Shown: positions 1 through 64,000 of the stretch, one piece after another
How the letters are laid out: the number at the start of each line of letters is the position of its first letter
Position numbering within the stretch: position 1 is the stretch's first letter
Source of the DNA: a bacterium
Lineage (GTDB): Bacteria; UBA8248
Reading direction: 5' to 3'
Length of the DNA stretch: 64,000 bases
Assembly (NCBI GenBank): GCA_965219955.1
Contig: OZ244799.1
Location: forward strand, 2,720,001 to 2,784,000
Program-made: the position numbers and the translations under genes
Notes under the pieces: model-generated
Databases searched by the model: none
What the model was told of the DNA's origin: nothing
What the model saw: the letters and a program-made list of their open reading frames with translations, nothing else

Positions 1-551
1 ACGAAGATGAACTCGCCTCCTGGCTCACGGCGCGGCTGCGCGCGGCCCGCGAGGCGGGACAGACGAAAGGGCGCATCTCGCTCCGCCACGTTTTCCAGAA
101 CTGGCGGCCCAAGCTCGCCGCGCTGGCGGCCGTCATTTTCCTCTGGTCGCTCGGCGGTCAGGAGAGCCAGAATCCGCAGAATTTCTTCCCGCAGCTCGAA
201 AGCAAGGTGGAGGAGGAATTCCGCGTCCAGGTCCACTATTACAACGTTCCGAGCGGCGTTACCCTGCCGGCGGATGCGGCGAAAGAAGTCAGAATCCGTC
301 TCAGAGGCAGGCGCGATCTGCTCAATTATATCGACGCCACCCGCCTGCGCGTGAACGTGAACCTCGCCAAAATGACGCCCGGCGCGCATACGCGCACGCT
401 CTCGGGCCGCGACATCGACCTGCCGAACGGTCTCGAATTCCTGAGCGCGGAACCAAAGACCCTCGACTTGAATCTCGCGGGCGAACCGGCTCCTGAGAAA
501 ATGACGAAATCGAGCGCCTCCACCGAAACGCCCGAGTCCTCGAATTTTTAA
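1..551 (+). CDS. CdaR/YbbR-like domain protein, 5'-truncated by window edge (possibly a CdaA-CdaR fusion)
   Basis: Frame is open from base 3: ...HVFQNWRPKLAALAAVIFLW (YbbR-type TM anchor), then VHYYNVPSGVTL...VRIRLRG...VNVNLAKMTPGAHTRTL...IDLPNGLEFLSAEPKTL (YbbR domain pattern). Confidence 0.7.
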   Translation, partial: EDELASWLTARLRAAREAGQTKGRISLRHVFQNWRPKLAALAAVIFLWSLGGQESQNPQNFFPQLESKVEEEFRVQVHYYNVPSGVTLPADAAKEVRIRLRGRRDLLNYIDATRLRVNVNLAKMTPGAHTRTLSGRDIDLPNGLEFLSAEPKTLDLNLAGEPAPEKMTKSSASTETPESSNF

Positions 552-943
552 CTAAGGCCCCTCATTTCAGGTACTTGCGTTTTCAGCCACGCGAAAATTT
601 GCTTTTTCAGAACAAAATACCGATATTGAAAGAACCGGGCCATCGCCGCCGAGACGTCCCAGGCGCTCAGACGAGCGAGGCGGGCGAACCATCTCAGGTG
701 GTTCTCGGCGCAGGCCGGGTGAGGCGGTGAGGAGCCGAGGCGGAAAGCGGCTCCGGTCCGGTTTCGGGGAACCCCTCAAGAGAAGGAGGATGCGATGATA
801 TCAACGATAAATCGCTTCAGCCGTGCGGAAACGCCGCCCTCCCCGGCCCCATCGCGTCAGCCGGGCGGGGAGGAAGACAAAGGCTGATGCGCAAATAAAG
901 GCGTCACGACGCCTTTGTAAGGTGAGACGAGTTCTCACCCCGG

Positions 944-990
944 AAAAAGAAAAAAAGAGAGCGGGATGCAACGTCCCGCTCTTCTTTTTT
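944..990. terminator. Bidirectional intrinsic terminator
   Basis: A-tract, then the stem AGAGCGGGA-loop-TCCCGCTCT, then a T-tract. Lies immediately downstream of the 992..1186 minus-strand gene. Confidence 0.7.
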
Positions 991-991
991 G

Positions 992-1186
992 CTAGCTTTT
1001 GCCCTCGAGTCTTCTCATCTCGATTTCGATTTGCTGGAGCCTGTTCTTGATCATGTTGAAGTCGTACTCGAATCCCTCGGCGAGCAGCGTGAGACCCTGG
1101 TAGAGCTGGTGCTTTTCCGGTTCTTCTTCCGCGTTCACGGAACCCAGCATCTCGGCGAAAACCTCTCTGGCGTGATGAAAGCTCAA
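992..1186 (-). CDS. Small hypothetical protein (64 aa, C-terminal coiled coil)
   Basis: Protein-like composition (EPEKHQLYQGLTLLAEGFEYDFNMIKNRLQQIEIEMRRLE), purine-rich region upstream and a terminator directly downstream. Start codon uncertain. Confidence 0.55.
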   Translation of the reverse strand: MSFHHAREVFAEMLGSVNAEEEPEKHQLYQGLTLLAEGFEYDFNMIKNRLQQIEIEMRRLEGKS

Positions 1187-1321
1187 AACCCCTTCCCCCT
1201 TTTTGAATGAGAACGCGCACTGCGAAGCAATATATCTTTTGCGGGAAGAATCCCGCTTGCATCTTTGCTAGAATCCACCGCACCGACAAATAAACCACAA
1301 CGTAATCGAGGAGTCATCTTC

Positions 1322-1819
1322 ATGCCGGAAAGACCGAACACGCCGCAAGTCATCCTCCGCCACATTCAGGGCACGCAGCTTCAGATGTTCACCACCACGG
1401 GCAAGCATTCCTACGTGCTCGACGAGCCCGAAACTCGGGGCGGCACGGACCTCGCCGCCACGCCGTTCGAGTTCTTCATCGCAGGGCACGCGGGCTGAGG
1501 CCTCTACACGCTGCTGGGAGCAGCGAAGGCCAAGGGCATCCAGATCGACGACGTGGAAGTCCACGCGGAGTTCAAGCGGAACATAACGCCTAAATTTCAT
1601 TCGGATTATCACGCGGACCCCGAGCGGCGGAAACTCTCCATCGGCGTCATTCGCACGAGCTACTACATCCACGGCGACGTAACGGAAGAGCAAAAGGCGG
1701 AACTGCTCGATGAACTCGAAAACTGCCCCATCCACAACACGCTGATGACGCCGCCGAAGCTTGAGGAGCGGATCGTCGTTCTCGAAAAAGACGAAACCGC
1801 GCCCAAGGAAATTTCATAA
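1322..1819 (+). CDS. OsmC-like protein, probable selenoprotein (in-frame TGA 1496-1498 = Sec)
   Basis: GAGGAG RBS before ATG 1322. The ORFs ending at 1498 and starting at 1553 are in the same frame. The OsmC motif DEPETRGGTDLAATPFEFFIAGHAG-U places TGA at the first conserved Cys, and the second Cys is in NCPIHNTL. A hairpin follows the TGA. Confidence 0.85.
1499..1531 (+). promoter_or_regulatory. Bacterial SECIS-like stem-loop
   Basis: GGCCT-ctaca-CGCTGCT-ggg-AGCAGCG-a-AGGCC directly 3' of the UGA: lower and upper stems with a G-containing apical loop. Confidence 0.7.
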
Positions 1820-1848
1820 GGGCGGGGAAAGAGCCGCTTGCGAAATCA

Positions 1849-2327
1849 GGGGGTGTTGAAAAAGTTCTCCTCGCTCGGTCGATTCCTCCCTCATCGGGGC
1901 TGTTGAAAAAGTCCCCCGACGAGGGAAAATTTGTTTGTGTGTAGGGGTCGCATACATGCGACCCTGCTTTTTTTCACCTACTGCAAGGGCCGCATGTATG
2001 CGGCCCCTACACTCCCTTCGACAAGTCGGAATCGACCACTGCCGTCATTCCGGCGAAAGCCGGAATCCATTTTCACGTAGAATGACAATACGCTGGCTTT
2101 TCATTTCCCAGCCATTCGTGGGAACTAATCGGAAAATAAAAAACCAAGGCAAAACAAATGGATTCCGGCTTTCGCCGGAATGACGAACAAAATCGGAAGA
2201 GTTGTAGGGACAGGCCTCCGTGCCTGTCCGATGCCCTGCTCTACAAAGGACAACCACAGAGGGTTGTCCCTACAAACGACCAGCTCCATACGCCGAATCG
2301 CGAAAACGAGACTTTTTCAACAACCCC
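1849..2327. repeat. Composite MITE/REP cluster
   Basis: Inverted ends GGGGCTGTTGAAAAAGTC (1896-1913) and GACTTTTTCAACAACCCC (2310-2327). These enclose two GTAG-tagged REP doublets (1941-2010, 2204-2273) and an inverted CGTC-tagged pair CGTCATTCCGGCGAAAGCCGGAATCC (2043-2068 / 2160-2185). Confidence 0.8.
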
Positions 2328-2414
2328 CATAATAGGAGCCTTGAACAACAGAGAAGCTATTTTCGAAGAAGCCTGGAATTCGGCAGGAAAGAAAGAGGCC
2401 CTTCAAAATGAGTC

Positions 2415-2888
2415 CTAGTAGGAAATCCTGTCCTCCATCTGCGCCCACAGATTGAAGGATTCGAGCGCTTCATCTTTCAGGAGCCGCGTTGCATCCAGTT
2501 TTCTTTCATCCATCGACAGGGCGATTTCCCTGTAGAGAAATTCATCGGAAAACCCGATCGCATCGGCTTCGACGATGGTGTTCCCGTAAAACATGCGATC
2601 GAGTTTCGCCCAGTAGATGGCGCTCAGGCACATCGGGCAAGGCTCGCAACTCGTATAAATCTCACAGCCGGACAAGTCGAATTGCTTCAGTTTCGCACTC
2701 GCCGCCCGTATGGCGAGCATCTCGGCGTGCGCGGTGGGATCGCAAGAAGACGCCACCCGGTTCACGCCCTCGCCGATAATCTCCCCGTCCCTGACGACGA
2801 CGGACCCGAAAGGCCCGCCGAGCCCATCCCGCACGTTTTGAGAAGCGAGCGATATCGCCCTTCTCATAAATGATTCCTGCGTCGCCAT
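2415..2888 (-). CDS. Nucleoside/guanine deaminase (cytidine deaminase-like fold, Bacillus GuaD type)
   Basis: GGPFG, HAE and SCEPCPMC zinc motifs, plus the GFSDEFLYREI tail typical of GuaD-type guanine deaminases. Confidence 0.88.
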   Translation of the reverse strand: MATQESFMRRAISLASQNVRDGLGGPFGSVVVRDGEIIGEGVNRVASSCDPTAHAEMLAIRAASAKLKQFDLSGCEIYTSCEPCPMCLSAIYWAKLDRMFYGNTIVEADAIGFSDEFLYREIALSMDERKLDATRLLKDEALESFNLWAQMEDRISY

Positions 2889-3091
2889 TTCCTCATCTCC
2901 CGTTTGGTTCCACTTTTCCGCGGCTGTTTCTCTTCACTGCGTCTCTGTTTTCTCCAGATTCCCTTCATCTTAACTTGTTTTTGAAATGGTTTGCATTCAT
3001 TTTACAGGTTCTTCTTTACCGCACTCCAAAAACAGGAGCCTGGAACGAGAGAGAACCCACGCTCTGAAATTCGCAACCCGAAAAGGAATTG

Positions 3092-4015
3092 ATGATGAAA
3101 ATCGGATTCATCGGACTCGGAAACATGGGGGCCGGCATGGCGGCCAACCTCCAGAAGGCGGGCTACGAACTCGTCGTCCACGACATCGTGCGCGAGGCCG
3201 CGGCGGATCATATCGAGCGAGGCGCGCTCTGGGCGGATTCCCCGGAGGAGGTCGCCAAGGTTTGCGAGATCGTCTTCACTTCCCTGCCCGGACCCAAAGA
3301 GGTCGAGAGCGTCGCCACGGGGCCGAACGGCATCCTCGCGGGGGTCAGCGCGGGGAAAGTCTACGTCGACCTGAGCACGGGATACCCTGCCATCGTGCGC
3401 CGCATCCATGAAAAGTTTGCGGAAGCAGGCGCGCACATGCTCGACGCGCCCGTGAGCGGCTCCACCATCGGCGCGAACACGGGCCGCCTCGCCGTCATGG
3501 TGGGGGGAGACGAGGAAATATATGAGCGCTGCAAGCCCCTGTTCGACGCCATGGGGGACCGCCCCACCTACACCGGCCCGATCGGCACGGGCACCGTGTG
3601 CAAGCTCGCGCATAATTGTATGAGCTACGGCATTCAGACCCTGGCGGCGGAATGCTACTCCCTGGGCGTCAAGGCGGGCGCCTCGCCCGATGTCCTGGCC
3701 GAGACGATTCGAAACGGCGCGGTGGGCCGGGGGGTGCACTTCCACTTCATCTTCCCCGAGACGTTCTTCAAGGGAAAATTCGACGAGCCCCACTTTCCCA
3801 TGAAGGGCGCGGTGAAAGACGTAGGCCTGGCGCTCAGGCTCGCCCGCGAGCACGACGTGCCCATGGCGATAGGCAACATCGCCTACGGGGAACTCATCTC
3901 AGGCTTGAACCGAGGATGGGGGGAAGATGACGCGAGGCGCGCCATGACGCTTCAGGAAGAGCGAGCGGGCGGCGCCCGGATGAGAGTTTCAGAACAGGAG
4001 ATTGACCCAAAATGA
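3092..4015 (+). CDS. NAD(P)-dependent beta-hydroxyacid dehydrogenase (3-hydroxyisobutyrate dehydrogenase family)
   Basis: GFIGLGNMG Rossmann motif, DAPVSG, catalytic K in VCKLAHN, and KD motif. Confidence 0.9.
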   Translation: MMKIGFIGLGNMGAGMAANLQKAGYELVVHDIVREAAADHIERGALWADSPEEVAKVCEIVFTSLPGPKEVESVATGPNGILAGVSAGKVYVDLSTGYPAIVRRIHEKFAEAGAHMLDAPVSGSTIGANTGRLAVMVGGDEEIYERCKPLFDAMGDRPTYTGPIGTGTVCKLAHNCMSYGIQTLAAECYSLGVKAGASPDVLAETIRNGAVGRGVHFHFIFPETFFKGKFDEPHFPMKGAVKDVGLALRLAREHDVPMAIGNIAYGELISGLNRGWGEDDARRAMTLQEERAGGARMRVSEQEIDPK

Positions 4016-5016
4016 AACACGGAATCGCCATGCTGCCCCCCGCCCCCGACACCTACGCGCACTGGTGCCGGCTCTCCGAAGAGGCGGGCTTCGACGTCAT
4101 CTGGGTGCCGGACTCGCAATCCCTCTACCGGGAGCTTTACGTCTCGTGCGCCATCTGCGCGGCGAACACCTCGCGCGTCCTGCTGGGCCCCAACGTCACC
4201 AACCCGCTCACGCGCCACCCCGCGACGGCGGCGAGCGCCATCGCCACGGTGGATGAGTTCTCGGGCGGCCGCGCGTTGTTCGGGATCGCCACGGGCGACA
4301 GCGCCGTCCTGAACCTGGGATTGCGCCCAAGCCGCGTGGACGAGGTGCGCGATTACGTTCTCGCCATGCGCGGGATGTTAGAGGAGGGCGCGGCGCACTA
4401 CCGGGGAAAACCCTGCACGCTCAACTGGCACAAAAAGCGGGTCCCCCTTTACATCGCCGCAGAGGGGCCGCGCACCATCCGTCTGGCCGGCGAGATAGCG
4501 GACGGCGTCACCATCGGGTGCGGCCTCACGCCGGAAGTGGTGGCCGATTCCCTCACCTGGCTGGAAGAAGGCGCGAAAAAATCGGGCCGAAAGGTGGACG
4601 ATCTGGACGTCTGGTGGCTGGCGAAGGTGAACGTGCGCGAAGACGGCGAGCAAGCGCGCGAGGAGATCCGCATGGCGCTCGCCGCGAGCGCGCACCACGC
4701 CTTTCGCTTCACGACGGAGGGCAAGCGGATTCCCAAGGAACTCCTCTCCGCCGTCGAGACCCTGAAGCGAGGATACGCGTTCCACGAACACGAGATGGTG
4801 GACAAGCAGACGAACGCCGAACTCGTGGACAGGCTCGGGCTGCGCGAGTACCTGCTCGACCGCTTCGCCATCGCGGGCAACCCCGCAGAATGCAGGAAGC
4901 AGATCGAATCCATGAAGGCGACCGGCGTCGAAGGTTTAAGAATCGCCGCCCACGTTCACGACAAGCCCGCCTTCATCCGGGCATGGGGCCGCGAGATAAT
5001 CGGCAAGATCGAGTAA
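4012..5016 (+). CDS. LLM-class (luciferase-like) flavin/F420-dependent oxidoreductase
   Basis: EEAGFDVIWVPDSQ, LGPNVTNPLTRHP, SGGRA, PLYIAAEGPRTIRLAGEIADG. ATGA overlap with the upstream gene. Confidence 0.9.
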   Translation: MKHGIAMLPPAPDTYAHWCRLSEEAGFDVIWVPDSQSLYRELYVSCAICAANTSRVLLGPNVTNPLTRHPATAASAIATVDEFSGGRALFGIATGDSAVLNLGLRPSRVDEVRDYVLAMRGMLEEGAAHYRGKPCTLNWHKKRVPLYIAAEGPRTIRLAGEIADGVTIGCGLTPEVVADSLTWLEEGAKKSGRKVDDLDVWWLAKVNVREDGEQAREEIRMALAASAHHAFRFTTEGKRIPKELLSAVETLKRGYAFHEHEMVDKQTNAELVDRLGLREYLLDRFAIAGNPAECRKQIESMKATGVEGLRIAAHVHDKPAFIRAWGREIIGKIE

Positions 5017-5033
5017 CCGGAAAGGATATCTTC

Positions 5034-6035
5034 ATGAGACATGGCATTTCATTCAGACCGCCCGATACGGATTCGTTCGCCCGCTGGTGCAGGTGCGCGG
5101 AAGAACTCGGCTTCGACGCGGTATTCATCCCCGATACGCAATCCCTTTACCGGGAGGTCTACGTCTCGTGCGCGATTTGCGCGATGGAGACGAGCGAGAT
5201 CATCTTCGGCCCTTGCGTCACGAATCCCGTCACGCGCCACCCGGCGGTGGCCGCGAGCGCCATCGGCACCATCAGCGAACTCTCCGGCGGGCGCGCCTTC
5301 TGGGGGATCGCCACGGGCGACAGCGCGGTGCTGAATCTGGGCCTCAGGCCCGCGAAGCTCGCCGAGATGCGCGAATACGTCCTCGCCGTGCGGGGCATGC
5401 TCGAAGAAGGGAGCGCGCTTTACAAGGGGAACAACGCCCGGCTGAGCTGGCACAAATCCCGCGTGCCCATCCACATCGCCGCCGAAGGCCCGAAAACGCT
5501 GCGCCTCGCGGGCGAGGTGGCCGACGGCGTCATCATCGGAACGGGCCTCATCCCCGAGGTCATCGCGGACACGCTCTCCTTCATCGACGAGGGCGCCAGG
5601 AAATCAGGCCGCAGGGTGGAAGATCTCGACCTCTGGTGGCTGGTGGACGCCCACGTGGACGCGGACGGCGAGCGCGCCCGCGAGGACATCCGCACCGCCC
5701 TGGCCGCGAGCGCGCATCATTCCTTCGCCTTCACGCTGGAGAACAAGCGCATCCCCAAAGAACTCGAATCCGGCATCCGCGCGCTGAGGGACGGCTACCA
5801 GACTTCGGAGCACGGCTTCATGGATAAATCCAACAACGCCGCGCTCGTCGATGAGTACGGGCTCAGGGACTACCTGGTCGACAGATTCGCCATCGTCGGC
5901 ACGCCCGAAGAATGCCGGAAGAGGCTGGAAGACCTCGAAAACCTGGGCGTCAAGGGACTTCGCATCAACAACAACCTGCCCGACAGGACGGTCTTCATGA
6001 ACGCCTGGGCGAAGGACGTGCGGGGGATCGCCTAG
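5034..6035 (+). CDS. LLM-class oxidoreductase, tandem paralogue
   Basis: True start is ATG 5034 (MRHGISF) after an AAGGA RBS. Collinear with the preceding LLM throughout. Confidence 0.9.
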   Translation: MRHGISFRPPDTDSFARWCRCAEELGFDAVFIPDTQSLYREVYVSCAICAMETSEIIFGPCVTNPVTRHPAVAASAIGTISELSGGRAFWGIATGDSAVLNLGLRPAKLAEMREYVLAVRGMLEEGSALYKGNNARLSWHKSRVPIHIAAEGPKTLRLAGEVADGVIIGTGLIPEVIADTLSFIDEGARKSGRRVEDLDLWWLVDAHVDADGERAREDIRTALAASAHHSFAFTLENKRIPKELESGIRALRDGYQTSEHGFMDKSNNAALVDEYGLRDYLVDRFAIVGTPEECRKRLEDLENLGVKGLRINNNLPDRTVFMNAWAKDVRGIA

Positions 6036-6181
6036 ACTTCCCGCGAATAAAGCGCTTGATTCCCACCGCCTAGATGCAAACGGGGAGTTCCCCTCTCCCT
6101 GCCGCTTCGGTTAGAATGGCTGGAAATTATCGAAAAAGATGGTTTCGACCTCCCCGAAAAACCTCGCACTGGAGGGTGGAC

Positions 6182-6730
6182 ATGAGCGAAATGACGAAGG
6201 AAAAGATTCTCGTCTACGAACCCGTGGCGGAGGCTCCGGGCGCGAGCGCCGTCATGGCCGCGCGGCCCGAGAGTTTGAACGGCAAGAGCGTGGGCCTCAT
6301 CAACAACACCAAGGATTTTACGGATGAGATTTTCGACGTGATGGGCGCCGCGCTCGAGGAACAGTTCCCCGGCGTGCGCGTCGTGCGCTACCGGAAGGAA
6401 TCCGTGAGCGGCGCATCGCCCGCCTTGATGGAGCAGGTGGAAGGAGAGTGCGACGCCGTCGTTTCCGGGCTCGGCGACTGAGGCTCTTGCACGTCGTGGA
6501 GTATCCACGACAGCGTCGCTTTAGAGAAACGAGGGCTGGCCACGGTCACGGTCGTCACCGACGCCTTCGAGGCTTATGCGAAGCAGCTCACCAAGCTGCA
6601 CAAGATGAGCGAGCTTCCCCTCGTCACGCTGCCCCACCCCATCGCGGGCAGAAAGCGCGAGGAGGTGGACGAGATGTCGGCGAGAGCGAGCGCGCATCTG
6701 GCGTCCGCCCTCACGCAGGCGAGCGCTTGA
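6182..6730 (+). CDS. UGSC-family selenoprotein (in-frame TGA 6479-6481 = Sec)
   Basis: GGAGG RBS before ATG 6182. Reading through TGA gives ...CDAVVSGLGD-U-GSCTSWSIHDSVALEKRGLATVTVVTDAF...LPHPI...ASA* ending at TGA 6728-6730, a UxxC (UGSC) motif. A hairpin follows the TGA. Confidence 0.9.
6493..6511 (+). promoter_or_regulatory. Bacterial SECIS-like stem-loop
   Basis: GTCGTGGA-gta-TCCACGAC, a perfect 8-bp stem with a G-led loop, beginning 11 nt after the UGA. Confidence 0.7.
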
Positions 6731-6737
6731 TATCGGC

Positions 6738-7838
6738 ATGGACGCGCCGGAGCCCGCCCGCCAGATAGCGCTCGATGAGGACGCGGGCGCGATATACGAG
6801 CACTTCTACGAGGAGGGCTGGACGGACGGGCTGCCCGTCATCCCGCCGACCGAGGAGCGCGTCGCCGAAACCTTACGCTTCACGGATTATGCTCCCCAAG
6901 ACGTCATCGCCCACGTTCCCCCGAGAAACGCGCCCGCCACGGTGGAGATCATCGCCATCAACGCCGTGATGGCGGGCTGCAGGCCGGAATACCTGCCCGT
7001 ACTCATCGCCGCCGTTCAGGCCATGACGGAACCCGCCTACAACCTCTACGGCCGCCAGACGACCACCCACCCCGGCGCGCACCTGATGATCGTCCACGGG
7101 CCGGTTCGGAACGAACTCGAGGTCAACTGCCGCCAGAACGTGTTCGGCCAGGGCTGGCGCGCCAACGCGACGCTGGGACGCGCGGTGAGGCTCCTGATGA
7201 TGAACGCAGGCGGCGGCATCCCCGGCGTGACGGACATGGCCACCCACGGGCATCCGGGAAAATACGCCTACACCATCGGCGAGGACGAGGAGGGCAGCCC
7301 CTGGCCCGCCTTTCACGTGGACAGAGGCCTCGCGCCAGATACTTCCGCCGTCACCATGCTCTGCGCCGAGTCGCCCCACAACGTGAACGACCTGGTGAGC
7401 AAGACGCCCCACAAATACCTGGGCACGGCGGCTTCGGCCATGAGCCATTTAGGTGCGAACGGCGTATACCGGAGCGGGCTTCCGAGCGAGCAGATGCTGG
7501 TGCTGACCGCGGAGGCCGCTACGTGGCTTTCGGATCAGGGGTGGTCGAAGGCCGACGTTTCCCGGTTCATCTTCGAGAACGCGCGTCAGCCGATTCGCCT
7601 GATGCGAGACCGCGGCGGCTTCGACATGACGCCGCTCGCCCCTTTCGTGAACTTAGAAGAAGACGAGGACATGGCCCCCATCGTCCCGAGGCCCGAAGAC
7701 ATCCTCATCGTGGTCGCCGGCGGCCACGGCCGCCACATGCAGGCTGTCCTCACGGCGAGCTACAACCTGAGCGTCACCAGGGCCATCACGAGAAAGGACG
7801 GAACGCCGATTGGATCGGTAAGGGAGTTTGTGGAGTAG
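6738..7838 (+). CDS. Conserved UGSC-associated protein (TDGLPxxPPT family)
   Basis: GWTDGLPVIPPTEERV, AINAVMAGCRPEY, RANATLGRA, GHPGKY motifs. Starts 7 nt after the UGSC gene. Confidence 0.75.
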   Translation: MDAPEPARQIALDEDAGAIYEHFYEEGWTDGLPVIPPTEERVAETLRFTDYAPQDVIAHVPPRNAPATVEIIAINAVMAGCRPEYLPVLIAAVQAMTEPAYNLYGRQTTTHPGAHLMIVHGPVRNELEVNCRQNVFGQGWRANATLGRAVRLLMMNAGGGIPGVTDMATHGHPGKYAYTIGEDEEGSPWPAFHVDRGLAPDTSAVTMLCAESPHNVNDLVSKTPHKYLGTAASAMSHLGANGVYRSGLPSEQMLVLTAEAATWLSDQGWSKADVSRFIFENARQPIRLMRDRGGFDMTPLAPFVNLEEDEDMAPIVPRPEDILIVVAGGHGRHMQAVLTASYNLSVTRAITRKDGTPIGSVREFVE

Positions 7839-7873
7839 GGGGGTAATACTTGAAAAAGAAGAATTGCAAATAA

Positions 7874-8410
7874 CTACGAGTCTCGGCCTGACTTCCTTCC
7901 GAACCCATAACCACCGGCGAACCCGGCGCCCAATCCTCCTAAACCCGTCAAAACCGGCGTAATGAGTTCTTTCGCACCGAATGTTAAAAACAACCAGGAC
8001 AAACCACCGCAAGCCAGCAAAACGACTACTAAAACACCCAAACCAAACCATTGGCTTCTTTTCTGGGCTTCTGTTTGAAAGGCTAATTTCTGTTGTGCGA
8101 AATGAAACTCGTTCTCATCCCTTTTGCGCGCGCTTTCCAGACCGCTTTTCATAAGATCGTGCCGAGCTTCCGGACTCAAATCTTTCAATATCTCAGGATT
8201 CGCCCATGGAGGACCTGAATGTTCGGTTAAACGCAATCCGAGAATGTTCTGAGTGCTTGGGTTATCTGGTACAGGCGTTACATTGGAGGGTGCCAAAACT
8301 TCGGGGTCTTTGGGGGAGTCATCAGTTTTCTCGGCATCCAAGTTTTCAGAGCCCGAATCGGTCACGTACTTCCCTTTCATATTTCGTCGCTTCATCGAAA
8401 GCATACGCAT
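7874..8410 (-). CDS. Predicted membrane protein (DUF2335-like), AT-rich
   Basis: SGPPWANPEIL followed by a coiled segment and two C-terminal TM helices. The real start may be further in (GTG near 8365). Confidence 0.55.
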   Translation of the reverse strand: MRMLSMKRRNMKGKYVTDSGSENLDAEKTDDSPKDPEVLAPSNVTPVPDNPSTQNILGLRLTEHSGPPWANPEILKDLSPEARHDLMKSGLESARKRDENEFHFAQQKLAFQTEAQKRSQWFGLGVLVVVLLACGGLSWLFLTFGAKELITPVLTGLGGLGAGFAGGYGFGRKSGRDS

Positions 8411-8684
8411 CGAACTCGGACTCTAAATCAAAAACGGATCCGCTCGCCTGCATGGATTCCGAAAAAGCCGCCCAAAGATGGTAAAGAGCAAATGCGTACG
8501 CCTCGTTTTGAACGGGGTCGCTATCATCCAGCTTGCCTTCGTTCTCATCCAACCTTTTTTCGAATTCCGATTGTAATCTTTTCAATCTATTCAGGGATTC
8601 TTCCATCTCGCTCAGCGAAGGCCGCCTTGACAATGGATAAAAACCACCACCATACATTTCATTACTCCCGGATATTTTTCTCAT
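8346..8684 (-). CDS. Small acidic hypothetical protein, overlapping the DUF2335-like gene
   Basis: Helical acidic ORF in the same AT-rich segment, overlapping the downstream gene as a pair. Confidence 0.5.
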   Translation of the reverse strand: MRKISGSNEMYGGGFYPLSRRPSLSEMEESLNRLKRLQSEFEKRLDENEGKLDDSDPVQNEAYAFALYHLWAAFSESMQASGSVFDLESEFDAYAFDEATKYEREVRDRFGL

Positions 8685-8777
8685 TCGATGAACTATACCT
8701 TACTTCTTAAACGGAACATCATCAAGATCATATGAAAAATCAAGATAATTTCAACCGGAAAACAAACTAATCCCCCC

Positions 8778-10133
8778 CTACCCCTCCAGGTCCATGCCGA
8801 ACTGGCCGGCGAGGTGGGTGATGAGCTTGCCGGCGGCGTCATCGCTCATCCAGCCGCGCGCGGTGGCCGTCTCGAGCGCCGTGCTCACGCGCAGGAGCGC
8901 CTCGGACATCTTCTCGGTGTCGCGCACGGAGATATCCGGCAGAACGGGCGAGACGCCCGAGCGCAGCGCCTCATCAGAAAGCGCGCCCGCGCGCCGGGCT
9001 TCTTCGAGTTGTTTATCCGCCATGGCTTGCAGGATATGGCGCACGGTGCGCTGGCGGCGCGTCATCTTCTTCAAGGTGGGCTGATCCATCGACTCCGCCG
9101 AAGCGCGGTTCACGTCCTCTCCCTGGGCGAACCAGTGGGAGGGAACGCCCACGCCGCCCAGGAGCAGGCCCCGCATCATCTTGGCGATGCCCTGCGCGCC
9201 GGATTCGCCTCCCTTCAAGTCGGGCGAGACGGCCTGCCACTCCTCTTTTTCGTTGTGCACGCGCACGCTCGAGGGCTTGGGCGCGACGCCGTTCTCGGCG
9301 AGCCACTCGGCTATCTTCTCGGGGCCTGCGCCCTTCAAGGTCACGTCGTAGATGAAGCTGTTCTGCAGGCGCGCACGCTCGACGGCGTCGAAGATGAAGC
9401 GCTCATAGGTGTCTATCCAGTCGATGGCGGCGAGCAGGTCCGAAGCGCCCCGCGCGGCGTCGCTCGCCTTGTTGATCTGGAACAGGAACGCCTCCCCGTC
9501 CGTGAAGCGCGCACGCTCCCGCCGGGCGGAGGCGCTCAGATAGCCGCGCGGGTCGCCGCCCAGGACCGTTCTGACCCGCTTGCCCTTGCGCGCCGCGCCA
9601 CCCGGCCCCTGGGCGCGCAGGACGACTCCGATCGGTAGAGCGCAGTTGTCCGGGTCCGTCACCACCTCTTCTATCAGGCGCGGGCTGACGTAGCCCAGGC
9701 GGACGCGCCCCTCAAAGCGCGAGACGGCGACGGGCAGGAGAAGTTCCCCGAAGATGCCGAGTTCGGAGACCAGCCGCTCGAAGCGGATGTCCATCTGGTT
9801 CACGGGGTCGCTCCAGAACGCCCTGACTGCCTGCAGGGCGCGCTCATCCTCGGAATGCCAGCTCACTCCCTCGCCCACGACGTGATCCGTCACGATCTCG
9901 ATGAGGCGCTGGCCCATGAGGTTCGTGAGCCATAATTCATACGCCAGCGCCTGCATGCGGGTGTGGGTGTAGGGCGAAACCCCGCCGCGCCCCTCGCCGA
10001 GGGGCCGCCAGATTCTCTCGTCCGGATCGATCGCCGCGCTCATCCGCCCTGAACGCTGCGCGGCCTCCCCTTTTCTCTTGAGTCGCGACTTCCGCCCGGG
10101 GGCCTTCACCCTCTTTGCACTTTCCATCTTCAT
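8778..10133 (-). CDS. Phage portal-like protein
   Basis: LAYELWLTNLMGQRLIEIVTDHVVGEG, GIFGE, INKASDAARGASDL, GVGVPSHWF...DVNRASA: portal-type pattern. Directly downstream of the terminase genes. Confidence 0.75.
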   Translation of the reverse strand: MKMESAKRVKAPGRKSRLKRKGEAAQRSGRMSAAIDPDERIWRPLGEGRGGVSPYTHTRMQALAYELWLTNLMGQRLIEIVTDHVVGEGVSWHSEDERALQAVRAFWSDPVNQMDIRFERLVSELGIFGELLLPVAVSRFEGRVRLGYVSPRLIEEVVTDPDNCALPIGVVLRAQGPGGAARKGKRVRTVLGGDPRGYLSASARRERARFTDGEAFLFQINKASDAARGASDLLAAIDWIDTYERFIFDAVERARLQNSFIYDVTLKGAGPEKIAEWLAENGVAPKPSSVRVHNEKEEWQAVSPDLKGGESGAQGIAKMMRGLLLGGVGVPSHWFAQGEDVNRASAESMDQPTLKKMTRRQRTVRHILQAMADKQLEEARRAGALSDEALRSGVSPVLPDISVRDTEKMSEALLRVSTALETATARGWMSDDAAGKLITHLAGQFGMDLEG

Positions 10134-10777
10134 CTCCTCTTGAGAATCCGCTTGTTCAGAGCCTGCGGCATCACCGTTCCCCCGGCGAGGGGGACCAGTA
10201 TTCCCTCGCTCTGCGCCAGGGATTCGGCCAGCCGCGCATAGGCGCAGGCGAAGCCGAAGTGGTTCTCGTTCCGCTCATACGCCAGCACCGTCTCACCGGA
10301 GGAGCGGATGCGCGGTTTTTTCCTCAAATTCATCAGGTGACGCTCCACCTCGGCGAGGAGCGCCTCCTCCCCGGTGTCCCCGGGACTCGGCAGCAGGACC
10401 CGCCCGGCCCCTTCGTGAAACTCCTCGACCAGGTGATCCAAAAGGTCTTCGCGGTCCATCCGCACGTGGCGGCGCTCGACGCCCAGAAACGAGACGTCCC
10501 TGGTCTGCATCTCCCCCTCGGTGTGCCGCCAGATGAAGCCGCCCTCGGGGTTCAGGTCGTACACCGCGCGCGCGGACTGGGTGTGGGGTCCGCCGTCTAT
10601 GACGAACGCTTCCACCCCGAGACCCGAGAACACGGCGCGGCACCGCTCGACGAGCCGCTCGATGGGAGGCGCTTCGAAATAAATCCACCGGGCGGGCCGG
10701 CCCTCCTCGCGCTCGCGCACCGCGACCGCGCATACGTCCCCCGTATCGATTCCGCAGAAACGATAGCCCGCGCTCAT
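10130..10777 (-). CDS. Terminase large subunit, C-terminal RNase H-like nuclease domain (separate gene)
   Basis: GIDTG, VIDGGP and ENHFGFACAYA motifs. Has its own GGAGG RBS 7 nt before an ATG that overlaps the upstream TGA. Confidence 0.65.
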   Translation of the reverse strand: MSAGYRFCGIDTGDVCAVAVREREEGRPARWIYFEAPPIERLVERCRAVFSGLGVEAFVIDGGPHTQSARAVYDLNPEGGFIWRHTEGEMQTRDVSFLGVERRHVRMDREDLLDHLVEEFHEGAGRVLLPSPGDTGEEALLAEVERHLMNLRKKPRIRSSGETVLAYERNENHFGFACAYARLAESLAQSEGILVPLAGGTVMPQALNKRILKRR

Positions 10778-11832
10778 GCGGGCGCCTCCGCCAGGTGGTA
10801 GGGTGCGGCGTTGCGCAGACTTCTAAGCAGTTCATGCGAAATCGGCTGGGTGTCACCCGCATCAGGGATGGCGAGCGACGAGCAGCGAAAGCGCGCCTTT
10901 TCGCTCGGAAGAGAGGCGGCGGCCCATTTCGCCGCGACCCGGTCCAGACGCACCGCGCCGACCGCAAGCTGGGAGAGGCGATAGCTCCTGTGCTGGGGTC
11001 TCACGCGCGCGGCTTTCCACCGTCCCGCCCCCCTGTCGAGCGCGCCGCCGCAGTCCGGGCAGACGAGGCCATTTGCACACAGGATCCCCGGCCAGTGCTC
11101 CTCCGGAACGCTCTCGGCGCGGCATGTCGGACACCTCACGCGCCAGCGTCTTTGATCCCCACCCTCGTACATGGCGTGAATGCCGGCGCCCGGGGTTCTC
11201 CCCACGGCCAGGTTGAACGTCAGGGCGAGAGGGGAGGCGTCGATGCGGTCGTTCGACCACTTGAGGTTGTCCGGCGGAAGATCGTCCACCTCGTCGCGGA
11301 CAAGCACGTCGAGCGGGATGGATATGGCGTTGCCGATGTCCCTGAGACCCAGGATGTACAGAAAACGCGAACCCCCGCGGCCGGGGAACTCCTTCAAGCC
11401 CTTGGGGGATGCGCCCTTGTATTTTCCCTCGCGCATGATCGAGGCGATACTTTCGTTTCGAATCACCGGGCGCACGCGCGTCTGATCGAAGCGGTCCGCG
11501 AAATCCTGATCCGGCAGAAAATAGCCCACGTTCAGGCGGTGGACGATGACGCAGTAGAGCGCGAAACCGATGGCGAGGGTGGTCATGCCCACCTGCGCGC
11601 CCTTCAGGACGCTGATGGTCCGATCGGGCGTGCGTTTTCCGAGAACCTCGTCGAGCGCGGCGGCGGGCTCCAACAGCGCCTCTCTGCCTTTGAAGGTGAA
11701 AGCGCCGTTATCGGTCGACACCTCGCTCGTCAGAAACCGGGCCAGCCCCTGCATCCCGCCCGAAAAACGCGACGCGCCGTCCGCCGCGAGGTCCATGCCG
11801 GGCGTCCGAATGATTTTCAGGGACTTTCGCAC
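10774..11832 (-). CDS. Terminase large subunit (GpA-like), ATPase + Zn-ribbon portion
   Basis: Walker A-like KGAQVGMTT, Walker B LVRDEVD, and GDQRRWRVRCPTC...CPDCG...GRW characteristic of the lambda GpA family. GGAGGAG RBS before GTG. Confidence 0.8.
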   Translation of the reverse strand: MRKSLKIIRTPGMDLAADGASRFSGGMQGLARFLTSEVSTDNGAFTFKGREALLEPAAALDEVLGKRTPDRTISVLKGAQVGMTTLAIGFALYCVIVHRLNVGYFLPDQDFADRFDQTRVRPVIRNESIASIMREGKYKGASPKGLKEFPGRGGSRFLYILGLRDIGNAISIPLDVLVRDEVDDLPPDNLKWSNDRIDASPLALTFNLAVGRTPGAGIHAMYEGGDQRRWRVRCPTCRAESVPEEHWPGILCANGLVCPDCGGALDRGAGRWKAARVRPQHRSYRLSQLAVGAVRLDRVAAKWAAASLPSEKARFRCSSLAIPDAGDTQPISHELLRSLRNAAPYHLAEAPA

Positions 11833-12072
11833 GGGGACTCCTCCAGTCCAGGGATGCCGCGCGCATCCTCACGGGGGAGGAATATAGGGGATGGGGCCTG
11901 TAAGCCCTGACGCGCAAATGCGGGGAAATGCGCGCTTCGGCGCTCCTTGCACCGCGAATCCGCCTGAGTCTGAAATCGTCTTCGGCCCGCTCGGTGATGA
12001 GCTCGTCTTTTTGATCAAGCGCGTATCCGGAACCTTTGAAACCGAAACGCCGGGCAACCTCTTGCCGTAAGC

Positions 12073-12449
12073 GGCTGTTGAAAAACCTCGTTTTGTGCGG
12101 CCGGTATTGGGTGTTACGCGACGGCCCTCCTTCCTGCCGCGCAGGCGGCAACGAAACCTCATCCTGAGTAGGCGCGATAGCGCCGTATCGAAGGTTTGAC
12201 CCGACCGAAGAGGAAGGGTCAAAAGGCGCCTCCCGGCGTGCGGAGCAATCGCTTCCGCATTGGGCGCGATTGACCTTCGATACAAACACTCCTTTCTCAG
12301 TCGCGTTTGACCTTCAGCGGCTACTCAGGGTGAGGGGTGTCGGGGGTCGGCGGAGCCTGTCCCCAGCGAAGTCGAGGGAGCCTGTCCTGAGCCTGTCGAA
12401 GGGCCGCTACTCAGGATGAGAGAGATGTGAGGACTTTTTCAACAACCTC
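12073..12449. mobile_element. MITE-like non-coding element
   Basis: Inverted ends GGCTGTTGAAAAA / TTTTTCAACAACC, the same family as 1896/2327. Internal palindromes, no ORF. Confidence 0.55.
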
Positions 12450-12889
12450 CGTAAGCCGTTGATCGCGCCCCCGACTTCCTGTAAATCCCTCCTTGAAACG
12501 ATGTCGAATGAAAGGGCAGGGCTCGCCGTGCCCTTCTTGTAACCGGGCGCGTGCTACACAGGCGGCGCTCCTGATGGTATAGTGGGGGCTACACTCATCC
12601 ATCGCCCAGGAATGTTCTGGAGACGATTGGGGGCTTCCCCCGCGAGGAATCCCTATTTTCCTTGACTGAACGGCCGGCTTCGACACCCTTCGGGGCGCGA
12701 AACCATCTCAAGGAGATTGGTGTATGCGTCGCGCCACGATGAGGATCAAGCCCGGAGGCGTCGGGAAAACACCGACCGGGTGAAGTGGGGGCCGCATCTA
12801 CGCGGCGGAAGGCGGGTGGAACCGCCGCTTCAAGCCCGAACAAAAATTTTATGGATTATTGTTTCAATTTCTAAAGGAGGTTCAAAAAG

Positions 12890-14173
<1,284 letters not shown>

Positions 14174-14187
14174 GCCGTTCAGGAAAA

Positions 14188-14212
14188 GACCCCGGGGCGC
14201 GTCCCCGGGGTC
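14188..14212 (+). terminator. Hairpin downstream of amtB
   Basis: GACCCCGGGG-cgcgt-CCCCGGGGTC perfect stem. The U-tract is weak. Confidence 0.45.
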
Positions 14213-14246
14213 GCGCGTTCCCGCGAAAGCACAGCCTCCCCTATTC

Positions 14247-14687
14247 GGGATTGTTGGAAAAGTCCTTGCGGGCCGTGGTGGTTCTGTAGGGGTCGCATAC
14301 ATGCGACCCGTGTTCCAACGGCAAAAAGCAGGGACGCATGTATGCGTCCCCTACGGAGGGCTGTTTAAAAAATCTCGATCTGCGAGGTTCCGACTCGTCA
14401 GATGAAAGAGCGAGAAACACTCCCCCCTTGAGGGGGCCGTTGAAAAAACCCCTCGATGCAGGAAAACCACCGTCATTCCGGCGAAAGCCGGAATCCATTT
14501 TATGATTTTTGCTTTCGTTTTCGCATTTGATTCCGACTCGCGGGAGGGAGCGTCGCGCCCGAATCCGGAACGGATGAGGCAAATATATATGGCGGCGTCC
14601 GTATCTTCTCCGGTCGGGAGAGAGGACGTCCGGGCGAAAGGCCGAAGACAAAGGCGAAAATGGATTCCGGCTTTCGCCGGAATGACG
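14247..14687. repeat. Second REP/MITE cluster
   Basis: GTAG-tagged doublet 14286-14354 closely matching 1941-2010. CGTC pair 14471-14496 / 14662-14687 identical to 2043/2185. Three TGTTGAAAAA-like ends. Confidence 0.8.
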
Positions 14688-14888
14688 AACAAACATATAA
14701 ATCAAATCACCCGGCATGTCAATCGTTCGACTGGCCACGCCCGGATGGCATAACCGACTGATAATACTTGATTAAATAACATATCTTTCGAATTTCCCCT
14801 CTTGCGTTTTCGTCATATTTATGCTTGAATACGCTCTCGTTTGACGTCGCTTGTATGCGATTTGATTACATATTTGTCCGGAGGACAC

Positions 14889-16068
14889 ATGCCGAGAAGA
14901 AGCGAATTCAGGCTCACCAAGCGCGCGGTCGACGCGCTCTCCGTCAAGGAGAAGGACGCCGTTTTCTGGGACCGGGACCTGGCAGGCTTCGGGGTGCGGG
15001 TGCACGCAACGGGGCGTAAGGTCTACGTGGTGCAGTCGAGAGGACCCAGGGGTCCCGTGCGCGTGACGCTCGGCCGCCACGGGGCGCTCTCGTGCGATGA
15101 GGCCAGGAAACGCGCCGCGCCCGTAATCGACCGGATCAGGCGGGGCGAGGAGCCCCTCTCCGGAGAGGCGGAACCCGCTCCCACGGTGGCGGACCTGGCC
15201 GAACGCTTCATGCGCGAGTACGTCGCGAGGCGCTGCAAGCCGTCCACGGCGCCCAAGTACCGCTCCGTGCTCGACAACCATATCCTGCCGGCGCTGGGTC
15301 CGATGAGCGTGGCAGACGTGGGCAGGGCGGAGGCCGCGGCGCTCCACCACGCCCTTCGTGCGACGCCGGGGACGGCGAACGCGGCGATAGACGTGCTCAA
15401 GCGGATGTTCGCGCTTGCCGAGGCGTGGGAACTGGCGCCGCCCGGCCGGAACCCGTGCCGGAGGCTTCGCCGCTACAGGACGCGCAAGCGGGAGCGGTTC
15501 CTGACGCAAGAGGAATACCGGCGCCTGGGCCGTGTGCTCGCAGAGGCGCAAGGCGAGTTCTGGCCGCCCGCGCTCGGGGCGATCAGGGTTCTCCTCCTGA
15601 CGGGATGCCGGAGGGACGAGGTGCTGAACTTGCACTGGGACGACGTGGACCGCGCGGCAGGGGAACTGAGACTCAAGGACACGAAGACGGGACCGCGGAT
15701 GGTGCCGCTGACGGGGCCTGTGCTCGAAGTGCTGGACGGGGTTCCACGAAAGCCTGAAAATCCCTGGGTGTTCCGCGCCCAGCGGGGGGAGAATCGAATT
15801 TCGAACCTCTACCACTACTGGAAACCCCTGCGGGCGCGGGCGGGGGCTCGGGGAGGTGAGGCTTCACGACCTGCGCCACTCGTATGCGAGCCGGGCGCTC
15901 GCGCTGGGTGAGGGGCTGCCCGTGATCGGGGCGCTGCTCGGACACGGCGAGGTAGCGGCGACGGCGCGCTACGCGCACCTGATGCGAGACGCCGAGCGGG
16001 CGGCGGCCGCCCGTGTGGGGGAGAGCATCGGCGTCCACGTCGCGAACGGGAGGACGGGCGCCTCATGA
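14889..16068 (+). pseudogene. Tyrosine recombinase/integrase (Arm-DNA-binding N-terminus), +1 frameshift
   Basis: WDRDLAGFGVRV, TGCRRDE and KTG lie in one frame; HDLRHSY, LLGH and TARY lie in another. One extra G in the run at 15842-15846 separates them (may be a sequencing indel). Confidence 0.85.
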
Positions 16069-17225
16069 GTACGATCTCGAACCGGATGGTGGGGAAACTG
16101 AAAGTGGCGAAAGACACTGTCTTCTGGGATAAGGAGCTCACCGGCTTCGGGGTCAGGGTCTATCCCACGGGGAGCAAGGTCTATATCGCGCAGGCGCGGG
16201 GGCCTGCGGGACCGAGACGGGTGACGGTCGGCCGCCACGGCGTAATCAACGCCGAGGAGGCGAGAAGGCGCGCGGCTCTCCTCATCGCGCAGATCAAGGC
16301 GGGCAGCGAGGCTGTTCCCAAGCCGCTCAGTCCCAGGGCCGGGCCCACCGTGGCCGAACTCGCCGGGCGCTACATGGCGGAACACGTCGAGGTAAGGTGC
16401 AAGCCGCGCACGGCCGCCGCGGTCCAGGTGGCGCTCAGGGCGCACGTGTTGCCCGCCCTGGGGAAGATGCCGCTCGCATCGCTCGAACGCTCGCGGGTGG
16501 CGGCGCTCCACCGGGGACTCCACGAGACGCCGGCGGCGGCGAACGCGGCGCTGCGGGTACTCTCCTCGATGTTCGAGGCGGCAGGCGACTGGGGGCTCGT
16601 TGCCGAGGGGACGAACCCGTGCCGCGGGGTCGCGCAATACCCCCGCCGCAGGCGGGAGCGGTTCCTCACGGAGGCGGAGTTCGAACGGCTGGGATGCGCG
16701 CTCGACGCGCTGGAGGCGGAGGGCGGCGCGTCCGCCTGCGCCGTGGCCGCCGTCAGGCTCCTGATGCTGACCGGGTGCCGGAAGTCCGAGGTCCTCTCGC
16801 TTCGCTGGGAGGACGTGGCGCTCGAAGAAGCGGAACTGAGGCTCGCGGACTCCAAGACGGGCGCGCGCGTGGTCCCGCTGCCACCGGCGGCTGTCGAACT
16901 GCTCGCCGCCCTCCCGCGTCTTCCCGGAAATCCCTGGGTCATCCCGGGCGCGAAGCCGGGCGCGCGCCTGAGCGGGCTCGATCACGCCTGGCGAAAGGTC
17001 CGGGCGCGGGCGGGTCTGGAGGACGTGCGGGTCCACGACCTGCGCCACTCCTACGCCTCGAGGGCCCTGGCGCTGGGCGAGAATCTGGCCATGATCGGGA
17101 AGCTGCTGGGCCACTCCCACATACAGACCACGGCGCGCTACGCGCATCTCGCGCGCGACACGGTGCGCGAGGCCGCGGAGCGGATAGCGCGGAGCATCGC
17201 GGCCGACCTGCCGGACGGGCGCTAG
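16065..17225 (+). CDS. Tyrosine recombinase/integrase, intact paralogue
   Basis: [41 protein letters not shown] overlap with the upstream integrase. Confidence 0.95.
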
Positions 17226-17327
17226 CGCATCGCGTCCCGCAGGGCCTTGCCCGCCTTGAAGGACGGCGTCTTCGAGGCGGCGATGGCGATGGACTCCCCC
17301 GTGGCGGGGTTTCGTCCCTGACGCGCC
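17222..17327 (-). pseudogene. HU C-terminal remnant
   Basis: [34 protein letters not shown], nearly identical to the C-terminus of HU at 27663. Confidence 0.8.
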
Positions 17328-17509
17328 GGAGGGGCCGGGCGGCGCCCGCCGTCCCCGCCCCGGAACGCGCAGCGCAAGGGATAAGCCCGAGCCCGCGGCT
17401 CGTGAGCTTCGCCCGCGTCCCGGCCCGGCGAGGTCGAGGGAGAGCGTCTCACGGCTCCCCTCGCGCCGGACCACCCGGCCCCCGTTCCCGTTTTCCGAAG
17501 GGCGCCACC
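17324..17509. repeat. Structured non-coding direct repeat, copy 1
   Basis: Near-identical to 28081-28256 (GCCGGAGGGGCCGGGCGG...GGACCACCCGGCCCCCGTTCCCGTTT). Confidence 0.85.
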
Positions 17510-17559
17510 ATGGCGCGATCGGGTTGCACGGCCTGATCCGCGCATCTGACGGCGAGGTG

Positions 17560-17961
17560 CTATTCGTCGAAGTGGTAGTCGATCTGGTCGAAGCGGTCCC
17601 GCGCGAACGAGAATACCAGGATGAGCGATTCTGTGCCGGTGCAGTGCAGCGTGTGCCTGGCATTGGGCGGAATATAGGCGGCGCATCCGGGGCCGACGTC
17701 GGCCGCGCGGTCGTCGATTTCCATGCGCCCGCGCCCCTGCACGATGTAATAGGTCTCTTCCGGTCCGTGGTGATGCAGCAGGAGCCGCTCGCCCGGCGGG
17801 ATCTCCGCGATGCCGGTGACGAGCCCGGCGCTCTCGGTGCGTTCGCCCGCGGTCAGGAGTTTCCAGCGGATGGCGCTGCGCGCGGCGACATCGGCATCCT
17901 CCCACCCTTCCCAGGGCAAATCCGCCTGGTCGATGATGACGGGCCGCGTCTGTGTTCTCAT
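17560..17961 (-). CDS. Cupin-domain protein, DddW/DddK-like DMSP lyase candidate
   Basis: EGWED...IRWKLL...[24 protein letters not shown]...G.G...AYIPPNARH...[15 protein letters not shown] parallels the DddK/DddW layout. Confidence 0.7.
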
Positions 17962-18509
17962 CGTTACTCGCCCTTTCTTCGGCGTTTTGCACAACGGCGG
18001 CTGGAAGTCCTGCCGAACCCGAAGCGGCCGTTGCGAAGACGTCCTTCGCGCATTTACCGTCCCGCCGAAGCGGCGCAGGCGGACGAAACAAATGTGGGTC
18101 GGGATGACAAGGATTGCAACTGATTTTTTTGGAAATCCCCTGATTTTCCAGGCAATTTGTGATTATTTTATCTCGATTTGCATATTTTTCTCTCCGAAGC
18201 CATCGTCACCGGCCGGGAGGTAGAGGGTGCGGGGGCGAGGCCGATATCAGGGGTTTCGGTTCCCAGGGGACTTGCGAACTCCCTCACCGGAAACTCCTCC
18301 GGCTCTCCTCCCGTGTCGTTCGCCGGGAAAAGAAAAGATATTGAAAAGTCACAAAATATTTGCCTCGGCTACTCTAAAAGTGCTAAACTGCAGGCAGCAT
18401 TAAGTGACTGCCGGGAAAATTCCCTTGGTCCTAAAAGACACCGCTCCACGTATTGTATTCTCGGTTGGCGTCCATGACGCCTTTCAGACCTGCCACGAGG
18501 GGGTGAACG

Positions 18510-19820
18510 ATGAAAAATCGGACAAATCGTTTCGGTTTGGCGCTTCTTGGATGTGTAACAGCCCTGGCGTTGTTTGTCGCACCGGCCGCCGGGGGTGAAA
18601 TCGACGATCTCAAGGCGCAGATCAAGGCGCTCATGAATCGGCTCGAAGCTCTCGAATCCCGGGAGAAGAAGATGAAGGCCGATATGATGGCCGCCCAGGA
18701 TGCCGCCCGGAAAAAGGCTGTGGCTACCGGCGACTTCCCGGGCTCCTGGAAGATGCCGGGATCGAACACTTCCGTCTCCTTCAGCGGCTACGTCAAGCTC
18801 GACGCTATTTATGATTTAGACCAGGACCTGGGCGATTCCTTTTTCGGCTATGACTGGGCAGGCGGCGCGAGCGGCATACTCCTGGAAGGCGATGACAGTG
18901 GTCAACGCAAAGCCTCCCTGCACGCCAGGCAGACGCGCCTGCGCTTCGACAGCCTGACGCCGACAAAAACGGGTGACCTCAAGACCCGGATCGAAACCGA
19001 TTTCTACGGTGGCGGCAACGCCCTGCGCCTGCGTCACGCCTACGCCTCTCTGGGCGGGGTGCTGGCGGGACAGACCTGGACGACGTTGATGGATGCGAAC
19101 ACCTACGCCGACACGGTGGACTTCGAAGGTCCTGTGGGCGTGGTGGCAACGCGCCGGCCTCAAGTCCGCTACAGCCAGGCGGTGGGGAAGAATCTCACGA
19201 TGCAGGTGGCGCTCGAGGATCCAAGCGCCCCGACTATCCTGATGGGCGGCGGAAAAACGTCCTCCCAGGAGCGGATTCCGAACCTTGTGGCGGCTCTGCG
19301 AATGAAAACGAGTTGGGGCGCCATCAACGTGTCCGGGTTGCTGGGGCAGGTTCTCTACGAGGAAGGCGCGACGGAAGAAAGTGTCACAATGAGCGCTCTC
19401 CACCTCGGCGCGAACATCGGCCTGGGCAAGGCCACCCGCCTTTGGGGCACGTTCAACGTCGGCCAGGGCGGATTGGACCAGTCCATGCTGGGAGCGCCCG
19501 CCGCCGCTGTCTTGAGCGCAAACAACGAACTGGAAGCGCTGGATTCCATGGGCGGTTTCGTCGGCCTCACGCATAACTGGACCGGCGCTGTGAGTTCGGG
19601 CCTGTATTACGGCTGGGTGGAGAACGATTTTGACGATGCCGCCAAGGCGGCGTATCCGGCCCTCAGCCAGTCGCTCCAGACGGTGCACGCCACCATCTGG
19701 TGGTCACCCGCGCCCAAGACGAGGATTGGTGCGGAGATCATTCAGGGATGGCGCGAGACGAACGGCGGCGAGGAGGGCGACGCGACGCGCCTGCAGTTGG
19801 GTTTCGTGTACAGCTTCTAG
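18510..19820 (+). CDS. DcaP-family outer-membrane porin
   Basis: Signal peptide, N-terminal coiled coil, GDFPGSWKMPG, SGYVKLD, RLRHAY, GQTW, terminal YSF. Confidence 0.85.
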   Translation: MKNRTNRFGLALLGCVTALALFVAPAAGGEIDDLKAQIKALMNRLEALESREKKMKADMMAAQDAARKKAVATGDFPGSWKMPGSNTSVSFSGYVKLDAIYDLDQDLGDSFFGYDWAGGASGILLEGDDSGQRKASLHARQTRLRFDSLTPTKTGDLKTRIETDFYGGGNALRLRHAYASLGGVLAGQTWTTLMDANTYADTVDFEGPVGVVATRRPQVRYSQAVGKNLTMQVALEDPSAPTILMGGGKTSSQERIPNLVAALRMKTSWGAINVSGLLGQVLYEEGATEESVTMSALHLGANIGLGKATRLWGTFNVGQGGLDQSMLGAPAAAVLSANNELEALDSMGGFVGLTHNWTGAVSSGLYYGWVENDFDDAAKAAYPALSQSLQTVHATIWWSPAPKTRIGAEIIQGWRETNGGEEGDATRLQLGFVYSF

Positions 19821-20016
19821 GATTTCACTGCGGGGGCTGCAGGGTCCGGTCGGGCCAGGAGAGCCGCGTCGTTCGGCGCGTGGGCGCCGACCGGCGAAAA
19901 GGTTGCTCCCGGTTACGGGCTCCTTCGCGTTTCCGCATCGCCTTTGTCGTGGCGAAAACCCGCCTCCGGTCAGCAAGGGGCGCAACACGCTCCATCGCTC
20001 GTTCATTTCGTGCGGC

Positions 20017-39007: not shown

Positions 39008-41143
39008 ATGAAAAAGGAGAACCGGATGACCATCGGAAACGCCACCTTGCGCGGCGGCCAGACGCTCCTGCACGACGCCCGCATGTGGGGCCAGCTGGCC
39101 CGCTGGGGCATCGTGGGTCTCGTACTCGCCATCGTCCTGACGCCTGCCGTCAGCGTCCTGAGGTCGACGAGCACGCACGAGTGGCGCGTCGTGGGGCTCG
39201 GCACGCTGGCCGAGGCCAAGCTCGCGATCGGCTATTCCCCCGATTCGGGCCAGGTGTACGAGTGGGGCGCGGGCGTGCGGACCGTGGAGCGGATATCTCT
39301 CATCGCAAGCGATCCCAGGATCGAGCGGATCAGGAGGCGCCTGCTCGATACTATCTATAAAAAGGCGTGGCTGGGCCTCTGGCTCGGCCTGGGCGGCGTG
39401 GCCCTGTTCGCCTTCTTCTTCTGGCTGCTGGGCAGGCGAATGGCGAGGGCGCACCGGGTGCGGGGTGCGGAGATGACGTCGGCGCAGGCGCTCGGGAGGC
39501 GCGTCCGGCCCCTCTCCTCCCGCCTGGCGGAGAAGTTCTTCCAGAAGGCGCGCAAGTCCAGGCCCCGTATCGCGGGCGTCCCCTGGCCCGAGCGCGCCGA
39601 GACCCAGCACACCATCGTCTCGGGCACCACGGGCTCGGGCAAGACCGTCCTGATCTCGGACCTGGTCGCGCAGATCAGGGAACGGGGCGAGCGCTGCATC
39701 CTCTACGACAAGATGGGGAGCTACACGCGGGCGTTCTTCGACCCCGCCCGCGACGTCCTGATGAATCCCCTCGACGCCCGGGCGCCGCGCTGGTCCCCCT
39801 TCCTGGAAGCCAGGACGCCCAGGGACTTCGACACGATGGCGGCGGCCCTGATACCCCAGCAGAAGGACACGGTGGACCCCTTCTGGGTCACGGCCGCGCG
39901 GCAGCTGTTCGCGAACGGCGCGGGCGTCCTGTGGAAGCGCGGCGTGAGGGAGAACCGGATACTCGTCGAGCACCTGCTCAAGACCGAACTCACCTCCCTG
40001 GCCGAGGCCATGGAGGGCACGGTGGCGCAGTCCATCGTGGACCCCGAGAACCCCAAGACGGCGCTCTCGGTGCGCGCCATGCTGACCGCGCACCTGGGCG
40101 CGCTCGAGTGCCTGCCCGACTCGGGAAAACCCTTCTCGATAAGGGAGTGGGTGGAGCGCGAGGACGAGACCGGCTTCTTGTTCCTGACCTCGCGCGGGGA
40201 CCAGCACGCGAGCCTCCGGGGCCTCATCTCGACCTGGCTAGAGATCGCCGTGAACGCGCTCTTATCCCTCGGCCGGGACGACGCGCGCAGGATATGGATT
40301 GTGCTGGACGAGCTTCCCACCCTCCACCAGGTGCCGAGCCTGCAGCCCGGTCTCGCCGAATCACGCCAGTTCGGGGGGTGCTTCGTGCTGGGTATCCAGG
40401 TGATATCGGCCCTTCGCGACCTCTATGGGCGAAACGGGGCCGAGACCGTATCGGGCCTGTGCGGCACCCGGGTGGTGCTGGCCGCGCCCGACCAGGAGAC
40501 GGCGCGCTGGTCGGCCGAGAGCCTCGGGCGCGGAGAGGTCACAGAATACGCGGAGGGCCTGAGCTACGGCGCGAGCGCCATGCGCGACGGCGTCTCGCTC
40601 ACGCAGCGCCGCGAGATGCGGCCCCTCGCCCTGCCTTCCGAGATCATGCGCCTGGAAAACCTGCACGGCTACCTCAAGTTCCCCGGTCCCTGGCCGGTGG
40701 CCAGGGTAGAGCTCGACTACGTCGGGAGACCCGAGGCGGCTGCGGGTTTTATTCCGCGCGAGGGCGTGAAGCTCATCGATACGGAAGAAATGAACGCCGC
40801 TCCGCCCAAGACCAAAAATGGCGCGGGAACCGAAGCGCCCGGGACCGTGGACGCTCCCGCCGATAAAGAGAGAGGTGCGGCCGGCGAGGCGGCGAACCGG
40901 CGGGAACCCGAATCGCCCGGCGATACGACCGCATCCGGTGAAGCGGAGGCTAAGTGTGAACGACCCGCTCCGCCGCCGGACGCAGGCCTGGCAGAACCCG
41001 AGCAAACCTCCGAGAAATCCGTGGCGCCGCAACCCGCGGTCCACTCCGCGGATGGGGATGACGCCGGTGCGGCCGATGACGATGAGCAAAACCGGGGCGA
41101 AGACGGCGAAGAGGCCGGGTCCCGAACGCCGGACTGGTTGTGA
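39008..41143 (+). CDS. traD: Type IV coupling protein (TraD/TrwB family)
   Basis: N-terminal TMs, GTTGSGKT, LYDKMG, MNPLDAR..WS, LDELPTL, ESRQFGG, acidic disordered tail. Confidence 0.93.
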   Translation: MKKENRMTIGNATLRGGQTLLHDARMWGQLARWGIVGLVLAIVLTPAVSVLRSTSTHEWRVVGLGTLAEAKLAIGYSPDSGQVYEWGAGVRTVERISLIASDPRIERIRRRLLDTIYKKAWLGLWLGLGGVALFAFFFWLLGRRMARAHRVRGAEMTSAQALGRRVRPLSSRLAEKFFQKARKSRPRIAGVPWPERAETQHTIVSGTTGSGKTVLISDLVAQIRERGERCILYDKMGSYTRAFFDPARDVLMNPLDARAPRWSPFLEARTPRDFDTMAAALIPQQKDTVDPFWVTAARQLFANGAGVLWKRGVRENRILVEHLLKTELTSLAEAMEGTVAQSIVDPENPKTALSVRAMLTAHLGALECLPDSGKPFSIREWVEREDETGFLFLTSRGDQHASLRGLISTWLEIAVNALLSLGRDDARRIWIVLDELPTLHQVPSLQPGLAESRQFGGCFVLGIQVISALRDLYGRNGAETVSGLCGTRVVLAAPDQETARWSAESLGRGEVTEYAEGLSYGASAMRDGVSLTQRREMRPLALPSEIMRLENLHGYLKFPGPWPVARVELDYVGRPEAAAGFIPREGVKLIDTEEMNAAPPKTKNGAGTEAPGTVDAPADKERGAAGEAANRREPESPGDTTASGEAEAKCERPAPPPDAGLAEPEQTSEKSVAPQPAVHSADGDDAGAADDDEQNRGEDGEEAGSRTPDWL

Positions 41144-43947
41144 TGGTCGTCTCGATCGGCGCCGTCGCCGCCCCCGCCCAGGGCGCCTCCTACTACGAGC
41201 GCGACGGCTATTACGCCAAAGACGATCCCGCCCACAGGGAGGTGAGCGCATGGGCCGGCAGGGGAGCGGAGGACCTCGGCCTCACGGGTACGGTAGACCC
41301 CGATACCTTCCGCGCAGTTCTGGAAGGCCATGTGCCCGACGGTTCGGGGAGAAAGCTCGGGCGCAGGCGCAAGGACGGCGTCCTGGAGCACCGGCCCGGA
41401 CGCGACCTCACCTTCTCGGCTCCCAAGTCCGTCTCGCTCGCCGCGCTGGTGGGCGGCGACGCACGCGTCGTCGAGGCGCATGACCGGGCGGTCGAACGCA
41501 CCCTCGCCTGGGTCGAGGGCAACGCCGCCGAGACCAGGATCAAGGACCCGGAGACGGGACGCATGGTCCGGGCCGGGGATCAGAAAACGGTGGCCGCGAC
41601 CTTCCGTCACGACGCCTCGCGCAACCTCGACCCCCAGCTTCACACCCACGCGGTGCTGGCCAACATGGTCCGGGGGCCGGACGGGAAATGGAGGACGATG
41701 TCCAACGAGGCGCTCTACCGCAGCCAGAAGCTGATCGGCATGCTCTACAGGAGCGAACTGGCGCAAGGGCTGGGGAAGCTGGGCTACGCGATTGAGAAGA
41801 CGCACGCCGACGGGCGGTTCGAGGTTGCGGGCGTTCGCCGCGAGGTGATCGAGGCGTTCTCGACCCGGCGGGCGGAGATCGAGGCGGCGATGGCCGAGCG
41901 GGGTCTGGGAACGACGGCTGCGAACCAGCGCACAGCCGAGCGCGCGGCGCTCATGACCCGCGCCCGCAAGCGTGACGTGGACAAGTCCGCGCTCAGGGGT
42001 TTGTGGGAGAAACAGGCCGCGGACCTCGGGTTCGACGCCAGGGCCCATGCGGCCGAAGCAGTGTCCCGGGTCGCCGGCCTTGAAGGCAAAGGAGAGGCCC
42101 GGGAGACCGGTCCGGCCGGAGAGGCCGTCGAATGGGCCGTGTCGCATCTCGCGGAGCGCGAGGCCGTGTTCGCCCGCGCCGACGCGCTTGCCGCCGCGCT
42201 GGCCTGGCGGCCGGGCGCGGTGTCTGTCGAGGCGGCGGAGAGGGCGCTCCGCGATCTCGAAAGGGGGGGACGGCTTCACCCCGCGCCGGGGTTGCACGGG
42301 AGAGACGACCTGGCGACCGACAAGGCGCTGGCGGACGAGCGTGAGACGATCGGCCTGATGCGCGACGGCCAGGGCCGGGGCCGGGTGGCGATGCGCAGCT
42401 GGATCGCGCAGGCGTATCTGCACAAGGGAGCGCTGACGCAGGGCCAGAGAGAAGCGGTCAAACTCATCCTCTCGACCAGGGACCGCGTCGTCGGCGTGCA
42501 GGGCTATGCCGGGACCGGCAAGACCACCATGCTCAACCGCGCCCGCGTGTTACTGGAAAAACGCGGGTTCGAGGTCAAGGGCCTTGCGCCCTCGGCCTCG
42601 GCGGTCAAGACGCTCGGAACCGAGGCCGGGATCGAGAGCGAGACGCTGCAGCGTTTCCTCGCGCGAAACGCCGGCGTGGCCGGGGAAAGGCTCACCAGAA
42701 AGGCCGAGAAGCAGATGCGCGCAGCCTGGAGCAAGACGGTACTCGTGGTGGACGAAGGCTCCCTCGCCTCCACCCTGCAGGCCCGCGACCTCCTGCGGGT
42801 CGCCCGCGCCCTGCGCATCCCCAGAGTCGTGCTGGTGGGCGATGAGAAACAACTCGGAGCCGTGGACGCCGGCAAGCCCTTCGCGCAACTGCAGCAAGCC
42901 GGCATGAAGACCGCCGTGATGGACGACATCCTCCGCCAGCGCGACCCGGATCTGAAAGCCGCGGTCGAGGCGAGCCTCGCCGGCGAGATCGGACGCGCGT
43001 TCGAGAAGCTGGGATCCAACGTCGCGCAGGTGAAGGCCGACAACATCGCGGGCGCGGTGGCGGCGCGCTGGCTCGCGCTCTCGCCCGAGGCGCGCGAGAA
43101 CACAGGCGTCATGGCGCCCAGTCATGAACTTCGCCAAAAGATCAACGCCCATATACGGGAGCGTCTCGCGCGCGATGGCAGTATCCACGGCCCCGCCTTC
43201 AGGTGCGAGCGGCTCGTCTCTCGCGGTTATACGAACCCCGAGAAATCACTCGCCGCGAACTACGCCCCGGGTGACGTCGTGGCCTTCCACCGTCCCTACA
43301 AGCGCCTGGGCGTCGAGAAGGACGACGAACTCCGCGTCGCGGGCGTGGATCACGAGAACCAGGCGGTGGTGCTCGAAGGCAAGGACGGCGGGAGCGTCTT
43401 GTGGAAGCCCGGGCGGATCGCCGGGCGGTCGGGCGGCGCCGAGGTCTACCGGGCCGAAGGCATCGAACTTCGCTCCGGCGACCGTATCCGCTGGACCCGC
43501 AACGACAGGAAACTCGGGCTGGTCAACAGCCGGACTGCCGAGGTCACGGACGTGAGAGGCGACCGCGTGAGCTTCCGACTCGAAGACGGGCGCAGGCTTG
43601 AACTCAGGCAAGACGAGCCGCAGCTGCGCCACCTCGACCATGCCTGGGCCTCGACCGTGCACGCCTTCCAGGGCCGGACCGTCGACAACGTGATCGCCGC
43701 GATGCAGGCCAACCACCCCCACCTCACTACGCAGAAGAGCTTCTACGTCGAGATCAGCCGCGCCCGGGACCGGGCGGAACTCGTGACCGACGACGCAAAG
43801 GCGTTGCGCGAGCGGCTTGAAACGGCCACGGGCGAACGGGTTTCGGCGCTCGAGGGGATTGGTAGCAAGCCGAGGGTGGCGGAGAAGGAGAACGAAGCGC
43901 CGGGAATGGAGAGGAGGCGGGATGGGCGCGGGATGGAGATATCCTGA
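41143..43947 (+). CDS. MOB_F (TrwC/TraI-type) relaxase-helicase
   Basis: ASYYERDGYY tyrosines, DLTFSAPKS, HDASRNLDPQLHTH HUH motif, QGYAGTGKT helicase Walker A, VVDE, FYVEISRAR. Confidence 0.95.
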   Translation: MVVSIGAVAAPAQGASYYERDGYYAKDDPAHREVSAWAGRGAEDLGLTGTVDPDTFRAVLEGHVPDGSGRKLGRRRKDGVLEHRPGRDLTFSAPKSVSLAALVGGDARVVEAHDRAVERTLAWVEGNAAETRIKDPETGRMVRAGDQKTVAATFRHDASRNLDPQLHTHAVLANMVRGPDGKWRTMSNEALYRSQKLIGMLYRSELAQGLGKLGYAIEKTHADGRFEVAGVRREVIEAFSTRRAEIEAAMAERGLGTTAANQRTAERAALMTRARKRDVDKSALRGLWEKQAADLGFDARAHAAEAVSRVAGLEGKGEARETGPAGEAVEWAVSHLAEREAVFARADALAAALAWRPGAVSVEAAERALRDLERGGRLHPAPGLHGRDDLATDKALADERETIGLMRDGQGRGRVAMRSWIAQAYLHKGALTQGQREAVKLILSTRDRVVGVQGYAGTGKTTMLNRARVLLEKRGFEVKGLAPSASAVKTLGTEAGIESETLQRFLARNAGVAGERLTRKAEKQMRAAWSKTVLVVDEGSLASTLQARDLLRVARALRIPRVVLVGDEKQLGAVDAGKPFAQLQQAGMKTAVMDDILRQRDPDLKAAVEASLAGEIGRAFEKLGSNVAQVKADNIAGAVAARWLALSPEARENTGVMAPSHELRQKINAHIRERLARDGSIHGPAFRCERLVSRGYTNPEKSLAANYAPGDVVAFHRPYKRLGVEKDDELRVAGVDHENQAVVLEGKDGGSVLWKPGRIAGRSGGAEVYRAEGIELRSGDRIRWTRNDRKLGLVNSRTAEVTDVRGDRVSFRLEDGRRLELRQDEPQLRHLDHAWASTVHAFQGRTVDNVIAAMQANHPHLTTQKSFYVEISRARDRAELVTDDAKALRERLETATGERVSALEGIGSKPRVAEKENEAPGMERRRDGRGMEIS

Positions 43948-44064
43948 ACGATTTCCGTGTCTTTTTGATGGAAAGGCAACCTTGAGGTGCTTCGAAACCT
44001 TACGCTTGACGAACGCCGGATTTGCCAACATAATTGTTTCCAACAATATTGCTGGAGGATTGCA

Positions 44065-45318
44065 ATGTCACTTAGGAAGGCGGGGTCGAACTGGGTAGAG
44101 GGGGAGCGGTTCTATGACCGCGAAACCGAACTCGAAGCGCTCATGGAGCGAGTGCAGGACGGGACCCATACGTTGCTGACCGCACAGCGGCGGATGGGCA
44201 AGACGAGTCTGGTTCGGGAATTGCTGCGGCGGCTGAAGGAAGAAGGCCGGTTCGATACGATCTTCGTCGATCTGGAGGCTGCCGACGCGCCGGAGGACGC
44301 CGTCGCCGAGATCGCGGTCCGGTCGACGTCTGCGCACAGCGCCTGGGAGCGGATCAAGTCCCGGTTTGCCAACGCTCTGCGGGAAGTTATCGACCGGGTA
44401 GACACGCTGAGCCTTTCGGACCTGCAGGTGAAACTGCGCGCCGGTATCGACAGCGGAAACTGGCGTCAAAGAGGCGACGAGGTATTCTCAGCTCTCGCCG
44501 GGAATGACCGGCCGGTAGTCCTCGCAATCGACGAGTTACCGATACTCGTCAATCGCTTGCTCAAGGGACAAGACTATATCGTCACACCTGAACGAAAACA
44601 GGCGGCGGACGGGCTCATGAGCTGGCTTCGAAAGAACGGCCAAGAGCACAAAGGCCGGATCACGCTGCTCCTCTCTGGCAGCGTGGGACTGGAGCCGATT
44701 CTGCAGCAGGCCGGACTCAGCGCCCATGCGAACATCTTCTCCCCGTTCGACCTCAAGCCCTGGAGCCGTGAAATCGCCTCGAACTGTCTCGCTGCTCTGG
44801 CGGAGACATATTCTCTCGACCTTTCACCGGAGGTGCGGCGAGATATGTGCCGCCGACTCCGGTGGATGGTCCCCCACCATGTTCAGCAGTTTTTCGATTG
44901 CCTTCACGAGCACCTGCGACGCGCTGGGAGAAACAAGGCTTCCTTGGAAGACGTGGAACTCGTGTATGCCGGCGACATGCTCGGAACGCGTGGACAGGCA
45001 GATCTCGATCATTACGAAGGCAGGTTGAAGACGGTTCTTGGGGCCGACCTCTATCGGCTCGCGCTCGAACTGTTGACCGAGGCGACGGCACATGACGGCA
45101 AGCTGGGTGACGAGGCCGTTGAGCAGTACCGGCGACATTTCCCCGCTCCGGACGATGCCGGCCGCCCGTTGGTCGAGGGTGTGCTGCACGTTCTCGAGCA
45201 TGACGGATATCTGGAGCGGCGAGACGATGGCTACCGCTTCCTCTCCGGTCTGCTTGAGGACTGGTGGCGCGCCCGCCACGGTGGCAGTTTCATTCCCATC
45301 GGCCGGCGTCTGCTCTGA
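44065..45318 (+). CDS. P-loop ATPase (archaeal-ATPase/STAND-like), stand-alone
   Basis: GGAGG RBS. FYDRETE, Walker A AQRRMGKTS, Walker B LAIDE, GSVG, C-terminal wHTH-like LEHDGYL...YRFLSGLLEDWW. Confidence 0.85.
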   Translation: MSLRKAGSNWVEGERFYDRETELEALMERVQDGTHTLLTAQRRMGKTSLVRELLRRLKEEGRFDTIFVDLEAADAPEDAVAEIAVRSTSAHSAWERIKSRFANALREVIDRVDTLSLSDLQVKLRAGIDSGNWRQRGDEVFSALAGNDRPVVLAIDELPILVNRLLKGQDYIVTPERKQAADGLMSWLRKNGQEHKGRITLLLSGSVGLEPILQQAGLSAHANIFSPFDLKPWSREIASNCLAALAETYSLDLSPEVRRDMCRRLRWMVPHHVQQFFDCLHEHLRRAGRNKASLEDVELVYAGDMLGTRGQADLDHYEGRLKTVLGADLYRLALELLTEATAHDGKLGDEAVEQYRRHFPAPDDAGRPLVEGVLHVLEHDGYLERRDDGYRFLSGLLEDWWRARHGGSFIPIGRRLL

Positions 45319-45333
45319 ACGGGAGGCGAAAAG

Positions 45334-48300
45334 ATGAACGCCGTCGCCAGAAAATACAATCCGGGGTTTCTTTCCGACGAGGAGATCGTGGCATCGTTCT
45401 GCGTTCGGACGAGCGAGTTCGAATCGATCGTCGAGATGCTGCGTGAATGCACCGAAAGTTCAAACCCGCACCAGCTCGTGATCGGCCCGCGCGGTAGCGG
45501 AAAAACCAGTCTGCTCCTTCGCGTCGCGGCCGAAATACGGCGCGATGCCGCGTTGGCGTCGAGGTTCTTCCCGATCGTCTTCGCCGAGGAGAGTTATGAG
45601 GTTTCCACCGCCGGGGAGTTCTGGCTGGAATGCCTCTCCCGCCTGGTCGTCCAAGCTCCGCGCAGGGAGGGCGGTCCAGATCTGCATCGTGCCCATGATG
45701 AGCTGAGTAAAGTTTCCGACGACTGGACGCTTGGGGAGCGCTGCCTCGGCGCGCTGCTCGATTTTTCGGATCGCGAGGGCAAGCGGCTCGTGCTGCTCGT
45801 GGAGAACCTGAACGCGATGTTCCGGGACATGACGGACCCGGACGCGGGATGGCGGCTTCGAAAAGTCCTTCAGAACGAGCCTCGGATTGTCCTGCTCGCT
45901 AGCGCGACGAGCAGGTTCGAGCAAATCGACGATCCCGAGCAGGCCCTGTACGACCTATTCCGAACAACCTCGCTTCGCCCTCTGGAAACGGAGGAATGCG
46001 CTGTTTTGTGGAAAACCGTCTCCGGACGGGAGCCGCGGAGGGAGACGATCCGGTCCTTGCGTATCCTCACGGGCGGCAACCCCAGGTTGTTCGTGATCGC
46101 GGCCCGTTTCGGAGCCGGCCTGTCCTTTCGCTTACTGATGGCGGATCTGCTCGACCTTGTCGATGACCACACCGAGTATTTCAGGAGCCATCTCGAATCG
46201 CTGCCGCCGCAGGAAAGGCGAGTCTATCTGGCGCTCGCCGATCTGTGGAAGCCGGCGACTACGAAGGAGATCGCGGACCGGGCCCGGCTCGATACGAACA
46301 GGTGCAGCGCGCAACTCGCCCGCCTCGACGAACGGGGCATCGTGGAGGTCGCGGGAGGCACTGCACGGCGCAAGCAGTATTATCTAACCGAGCGCATGTA
46401 CAACATCTACTATCTGCTGCGTCGCCCCCGAGGGCCGGACCGTCTGGTCGATTCGCTAATCCGTTTCATGGAATCGTTCTACTCACCGCGTGAATTGCGC
46501 GACATCGGGGTCGGAATCGCCCGCGAAGCAAAGAACCTCGATGGGGAGATGCGAGTGTTGCACGAGACCGCATTCGCAAATCTGCTGGCGTTGCCGGCGC
46601 TGGCCGAGCATCGGATGGAACTGCTTGAAATGTTTCCCATGGATGTATCGGGAATTTCTTCCCAAGGCCCGGCGTTTCCAGACGGAACGAAACCGGGGTG
46701 GAGCGGCGCGGAAACGTCTCCCCTGAACAAGGTTCCGGTTCACTCTGGTTCGGACGGGTCCCCGGAGGCTATCGCTCAAAAACTCCTCGAAAAAGGCGCC
46801 GCGCTAAGCGGGCAAAACCGATCGGAGGAGGCCCTCGAGGTCTTCGACGAAGTGCTCAGCCGGTACGGGGCGAGCAAGAAGCCTGCCCTTATCGATTCGA
46901 CTGCCAAAGCCCTCCTCAGAAAGACGGAAGCATTCTGGATGTTGAAACGTTTCGAATATGCGGTTGAGGCTTGCGAAGAGGTCGTGCGTCGATACGGGTC
47001 GGTCGAGGCGCCCGCTCTCCGTGAAACGGTCGCGTTGGCCATGTCCAACAAGGGGATCGCGCTTCGTGAACTGAACCGGCCGGAAGAAGCGCTGGCCGCC
47101 CACGCCGAGGTCGTGCGCCGGTACGGGGCGAGCGAAAACCCGGACGTTCTCGTGACGGTCGCTAAGTCGCTTTGTGAGAGAGGACTCATGCTGGGCAGGA
47201 TGTCCCGGTTTCAGGAAGCGCTCGCGGTGAGTGACGAAATGAAACGTCGATTTGGAGAACACAAGGCAACGAACATCGTCATACATGTCGCCAAGAACCT
47301 CTGCGACAAGGGGACGATACTGAACAACCTGAATCGTCCGGAAGAAGCGCTGGCGGTATATGACGAAGTAGTGCGCCGATATGGGGCGATCGACGATCCG
47401 ACTCTGCATGAGATAATCGCGATAGCCCTCCTCAACAAGGGTGCAACGCTCGGCGACCGGGATCGACCCAAGGACGCTCTCGCCACCTTTGAGGAGGTGA
47501 TGCGCCGCTTCGGGACGAGCAAGGAACCGGCCATTGTCGCCTCGGTCGCGTTGGCCATGTCCAACATGGGGTTCTCTCTGAGCGTATTGGAGCGAACAGA
47601 GGAAGCCATGGCGACGTATGACGAGATTGTGCGCCGATATGAGACGAGCGATCAATCGAACGTTCTCGAGGTGGTCGGAAAAGCGCTTCTCAACAAGGGG
47701 AAGGTGCTCGACACTTCAAACCGCCCGAAGGAAGCATTGGCGGTCTTCGACGAAATTCTTGCTCGCTTCGGAGCGGATGTGGCGCCCGGCCTTCGCGAAA
47801 CGGTCGCGACGGCTCTGTGCAACAAGGGCATCGCGCTCGGCAATTCCGGCAGACACGAAGAAGCAATAGTGATCTATGACGAGGCGGTTCGACGTTTCGG
47901 AGCCTCTGTGGAACTCGTGCTTGTCGAGATGGTCACGAAATCCCTCCTCAACAAGGGCTACGCGCTCGGCGCGTTGAATCGGCCGGAAGAGGCGCTGGCG
48001 TCTTATGATGAAGCGATACGTCATCCCGAAGAGATTGTGAAACCATCCATTCTTGCGCTGGTTGCGCATGCTCTCGTCAAGAAGGGTCTCACGCTTGTCG
48101 GCCTGACGAGACTTGAGGAGGCCCTGTCGAGTTATGACGAGGCGATACGTCGATTTGGAACGAATGGCGATTCTTCCGTATTTGGGCTGGTCGCGCAGTC
48201 TTTTCTCAACAAGGGCGTTGCTTTAGCCTCCCTGAGCCGTTTTGAGGAGGCGCTCGAAGCCTGTGACGAAGTGGTGCGCCGTTATGGAGGAAGCGAGGCG

Positions 48301-50049
48301 AACAGCCTTCGCGAGACGGTCGCGAAAGCCCTCGTCAACAAAGGACATATTCTTCTCGCGTCGACTCGACCGAAGGAGGCCCTGTACGTCTGTGACGAAG
48401 TGGCGCGGCGTTTCGGGGAAAGCGACGCGCCGGTTCTGGTTCACATGGCGGTGGACGCCTTACATCTCAAAGGCGACGCTCTCTTGGGGTTGAATCGGCC
48501 GAACGAAGCGCTCACCGCTTTCGATGAGTCGTTGCGCCGCTCTGAAGGAGCCGAGGAAACAGCCGTTCCAGGTCTCGTGGCGAATGCTCTTCTTGGCAGA
48601 GGGCTCGCCTACGACAGGTTAAACCGGCCCGACGAAGCGCTGGCGGCTTTCGAGGAAGTCGTGCGCCGGTTCGGAGAAAGTGAGACCCCGCTCGTTGGCG
48701 CTGCGGTCACTGTGGCGCTGACGGTGAAAGTACCCCTGCTCGACAGCGCCGACCGGCACCGGGATGCTCTGGACGCGCACGAAGAGCTGGTGCGGCGTGT
48801 GGGTGAGGAAGCGCCCGAGTATCATGAGTTGATTGAACGCTCCCTAATCGGGAAAGCGGATTTCGAGCTGGTCTGCGGAAGGCATGAATCGGCGATCGAA
48901 GCGGCAGAGACGGCGCTTGGGAAATGTCTTCCCGCATCGGTGGAAAACCGGTTGCGGGCTCACTTCATCCGCGCGAAGGCGGCCCTCGCTGGCGGCGATG
49001 CACCCGGATGCGAGCGGGACATCGAGACGATCCTCAAGGAGCTTCCGGACCTTGGGAGTATTCCAAAGGAGCACCTTCATGCATTGATGGAGTTCGGCAT
49101 CCGACTCGGACCGGAGCGAATGCGGGAGCTTATCGAGGTTTCCCCTTCGGCGGATCTCCTTTTGCCGCTCACGACCGCGCTGGCGCAGGAAACGGGAGAG
49201 CGGCCCCGGGTGGCCCGGGAAGTGGAGGAAGTCGCCCGAGATATCCGAAAGGAACTACAAGCACTGGGGAAAAACGCTGGCGATCGAAACCGATATCCGG
49301 ATGATGACGAACACATAAGGACACAGCTGCGAACCAGCGGGATAATCATCAGGGACAAGAAAAATCGGGTGCTGCCGATAAGAAAGGACCCGGTTCGGTT
49401 GGCGGTGGTGGGCAAAAAAGGTGAAAAATCGAATTCCTGGAAAATCTGGATGGAAAAAGATGGTGAAATATATTTTTCAATCCGGGACAACAATCCTGGA
49501 TTCAAAGTGAGTTTACATAAATCCGGAAAGCAGCACATTAAAATGGGAAGTAAGTATTGGGGACAATGGTTCGAACCTGATATCTATGCAGGACCGATGA
49601 TTGCGACTTCGGCCAAATTGGTTTTCCCGGCCTGGGGAATGAGAGAAGCTGAAAGAATGAGCGAAGAAGACAAGGATATCTGGGAGGGTAACGAGATAGA
49701 AATAGAGGCGCCCGAAGAAGGGAGACTGATTACGCTCAAAGCGTTCATCAGAGTGGAGGGCCAGAGGCTGAGGCAAGTAGACGGAAAAAGTGAAACATTG
49801 GCGATATGGCGGCGTGAGGACGGAAAGGAAGCGCATTTGATCGTCTGCGAAGAAGCCGAAAGAAATATGAAAGATGTCGTGAAAAGGGTATTGGAAAACA
49901 AGGCGTTTCTCACGAATATCAAGGAAAATATGGGAGAGGATGCTTTGGATGAGGAACGGGCATTTACAGTAGCGATGGGAGGCCCGGCAGAAGAAGGGGG
50001 GAATTACGTGCTCACGGTTTCGGCGAAATTCAAGGCCGAAGAAGAATAG
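45334..50049 (+). CDS. P-loop ATPase-wHTH-TPR repeat protein with an additional C-terminal domain (1571 aa)
   Basis: YNPGFLSDEE, Walker A GPRGSGKTS, LLVENL, TGGNPR, wHTH, about 16 tandem 43-aa TPR-like repeats, then ~260 aa encoded by A-rich DNA. Confidence 0.88.
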   Translation: MNAVARKYNPGFLSDEEIVASFCVRTSEFESIVEMLRECTESSNPHQLVIGPRGSGKTSLLLRVAAEIRRDAALASRFFPIVFAEESYEVSTAGEFWLECLSRLVVQAPRREGGPDLHRAHDELSKVSDDWTLGERCLGALLDFSDREGKRLVLLVENLNAMFRDMTDPDAGWRLRKVLQNEPRIVLLASATSRFEQIDDPEQALYDLFRTTSLRPLETEECAVLWKTVSGREPRRETIRSLRILTGGNPRLFVIAARFGAGLSFRLLMADLLDLVDDHTEYFRSHLESLPPQERRVYLALADLWKPATTKEIADRARLDTNRCSAQLARLDERGIVEVAGGTARRKQYYLTERMYNIYYLLRRPRGPDRLVDSLIRFMESFYSPRELRDIGVGIAREAKNLDGEMRVLHETAFANLLALPALAEHRMELLEMFPMDVSGISSQGPAFPDGTKPGWSGAETSPLNKVPVHSGSDGSPEAIAQKLLEKGAALSGQNRSEEALEVFDEVLSRYGASKKPALIDSTAKALLRKTEAFWMLKRFEYAVEACEEVVRRYGSVEAPALRETVALAMSNKGIALRELNRPEEALAAHAEVVRRYGASENPDVLVTVAKSLCERGLMLGRMSRFQEALAVSDEMKRRFGEHKATNIVIHVAKNLCDKGTILNNLNRPEEALAVYDEVVRRYGAIDDPTLHEIIAIALLNKGATLGDRDRPKDALATFEEVMRRFGTSKEPAIVASVALAMSNMGFSLSVLERTEEAMATYDEIVRRYETSDQSNVLEVVGKALLNKGKVLDTSNRPKEALAVFDEILARFGADVAPGLRETVATALCNKGIALGNSGRHEEAIVIYDEAVRRFGASVELVLVEMVTKSLLNKGYALGALNRPEEALASYDEAIRHPEEIVKPSILALVAHALVKKGLTLVGLTRLEEALSSYDEAIRRFGTNGDSSVFGLVAQSFLNKGVALASLSRFEEALEACDEVVRRYGGSEANSLRETVAKALVNKGHILLASTRPKEALYVCDEVARRFGESDAPVLVHMAVDALHLKGDALLGLNRPNEALTAFDESLRRSEGAEETAVPGLVANALLGRGLAYDRLNRPDEALAAFEEVVRRFGESETPLVGAAVTVALTVKVPLLDSADRHRDALDAHEELVRRVGEEAPEYHELIERSLIGKADFELVCGRHESAIEAAETALGKCLPASVENRLRAHFIRAKAALAGGDAPGCERDIETILKELPDLGSIPKEHLHALMEFGIRLGPERMRELIEVSPSADLLLPLTTALAQETGERPRVAREVEEVARDIRKELQALGKNAGDRNRYPDDDEHIRTQLRTSGIIIRDKKNRVLPIRKDPVRLAVVGKKGEKSNSWKIWMEKDGEIYFSIRDNNPGFKVSLHKSGKQHIKMGSKYWGQWFEPDIYAGPMIATSAKLVFPAWGMREAERMSEEDKDIWEGNEIEIEAPEEGRLITLKAFIRVEGQRLRQVDGKSETLAIWRREDGKEAHLIVCEEAERNMKDVVKRVLENKAFLTNIKENMGEDALDEERAFTVAMGGPAEEGGNYVLTVSAKFKAEEE

Positions 50050-50109
50050 AAGGTACTTTGATAAGGTGGTCGCACTCTCGATATGACTAGCGGCAACCCT
50101 CGGTTGCGT

Positions 50110-50350
50110 ACGGGACGCTACGCCCGTCCCGTTCTCGTGGCCCTTCATGGAGGTGTTTGGGCTTGCGATCTAGAAGATTGCGCATCGGTGTAGCGCATCG
50201 CTAGGCTGCTTAATATGGACTTCGAGGATTTGGCGGATATCTTCGCAGTGCACGACATCCGATGCGCAATCATACTGCGATGCGCCATGTCCCGACTCCA
50301 AGGCGCCGTACTGGTAGATACCAACGACATACTGAAAGCCCACCAGACAA
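50110..50350 (+). pseudogene. Remnant of an ImmA/IrrE-like C-terminus and PIN-domain gene start
   Basis: Broken frames read PFSWPFMEVFGLAI*, RIARLLNMDFEDLADIFAVH and MSRLQGAVLVDTNDIL. Confidence 0.45.
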
Positions 50351-50469
50351 GATCGGGCCGGCCTCGCGTCGAGTGGTATTCGGGATGAACACTGCTTCTG
50401 TCTCGATCTTATTGGCGGTGCAGATCGTCCATGCGTTCGTGATCCGCGCGTCTGAGTACCAAGCCTGGA

Positions 50470-50765
50470 CGAAGCGCCGCCCGGCATCATCAAGGCGATC
50501 GAGACCTGCTTCACGCGCTCGGAGCGACGGCGGCCTACCAGATCCTTTCGCGCACCATCGCCCGGGAACTGGCCGAGGGAGTCTCTAGGGACTACGAGTC
50601 TGAACTGCCCGATACCGTGTCGTGCTTCCGCGGCGACTTCGAAGCCTGCATCTGGCCGACATGATCGCCGACGTGAGGTTCACCGATGGGGTGGACGTAA
50701 AAGAAACGGGTAGGAGGGCTGCTGGATTCAGGACGGCCATATACCAGATTTTACAGTAACTCCCA
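50470..50765 (+). mobile_element. IS256-family remnant with internal deletions
   Basis: Fragments PGIIKAIETCFTRS, AYQ..SRTIARELA...CF.GDFEACI and LADMIADVRFTDGV...RRAA, followed by the terminus-like CCATATACCAGATTTTACAGTAACTC. Confidence 0.55.
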
Positions 50766-50905
50766 ACCTCAATCTACATTGGCAAAGAAATGTGGTAGCA
50801 GGTATGGTCTGAATCAAGGATTTCATGAGCCCGCCCCAGAAGCTATTCGAAAAACTATGGCCTGTTTTCGGATTAACTTCTTTCTGAATCGGTGTTGGGT
50901 ATAGT

Positions 50906-53752
50906 ATGAATAAACAACGCAATCGCGAAGAAGTGGTTAACACGCAACTTGCGTTATTGATCTCAGAACTCGGCGTCACAGCGGACGCTGAAACGATTCA
51001 AGTTCATGGTAAGCACCGTCCCGATGTCTTGTTCCAACTTCGCGGCTTGCGAATTGTCATTGAAGGTAAATTCCAAGATACGCCGAACGCCGAACAAGTC
51101 GTTCTGGACGATGCTCGAAAACGAGTTTGCGCGGGCATTGCGCATATTGCGGCCGCGACTGTTTATCCTGATCAATTACGAACAACCCCAACTACCAAGA
51201 TAATTGATACCTTGACAGATGCGCGACTTCGTTATCGGCTCGTTACTGAAACTTTCGAGAGTGAAAATTGGTTCGAAGGAAATCCCGCATCACTGATGGA
51301 GGCCCTCCGCAGAGCACAAGAGTCACTTACACAAAACGACATAGTTGAAAAAACAGCCAAAGCGCTTTCGATTCACCTTGAAAGCATCTCGAAGCTCTGG
51401 ATTGGTCAACCTGGCTCCTGCGACCGCCTGTCGAGATTGTTAGGAACTCCCATCCCGATAAATGAAAAGCCGAAAGCAACATCCGAAAGGCGTGAAACTA
51501 CTGCAAAGGTGTCGGCTCTCGTGCTGGCGAACGCTTTCATATTCCAAGAGCAGTTGGCATTAAATGATGAGCGCGTAGATACACTTCGGAAATTAGCGAA
51601 GAATGACGACATTATTGAAGCTACATCGGAACATTGGCGCTGGATTTGGGAAAACATAAACTACACTCCCATCTTCCAGCTTGGGGAACGTATACTTGAT
51701 GAACTACCAGCATTTGCAGGCACTACCAGGATTGTTCAATCTCTCCTCGACGCAGCACAAAAAATCTGCACCGAACAAGCTGCATTGCGTCATGACCTGA
51801 TGGGACGAATTTATCACTGGTTGCTCCACGACGCAAAATATCTTGGCACGTACTATACATCTGTCCCGGCGGCGACTCTGTTGTTGAAAGTTGCTCTGGA
51901 TCTCAAGTGGCCTCATGACTTCGGTAGTGCTCGGGAACTTGCGGACTTCAAAGCCGCAGATCTCGCATGTGGTACTGGAACTCTACTTATGGCCGCCGCA
52001 CAAGCCCTCACCGACAATTTTATTAAAACTCGCGCAGGGGACGACCGAAGCATCGATACGAAAGACTTGTCTGTACTTCATAGTACACTGATGCAAAATG
52101 TCGTCCACGGATATGACATACTGCCGTCTGCGGTACACCTGACAGCATCGACCCTCGCTCTGCTCGCCCCAGAGGTCGCGTTTCGGCAAATGAACCTGTT
52201 CGTTATGCCTGTTGGTATGGATCACGGGAACGCGCGACTAGGTAGCCTAGATTTTCTTTCCGGCAGTGAGATTAAAACACAATTTACTCTGGACAACACT
52301 CACTTAGACACTGTTAGAACAGGGGCAGCAGAATCCGCATTTACTAATGCCCAAATTCCTAATCTTGACCTTTGCGTCATGAATCCACCCTTCGTCAGTA
52401 GCCGTTACGGAAATCGGCTTTTCGGCTCACTGCCAGAGGATAGACCCAAACTCCAGAAAGCACTCTCGAAAGAGGCCAAGAAAATCGGTATCCACACGAC
52501 CGCTGGACTTGGCGCTTTATTCGTTCCGTTGGCAGACAAACACACGAAACCAGGTGGCCGTATTGCGTTCGTTCTGCCAATAGCTCTCGCAACCGGAGAA
52601 GCGTGGGGTCCTGTTCGGAAGTTTATAGTCGAACGATATCATCTCGAAGTCGTCATCACGAGCCACGATCCGTTACGCACCAATTTCTCGGAAAACACTG
52701 AATTATCTGAACTTTTATTCATGGCCCGTAAGCTGAAGCGTGGCGAAAAGGCTGGTTCCACCTACTATGTCAAATTGCGTCGAAATCCCGCCACTATTCA
52801 CGAAGCCCTTGACCTTGCAGATCGAATTTCGACTGGAATCAAGAAGATAAGCGATCAGAATAAACCTGTAACTATTCGCTCTGCGGCAAGAGTTTTGGGG
52901 GAGATCGCAAACCTTCCTAGACCGCATAACAAAGACAATTGGACGAGCGCTATATTCTATCAACATTATCTATTCCAAGTTCATTGGGCACTGGACAAGA
53001 ATTCACTTTTGTCAATCCCCGGCGAATTATCGCAACAACCCATTCCACTTTGTCGTCTCGATGCTCTAGGCGAACTTGGCTATGACGTTCGAGATATTTT
53101 TGACGCCTTTGATGTTGACCGGTCTGCGTCACAGTGGACTCCTTATCCTGCATTTTGGAACCATGACGCCAAACGGGTGTTTCAAATCACCCAAGCGCCA
53201 AATGCTTTCCTAATATCTCGAACGAAGCCAATCGAAGGGCGCAAGCTCAAAAGCGCCACGGCGGTTTGGGCAAAGGCGGGCAAGATTCTATTGGTGTCAA
53301 GACTTTGGCCAATAACGCAAAAGGTGCTTGCTACTGGTTTCAACACAAAAGTGCTTGGCAATACTTGGTGGGCCTTCGATACCGCAAATCTTTCCATCAA
53401 ACAGAGCCAAGCACTGTTACTTTGGATGAACTCAACGCTTGGCTTGCTATTCTACTATGGGAGAAGAGCAATAACCCGAAGTGCTTGGATGCAGATGAAG
53501 AAACCCGCATGGGAATCAATGTTGGTGCTAGACGTTCGGAATTTGAACACAGAACAACTCGATATGCTGTCCACGACTTATAAAATCGTGTCGAAAGAAA
53601 CCTTGCAACCACTCGCACAACTCGACTGCGATCCGGTTCGAATTCAAATTGATGAGGCTCTCTGCAAAACACTCGAATTGCCATCACTCAATCCGATCCG
53701 TGAACTTTTGGTTCGAGAACCTGGCCTTACCGGGTCAGATTCAGACGCCTGA
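50906..53752 (+). CDS. Type IIG-like fused restriction endonuclease / N6-adenine methyltransferase
   Basis: N-terminal RPD...IEGK (PD-D/ExK), GTYYT, DLACGTGT (SAM binding), MNPPF catalytic motif. AT-rich. Confidence 0.85.
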   Translation: MNKQRNREEVVNTQLALLISELGVTADAETIQVHGKHRPDVLFQLRGLRIVIEGKFQDTPNAEQVVLDDARKRVCAGIAHIAAATVYPDQLRTTPTTKIIDTLTDARLRYRLVTETFESENWFEGNPASLMEALRRAQESLTQNDIVEKTAKALSIHLESISKLWIGQPGSCDRLSRLLGTPIPINEKPKATSERRETTAKVSALVLANAFIFQEQLALNDERVDTLRKLAKNDDIIEATSEHWRWIWENINYTPIFQLGERILDELPAFAGTTRIVQSLLDAAQKICTEQAALRHDLMGRIYHWLLHDAKYLGTYYTSVPAATLLLKVALDLKWPHDFGSARELADFKAADLACGTGTLLMAAAQALTDNFIKTRAGDDRSIDTKDLSVLHSTLMQNVVHGYDILPSAVHLTASTLALLAPEVAFRQMNLFVMPVGMDHGNARLGSLDFLSGSEIKTQFTLDNTHLDTVRTGAAESAFTNAQIPNLDLCVMNPPFVSSRYGNRLFGSLPEDRPKLQKALSKEAKKIGIHTTAGLGALFVPLADKHTKPGGRIAFVLPIALATGEAWGPVRKFIVERYHLEVVITSHDPLRTNFSENTELSELLFMARKLKRGEKAGSTYYVKLRRNPATIHEALDLADRISTGIKKISDQNKPVTIRSAARVLGEIANLPRPHNKDNWTSAIFYQHYLFQVHWALDKNSLLSIPGELSQQPIPLCRLDALGELGYDVRDIFDAFDVDRSASQWTPYPAFWNHDAKRVFQITQAPNAFLISRTKPIEGRKLKSATAVWAKAGKILLVSRLWPITQKVLATGFNTKVLGNTWWAFDTANLSIKQSQALLLWMNSTLGLLFYYGRRAITRSAWMQMKKPAWESMLVLDVRNLNTEQLDMLSTTYKIVSKETLQPLAQLDCDPVRIQIDEALCKTLELPSLNPIRELLVREPGLTGSDSDA

Positions 53753-54107
53753 GGAAGGTGTTGCAGCAATGAATGAAACCGATTTCGAATTGGTTCGGGG
53801 AAGCGGAAACGTCTTTTGAAATATCAGCGACCCTCATGCGGATTTAAAGTATGCCAAAGTGGTGCTCGACGAACGAAATTTCATGGTACTAAGGCCGCGA
53901 GCATGATCGGATTAATCTCAGCGGATTTCTCGTATAAGCAACACGGCTCTCGGGGGCTCACATTAGCTCGGCTTATGATTCTTCGCTACTGTGGACAGTT
54001 CTCTCTCAGGCTGGCCTCAAAGAAACTATCTGGGATCAAATCACTACTTCTTTAGTATATCCGGACAGTGTTCTGAGGTGCCCGAAGAAAAACAGCGCGT
54101 GAAAAAC

Positions 54108-54491
54108 TCATTCGGAAGTACTTTCCGCGAGTGAATTCTGCGACTCACGGGCGTCTTTCATGGTCCGGTCGAGTTCATTCTTGCGTCCTTCGCGCACCAA
54201 TTCATCCCGCTTCAGCGTGGAAAGAAGGTAAACCCCGCGATAGATCCGCTCTATCTGGGCTCCAATTTCAGGTGGAAACCCCGTAGAATTTGCGGTCAGC
54301 TTGCCCGTAGCGAAACTCAATGCGGCATGGCGAACGAGTTCGGCAGCCGTCATTCCGCGCTCCCTGGCCTCCTTTTCAATGCAAGTCCACTCGGAATCGG
54401 AGAACCGGATCGAGCGTGGCGAACGCGATTCACCGTGTTTATCATCGGAATTCTCGCTGGAATCGCCGGCGATGGAATGGTTTTCGGTCAT
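54108..54491 (-). CDS. Ribbon-helix-helix protein, probable relaxosome accessory factor
   Basis: RSIRFSDSEW..IEKEARERGMTAAELVRHAAL RHH pattern. GGAGG RBS, adjacent to the oriT candidate. Confidence 0.7.
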   Translation of the reverse strand: MTENHSIAGDSSENSDDKHGESRSPRSIRFSDSEWTCIEKEARERGMTAAELVRHAALSFATGKLTANSTGFPPEIGAQIERIYRGVYLLSTLKRDELVREGRKNELDRTMKDARESQNSLAESTSE

Positions 54492-54599
54492 GTTTTGCCT
54501 CCAATGGTTCGATTTTTTCAGCCGGGAAATCGCCGGTATCGTTGCATTTACGGATCAAATCCGGTCGCTCTGGGCACAGATTCATTTGTAAGCTCATAG

Positions 54600-54850
54600 C
54601 ACACATATTTAGGAAATACTATGTCCAGCGTATGCCATAAGCATACGCCCCTTGTGAAGCACAAGGAATTCAATGGGATACGGGCGTGTTACGTCGTAAT
54701 ACGCTCTCCCAGCGAAAGCGGGGCGGTATTTGAGGGCGTTTGAGCAAGGAACGACATGCCTAGCGCACGATTGACCTGCACCCCGCAGCCCGCTGCGTGG
54801 GGTGTGAAATCCGAAGCGCCGAAGGGCGGCTAACGGCGGATTCCTGGGAA
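54600..54850 (+). other. Candidate oriT (MOB_F-type nic)
   Basis: TGCGTGGGGTGT|G at 54794-54806 matches the F-plasmid nic sequence. Hairpin GCGTATGC-cataa-GCATACGC at 54628-54648. Lies between the RHH gene and the leading-region genes. Confidence 0.55.
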
Positions 54851-55084
54851 CGAGCGACAGGGAAATTTTCGCCGGAGAGGATGGCTAGCGGGAGCCGTCG
54901 CGGCGATTGAGCGGACAGAGCGAGGGGTAAGGAGGTGTGAGGGCGCTGGAACTTGCGCCTGGATTCACAAGCGGCGGGAGCACGGGGCGCTGCATCTTGC
55001 GCTTTACATCACAAGCAGACGAACGACACGGGAAGCAACGAGCCGCGTCGCCGGGGCGACGACGCGACTCGTCGAGCGTTCACG

Positions 55085-56017
55085 TCACGCTACTTTTTGA
55101 ACGGGGATGCCGAGGCTTCGGGCTTTGTCGACGAGGTTGTCCGTGATGCCCGAACCGGGGAACGCGACCACGCCCTTGGGGAGGAGGGAGAGCAGCTCGT
55201 CGTTGCGCCGGAAAGGAGCCGCACGTCCATGCGCATCCCAATCCGGCTTGCAGACGATCTGGTGGACGCCGTTGCGCTCGGCCCAGCCGGCTGCAATCTT
55301 CTCGGCGCCGGGGCCGCCGCCGTGGACGAGGACGACGTCGGCGTACTTGGCCTTGACCTTGTTGAGATGCGCGATGATTTTGCCCGCGTCGCCGGCCTCC
55401 TTTCCGCCCGCGACGGCGACGAGTGTTCCCTGCGGCAAGTGCGCGGTGTTCTCGCGGTCCTTTTTCGCGCGCTGGAAGTCTCGCGCCTCGATTACCGCAG
55501 AGGTCAGCTTGCCGGTCTGGGAGACGTGCGATCCTCTCCTGGGCCGCCATACCTCGCCGGTCTCGACGCGGTAGGCCTCTGCGGCGGCGTCACGGAGTTG
55601 TTCAAAAGCATCACGCCGAGCATTAAAGTTTTGCGCCCGGTCGGTCGCGAGTTCGAGTTCGCGGGACCTGATTTCGGAGCCGTCCTGCTCGCGCTGCATT
55701 TCGCGGATGCCGGGGATGAGCTTGTCGGCGGCGCGGTCGAGGCGCTGTGTCTGGGCGTCGAGGGTGTTGACGAAACCCCACAGGAGGTTTCTTCGCTCGT
55801 CGGCCAGCTGCGTGCCGTCGGGTGCTGCCTCGGCGAGCAGGTGGAATGCCTTGAGGACGGCGGCGGTGGATTCCGCCTCGCCCCAGACGGGCCGGTTGTC
55901 GAACTCGTCCGGTCCGGGGGTCGCGCCGAAGAGTGCTGCCTGTTCGCAGACCATGGCGGTGAAGGATTCGTTCTGCGCTTCGTGCTCTGCGTACTCGTGA
56001 ATTGCGGTGGCAGTCAT
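55085..56017 (-). CDS. DUF2493 / SLOG (YspA-like) domain protein
   Basis: C-terminal VAVAGG...VLVHGG.PGAE...W..HGRAAPFRRND...VAFPGSG.T SLOG signature. AAGGAG RBS. Confidence 0.85.
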   Translation of the reverse strand: MTATAIHEYAEHEAQNESFTAMVCEQAALFGATPGPDEFDNRPVWGEAESTAAVLKAFHLLAEAAPDGTQLADERRNLLWGFVNTLDAQTQRLDRAADKLIPGIREMQREQDGSEIRSRELELATDRAQNFNARRDAFEQLRDAAAEAYRVETGEVWRPRRGSHVSQTGKLTSAVIEARDFQRAKKDRENTAHLPQGTLVAVAGGKEAGDAGKIIAHLNKVKAKYADVVLVHGGGPGAEKIAAGWAERNGVHQIVCKPDWDAHGRAAPFRRNDELLSLLPKGVVAFPGSGITDNLVDKARSLGIPVQKVA

Positions 56018-56038
56018 TGTTCACTCCTTTGGTTGTCC

Positions 56039-56410
56039 TCAGGCGAGGGGATGGTTGAATTCGGGAAGAGCGTAGCCACGCTCGTTGCGCCCCACTTCTT
56101 TGGGCATCTCGTCGAGATACCTGGCGGCCCACTCGGCGGCGCGCGCGAGTACGTCGCCGTGGCACGGGAGGGGATGGCAGTGGCAGCCGAGTTCGCAGCC
56201 CTGGAGGTCGGCGAGTTCGTAGAGGTTGACCTCCTCCTGCCGGATTTTTCTCCAGAGCCATCGCCGGTATTTTTCAATCACCTCGGCGCGCTCGCCGTCC
56301 TGGCCGACCCGGAAGGGATTTCCCCACTTCGTCGCTCGGTCGATCCTTACCAGCAATCCACTGCCGATATCCGCAACGTAGTCGTTCAGGTTCACCACGG
56401 TGGTTTCCAT
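56039..56410 (-). CDS. DUF4326 domain protein
   Basis: IDRATKWGNPF...VIEKYRRWL...LGCHCHPLPCHGDVL. Confidence 0.88.
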   Translation of the reverse strand: METTVVNLNDYVADIGSGLLVRIDRATKWGNPFRVGQDGERAEVIEKYRRWLWRKIRQEEVNLYELADLQGCELGCHCHPLPCHGDVLARAAEWAARYLDEMPKEVGRNERGYALPEFNHPLA

Positions 56411-56446
56411 GCCTTTCTCCTTTCCAGAGAGTTAACGGATGCGCTT

Positions 56447-56670
56447 CTTAGCGTCCCATTTTCAGCACGTAAGGGCATCGGGTTTTCGATGCCCGTAGGC
56501 GAGCGAATCAAGGGCTTGTCATTTTCCGGGGGGTACCCGAAAAACACGGTTCATAGAGCGGTGCTCCTGTTTTTCGCCGCTCGACGTTTTTTGGGGGGCA
56601 CCGGCAAATGATGGCCGCTTGCGGCCACCCTTTATTCGCTCGGCGTTCGTGCTAAAATGGGAGCGCTAAG
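56447..56670 (-). promoter_or_regulatory. Frpo-like single-stranded-DNA promoter
   Basis: Long imperfect inverted repeat (56447-56514 pairs with 56628-56670). The distal arm carries TTTATT-16nt-TGcTAAAAT. Nested stems 56473-56494, 56519-56545/56586-56611 and 56612-56627. Confidence 0.7.
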
Positions 56671-56965
56671 AGAGAGAGGGTAGTATCGCCACCGGGACAC
56701 AAGAGCCTCTGGTGTTTCACGATGAAGGCGAAGCTCATCGGGAAACAGTCTCTCATGCTGCGGAAAGGGTCATTTCGGGCCGTTTTTCCGGCCCGAAATT
56801 CCCGCAGCGGGGGGTAGATCGAGCCACTATCTTAAATTTGGAGTGATTGCAGGCGCAGACCGATCTTCCGTGAACACGGTTCAACGTTCACGGAACCGGA
56901 GGATTTACCGGGTGTTCCCGGTAGAGGAGAGAGCCGACAGGGTGGACCTTCTCTGGATAGCGGGC

Positions 56966-57003
56966 AAAAGAAAAGGGGTCGACGCGCGAGGCGCCGACCC
57001 CTT
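56966..57003 (-). terminator. Intrinsic terminator downstream of ssb
   Basis: Minus strand reads AAGGGGTCGGCG...CGTCGACCCCTT followed by TTCTTTT. Confidence 0.75.
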
Positions 57004-57009
57004 GTGAGC

Positions 57010-57444
57010 CTAGAACGGAATTTCGCTGTCTGCTCCATCGACTGTCGCCGCCACAGCCGCCGTCTCGGCGTGCGCGCCGTTTCCGTTCCCGTTCGCCTTC
57101 TCGAGGAACTGGATTCTCCCGCCGGGCGCGATGAGGATCTCGGTCGAGAACCGGTCCGAGTCCTCATCATCCTTCTTCCAGCGGCGGGTCTGCAATTTGC
57201 CGGCCACGTAGACCAGGCGGCCCTTCTTCGCGTGGCGTTCGAGCATGTCGACGAGGCCGGGCTGGAAGGTGACGATCCGGTGCCACTCGGTCTTGTCCAC
57301 CCGGTCGCCGGATTGCCGGTCCACGTAGCCCTCATCGGTGGCGATGGAAAGATTCGCGACGCGCCCGCCGCTCGTGAGATGGTTGATGGTGACGTCGGCG
57401 CCGAGACGCCCGATCAGTTCCGCCCTGTTGAGTCCGAATGCCAT
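57010..57444 (-). CDS. ssb: Single-stranded DNA-binding protein
   Basis: LNRAELIGRLG, TEWHRI, KGRLVYVAGKLQTRRW, C-terminal EIPF. AAGGAG RBS. Confidence 0.95.
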   Translation of the reverse strand: MAFGLNRAELIGRLGADVTINHLTSGGRVANLSIATDEGYVDRQSGDRVDKTEWHRIVTFQPGLVDMLERHAKKGRLVYVAGKLQTRRWKKDDEDSDRFSTEILIAPGGRIQFLEKANGNGNGAHAETAAVAATVDGADSEIPF

Positions 57445-57520
57445 TGTAATACTCCTTCATGGTGTGAGTGAGAAAAAGTGACGGGAGAGAGAGCCTTTCT
57501 CTCCACCCCCCCGGTTCGCC

Positions 57521-57646
57521 CTACACGCTGCAAAACTCCTCCTCGCCCCCCGTCTCTTCGCGTATCTTGCGGATCGTGTACGCGTCGAGCCCGAGTTCTG
57601 CGAGCAGTTCGTCCGTGGTGGGAACGTCGACGTCATTCTCGTACAT
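57521..57646 (-). CDS. Acidic 41-aa microprotein, cassette copy 2
   Basis: AGGAGG RBS. MYENDVDVPTTDELLAELGLDAYTIRKIREETGGEEEFCSV*. Confidence 0.8.
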   Translation of the reverse strand: MYENDVDVPTTDELLAELGLDAYTIRKIREETGGEEEFCSV

Positions 57647-57852
57647 GGCCAGGCCTCCTGTCGGGGTTGTCGCCGGCACGGGAGGGAGACCGTCTCCCTC
57701 TCCCCTCCGGGCGTATCGCCCGGCTCCCCGCTTCCCTCTACCTCTCCCGTGGAGGTCCTCATCCGGTGAGGAACGTTCGCCGACACTCCCGGGACTTGCC
57801 TTTGCCGTGGATTCGTGTCAGACAGCGCGCGGACATGAGGAAGGGAGGAGGT

Positions 57853-58308
57853 ATGGAACGACTCCGGTTCCGGATTCCGGCGCTGTTGTGGCTGCCGGCG
57901 GGGATTGTCACCGAAGAGGTTCTGCGCACGGGGTCCGCGCAGGGGATGATGACACTGCTCGCCGCCCCGGAGTTGCTGTCCGCAGCAGCGTGCGGCGTCC
58001 CGCTCGCGCTCGCCTGCAGGCGTCTTTCCCGCTCGGGGTATCCAGGCCCCGCCCTGGTGGCGTGGTTGCTGCTCGGCGCCGCCGCAATGGTGAGCTTCGC
58101 CGGTGCGTTCCCCGCAGGCGTTCAGGCGGTACTGGCCTCCCTTCCGGTATGGGCCGTGGTATGGCGTCTCGAGCGGCGGCCGAGCCGGCTGGAATTCGCT
58201 CCCTCGTCCGAATGGCGCGGGCGCGGAGGTTCGCTCGCCCGGTTCATGCTGCGTGCGTTGAGCGCTCCCGAAGCCCCCCGCCGATACCGCCTCCGGCGGA
58301 CCTCCTGA
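57853..58308 (+). CDS. Small membrane protein, cassette copy 2
   Basis: GGAGGAGG RBS before ATG 57853. Paralogue of 34008..34367. Confidence 0.7.
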   Translation: MERLRFRIPALLWLPAGIVTEEVLRTGSAQGMMTLLAAPELLSAAACGVPLALACRRLSRSGYPGPALVAWLLLGAAAMVSFAGAFPAGVQAVLASLPVWAVVWRLERRPSRLEFAPSSEWRGRGGSLARFMLRALSAPEAPRRYRLRRTS

Positions 58309-58408
58309 CGGCGCCGGGCCGGCTGCGGAGCAGGGCGGCGGCGTACCCTCCCCCCGGCCCGTTCCCCCCGCCGGCGGCCGGCCGGCTACACGTGTGACGG
58401 CAGCCCGG

Positions 58409-59218
58409 CTAACGACCTGTGAGCGCCGCCATCCAGGAGCTCTCCTCGACGACCTCCACCTCATCGCGGGAGAGTTTTTCGAAGGCGAGGCACATCGCCA
58501 CCTCCTCCCATGAGTCCAGTGGCCCGTGCTCGATGCCCGTTTTGAGTTCGACTATGGTGAAGCGCGGCGGAAGGACCGGCATCCCCTTGTGCTCGCCTGA
58601 TGAGTGGTATGAGCGCACTGCGCACGGGGCGCATCTGGCGGCTCCATCGCTTGGGGATTGGCAGTCGACACACACGCCGCGTGCCCGCCTGCCGCGATAG
58701 CGCGTCCTGCTCGCGGCGTTCTTTTGCGGACGGCGCTTCACGTCCCTTGCGGCGCACGAAGCGCACGTCGAAGCCCCATCGCCGGTTTCCGCCCCGCATC
58801 TTCCGCAAAGTCCCCTGGCGCGCCTTTTCTCGTAAAGGGCCCGCTCCGCCGCGCGCCTCGCCTCCCGGCAGGCCTCACAGACGGCGCCGCCCTCTGCGGG
58901 TTTTCGTTTTCCGCAGCGCGGGCACAAGCCGGCCTCGAGGCGCTCGCGCCTTCGCTTCCCCGCCCTCTCGCGCGCCATGCGGCGGCGGCTTTCGGGATTG
59001 CGGCCGCCGTATTGCGCTCCCTCGAGTTTTCCCTTGAGGTATCGGGCGCGCTCGGCGGCCCGGCTTCTTTCCAGGCAGGCCTCGCAAAGACTTCGCCCGG
59101 ACGCAGGGCGTCTGCGTCCGCATTTGACGCATTTGCCCAGCGCGCGGCGCTCGGCCGTCCTGCGCCTGTGGCGTTCGCGCTCGTATTCGCGTCGTCTTTC
59201 AATATCCCTGTGGGGCAT
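58409..59218 (-). CDS. Basic multi-Zn-ribbon protein, cassette copy 2
   Basis: Collinear paralogue of 33105..33917 with all CxxC pairs and DSWEEVAMCLAFEKLSR conserved. Confidence 0.8.
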   Translation of the reverse strand: MPHRDIERRREYERERHRRRTAERRALGKCVKCGRRRPASGRSLCEACLERSRAAERARYLKGKLEGAQYGGRNPESRRRMARERAGKRRRERLEAGLCPRCGKRKPAEGGAVCEACREARRAAERALYEKRRARGLCGRCGAETGDGASTCASCAARDVKRRPQKNAASRTRYRGRRARGVCVDCQSPSDGAARCAPCAVRSYHSSGEHKGMPVLPPRFTIVELKTGIEHGPLDSWEEVAMCLAFEKLSRDEVEVVEESSWMAALTGR

Positions 59219-59294
59219 GGTTTTCTCCGGGTGTCGGTGAAGTCGTTCGGACGGCGAGACGTCTTGCGGGCGGAAGTCCTCCCGGGGGAGTTCC

Positions 59295-59591
59295 TCACCG
59301 GCACAGCATGCGGGCCCAGACGAGGTGCTCGCCCCACAGCTGCAGCCCGCTTCCGGGGACCTTGAGCCCCGTGCAGACGATGAGTTCGTCGCACGCGGGC
59401 CGCATCTCGCGCACCGCCCGGCGCGAGGCCGTCACGCGCTTTCCCTTGCGTTCGCCCGCCTCTGCCGGTGGGAGGGGCCTGATGTCGCCGTCGGCGGACC
59501 TGTAGCGCTTCACTTCGTAGCGCTCATCCGCCAGGCCTTGAGCGAGGAGATGGGTGAGGAAGGTGTCCGCTTCTCTTCGGGGTCTACGCAT
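59295..59591 (-). CDS. Hypothetical protein, cassette copy 2
   Basis: AAGGAGG RBS. Paralogue of 32775..33089. Confidence 0.75.
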   Translation of the reverse strand: MRRPRREADTFLTHLLAQGLADERYEVKRYRSADGDIRPLPPAEAGERKGKRVTASRRAVREMRPACDELIVCTGLKVPGSGLQLWGEHLVWARMLCR

Positions 59592-60056
59592 CGCGCGCCT
59601 CCTTTACGGGGTGGATGGGGGCGGCGGGAACGAGCCTCTCGCGGACTCTCCCCCCGCCGCCCCCTCCCGGCCAGGCTCCGCCTCTTTCCGGCGCGAAGCG
59701 AGTTTTTCAAGGGGCGTGCGCGATGAACGACCGCCCGGTCCCCGGGGCGTTCGCCGCCATGTGAGGCGCGCTGCCATACTGATAACCATCTCCGGGACTT
59801 GCGCCGTTATCACCCCGCCAGCGAAAGATAACGACAAGGTCGTCAGTGATACTTGAGCTGTAGAAAACGATGACTTTCCAGAGAAACAAGGCACGCTATA
59901 AGCTCATCTGGAATATGCGAAGCCTGTTGCCCGATACCGGGGTTCTCCTGTAAATTCGCCCGTTGTTCGTGAGGTATTCAAGAATCGGATATGCCCCGTG
60001 CATCGACTCAGCGTAGTGCCTGAATCGAATTGATGCGCCCGAAAGAAATAATGGTA

Positions 60057-63000
60057 ATGAGCAAAAAGGCGGATACCGGACCTCAAGGAAGTGGCGAGAA
60101 TGAGACGCACTCCTTGAAGGTCTCGAAGAAGGCATTACGTTTGAGGGTTGAACGAAGAGGTTTTGCGTCGCTCTTGTACGCGATACTGCGGCCTAAAGAC
60201 GCCAGGGCAGCTTTCGTGAATGAGCACTCGCTGAGCCTGATGCATGGGTCCGGATACACGGAAATTCCTATCGAGGACATCACGTCGGTCAAGGTCGAAA
60301 CCGGACAGTACTGGAGCCGCATACGCTTCCATCATACCGCAGGATCCGCAACTGTGTCGGGGCTGGAGCGAGATGCCATCAGGGCATTCGCCGAAGTGCT
60401 TGAGACCGCAAGGATATCGTGTTGGCGCCGGACACTGGCAACGCAGGTCATGCAGCTTCAATCGATACTTGAATACCAGGAACATCTCGCGAATCCGCCG
60501 GAGCACATGGCGAGCGTTTTCCTTGAGTTGAGACGCGATGCGGAAAAAGCGGTGAACCAATTCGCGGCTCGTTGGCCGAAGTCGTTGGCGAATGCCCCGG
60601 AAACCCGGCTACTGAAGAAGGTTCAAGACTTTCTGGAAAGCCCGGAGCTTCGGCGGGCGGAAGAAATCGCCAGAGTACGCTGGTGGCGTCGGAAGTTGGC
60701 GACGGAGATCGCAACGCTCCATTCGGTACTTGAGCGCCTGAAGCAACTCGCAAATCCCTCTGAATACCAAGCGAGCAGTATATTCCGTGATCTGAGACAA
60801 GATGCTGAGAAGGCGGTGGCTCAATTTGTGGAGCGTTGGCCCAAGTCATTGCCAAACGCCCCGGATTTCCTGGTAGTGAAGTCGATAAAGGAATTTCTGG
60901 AAGACCCGGAGCGTCTGCGCGCAGAAGTGAACAACACCTTCGTCGAAATGGAATTGAAGAGGTCACAAGGATTCTTCGACCGGATTGAGACCCGACCGCT
61001 TACCGAAGAGCAACGCCGGGCGGTCGTCGTGGATGAGGACCGAAACCTGGTGGTCGCCGCGGCCGGCAGCGGCAAGACCTCGGTGATCGTCGCCAAGGCC
61101 GGATGGCTTCTCCACAGGAAGTACCTGAATCCGTCGGAATTGCTGCTCCTGGCGTTTGCGAAAGACGCCCAGCAAGAGATGGAAGCAAGGGTCCGCAAGA
61201 GACTCGGTGACGAGGCGGCGCAAGGGATGACCGTCAGAACTTTCCACGGTCTGGGACTGGCGATCATTGGTGAGGCCGAAGGCAGGCGGCCGGCTTTGAC
61301 CAAGGCGTCCCAGGACGAAAACGCGCTGTTTAATCTGCTCAAGGACATCGTCAACGAACTGACAGAAGAGCGTAAATTCTTTGCAGACTTACTGAAGTGG
61401 TTCCAGTCGCAGTTCGCACTCTACCGGAGCGAGCATGAATTCAGTTGTTGGGGTGAGTATTGGGAGTATATCCGGAGGCACGAAATAATATCGCTCAAAG
61501 GCGAGAGGGTCCGGAGCTACGAGGAATGCGAGATTGCCAACTTCCTCTATCTAAACGGCGTGCCCTACGAATACGAACGCATTTATCAGCATGAGACCGC
61601 CACGCCCGAGAAGGGTCCATACAAACCGGATTTCTATCTGAACGAAGCCGGAATCTACATTGAGCATTTCGGCCTCGACGCTTCGGGAAACACTGCACCG
61701 CACGTCCCACGGGACAAGTATCTCGAAGAAATGGAATGGAAGCGCGCGATTCACGGAAAACACGGCACTATCCTCATCGAGACATTCAGCCATGAGCATA
61801 CCGCTGGCAAGCTGACCGAGAATCTGGCCGAGAAACTCCGCGCTCATGGCGTAACTCTGTCTCCCATACCCCGTGAAGAGTTCTTCACTGTGCTGAGCCG
61901 GGAGAAACGGATTGACCCTTTCATTCGCCTGTTGGCAACCTTTCTCAAGCACTTCAAGGGCGCGCGGCTTACTTTTCCTGAAGTAGCTCGACGGGCCGCA
62001 GGTCACAGGAACTCTTTGCGGGCTCAAGTCTTCCTCGCCTTGTTCCAGCCGGTCTTTGAGCGATATGAGGAAACACTCTCCGGCTCGGGACAGATCGATT
62101 TTCACGACATGATCTCCAGGGCGACGGACCATGTCGAGGCCGGACGCTATCAAAGCCCATTTGCCTGTGTCCTGGTCGACGAGTTTCAGGACATTTCGCC
62201 GGGCCGGGCGAGGTTGCTCAAGGCGCTCTTGGAGAAATCGCCTGGAGCCCGGCTGTTCGCCGTCGGTGACGACTGGCAGGCGATATACCGCTTCGCCGGC
62301 TCTGACATCGGAATCATGCGGGAATTCAAAGAGCATTTTGGCGACTACGAACGTATCGACCTGGGAACAACTTTTCGATGTGACGAGCGCATCGTCTCAG
62401 TCTCTAACAAATTCATCGTGCGCAACCCTGCGCAGATTCCCAAGACGGTTGCTTCGCCGCATCGGGCGGACGGCCCTTGTGTCCATGTCGGTCTTCCTGG
62501 TGAGCAACGGCTTCCCCTGTTAAACGAGACGCTCGACAAGATTGCCGAAGAGGCCAGTGCTTTCGGGGAAAAATCGAGCGTGCTGTTGCTCGGCCGCTAC
62601 AATCACACGCGACCGAAAAACTTTTCCGCACTCAACAGGATGTATCCGAATCTCTTGATTTCTTTCAAGACTGTACACCGATCCAAGGGCCTTGAGGCGG
62701 ATTACGTCGTGGCGCTCGACCTGTGTGCCGGAAAGCATGGTTTTCCGTCCGAGATCGACGACGAACCACTTTTCGATCTGGTTCTCTCGACGCCCGAAGG
62801 GTATCAGAATGCGGAGGAGCGGCGCCTGTTCTACGTCGCCCTCACCCGTGCGAGACGCCGTGTCTTCCTGCTTGCCGAGGGTGGTCCGATTTCTCCCTTC
62901 ATTACGGAACTGATTGAGGATGGATACGGCGTCACCGTCTTTGGCCGAGCGCCGGAGGACGACGTTTCCTGTCCTGTATGCATAAAGGGACATCTCGTGC

Positions 63001-63275
63001 TGCGCGAAAGGAAAAGAAACGGCGGCAATTTCTATGGTTGTTCGAACTTTCCTTATTGCGAGCATGCGCAGAGACCGTGCCCGCTTTGCGGCAAAGGGTT
63101 GCCGATTAAGGTAGGCAAAGCATTTCGCTGCCGAGATTGCGGCCAATCCATCGAGGCTTGCCCTGAATGCGAAGGCTGGTTACAGATGAAAAACGGTCAA
63201 TATGGTTCTTTTTGGGGATGTTCGAATTATCCTTCGTGCACATTCACCCGCGACCATAGGGAAAATAGTCAATGA
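60057..63275 (+). CDS. UvrD/helicase IV (HelD)-like SF1 helicase with inserted PD-(D/E)xK-like domain and C-terminal topoisomerase-type Zn fingers
   Basis: AAAGSGKT, VDEFQD, VGDDWQAIY, TVHRSKGLE, EERRLFYVALTRAR. Insert RSYEE..IAN.L...YEYE...KPDFY...YIEHFG. C-terminal CPxC...FYGCSNFPYC repeats. Start approximate. Confidence 0.9.
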   Translation: MSKKADTGPQGSGENETHSLKVSKKALRLRVERRGFASLLYAILRPKDARAAFVNEHSLSLMHGSGYTEIPIEDITSVKVETGQYWSRIRFHHTAGSATVSGLERDAIRAFAEVLETARISCWRRTLATQVMQLQSILEYQEHLANPPEHMASVFLELRRDAEKAVNQFAARWPKSLANAPETRLLKKVQDFLESPELRRAEEIARVRWWRRKLATEIATLHSVLERLKQLANPSEYQASSIFRDLRQDAEKAVAQFVERWPKSLPNAPDFLVVKSIKEFLEDPERLRAEVNNTFVEMELKRSQGFFDRIETRPLTEEQRRAVVVDEDRNLVVAAAGSGKTSVIVAKAGWLLHRKYLNPSELLLLAFAKDAQQEMEARVRKRLGDEAAQGMTVRTFHGLGLAIIGEAEGRRPALTKASQDENALFNLLKDIVNELTEERKFFADLLKWFQSQFALYRSEHEFSCWGEYWEYIRRHEIISLKGERVRSYEECEIANFLYLNGVPYEYERIYQHETATPEKGPYKPDFYLNEAGIYIEHFGLDASGNTAPHVPRDKYLEEMEWKRAIHGKHGTILIETFSHEHTAGKLTENLAEKLRAHGVTLSPIPREEFFTVLSREKRIDPFIRLLATFLKHFKGARLTFPEVARRAAGHRNSLRAQVFLALFQPVFERYEETLSGSGQIDFHDMISRATDHVEAGRYQSPFACVLVDEFQDISPGRARLLKALLEKSPGARLFAVGDDWQAIYRFAGSDIGIMREFKEHFGDYERIDLGTTFRCDERIVSVSNKFIVRNPAQIPKTVASPHRADGPCVHVGLPGEQRLPLLNETLDKIAEEASAFGEKSSVLLLGRYNHTRPKNFSALNRMYPNLLISFKTVHRSKGLEADYVVALDLCAGKHGFPSEIDDEPLFDLVLSTPEGYQNAEERRLFYVALTRARRRVFLLAEGGPISPFITELIEDGYGVTVFGRAPEDDVSCPVCIKGHLVLRERKRNGGNFYGCSNFPYCEHAQRPCPLCGKGLPIKVGKAFRCRDCGQSIEACPECEGWLQMKNGQYGSFWGCSNYPSCTFTRDHRENSQ

Positions 63276-63591
63276 GCAAGATACCAACCCAGATGGTCGA
63301 TTCTATGAAGGGAACGAGAAGGTAGGGGAAAGGGAATCGTCCATTGGCAGAATGAGTCCTCATGATAGTTTGCTCTTTACCCTGAGTACCGCGTTCCATT
63401 GGCTTTGCCATGAGGGGGCAGCTATTTTGGCTGGCCTCGCTGCACTTGTGGTTGTTTTCGATTTGCGGTGTTTCACTGCTCAATGTACGAAGTTCGAGGG
63501 GGTCGGAAATTGCGGTAGCGTTTGATATCTTCGCCTTCGAAGCCTGGAGCCCGAGCTTGGAATCCATCACGAGGACAACCGACTAACTTCA

Positions 63592-64000
63592 TTATTCATC
63601 ATCTTCATTCAGATCCGATTCAAATGTCGTTTTCGGGAAGAGTATTTCATCAACGGCTTTCCACGGCGCGGTGGATGGTGGAACATTGCAGTTGTCCCGA
63701 AATGCCCGGTTGTGAAGATACAGGTTTTTGTCCTGGAGTCTTTTGAATTCTTCGCGCATGGCGGGATGACCTGAACTCATGACGACAAAACCCGATCCGA
63801 CTGCTCCGAGGAAAAGCATTATGCCAGCCATCATGGCAAGAGCACCTACCTCATTTGCGGTAATTCCATCCTGGCTGATGTTGATTTTGTGCCTTGCCCT
63901 GAATTCGGCGAAATCTCGATCGTTTGCCTCGATAAGCGTTTCGAGTTTGATGCAGGAGAGCTTTTTCGAGATTTCGGCAGAGAGACTTGCAGGCAAGCCG
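63592..64000 (-). CDS. Hypothetical protein, 5'-truncated by window edge, one TM segment
   Basis: Open frame to the edge, with hydrophobic ALAMMAGIMLFLGAVGSGFVVM. Confidence 0.45.
   Translation of the reverse strand, partial: GLPASLSAEISKKLSCIKLETLIEANDRDFAEFRARHKINISQDGITANEVGALAMMAGIMLFLGAVGSGFVVMSSGHPAMREEFKRLQDKNLYLHNRAFRDNCNVPPSTAPWKAVDEILFPKTTFESDLNEDDE

Follow-up and report, generated by a model that had tools for sequence, protein, structure and literature searches.

A candidate two-component STAND/NLR-like sensor encoded by a probably mobile operon of two NTPase genes

In the STAND sensors of bacteria known as Avs1-21 and bNACHT, a P-loop NTPase is followed by a helical or winged-helix region and an extended TPR-like sensor; sequence change is faster in the sensor than in the NTPase, and the genes are mobile, with a patchy distribution. 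In plants, paired sensor/helper NLRs are encoded by two linked NTPase genes, of which one is variable (the sensor) and one conserved (the helper or executor). A fold consisting of an AAA+ core, a lid and a C-terminal winged helix is found in Orc1/Cdc6 and in the archaeal ATPase_2 (PF01637) proteins PAB2304 (2qen) and SSO1545 (2fna); we know of no function assigned to either of the latter two. Lee et al. 2026 (PMC13581612) distinguish 589 STAND clades, and a term search of six of its supplementary files, covering all but the largest tables, gave 0 occurrences. Passages of PMC7159879, PMC12839542 and the preprint 10.64898/2026.10.19.760177 treat other ORC/STAND-containing systems. A keyword literature search on STAND/TPR proteins, CD-NTase fusions, PF01637, ORC-CDC6 and symbiont NTPases returned no description of the gene pair considered here.

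The pair, genes A and B, lies in a 64,000-nucleotide stretch of contig OZ244799.1, referred to in full as the window. Its features are as follows.

44006..44034, + strand: sigma-70-like promoter candidate upstream of gene A (TTGACG-17-CATAAT, 10/12)
44065-45318, + strand: gene A, 417 aa; predicted ORC/Cdc6-like AAA+ ATPase (ATPase_2 family) with C-terminal winged helix
45334-50049, + strand: gene B, 1571 aa; P-loop NTPase, probable wHTH, TPR-like repeats and C-terminal domain
45334..46533, + strand: N-terminal module of gene B (residues 1-400); P-loop NTPase, helical region and probable wHTH
46768..48831, + strand: TPR-like array of sixteen 43-aa repeats (residues 479-1166), in register
48832..49203, + strand: helical cap (residues 1167-1290), the end point of most homologues; LLLPLTTALAQE...PRVAREVEEVARDIR
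49204..50049, + strand: subfamily-specific C-terminal domain (residues 1291-1571) and stop codon; beta-rich, candidate output domain

Open reading frames and their translations bore out the coordinates and motifs of both genes as originally predicted, together with the 15-nt gap between the end of gene A (45318) and the ATG of gene B (45334). GGAGG precedes the start of each gene. The promoter candidate is a consensus match only: the region scanned contains six such sites where 2.2 would be expected. The spacing, the GGAGG motifs and the promoter candidate are putative signals of an operon; no RNA runs containing the stretch are listed, which has no bearing on expression either way.

Protein A contains the motifs TAQRRMGKTS and VLAIDELP. 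Walker A K46 and Walker B D156-E157 are among the invariant residues in an alignment of its homologues. Pfam matches to AAA_16 (34.7 bits; cut-off 32.6) and ATPase_2 (34.0 bits; cut-off 33.2) were both marginal passes. The AF2 model of the protein (pLDDT 95.5) retrieved the archaeal ATPase_2 structures 2qen and 2fna as top Foldseek matches (prob 1.00; E 6e-11 and 3e-10, respectively; TM normalized to target 0.65), followed by Orc1/Cdc6 bound to DNA, and a profile search also matched protein A to 2qen (E 4.5e-9). The Pfam match and the modeled core, lid and winged helix assign protein A to the ATPase_2/ORC-Cdc6-like class, its predicted fold being that of an ORC/Cdc6-like AAA+ protein with a C-terminal winged helix. 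Protein A differs from PAB2304, SSO1545 and Orc1/Cdc6, however, in being only 13-16% identical to them, bacterial, always paired with B and without a link to replication origins. Its family comprises 1,919 representative clusters when the threshold is E<=1e-3, of which 261 remain at E<=1e-30. With A as the query, a single longer protein was found, a B-like TPR protein whose beginning covers 25% of A; A and B are therefore almost always separate proteins.

Inspection of protein B reveals a second P-loop NTPase, with the motifs GPRGSGKTS and KRLVLLVENLN and no domain ahead of the P-loop. Residues 22-160 match AAA_16 (39.8 bits; cut-off 32.6), and the ORC-CDC6-like model was matched at 27.0 bits (cut-off 27); scores for nSTAND1 and nSTAND5 fell short of the cut-off. 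In the homologue alignment, the Walker A residues G51, P52, R53, G54, G56, K57 and T58 each reach at least 90% conservation across 46 sequences, and at the Walker B position an invariant E157 is followed by N158 in at least 90%. These features, both Walker motifs included, place B among the P-loop NTPases of the STAND/ORC-Cdc6 branch; a profile search of solved structures gave no significant relative of the N-terminal module. The presence of E-N rather than D-E at Walker B suggests a nucleotide-bound switch and not a motor. The winged helix is probable, as judged from a TrmB-like match at residues 293-349 (E 6e-5; 23.2 bits, under the 25.6 cut-off) and MarR/SlyA profile matches (E 0.025-0.06). 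Of the N-terminal domains originally predicted for protein B, then, the P-loop stands, and the winged helix is only probable.

The NTPase module is followed by sixteen repeats in perfect register, as against about 16 regular 43-aa TPR-like repeats in the original prediction, with self-identities of 0.376 at lag 43 and 0.388 at lag 86 compared with ∼0.1 at other lags. Pfam TPR_1 (E 2.5e-47) and TPR_12 (E 9e-38) match this array, which is thus a C-terminal repeat region of the superstructure-forming sensor type. A 129-nt period is also visible at the DNA level; Tandem Repeats Finder reported no DNA array in 46500-49300. The number of repeats varies among homologues of B.

The helical cap that closes the array is present in 107 of 143 homologues. 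Most of them lack the 281-aa C-terminal domain that follows it in the window copy, a domain overlooked in the original prediction. It occurs in 29 other clusters, every one of them fused to a B-like protein, and an alignment of the domain contains 65 invariant columns. No Pfam, PADLOC or usable Atlas match was obtained for it; its AF2 model is poor (pLDDT 57.2), and a wide VIA search gave a best Z of 3.8 and no chain at Z>=5. The domain may be the output domain of B. The absence of an effector, originally proposed for the N-termini of both proteins, holds for these only, because this conserved C-terminal domain is possibly the output. Most family members carry no recognizable effector.

Pairing of the two genes is nearly without exception. 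The N-terminal module of B lay directly downstream of A in 79/79 loci in a first scan and in 78/80 in a second, wider one, giving 157/159 related loci over both scans (143 unique loci after merging). In the two exceptions, the contig ends 124 nt past A or a partial B match lies 511 nt downstream. All five distant copies tested (39-41% identical) were paired as well. Conservation of the gene pair, which had been proposed as a check, is in this way confirmed. No third conserved gene adjoins the pair, the largest cluster of neighbors being found in 8 of 79 loci. Species-representative genomes contain at least 341 loci of the family. Its distribution is patchy and crosses phyla: A is present in 10 of 41 related genomes, and within the same genus the figure is 8 of 22 (G000 excluded from the counts), one of these copies being 82% identical and the others 40-43%. 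For copies in other phyla the identity is 56-82%. Most likely, A-B is a self-contained, horizontally mobile two-gene operon.

The two proteins evolve under different constraints. In all 40 close pairs listed, the part of B after the NTPase is less conserved than both A and the N-terminal module of B; outright swaps occur, as in L067/L068, where identity is 92.7% for A and 89.2% for the N-terminal module of B but 38.7% for the remainder of B. The dN/dS ratio of post-NTPase B (0.19-0.52) exceeded that of A (0.08-0.28) in 12 of 12 pairs, the ratio for the TPR part remaining below 1. Protein A is under strong purifying selection, and the repeat part of B is swapped between close relatives. The fast-evolving TPR part lends support to the ATPase-wHTH-TPR, STAND/NLR-like reading of B first proposed, the wHTH match being sub-threshold.

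Genes surrounding the pair in the window are listed below, with the number of the 143 loci in which relatives were found.

35102..36403, + strand: tyrosine integrase (profile match), part of the context
36743..38170, - strand: SIR2-like protein (PADLOC Aga_SIR2 1e-17; Pfam below cut-off); 0/143 loci
39008..41143, + strand: type IV coupling protein (TrwB/TraD; profile match); 0/143 loci
41140..43947, + strand: TrwC-type relaxase-helicase directly upstream of the pair (E 4e-85); 1/143 loci, a fragment
50906..53752, + strand: 948-aa protein with an N6-adenine MTase domain (Pfam N6_Mtase 2e-10); distant relatives in 2/143 loci

Neighbors of the pair in the window thus recur in only 0-2 of 143 loci. 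The last of them had been called a type IIG RM gene: its N6-adenine MTase domain is confirmed, and its type IIG and MAD2 matches are weak and partial (E ∼1e-8 to 1e-10). No att-like direct repeats were found within 33800-64000 and no tRNA genes in the window. Farther downstream, a Gabija reading of a GajB-like helicase (60030-63275) was set aside because the adjoining genes (57457-58464 and 58409-59218, both on the - strand) have no PADLOC match, GajA included.

The pair was also compared with named defense systems. PADLOC-DB v2, which dates from 2023 and may lack newer system names, identified no named system, giving matches at the level of the P-loop only (mad8, E 2e-5 and 5e-5; PDC-S27 and PDC-S01, E>=7e-4), and NCBIfam r20 gave zero matches for A and zero above cut-off for B. 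The expectation that the pair is not a named defense system was upheld in these two collections. Neither protein matched the curated models of Avs, bNACHT, BREX BrxC/BrxD, MADS or other PADLOC/NCBIfam systems. In contrast to Avs and bNACHT proteins, B has no N-terminal effector, requires a separate second AAA+ ATPase as an obligatory companion and carries E-N at Walker B.

A connection to immune signaling was found in four of the 143 loci (L050, L058, L076 and L140), in which B continues beyond its cap into a fused CD-NTase (E 8e-108 against PADLOC Cyclase for L050, the locus tested). The fused cyclase retains the GS...DxD motif and shares 65-87% identity with a stand-alone CBASS cyclase encoded at the same locus or a sister one, and the loci adjoin CapH, CapP, phospholipase and Cap2 genes of a type II CBASS operon with a CapV-like phospholipase. 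These fusions tie the family to immune signaling; being restricted to one Dehalococcoidia sublineage, they may be a local innovation. By contrast, 139 of the 143 members are without the fusion, the window operon lacks a CD-NTase, a Cap2 and an effector activated by nucleotides, and no cyclase or CBASS effector match was obtained for the window pair and its neighbors.

Defense genes were no more frequent beside the pair than elsewhere. Matches to PADLOC at E<=1e-8 were obtained for 16 of 98 immediate neighbors and for 16 of 113 proteins in a matched control of 20 rule-chosen regions from ten of the same genomes, a comparison based on crude gene calls (greedy ORFs) and small samples, the neighbor count leaving out 31 of 68 “+1” and 5 of 66 “-1” genes that were mostly housekeeping or duplicates. 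Defense-gene enrichment was therefore dropped as an argument. The original prediction had expected defense-island enrichment and had named its absence beforehand as counting against a defense role; this expectation was not borne out.

The combined data point, with moderate confidence, to A-B as a two-component STAND/NLR-like sensor carried as mobile cargo and probably directed against phages or other invaders. The architecture of B also resembles the MalT/LAL STAND transcription factors in its AAA_16 NTPase and TPR-like sensor and, by analogy, perhaps in ligand-controlled switch behavior. Were A-B a non-immune pair of regulators resembling MalT, AfsR or GutR, the TPRs of B would sense a metabolite or protein, and both proteins would bind promoters through their winged helices and control genes in trans. 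We regard this as rather unlikely. It is consistent with weak TPR_MalT and BTAD matches in several homologues, with wHTH-like modules in both proteins, with the ordinary metabolic genes among many of the neighbors (PQQ dehydrogenase, aldo-keto reductase and PfkB), and with background levels of defense genes and the lack of an identified effector. Against it, no dedicated DNA-binding output domain, whether LuxR, OmpR or another type, was detected (a LuxR-type HTH is absent from B and from the 76 + 13 homologue C-terminal parts scanned), no conserved target gene lies nearby, and B differs from MalT/LAL proteins in having an obligatory partner ATPase. Patchy transfer across phyla, a swapped and fast-evolving sensor part, the CBASS-cyclase fusions in some relatives and the several paralogues in some genomes likewise argue against regulation of this kind.

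An accessory or selfish function for the mobile element, such as a maintenance/addiction module, entry exclusion or a conjugation helper ATPase, appears more improbable still. The window pair directly follows the coupling protein and relaxase genes on an integrase-bearing island, a relaxase fragment lies immediately upstream of A at one further locus (L004), and cross-phylum transfer and ∼95-96% identical copies in contigs from other sequencing runs would fit such a role. Homologues of the relaxase, coupling protein and integrase nevertheless occur beside the pair at 0-1 of 143 loci, and many copies lie amid chromosomal housekeeping genes. Protein A had no match in plasmids (PLSDB, 72,556) at E<=1e-20 or in phages (50,697) at E<=1e-10, and the IMG/VR contigs scanned contained no relative of the family, so there is no evidence of a prophage or plasmid hotspot. 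Were B a “eukaryote-like” TPR protein through which host-associated bacteria interact with an animal, and A its chaperone, the enrichment of TPR proteins reported for such symbionts would fit, as would the occurrence of part of the stretch in runs labeled sponge metagenome and the recurring set of uncultured phyla to which the closest relatives belong. More distant copies, paired as well, come from MAGs of groundwater, fen and lake sediment and from cyanobacteria; these, together with an NTPase-wHTH-repeat order typical of cytoplasmic STAND switches, make this role highly improbable.

Under the preferred two-component sensor reading, B would be the receptor, its fast-evolving 16-repeat TPR array being the likely ligand-binding surface, and A the constant partner, a predicted hydrolysis-competent AAA+ protein that probably acts as executor or helper, its conserved target being, for example, DNA. 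We infer ligand sensing by the array and contact between A and B in the heteromer originally proposed; DNA as the target of A, and any immune phenotype, are likewise predictions. An output could be added at the C-terminus of B, where most family members carry none. In the four fused relatives, the CD-NTase would feed the neighboring CBASS phospholipase, making the pair plausibly a sensor that starts cyclic-nucleotide signaling, and in the window copy the same slot would hold the conserved 281-aa beta-rich domain. By analogy with plant paired NLRs, A-B consists of two linked NTPase genes, one variable and one conserved; unlike them, A has no repeat or known executioner domain, no ancestry is shared beyond the AAA+/STAND class, and contact between the partners is presumed. 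A bolder proposal, which we hold only tentatively and consider doubtful, is that A-B is the first bacterial “paired NLR,” in which a hydrolysis-impaired TPR receptor (B) would detect an invader protein and hand over to a near-invariant, separately encoded A; A would then assemble on DNA and stop the invader from replicating. Such a system could do without an enzymatic effector, and the C-terminal plug-in slot of B would be filled by a CBASS cyclase or by a new beta-rich output domain.

The control comparison carries a methodological point, namely that in these defense-rich genomes an adjoining defense gene is uninformative. The B-cyclase fusions offer a direct biochemical handle, since cyclic-nucleotide synthesis can serve as a read-out of sensor activation. 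The family is large and lies almost wholly in uncultured lineages unsampled by defense-discovery screens. If immune, it would add to bacterial NLR-like sensing a two-protein design in which a variable receptor is joined to a constant AAA+ partner, in most members without a classical effector.

The original prediction described two adjacent ORFs encoding ATPases, the second with a winged helix and repeats, and both were found as described, in the following arrangement.

44006-44034: sigma-70-like site, TTGACG-17-CATAAT
44065-45318, + strand: A, 417-aa ORF
45334-50049, + strand: B, 1571 aa, with its ATG 15 nt past the A stop and GGAGG ahead of the start

The start codon of A was set by a GGAGG sequence 7 bases 5′ of it and by alignment to homologues opening MxLxKAGxNWV. 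Pfam analysis of A returned AAA_16 and ATPase_2, each barely over threshold. In B, AAA_16 was matched at residues 22-160 and TPR matches were strong; a TrmB-like winged-helix match at residues 293-349 fell under the Pfam threshold. The TPR-like array spans residues 479-1166 as sixteen repeats of 43 aa without a break in register, and the corresponding 129-nt period is also seen at the DNA level. B extends 281 residues past the usual end of its homologues, an extension absent from the original prediction.

Upstream, the pair is flanked by genes for a T4CP and a TrwC relaxase and, farther upstream, by a SIR2-like gene and an integrase. The original prediction had also noted the relaxase and a SIR2 protein; the downstream gene, there called a type IIG restriction-modification gene, encodes a 948-aa product that can be firmly assigned only as an N6-adenine methyltransferase-domain protein. 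Toward 48001-54000, G+C content falls from ∼0.61 at the operon start to 0.555 over the 3′ part of B and 0.48-0.51 over the methyltransferase gene, and this drop relative to the surrounding genome (0.60-0.71) shows a mosaic origin of the segment. A further tyrosine integrase, shorter than the first, is encoded 19 kb upstream of it (14841-15908, + strand). Pfam left most of the intervening ORFs unmatched, so the interval may be a second island. The window also encodes a 908-aa subtilase (29657-32383, − strand) and a 1081-aa UvrD-type helicase (60030-63275, + strand) that is GajB-like (PADLOC E = 3e-44), with an N-terminal region of ∼320 aa without assignment and two topoisomerase-type zinc ribbons at its C terminus. 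The ORFs adjoining this helicase (57457-58464 and 58409-59218, both − strand) gave no family match.

When species-representative genomes were searched with A, 79 loci were recovered from numerous phyla (56-82% identity), and in all 79 a homologue of the first 460 residues of B (57-80% identical) followed ∼20-35 nt after A. In a second scan, which used a divergent alignment and reached identities down to 44%, the N-terminal module of B was present within 400 nt of A in 78 of 80 loci, the exceptions being a contig that ends 124 nt past A and a partial B match 511 nt downstream. Pairing was also retained in five of five copies of 39-41% identity from relatives of the window's genome. The original prediction had proposed gene-pair conservation as a check, and these counts establish it. 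Removal of duplicates left 143 unique paired loci. No constant third gene was found (the biggest neighbour cluster covered 8 of 79 loci), the neighbours of the window's pair recurred in only 0-2 of the 143 loci, and A-B fusion proteins were essentially absent. At E ≤ 1e-3, 1e-10, and 1e-30, the A family as a whole comprises 1,919, 1,040, and 261 representative clusters, respectively, and species-representative genomes contain at least 341 loci.

The window's genome carries a single A-B copy. With this genome counted, A was detected at E ≤ 1e-30 in 10 of the 41 genomes of the relatives search; with it excluded, A was present in 8 of 22 genomes of the same genus. One same-genus copy is close to the window's A (82% identity) and the rest are 40-43% identical, such that the window copy is nearer to copies from other phyla than to those of most congeners. 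Some genomes hold 3 or 4 paralogues, and the entire operon was recovered at ∼95-96% identity in contigs from other sequencing runs. PLSDB plasmids, a phage collection, and IMG/VR yielded no member of the family. In three other runs, the summed contig depth over the 3′ part of the relaxase gene (43534-43800) reached hundreds to thousands, far above that of the A-B operon, which suggests that this segment is common to many related elements. At L004, a related locus in an alphaproteobacterial MAG whose B is divided into two frames and has the window-type C-terminal domain, an 82-aa fragment directly upstream of A (L004:7652-7891) is 54% identical to the C terminus of the window's relaxase.

The structure of A was predicted with high confidence (pLDDT 95.5, pTM 0.92), and the structures most like it were those of two archaeal ATPase_2 proteins (2qen and 2fna) and, next, of Orc1/Cdc6 initiators; a profile search agreed. 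The Walker A lysine K46, the Walker B residues D156-E157, and ∼10 further positions of A are invariant even at 30-64% identity. The N-terminal 400 residues of B are also strongly conserved. Its Walker B position carries hhhh-E-N (E157 is invariant, and N158 occurs in at least 90% of sequences). Here Glu stands in the place of the usual Asp, and Asn in that of the catalytic Glu. This substitution suggests that B would bind nucleotide with little hydrolysis. A sequence search for solved structures returned none significantly related to B.

Beyond residue 400, B shows lower conservation than A, and also than its own N-terminal module, in 40 of the 40 close pairs listed (A at least 92% identical). 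Repeat counts vary between close pairs, and in some the post-400 part is wholly exchanged: identities for A, the N-terminal module, and the rest of B are 92.7, 89.2, and 38.7% between loci L067 and L068, and 94.7, 83.5, and 41.5% between L058 and L065. By Nei-Gojobori estimation, ω ranged from 0.08 to 0.28 in A and from 0.19 to 0.52 in the repeat part of B, which exceeded A in each of the 12 pairs. In individual close pairs, L101/L103 among them, synonymous distance differed several-fold between A and B (e.g. 0.041 versus 0.284), which suggests recombination in the operon, with breakpoints inside the genes or between them.

Most B homologues end in a conserved helical cap, present in 107 of 143. 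Pfam analysis of 76 B C-terminal parts and of 13 from the most divergent loci revealed mostly TPRs alone, and in three of the 76 (L050, L058, and L076) a CD-NTase follows the cap. A fourth fusion, L140, came from the second scan and was recognized by similarity to the cyclase part of L050. The B-CD-NTase fusion loci are as follows.

L058:9269-17242
L076:9278-17236
L140:8264-15236
L050:9262-13091

The L050 cyclase, the one fusion submitted to PADLOC, matched Cyclase at E = 8e-108. In L058, L076, and L140, the fusion is followed by genes for CapH, CapP, a phospholipase effector, a stand-alone cyclase, and Cap2 (type II CBASS); in L050, Cap2 comes directly after the fused cyclase, as though the interval had been deleted. 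The fused CD-NTases are 65-87% identical to stand-alone CBASS cyclases and keep the GS...DxD motif, with the glycine-ending tail kept in L050 and missing in the other three. The window's own 281-aa C-terminal domain (residues 1291-1571) recurs in 29 other protein clusters, every one B-like, and is rich in invariant charged and aromatic residues; its invariant positions include H105, Q110-H111, E164/E166, and E216/E217. Its model was poor (pLDDT 57.2), and a fold search gave no match (best Z 3.8). In one Dehalococcoidia subgroup with a short B (∼700 aa), a 415-aa gene (L070:11373-12617) overlaps the B stop by 13 nt; it occurs also in L071, L073, L078, and L137, is broken in L069 and L079, and had zero Pfam or PADLOC matches. 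It is a candidate third component or output in these loci.

The original prediction did not recognise the pair as any named defence system, and the resources searched gave it no such name either. PADLOC-DB v2 matched A and B at the P-loop level only (mad8, E = 2e-5 and 5e-5), NCBIfam release 20 gave zero matches for A and zero over cut-off for B, and a keyword search of the literature revealed no description of such a pair. As far as the portions consulted extend, the ORC/STAND-containing systems of PMC7159879, PMC12839542, and a 2026 preprint differ from it. A 2026 STAND survey (PMC13581612) may include the clade of B; a term search of six of its supplementary files, exclusive of the largest tables, gave zero occurrences.

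Among 98 immediate neighbours of the pair, 16, in 15 loci, matched PADLOC profiles at E ≤ 1e-8, in a sample that leaves aside 31 of the 68 genes downstream and 5 of the 66 upstream, most of them housekeeping genes, near-duplicates, or continuations of the TPR region. Full-length matches included Dsr1, Dsr2, Drt4, JetA, Tiamat, and type IIG enzymes. The control, two 8-kb regions per genome picked by rule in ten locus-holding genomes (L166-L185, from G041-G050), gave 16 matches among 113 ORFs at the same threshold, in 11 of 20 regions, chiefly restriction-modification components (methyltransferases and specificity subunits), with SoFic seen twice. Locus-holding genomes are full of defence genes in general, and those beside the pair are not above this background. 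The defence-island enrichment whose absence the original prediction had named as counting against it is therefore lacking, and the usual guilt-by-association argument falls. A regulatory pair outside immunity, or a maintenance function for the mobile element that carries A-B, is a less probable alternative to an immune role. The anatomy, strict pairing, mobility, receptor-like evolution of the repeats, and cyclase fusions together make an NLR-like two-component sensor the best reading, and we give about even chances to its being immune. In such a sensor, B would act as both receptor and switch, with A as its conserved, ATP-hydrolysing partner and the C terminus of B as an optional slot for output.

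Follow-up and report, generated by a model that had tools for sequence, protein, structure and literature searches.

The window, by which we mean the whole stretch of 64,000 nucleotides that was analysed, raises the question of whether a 13-base motif, TGCGTGGGGTGTG, on the plus strand at 54794-54806 marks an origin of conjugative transfer (oriT), and whether the genes to its right form a leading region. A preliminary description had equated the motif with the nic sequence of the F plasmid; this identification holds, and the further steps of its argument are supported. All 13 of its 13 bases are identical to the F nic core, the same 13-mer lies at 66156-66168 of the F plasmid record NC_002483.1, and it matches the F nic oligonucleotide, 5ʹ-TTTGCGTGGGGTGT^GGTGCTTT-3ʹ, in PMC2504302 (the caret marks the nick). 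Counting both strands, the window's single copy of the motif is also the only one in the genome of 4,283,615 bases (4.28 Mb). Exact copies are expected by chance at about 0.004 per window, as estimated from composition, and a match with at most one mismatch is found in 15 of 100 window shuffles. Taken by itself, the 13-mer is suggestive of a transfer origin; it is significant because of its context, which extends beyond the motif.

We put at about 0.82 the probability that the block at 54722-54828 is the oriT of a 31.6-kb integrative mobilizable element, Element 1 (approximately 34962-66581). This element encodes a MobF/TrwC relaxase and a TraD-type coupling protein in addition to its integrase, RHH protein and defence cargo, but has no secretion system. 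The proposed oriT and its 5ʹ side comprise the following features.

54108-54491, minus strand: RHH gene, NikA-like, candidate relaxosome accessory protein (24.1 bits, below the cut-off of 27)
54628-54648: perfect 8-bp inverted repeat, GCGTATGC-N5-GCATACGC, a candidate RHH operator by sequence
54722-54828, plus strand: putative oriT core, a conserved block with two hairpins and the predicted nick
54785-54788/54793-54796, plus strand: short hairpin stem, 5ʹ of the recognition stretch
54797-54805, plus strand: recognition stretch, GTGGGGTGT
between 54805 and 54806, plus strand: predicted nick
54817-54828, plus strand: second, invariant hairpin (CGCC-GAAG-GGCG), 3ʹ of the predicted nick

The RHH gene, correctly described as having the motif upstream of it, is transcribed away from the nick, with its start codon 314 nt off on the 5ʹ side. 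In F, traM begins 311 nt 5ʹ of the motif, and in both systems the gene is on the strand opposite to it. Other 5ʹ modules contain different NikA-like RHH genes in the same geometry, and in the paralog, whose RHH protein is 56% identical, an inverted repeat of another sequence stands at the equivalent place. The region 54628-54660, earlier listed as an alternative nick site, is a separate palindrome.

The remainder of Element 1 to the left of the RHH gene, together with its far boundary, is organized as follows.

34962-34977, plus strand: attL core, ACATGTTTGAGAAACA, a direct repeat
35102-36403, plus strand: tyrosine integrase (Pfam Arm-DNA-bind_3 and Phage_integrase)
36743-38170, minus strand: SIR2-like defence gene, cargo (weak Pfam SIR2_2; PADLOC SIR2 models down to 1.4e-17)
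38568-39007: upstream region of the coupling-protein/relaxase operon, with a nic-like site (38619-38634, minus strand) and conserved ATACGAA repeats
39008-41143, plus strand: type IV coupling protein of the TraD (F) type (PF10412, 464 bits; TIGR02759 TraD_Ftype, 500.9 bits, slightly below the cut-off of 521)
41140-43947, plus strand: MobF/TrwC relaxase-helicase, 935 aa (PF08751, 286 bits; NF041492 MobF, 296 bits, cut-off 100)
43987-53752, plus strand: variable cargo slot with a STAND-like ATPase, an AAA_16+TPR protein (1571 aa) and an N6 methylase/type IIG-like protein (Pfam)
66566-66581 in window numbering, outside the window (L001 2566-2581): partner of attL, ACATGTTTGAGAAGCA, a direct repeat

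Element 1 is inserted in the ssb gene of a sister element. Residues 1-71 of the split ssb end at attL, residues 67-144 resume at 66568, and the att cores are identical at 15 of 16 bases. The relaxase is of the MOB_F type, as had been proposed, and its YY..YY and HxDxxR..HTH motifs align with those of structures in the PDB: the closest solved relaxase domain belongs to R388 (TrwA-TrwB-TrwC, MOB_F11; 1.1e-63), followed by TraI of F (1.6e-53), and this greater nearness to TrwC counts against an F-like reading. Because the relaxase gene ends at 43947, the nick lies 10.86 kb from it, in line with the earlier figure of about 11 kb. The defence cargo expected in between is present in a slot found in both element copies; PADLOC gives weak mad8/mad2 and type IIG matches in it, and the sister element carries different cargo in the equivalent slot between relaxase and RHH.

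To the right of the predicted nick are the putative leading region and the genes that follow it.

55085-56017, minus strand: DUF2493/YAcAr protein, first leading gene (Pfam), with an N-terminal helical domain and a C-terminal SLOG (YAcAr) nucleotide-binding fold
56039-56410, minus strand: DUF4326 protein (Pfam, 88 bits)
56446-56671, plus strand (predicted transferred strand): long imperfect hairpin of 226 nt, conserved and strongly folding
56973-57003, minus strand: terminator-like hairpin 3ʹ of ssb, by sequence
57010-57444, minus strand: element-borne SSB (PF00436; TIGR00621, 98 bits)
57478-58308, plus strand: putative membrane ORF, an open frame
57521-57679, minus strand: 52-aa acidic ORF, kept in paralogs at 80-92%
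58409-59218, minus strand: protein with repeated CxxC zinc ribbons (Zn-ribbon ORF)
59295-59591, minus strand: 98-aa ORF, last of the gene block pointing at the nick
60030-63275, plus strand: UvrD-type helicase with topoisomerase-type zinc ribbons (Pfam; PADLOC GajB-like)

The gene list bears out that the DUF2493, DUF4326, ssb, acidic, Zn-ribbon and 59295 genes are all on the minus strand. The claim of a membrane gene on the plus strand stands only as far as the open frame, since substitutions in it (185/164/158 by codon position) are without codon periodicity. The UvrD-type helicase gene is within Element 1, but its orientation is not that of the leading genes.

It had been cautioned that the motif lies within a palindrome, might be a chance occurrence and might not be conserved in relatives. 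An extended palindrome does overlap the nic core, which counts against the oriT reading, but the motif is conserved together with its surroundings. A hairpin followed by TGCGT-NN-GGTGT is found beside the same gene module at six sites in this genome, and a hairpin with TGCGT-N2-3-GGT(G/A)T is kept in 79 of 80 related MAG loci (63 with the strict pattern and 16 of the other 17 with a variant; only L082 has none). At every matching site, the motif strand is antisense to the DUF2493-DUF4326-ssb module. In relatives the motif lies mostly about 200-290 nt downstream of the DUF2493 stop, but 12 loci have it some 2 kb away, and in L081 the distance reaches 3.5 kb. Across five related genomes, the extended pattern has 51 matches, compared with 1 for a reversed control. 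The hairpin pairs are 98.2% paired among 81 distinct rows, pair 30-36 covaries (GC 38, TA 36, CG 4), and the covariation score is reached by none of 500 shuffles.

The boundary of the conserved modules falls at the predicted nick. Unrelated 5ʹ modules, each an RHH gene plus hairpin, are joined to one 3ʹ leading flank at a junction of a few bases ending there, and one core type is found joined to up to seven different 3ʹ starts. In 197 site pairs, the 3ʹ flank is at least 85% identical and the 5ʹ flank at most 60%, a 3ʹ homology that is partly built in because the related loci were selected via DUF2493. Going 5ʹ from the nick, 106 of these pairs first differ at position -6; the five positions nearest the nick (-1 to -5) are GGTGT in 81 of 83 sites and GGTAT in the other 2, and -6 is therefore the first freely varying position. 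Weighing against the oriT reading, the two variable core bases follow the relaxase tree only loosely, with 11 changes where shuffling gives 15.3 on average, and CA, CG and GG sites are found beside three relaxase domains that are identical. At the level of sequence, these comparisons establish family-wide conservation, covariation of the hairpin and a module boundary at the nick position. The relaxase TrwC of R388 is known to recombine two nic copies (PMC4176350).

An unlikely alternative is that a genuine MobF oriT has been inherited by an element that is now an inert fossil island, able neither to excise nor to transfer, its leading region having no present function. In favour of this, Element 1 lacks a secretion system by gene annotation and sits inside another element, degenerate copies exist in the genome (the coupling protein is missing at site H and the relaxase at sites E and F), and the genome is a MAG-type assembly. 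Against this, none of the integrase, coupling-protein, relaxase, RHH and leading genes is truncated or interrupted, the two att cores differ at a single base, the family is present in many copies with 86-96% identity within genomes, and the ssb insertion site has been used repeatedly (6 of 69 loci).

Less probable still is a working oriT in the AT-rich region at 38.57-39.0 kb, upstream of the coupling-protein/relaxase operon as in R388, with the 54.8-kb motif as a secondary site or relic. A nic-like sequence, GGGGTGTGA, is located there on the minus strand at 38620, placed and oriented as is canonical for an R388-type Dtr operon, with a short GC hairpin before GCAGGGGTGT^GAC. Although the region is 78% identical to that of the paralog, GGGGTGTGA has become GGGACGTGA in the latter, which breaks family-invariant bases, and the site is without TGCGT. 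Of 24 coupling-protein upstream regions (3 of this genome and 21 of relatives), a single one contains a nic-like core, and the sequence at this site varies (GGGGTATGAC, GGGATATGAC, GGGGTGCGGC); the alternative at 38619-38660 raised in the preliminary description was rejected as an oriT. A 35-nt piece of this region, repeated close to T4SS genes in the conjugative island, would fit an operator common to both, and 38568-39007 is probably a promoter or operator.

It is similarly improbable that the hairpin and core are some other cis element, whether a double-strand origin of a rolling-circle replicon at which the same HUH enzyme acts, or a hairpin that regulates or terminates DUF2493. In favour are the location, about 280 nt downstream of the DUF2493 stop, the second invariant hairpin beyond it, and the use of similar hairpin-plus-nick sites by HUH relaxases and Rep proteins (PMC4814116). 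Against it, the core is identical to a nic that has been proven in F, with a layout that follows F throughout; annotation revealed no Rep gene, and the sole HUH enzyme is the relaxase-helicase adjoining the coupling-protein gene; conservation is highest in the nic core, not in any T-tract terminator.

If 54722-54828 is the oriT of Element 1, the RHH protein would bind the repeats 5ʹ of the core after excision, and the relaxase would recognise the short hairpin and single-stranded GTGGGGTGT, cut the plus strand between T54805 and G54806 and remain on the 5ʹ end. The coupling protein would pass the complex to an F-type channel in trans. The simplest source would be the F-type conjugative island at 2.564-2.604 Mb of the genome, which contains the T4SS genes TraL, E, K, TrbI-like, C, W, U, N, F and G_N and a coupling protein 88% identical to that of Element 1; this island could supply the channel, compatibility being assumed, and the need for such a helper weighs against the oriT reading. 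The plus strand would enter the recipient 5ʹ to 3ʹ, from 54806 rightward, and the DUF2493 (SLOG), DUF4326, ssb, acidic, Zn-ribbon and 59295 genes would therefore arrive first, with the entering strand as their template.

The strand logic proposed for the leading genes is the same on the F record (TraI, MOB_F12; NC_002483.1), where the motif is antisense to ssb, psiB and an antirestriction gene, all 3ʹ of it. Both systems have an inverted repeat ahead of the nic core, TGCGTGGGGTGT^G; both place ssb and other early genes 3ʹ of the nick, where the transferred strand serves as their template; and both use an F-type coupling protein, with an F-type T4SS in the sister island in the case of Element 1. 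Unlike F, Element 1 is integrated, is without a T4SS, traM/traY/traJ, psiB or an ardA-type antirestriction gene, and resides in an uncultured lineage. Its relaxase has 935 aa and is nearer TrwC, whereas TraI/DNA helicase I has 1756 aa (5n8o_A), and its coupling-protein and relaxase genes share the strand of the nick, an arrangement inverted relative to F, with 10.9 kb of cargo between; this inversion too counts against the oriT reading. The R388 oriT abuts trwA-trwB-trwC, which form one operon, and its channel is of the P/T type. With R388, Element 1 shares an RHH accessory protein, a hairpin whose proximal arm ends in TGCGT and, between hairpin and nick, a short single-stranded stretch; the R388 core, published as GTATTGTCT, is unlike that of Element 1. 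Element 1 also resembles integrative mobilizable elements that encode a relaxase and a coupling protein and use a resident conjugative island: it has an integrase, att repeats, an oriT and no T4SS, and a related full island is in the same genome. It differs from these in being targeted to ssb in the leading region of a sister element, and in having its cargo slot between relaxase and accessory gene.

Leading-region islands for establishment and anti-defence with Frpo/ssi single-strand promoters (Samuel et al. 2024, PMC11541004) resemble Element 1 in using the entering strand as template, in carrying ssb, and in having a long imperfect hairpin with promoter-like boxes upstream of early genes. 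In Element 1, the hairpin at 56446-56671 sits upstream of DUF4326, and its 3ʹ arm has TTTATT-N16-TGCTAAAAT. For DUF4326-DUF2493 it is a candidate single-strand promoter of the Frpo kind, or a candidate priming site, and may let RNA polymerase or a primase start on the single strand. Of 54 sequences, 53 fold better as the predicted transferred strand than as its complement, a preference that is non-specific because a coding control behaves alike (49 of 54). A scan of 56350-57100 found no promoter, comparison with known Frpo elements detected no similarity, and Rfam returned nothing above threshold. Unlike the Frpo/ssi islands, Element 1 has no known anti-defence family detected by Pfam or PADLOC, and DUF2493, DUF4326, YAcAr and DprA are absent from the 10 supplementary files of PMC11541004 that were searched.

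The first two leading genes look like candidate blockers of bacterial immunity. The predicted structure of the DUF2493 protein has a pLDDT of 84.9, with weak fold matches to LOG/SLOG proteins. DUF4326 is rhodanese-phosphatase-like (PMC9503650) and is fused to YAcAr in relatives. Full-length DUF2493 homologs with about 45% identity are encoded by 735 plasmid records, of which 471 are typed as conjugative; there they cluster with strawberry-notch helicase and toprim genes; alphaproteobacterial plasmid modules of Sbn helicase, toprim and DUF2493 (for example, on pAtCFBP4996b, typed MPF_T and in this unlike the F-type island) are clustered as in the F-type island of this genome. As genes that would be among the first to enter a recipient, the SLOG-DUF4326 pair is the lead of most interest at this locus and may act against the immunity of the new host.

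The + strand at 54785–54806, the predicted transferred strand, carries a nic core of the type hairpin-TGCGT-N3-GT(G/C)T with one further base after the nick, and this core is identical to that of F. As read from the sequence, positions ~54776–54812 run CCTGCACCCCGCAGCCCGCTGCGTGGGGTGT and then, across the predicted nick (54805/54806), GAAATCC. The 13-mer within this stretch, TGCGTGGGGTGTG at 54794–54806 (+), has one occurrence in the window, which is also the only one in the 4,283,615-base genome, both strands counted. The TraI substrate in F is 5ʹ-TTTGCGTGGGGTGT followed by GGTGCTTT-3ʹ, nicked between the two after GTGT (PMC2504302), and the F record NC_002483.1 has the identical 13-mer at 66156–66168 on the minus strand; these exact matches to the oligonucleotide and to the record bear out the identification of the F nic sequence in the preliminary description. 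By itself the 13-mer is suggestive only: approximately 0.004 exact matches per window are expected (an estimate from base composition), 15 of 100 window shuffles give a match with at most one mismatch, and the weight of the assignment comes from context. Taken together, the sequence comparisons support an oriT of MobF type, whose core is identical to that of F and whose leading region is F-like, carried by a T4SS-less integrative element of an uncultured lineage.

The element that carries the site (Element 1) was mapped from Pfam, NCBIfam and PADLOC scans, as follows.

35102–36403, +, tyrosine integrase
36743–38170, -, SIR2-like protein
39008–41143, +, TraD-type coupling protein
41140–43947, +, MobF/TrwC relaxase-helicase
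43987–45318, +, STAND-like ATPase
45334–50049, +, AAA+TPR protein
50906–53752, +, N6 methylase, type IIG-like
54108–54491, -, NikA-like RHH protein (weak match)
55085–56017, -, DUF2493/YAcAr
56039–56410, -, DUF4326
57010–57444, -, SSB
57521–57679, -, 52-aa acidic ORF
58409–59218, -, zinc-ribbon protein
59295–59591, -, 98-aa ORF (ORF59295)
60030–63275, +, UvrD-type helicase

Left of ~32.4 kb, the window is ordinary chromosome. This chromosomal part includes a tandem tyrosine recombinase pair (14841–15911 and 16065–17225, +), and similar pairs adjoin TrwC3 and TrwC4, two of the genome's MobF relaxases. Also in this part, among unannotated ORFs, is one whose product has the ATPase domain of phage terminase GpA (10774–11832, -) and which may be a prophage remnant.

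The arrangement around the nick resembles that of F, in which ssb, psiB and the antirestriction gene, all three 3ʹ of the nick, are encoded on the strand opposite the nicked one (NC_002483.1). In the window, six minus-strand ORFs (55085–59591) are likewise found on the 3ʹ side and run antisense to the nicked strand, so that the genes to its right do point back at nic, as they do at the five other sites of the genome. The traM gene of F starts 311 nt 5ʹ of the motif on the opposite strand; the RHH gene of the window starts 314 nt 5ʹ of the nick, also on the opposite strand. Unlike in F, the coupling-protein and relaxase genes of the window are on the nick's strand, 10.9 kb to its 5ʹ side. The STAND-like ATPase, the AAA+TPR protein and the methylase lie between, in agreement with the separation of about 11 kb and the intervening cargo described earlier.

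That the element encodes a MOB_F relaxase is supported by matches of the protein at 41140–43947 to PF08751 (286.4 bits, cut-off 25), NF041492 MobF (296.2 bits, cut-off 100) and TIGR02686 (286.2 bits, cut-off 145.5). Its relaxase domain matches TrwC of R388 at 1.1e-63 and TraI of F at 1.6e-53, and its stretches ASYYERDGYYAKD and FRHDASRNLDPQLHTHAV align with both, with two N-terminal tyrosine pairs and the histidine triad HxDxxR...HxH in place. An SF1B helicase is fused C-terminally (AAA_30 at 164.7 bits, UvrD_C_2 and, weakly, TraI_hel_assoc_N). The RHH proteins match NikA weakly, at 21.5–24.1 bits under a cut-off of 27 in all four tested. The position and orientation of the RHH gene beside oriT are conserved among the 5ʹ modules, and its product is a candidate relaxosome accessory of the TrwA/TraY/NikA class.

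Two other positions were considered for the nic. The nic-like sequence on the minus strand at 38619–38634 (site A, 38619–38660), which reads GCAGGGGTGT followed by GAC, sits where a nic would classically be expected, ahead of the Dtr operon, but was rejected for want of conservation. The paralog reads GGGACGTGA, the sequence drifts at bases that are invariant in the true family, and a nic-like core was found in one of 24 coupling-protein upstream regions (3 of this genome, 21 of relatives), at -970; the region is read as probable promoter or operator DNA. The palindrome at 54628–54648, a perfect 8-bp inverted repeat, is without the TGCGT..GGTGT core; in the paralog this place is taken by an inverted repeat that differs in sequence, and the paralog's RHH protein is only 56% identical, a combination that fits a candidate protein operator.

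The probable oriT has several paralogs in the genome. Self-comparison of 30–115 kb revealed an inverted second copy of the element, in which 38568–43863 aligns with 90047–84783 at 90% identity, the oriT block 54665–54920 with 69084–68827 at 81%, and the DUF2493-DUF4326 block at 89%. The genome as a whole contains four TrwC genes (TrwC1 to TrwC4) and six oriT-like sites, and each site adjoins the series ORF59295, Zn-ribbon, acidic ORF, ssb, DUF4326 and DUF2493, with all genes directed at it. These sites are mosaics. Site B, that of the window, and site C have a common 5ʹ flank through GTGT and diverge from +1 (GAAATCC vs ACAACCC), and B and D have a common 3ʹ flank (~91–93% identity) and unrelated 5ʹ flanks. 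Additionally, C and H share a 3ʹ flank and D and H a 5ʹ flank, and the 5ʹ modules of D and H contain another NikA-like RHH gene in unchanged position and orientation. Two oriT sites with full leading modules, at genome positions 1868917 and 1900190 (minus; loci L093 and L092), lie in direct orientation 31 kb apart, near a relaxase C-terminal fragment only; they may be relaxase-less hitchers or decayed copies.

A DUF2493 protein search with one genome per species gave 80 related loci, all from metagenome-assembled genomes and often many per genome. The strict pattern TGCGTNN[GT]GTGT is present on the strand antisense to DUF2493 at 63 of these; among the remaining 17, 14 have TGCGT-TCC-GGTGT, two have GGTAT, and L082 alone has none. 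The comparison with relatives called for by the preliminary description therefore speaks for the motif, with the core kept at 79 of 80 loci. A pattern that includes the second hairpin finds 83 sites, six in this genome and 77 at related loci (L082, L083 and L088 are missed), and in five related whole genomes the extended pattern gives 51 matches versus one for the reversed control, with 3 to 14 nic sites per genome. The invariant or near-invariant positions of the 83-site alignment are the hairpin, TGCGT, GGTGT and the second hairpin, CGCC-GAAG-GGCG. In the first hairpin, 97.3% of cells are paired; the fourth pair (GC, 38; TA, 36; CG, 4; 81 distinct rows) is the sole covarying pair, with a covariation score reached by none of 500 shuffles. 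The second hairpin (54817–54828, 12 nt 3ʹ of the nick) is 99.4% paired and near-invariant across the 83 sites, and it is without covariation because it never varies. Over the same sites the variable block is CC (26), GG (24), TCC (14), CG (10), CT (4), CA (4) or TA (1), and the base after the nick is G (58) or A (25).

The alignment also locates a boundary at the nick. Gapped alignment gives 197 site pairs, out of 3403, in which the 3ʹ flanks share 85% identity or more and the 5ʹ flanks no more than 60%, and the first 5ʹ-side difference falls at -6, the first freely varying position, in 106 of the 197. Pairs of the opposite class (5ʹ flank alike, 3ʹ differing) were absent from the gapped alignments, as all loci were chosen through DUF2493; the 40 'left-same, right-different' pairs of an ungapped flank comparison were an indel artefact and fell to zero with gapped alignment. 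Moreover, core types are reassorted, CTGCGT-GG-GGTGT being joined to seven 3ʹ starts and ATGCGT-CC-GGTGT to five. On the plainest reading, a 5ʹ module (RHH gene, operator repeats and hairpin) and a 3ʹ module (the leading region) appear to be exchanged either at the nick itself or no more than a few bases away. TrwC has been described as able to join two nic sites (PMC4176350), and because such relaxase-catalysed joining would give a boundary of this kind, the boundary may be a natural sequence footprint of relaxase-mediated recombination.

Within this genome, GG cores accompany TrwC1 and TrwC2 (relaxase domains 96% identical) and CC cores accompany TrwC3 and TrwC4 (86%), with 74–79% identity between the two groups. 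A strict pairing of relaxase clade with core was rejected on a wider tree of 31 relaxase domains (27 from five related genomes and the four of this genome), each assigned to the closest site on its own strand, a pairing that may err in nested islands. The core label clusters loosely on this tree, with 11 changes versus a shuffled mean of 15.3 (none of 200 shuffles as low; kin are not independent), three identical relaxase domains adjoin CA, CG and GG sites, and three GG sites fall inside the CC clade. The variable core bases may be tolerated positions.

Element 1 splits the ssb of its sister element, a related element with its own cargo, RHH gene and oriT: residues 1–71 end at 34978 and residues 67–144 restart at 66568 (overlap 67–71; beyond 64000 the window numbering is carried on into the genome). 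The break is bordered on each side by ACATGTTTGAGAA(A/G)CA, and 16-nt direct repeats are found at 34962–34977 and 66566–66581 (L001 2566–2581). The split ssb and flanking repeats indicate that Element 1 spans ~34962–66581 (31.6 kb), and it thus comprises the integrase, SIR2, coupling protein, relaxase, cargo, RHH, oriT, leading genes, UvrD-type helicase and a few unknown ORFs. At the corresponding insertion site, Element 1's own ssb reads GACATGCTCGAACGCCAC, not GACATGTTTGAGAAGCAC. Among 69 related loci with an ssb match, six have the gene cut at residue 66–68, as it is here (L015, L041, L058, L066, L073 and L080), which suggests a recurrent insertion site. Other cuts were seen at residue 28 in L045, L051 and L067, the last with an adjacent integrase, and at residue 41 in L053 and L083.

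No scanned ORF of 34.96–66.58 kb matched a T4SS family, so that Element 1, which has no T4SS genes of its own, would be mobilizable rather than conjugative; PF03135 had no match in the genome. An F-type T4SS set (TraL, TraE, TraK, TrbI-like TraB, TraC, TraW, TraU, TraN, TraF and TraG_N) is present at genome 2.569–2.586 Mb, flanked by TrwC3 and its coupling protein on one side and by oriT site D on the other, and this coupling protein is 88% identical to that of the window. We infer that Element 1 is an integrative mobilizable element, which could hitch on the F-type island. The sister element has the same gene order with other cargo (SNF2 helicase, DUF1156 methylase and DUF499) in the relaxase-RHH interval. 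Two cargo sets in the same place, the STAND/TPR/methylase genes at 43987–53752 of the window, with weak mad8/mad2 matches, versus L001 6603–17994, mark the relaxase-RHH interval as a cargo slot.

The leading side of the window includes ssb; Pfam, NCBIfam and PADLOC detected neither psiB nor ardA there. The acidic ORF, the zinc-ribbon protein and ORF59295 had no match in any library searched. A membrane gene had been described on the + strand; it stands as an open frame and at most as a putative gene, with substitutions that lack codon periodicity. The interval 57680–58408 is fast-evolving (67–71% paralog identity); each strand carries long ORFs, and codon periodicity is absent.

The structural model of the DUF2493 protein (pLDDT 84.9, from a 31-sequence alignment) has a long helical N-terminal half and a Rossmann-like C-terminal domain. 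Its best fold matches are LOG/SLOG proteins (1rcu, 2a33, 1wek and 5wq3) and the Cam1 ligand-binding domain; Foldseek returned nothing at E ≤ 0.001, with LOG/SLOG proteins ranked high at ~2e-3 to 3e-2. One relative encodes a single 1411-aa protein with YAcAr twice and DUF4326 twice, and another encodes a protein with NADAR, a DprA-like region and YAcAr. Iyer and colleagues assign DUF4326 to the rhodanese-phosphatase superfamily, report viral fusions to SLOG, Macro and NADAR, and propose that it processes ADP-ribose-derived phosphates (PMC9503650). The anti-Avs phage protein ORF83 is described as LOG/DprA-like, and DUF4326 is present in homologs of it (preprint 10.1101/2025.06.06.658234). Strawberry-notch helicase and toprim genes adjoin full-length DUF2493 homologs on 735 plasmid records, most of them alphaproteobacterial; the same neighbours occur on the leading side of the genome's F-type island, which has ParB_N-like, Sbn (strawberry-notch) helicase and toprim genes. 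Together, the fusions, the literature and this distribution make an anti-defence role of DUF2493/DUF4326 no more than a reasoned lead. The names DUF2493, DUF4326, YAcAr and DprA are absent from the searched supplements of the 2024 leading-region paper (PMC11541004), and a literature search short of whole texts found no publication that places DUF2493/DUF4326 or YAcAr/SLOG genes in a leading region.

Because ssb is followed by a terminator-like hairpin (56973–57003), DUF4326 and DUF2493 would need their own start. As single-stranded DNA, the 599-nt spacer folds at -156.3 kcal/mol versus -100.6 ± 4.6 for shuffled sequence (z = -12.06), and it contains nested inverted repeats (56446–56469 with 56648–56671; 56500–56514 with 56628–56642). 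The 3ʹ arm has TTTATT-N16-TGCTAAAAT, or TTGACC-N15-TGCTAAAAT in many relatives. Of 86 strands that were searched, 57 have both arms (the remaining 29 come from truncated loci or clades farther off), and TGCTAAAAT is kept in 56 of the 57, with compensatory changes in L034 and L067. In the folded + strand, the 3ʹ arm would serve as the non-template strand, and transcription would exit the stem ~40 nt before the DUF4326 start codon, an ATG that AAGGAG precedes in the sequence; when the DNA is double-stranded, these boxes would face away from DUF4326-DUF2493. Frpo elements follow the same single-strand promoter logic (PMC11541004). Either form of the -35 box, TTTATT or TTGACC (the latter with a 15-nt spacer), is weak, and a promoter scan of the hairpin region called none. 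The odds that the spacer hairpin is a Frpo-like single-strand promoter are put at about even. The predicted transferred strand folds more stably in 53 of 54 hairpin sequences (mean -5.1 kcal/mol), with control values of -3.1 inside DUF2493 (49/54) and +2.7 farther out (16/54); since the coding control is similar, this asymmetry was dropped as evidence for the transferred strand. Rfam gave sub-threshold chance matches only. The 59592–60029 interval has no significant fold (z = -1.41); within it, between ORF59295 and the divergent helicase gene, 59614–59668 is a near-perfect GC-rich hairpin, with overlapping Rfam matches at chance level.

A broader reading, which we consider unlikely in its entirety, would join these strands: DUF2493 (SLOG) and DUF4326 would be an unrecognised anti-defence module driven by the hairpin promoter, combined with shuffling at the nick and insertion into rivals' ssb. 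DUF2493 and DUF4326, fused together and to NADAR in relatives, would be the first two genes to enter the recipient, and the module would destroy nucleotide- or ADP-ribose-derived immune signals or strip ADP-ribose from the incoming single strand. Relaxase-driven nick exchange would shuffle leading modules among co-resident islands, and related mobilizable elements would insert in the leading-region ssb of their rivals.

The SLOG-DUF4326 pair links conjugation with the nucleotide/ADP-ribose conflict systems of phages (PMC9503650; 10.1101/2025.06.06.658234), and if the spacer hairpin is a single-strand promoter, that device extends beyond enterobacterial plasmids. With a predicted entry point and strand, the six unknown genes become ranked early-entry candidates. 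The natural series of nic variants (CC, GG, TCC, CG, CT, CA and TA) can be tested against matched relaxases, and for this large family of F-like islands, present in many copies in uncultured bacteria, the site provides an oriT amenable to experiment.

Follow-up and report, generated by a model that had tools for sequence, protein, structure and literature searches.

Directly upstream of a DUF4326 gene on an integrated mobile element lies a branched hairpin of 224 nt whose 3' arm carries promoter-like boxes, and the question raised by this locus is what such a structure does, and in which form of the DNA it does so. The earlier note on the 64-kb stretch of DNA analysed here (referred to below as the window) had proposed that the hairpin is a promoter only when the plus strand is single-stranded, and that it is a new variant of the Frpo promoters of plasmid F driving the DUF4326 gene and the DUF2493 gene that follows it. 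The sequence analyses described below lend this interpretation partial support: it appears to be largely right, with one correction, namely that the same boxes would also form a rightward promoter in duplex DNA. The hosts are uncultivated and are represented by metagenome-assembled genomes.

To our knowledge, single-strand promoters are known by experiment only from enterobacterial IncF and IncI plasmids. Frpo of F and ssi of ColIb-P9 are described as hairpin promoters of the transferred strand, and deletion of either Frpo1 or Frpo2 is reported to abolish early expression (PMC9849209). A 2025 study distinguishes three sequence-unrelated classes of ssDNA promoters with start sites mapped by 5' RACE (PMC12672017), and a survey of about 22,000 conjugative elements predicted thousands of Frpo-like candidates in their leading regions (Samuel et al. 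2024, PMC11541004); its main text and the 10 of its supplementary files that were searched make no mention of DUF4326 or DUF2493.

The mobile element and its genes

The window holds an integrated mobile element, the DNA to the left of about 27 kb being chromosomal, and the features discussed below are collected in Table 1. To the right of the cargo, and encoded on the minus strand, come the NikA-like gene, YAcAr/DUF2493, DUF4326, the hairpin, a 300-nt spacer, ssb and further small genes. The relaxase domain encoded by the element matches the solved TrwC (E 1.2e-63) and TraI of F (E 9e-54). The number of copies of the module of DUF4326 and hairpin (see below) amounts to an unusually high load of mobilisable elements for a genome of 4.3 Mb, but only four TrwC relaxases are present, and a search for a T4SS ATPase, made with PF03135 alone, found no VirB4-type gene in the genome, which is a single contig and 94% complete. 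As far as this PF03135 search goes the element looks integrative and mobilisable rather than self-transmissible, and its transfer would need a helper because no VirB4-type gene was found.

The cargo consists of ATPases, a STAND/TPR protein and a methylase. Its defence-like part (36743-38170 on the minus strand and 43987-53752 on the plus strand) includes a weak SIR2-like match, two AAA/STAND ATPases with TPR repeats (1571 aa) and a 948-aa N6-methylase/Eco57I-like protein. Upstream of ssb, a gene at 58409-59218 (minus strand) encodes a 269-residue protein with many CxxC pairs and Arg-rich repeats, which has no Pfam match and is conserved upstream of ssb in other copies of the element.

There are signs of repeated insertion by this family of elements. 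The segment 32642-34966, directly left of the integrase gene, is an inverted copy, 69-88% identical, of the genes upstream of ssb (57244-59732), which suggests that an older copy of this family was already present when the element inserted into or beside it. A second element of the family lies inverted at C1:2786566-2810047, 3-26 kb to the right of the window end; its hairpin, of the form designated type B below (2787121-2787362, minus strand), is 10.4 kb from the hairpin of the window, and a UvrD-type helicase gene (60030-63275 of the window) separates the two leading regions, which face each other.

Table 1. Positions in the window of the features of the element, the predicted oriT and the hairpin
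Feature	Position	Strand	Basis
Tyrosine integrase	35102-36403		
Type IV coupling protein (TrwB/TraD type)	39008-41143	+	Profile match
MOBF relaxase-helicase (TrwC/TraI type)	41140-43947	+	Profile and structure-family match
NikA-like ribbon-helix-helix gene, candidate relaxosome accessory, adjoins oriT	54108-54491	-	PF21983, E 4.1e-5, under the curated cut-off
Predicted oriT core: hairpin 54779-54804, 3' part plus next base = GCGTGGGGTGT (54795-54805)	54779-54805	+	Likeness to F
YAcAr/DUF2493 (SLOG family), second gene from the hairpin, nearest to nic	55085-56017	-	PF10686, E 2.8e-21
DUF4326, first gene downstream of the candidate hairpin promoter	56039-56410	-	PF14216, E 5.9e-25
Whole branched hairpin, candidate single-strand promoter	56447-56670	+ (probable transferred strand)	Fold, pairing, alignments, sliding scan
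Basal 5' arm, template opposite the -10 box and start site	56447-56469	+	Fold, comparison of types A and B
Predicted 5' end of leftward RNA on the folded plus strand	56452-56455	-	Predicted at 4-7 nt past the -10 box
Side hairpin, protrudes from the template arm within the promoter spacer, type A only	56473-56494	+	Covarying pairs
Template arm facing the -35 region	56500-56514	+	Pairing, alignment
Apical branched part with optional 30-nt hairpin	56515-56627	+	Fold, alignment
-35-like TTTATT on the non-template 3' arm	56631-56636	+	Sequence, alignment
Extended -10 TGcTAAAAT on the 3' arm	56650-56658	+	TGCTAAAAT, unique in the window
Conserved structured spacer, downstream of the 3'-arm boxes in the duplex; candidate RNA of about 290 nt or further single-strand DNA signal	56672-56960	+	
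ssb, with terminator at 57003-56973	57010-57444	-	Profile match, terminator prediction

The predicted origin of transfer and the probable transferred strand

A candidate oriT lies between the NikA-like gene and YAcAr, and the features of a MOBF oriT are found together here: an inverted repeat with a recognition sequence, the adjoining NikA-like gene and a MOBF relaxase within the element. In the F oriT fragment described in PMC3074121 a hairpin is followed by the same 11 nt, GCGTGGGGTGT, and the F cleavage product places nic directly after them. It is on this likeness that we place nic, probably, between 54805 and 54806, with the plus strand as the one transferred. Among the 30 loci scanned, 12 hold the nic motif (allowing up to four mismatches), and 10 of these 12 also hold the hairpin, the motif lying 1784-1971 nt 5' of the -10 box. 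The oriT stem itself changes on both sides among copies, from CGCAGC/GCTGCG to CGCATC/GATGCG, and the sequence is conserved on the 3' side of the oriT hairpin and variable on the 5' side.

Within the predicted oriT at 54779-54830 (plus strand) the conserved tail that follows GCGTGGGGTGT has a small CGCC-GAAG-GGCG hairpin. The recognition stretch differs at two or three positions among copies (GTGGGG, GTCCGG, GTCGGG), and these variants may mark different relaxase specificities.

Because the F-like nic motif is on the plus strand, this strand is probably the one transferred, and YAcAr/DUF2493 and DUF4326 would be the first two genes to enter the recipient. The hairpin lies 1.65 kb 3' of the predicted nic, and both genes, encoded on the minus strand, are situated in between. 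Plasmid F served as a control for the polarity: there the strand with the nic motif serves as template for ssb, for psiB and for a gene at 64032-64319 that we take to be the ygeA of PMC9849209, and the transferred strand has a long hairpin upstream of this last gene, about 2.3 kb from nic.

Fold of the plus strand

When the plus strand of 56430-56690 is folded as single-stranded DNA the minimum free energy is -77.0 kcal/mol, compared with -41.4 ± 3.6 for 200 dinucleotide shuffles (z -9.77, with 0 of 200 as good), so that the stem proposed in the earlier note is clearly favoured with DNA parameters. The minus strand also folds well (z -8.80), as is expected of any inverted repeat. A sliding scan of 54400-60100 (5.7 kb) in windows of 240 nt finds the hairpin to be the most extreme stretch on both strands, with z -11.5 on the plus strand against -5.6 for the runner-up. 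No further Frpo-like hairpin was detected in the stretch scanned, whose next structured part is the spacer (56680-56919), and ssb therefore lacks a separate hairpin of this kind.

The individual parts of the fold are also as the earlier note had described them, its coordinates and sequences all agreeing with the window, the DUF4326 start at 56410 included. The two arms of the basal stem (56447-56469 and 56648-56670) are 79% complementary over 24 nt with one bulge on each side, the arms above them (56500-56514 and 56628-56642) are 93% complementary over 15 nt, and the 22 nt at 56473-56494 form a side hairpin.

Conservation and covariation of the hairpin

The hairpin is present, always directly upstream of DUF4326, in 64 of the 64 DUF4326 copies with readable upstream DNA. 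These are 27 loci of a first set, three more copies from the genome of the window and 34 fetched later; three loci were left out, two of them (L010, L029) without upstream DNA and one (L023) with the gene cut at the contig end. Six copies come from the genome of the window, each situated between a DUF4326 gene and the same spacer, and the rest come from 12 other genomes of the same genus. The -10 box is TGCTAAAAT in 63 of the copies and TGCTAGAAT in the remaining one. We also considered a mobile palindromic repeat of the MITE or REP kind, which is ruled out as all six copies in the genome share their gene context.

DUF4326 of this type is found in 15 of the 44 genomes of the order, all belonging to one genus, with as many as 12 copies in one genome; several complete genomes of this genus carry the module of DUF4326 and hairpin 6-12 times. 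In the only two other genomes of the class that have DUF4326 (about 60% identity) it lies behind another coding gene and the hairpin is absent, and the DUF4326 homologues on plasmids are less than 56% identical. A search of a collection of genomes from 185,579 species for an exact 29-nt pattern of the 3' arm gave 57 occurrences, all of them in metagenome-assembled genomes, and 14 metagenome contigs supply 13 additional complete hairpins. Rfam has no family for either the hairpin or the spacer, the sub-threshold matches being confined to the ssb terminator.

The 61 distinct sequences fall into two forms, type A (33 sequences, including that of the window) and type B (28 sequences). The interior of type B is unrelated to that of type A, lacks the side hairpin and carries TTGACC 15 nt before the -10 box; the promoter arm stays paired with both interiors. 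The optional 30-nt apical hairpin is present in 16 of the 33 type A copies.

For type A the consensus fold of the 33 distinct sequences has 74 pairs with 99.5% of cells paired, and the paired fraction falls to 41-52% if the partners are slid by 1-3 columns. The covariation that the earlier note had asked for in homologues is present: seven pairs are changed on both sides, compared with 3.0 ± 0.7 in shuffles (0 of 500 as high), although such counts overstate the number of independent events because the copies are relatives within one genus, the only one to which the covariation extends since no distant homologues of the hairpin were obtained. In the side hairpin, for example, the pairs between alignment columns 33 and 51 and columns 34 and 50 change from A-T/T-A to G-C/C-G in 9-10 of the 33 copies, and the pair under the -35 region (columns 63 and 202) is GC in 12, AT in 11 and GT in 9 of the type A copies. 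When types A and B are compared, the promoter arm (-44 to +6) has 43 positions that are paired in each type, and at 13 of them both sides differ between the types.

The conservation also has a strand preference. Folding favours the plus strand over the minus strand in 61 of 62 copies with DNA parameters and in all 62 with RNA parameters, as it does in each of the 13 metagenome copies, and several G-T pairs are invariant on the plus strand.

Anatomy of the predicted promoter duplex

On the 3' arm we find TTTATT (56631-56636), a spacer of 16 nt and TGCTAAAAT (56650-56658), exactly as had been claimed, and on the folded strand these boxes do face DUF4326 and DUF2493/YAcAr. The sequence TGNTAAAAT occurs once in the 64-kb window, both strands counted, where 0.36 occurrences are expected. 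A simple scan of 54400-60100 for the sigma-70 consensus calls no promoter on either strand, the boxes of the hairpin being passed over because TTTATT agrees with TTGACA at just 3/6 positions. The -35 box of type B, TTGACC, lies one base further 3' than the TTTATT of type A and agrees at 5/6 positions with a spacer of 15 nt, compared with 3/6 and 16 nt in type A.

Pairing of the non-template arm extends from -17 to -4 and, beyond an internal loop at -22 to -18, from -23 to about -36; in type A the side hairpin emerges from the template strand inside this loop. C56463 is an unpaired template base located exactly between -12 and -11, and it appears as a bulge in both alignments (61 distinct copies). 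Melting of sigma-70 promoters begins at -11, and for this reason the unpaired base may ease the opening of the duplex. The predicted start at 56452-56455 would leave the mRNA a leader of some 42-45 nt in which AAGGAG precedes the ATG at 56410.

The same base has a consequence for the duplex form, as its complement converts the leftward -10 box to GAAAAT. The minus-strand boxes TTGATT and GAAAAT are indeed 42 nt apart in the window, and this extra base and the spacer length, 42 nt in type A and 19 nt in type B, spoil the leftward duplex promoter in every copy examined without loss of pairing.

The predicted rightward promoter and the spacer

One part of the original claim, that a promoter exists here only in single-stranded DNA, is not supported in that form, since in the duplex TTTATT, 16 nt and TGcTAAAAT constitute an ordinary rightward extended -10 promoter. 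It points into the spacer between the hairpin and the ssb terminator, which is itself structured (z -4.6). The spacer consensus has 69 predicted pairs, three of them changed on both sides, and its plus strand folds better than the minus strand in 23 of 26 copies with RNA parameters and in 26 of 26 with DNA parameters.

Some RNA data are available in the form of Logan contigs of metatranscriptomes, which come without strand, ends or transfer state and may include DNA present in RNA libraries. In two sponge runs of one study (X6 and X8) the deepest contigs are those over the spacer, at 56718-56920 (depth 59) and 56678-56959 (depth 36), with depths of at most 9 elsewhere. A coral run (X1) has contigs over YAcAr-DUF4326 and over ssb. 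One X1 contig bridges 56470 and 56644 and extends for at least 65 nt to either side, which corresponds to a shorter interior resembling type B, and it therefore crosses the hairpin; the hairpin may accordingly be transcribed in resident cells, and another promoter for DUF4326 is possible. The uncovered parts in X1, X6 and X8 carry no evidential weight, because contigs from diverged copies drop below the 88% threshold. It is plausible that RNA is made from the rightward promoter in the resident state, and some expression of DUF4326 may take place there too.

Discussion

We think it probable, though with some reserve, that the hairpin works as an Frpo-type promoter on single-stranded DNA of an integrative mobilisable element. 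In the model we favour, the MOBF relaxase would nick the plus strand at about 54805/54806 and pilot it, 5' end first, into the recipient. Once about 1.9 kb has entered, 56447-56670 would fold into the branched hairpin and its lower stem would act as the promoter duplex, with the 3' arm (TTTATT, 16-nt spacer, TGcTAAAAT) as non-template and the 5' arm as template strand. The unpaired template C between -12 and -11 and the internal loop in the spacer would ease duplex opening, and a host RNA polymerase of the sigma-70 type would start at around 56452-56455 and run off the base of the stem toward the 5' end of the plus strand, making an mRNA that covers DUF4326 and YAcAr/DUF2493 before a complementary strand exists. 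Conversion to duplex would then remove the leftward promoter, leaving boxes 42 or 19 nt apart and GAAAAT as the -10.

The main competing explanation is that the boxes are an ordinary duplex promoter and nothing else, which serves a structured plus-strand RNA of about 290 nt (56665 to around 56960), the 5' arm being kept for some other reason, for instance as the remnant of a divergent promoter or as a protein-binding palindrome. Extended -10 promoters work without a -35 box, so the box present would be sufficient, and a rightward promoter alone could account for the conservation of the boxes. The conserved and structured spacer with its plus-strand bias also fits, as does its position as the site of the deepest contigs in the two sponge runs, one of these contigs beginning 13 nt past the predicted duplex start site; however, the contigs come without strand or ends, and X6 and X8 were produced in the same study. 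What this explanation leaves unaccounted for is that some 60 nt of the 5' arm stay complementary through two-sided changes and an exchange of the interior, that the leftward boxes are always spoilt while the pairing is kept, and that the plus-strand bias is seen in a stem that an RNA starting at 56665 would not contain. We therefore regard it as unlikely in its exclusive form, although the duplex promoter and the single-strand promoter are compatible with one another. It is possible, if still rather doubtful, that the boxes are read in two ways, leftward into DUF4326 and YAcAr from folded ssDNA and rightward from the duplex into an RNA of about 290 nt (56665-56960) that is abundant in resident cells.

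Two further explanations give the hairpin another role. The hairpin could be a single-strand initiation signal at which RNA polymerase makes a short primer for the complementary strand rather than an mRNA. The architecture, a hairpin with boxes on the transferred strand, would be the same, and Frpo itself is said, going by the title of a 1997 paper of Masai and Arai listed among the references of PMC11541004 and PMC9849209, to prime DNA synthesis as well. Such a primer would nevertheless copy just the first 1.65 kb, toward nic, and in 64 of 64 copies the hairpin lies 37 nt from the start of a gene with a strong ribosome-binding site; priming would moreover be a second output of the same mechanism and not a true alternative to it, and as a replacement for mRNA synthesis we consider it quite improbable. 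Least credible, and very improbable in our view, is that the hairpin acts as RNA, as a structured leader or processing site in a minus-strand read-through transcript from ssb into DUF4326. The minus strand does fold well (z -8.8) and one contig from an RNA library crosses the hairpin, but in 61 of 62 copies it is the plus strand that folds better, the invariant G-T pairs of the plus strand would be C-A mismatches in a minus-strand RNA, and the strong ssb terminator (57003-56973) stands upstream.

How the single-strand promoter we propose relates to those already known can be considered at several levels. With Frpo1 and Frpo2 of F and ssi1-3 of ColIb-P9, which constitute class 1, it has in common a non-coding position within the leading region, at a distance of about 2 kb from the nic site of a MOBF system, a transferred strand that folds into a long imperfect hairpin, an ssb gene nearby, and served genes that use the transferred strand as template and are transcribed toward nic. 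The main stem-loop of F is about 260 nt, compared with 224 nt here. There is no sequence similarity to class 1: a comparison of the hairpin with 16 kb of the F leading region gave chance words of at most 16 nt, none significant within the F hairpins, and blastn in its distant mode found no match to the hairpin among 72,556 plasmid records. The likeness to F rests on position and polarity, because the published -35 and -10 boxes could not be placed by eye on the Frpo1 fold. Class 1 belongs to enterobacterial plasmids and serves ygeA/ygeB or ssb/psiB, whereas here an integrated element of uncultivated bacteria has DUF4326 and YAcAr in this position, and, unlike class 1, the hairpin exists in two forms with interchangeable interiors. 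Of the proposal of a new Frpo-type variant, the fold, its conservation, the polarity and the aim of the boxes have thus held up and similarity in sequence has not, so that the hairpin would be an analogue of Frpo rather than a relative.

Classes 2 (ardA/klcA) and 3 (M.EcoGIX) of pESBL and F set a precedent for hairpin promoters that work in the same way and are unrelated to Frpo, and they are reported to be findable by homology-free mining for hairpins upstream of leading-region operons (PMC12672017). Compared by sequence through their F copies only, they have no similarity to the present hairpin; their start sites are mapped and ours is predicted. The candidates of PMC11541004 were chosen by the same criteria as used here, boxes and a fold upstream of genes transcribed from the transferred strand, and come from BLAST searches seeded with enterobacterial sequences and a few others. 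Of the features general to ssDNA promoters, two are present at our locus as far as sequence analysis shows, namely a leading-region position 3' of the genes served and a long, stable, imperfect stem-loop under selection; the boxes give a mixed picture, with an extended -10 that is nearly invariant and correctly aimed, but with a weak -35 in type A and a 15-nt spacer in type B. We read the hairpin, on the features tested in silico, as Frpo-like but outside class 1, a further sequence class of a known kind. The minus-strand origins of filamentous phages and the sso of rolling-circle plasmids likewise present RNA polymerase with a folded single strand that mimics a promoter duplex, although their product is a primer and not an mRNA and they are tied to replication modules and not to the leading region of an oriT.

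Single-strand promoters decide which genes are expressed in the first seconds in a new host. The hairpin described here would extend this architecture to integrated, relaxase-bearing elements of an uncultivated lineage, several of whose complete genomes have 6-12 copies each, and its invariant unpaired template base at -12/-11 and two interchangeable interiors offer concrete design rules. If the two-way use of one promoter is true, conversion to duplex would go beyond a mere switch-off and flip the output from establishment proteins to a maintenance-phase RNA, and such a use would be new if confirmed. The position of DUF4326 and the SLOG-family YAcAr suggests that they are very early establishment factors, and raises the question of whether they serve in the protection or the processing of the incoming single-stranded DNA.
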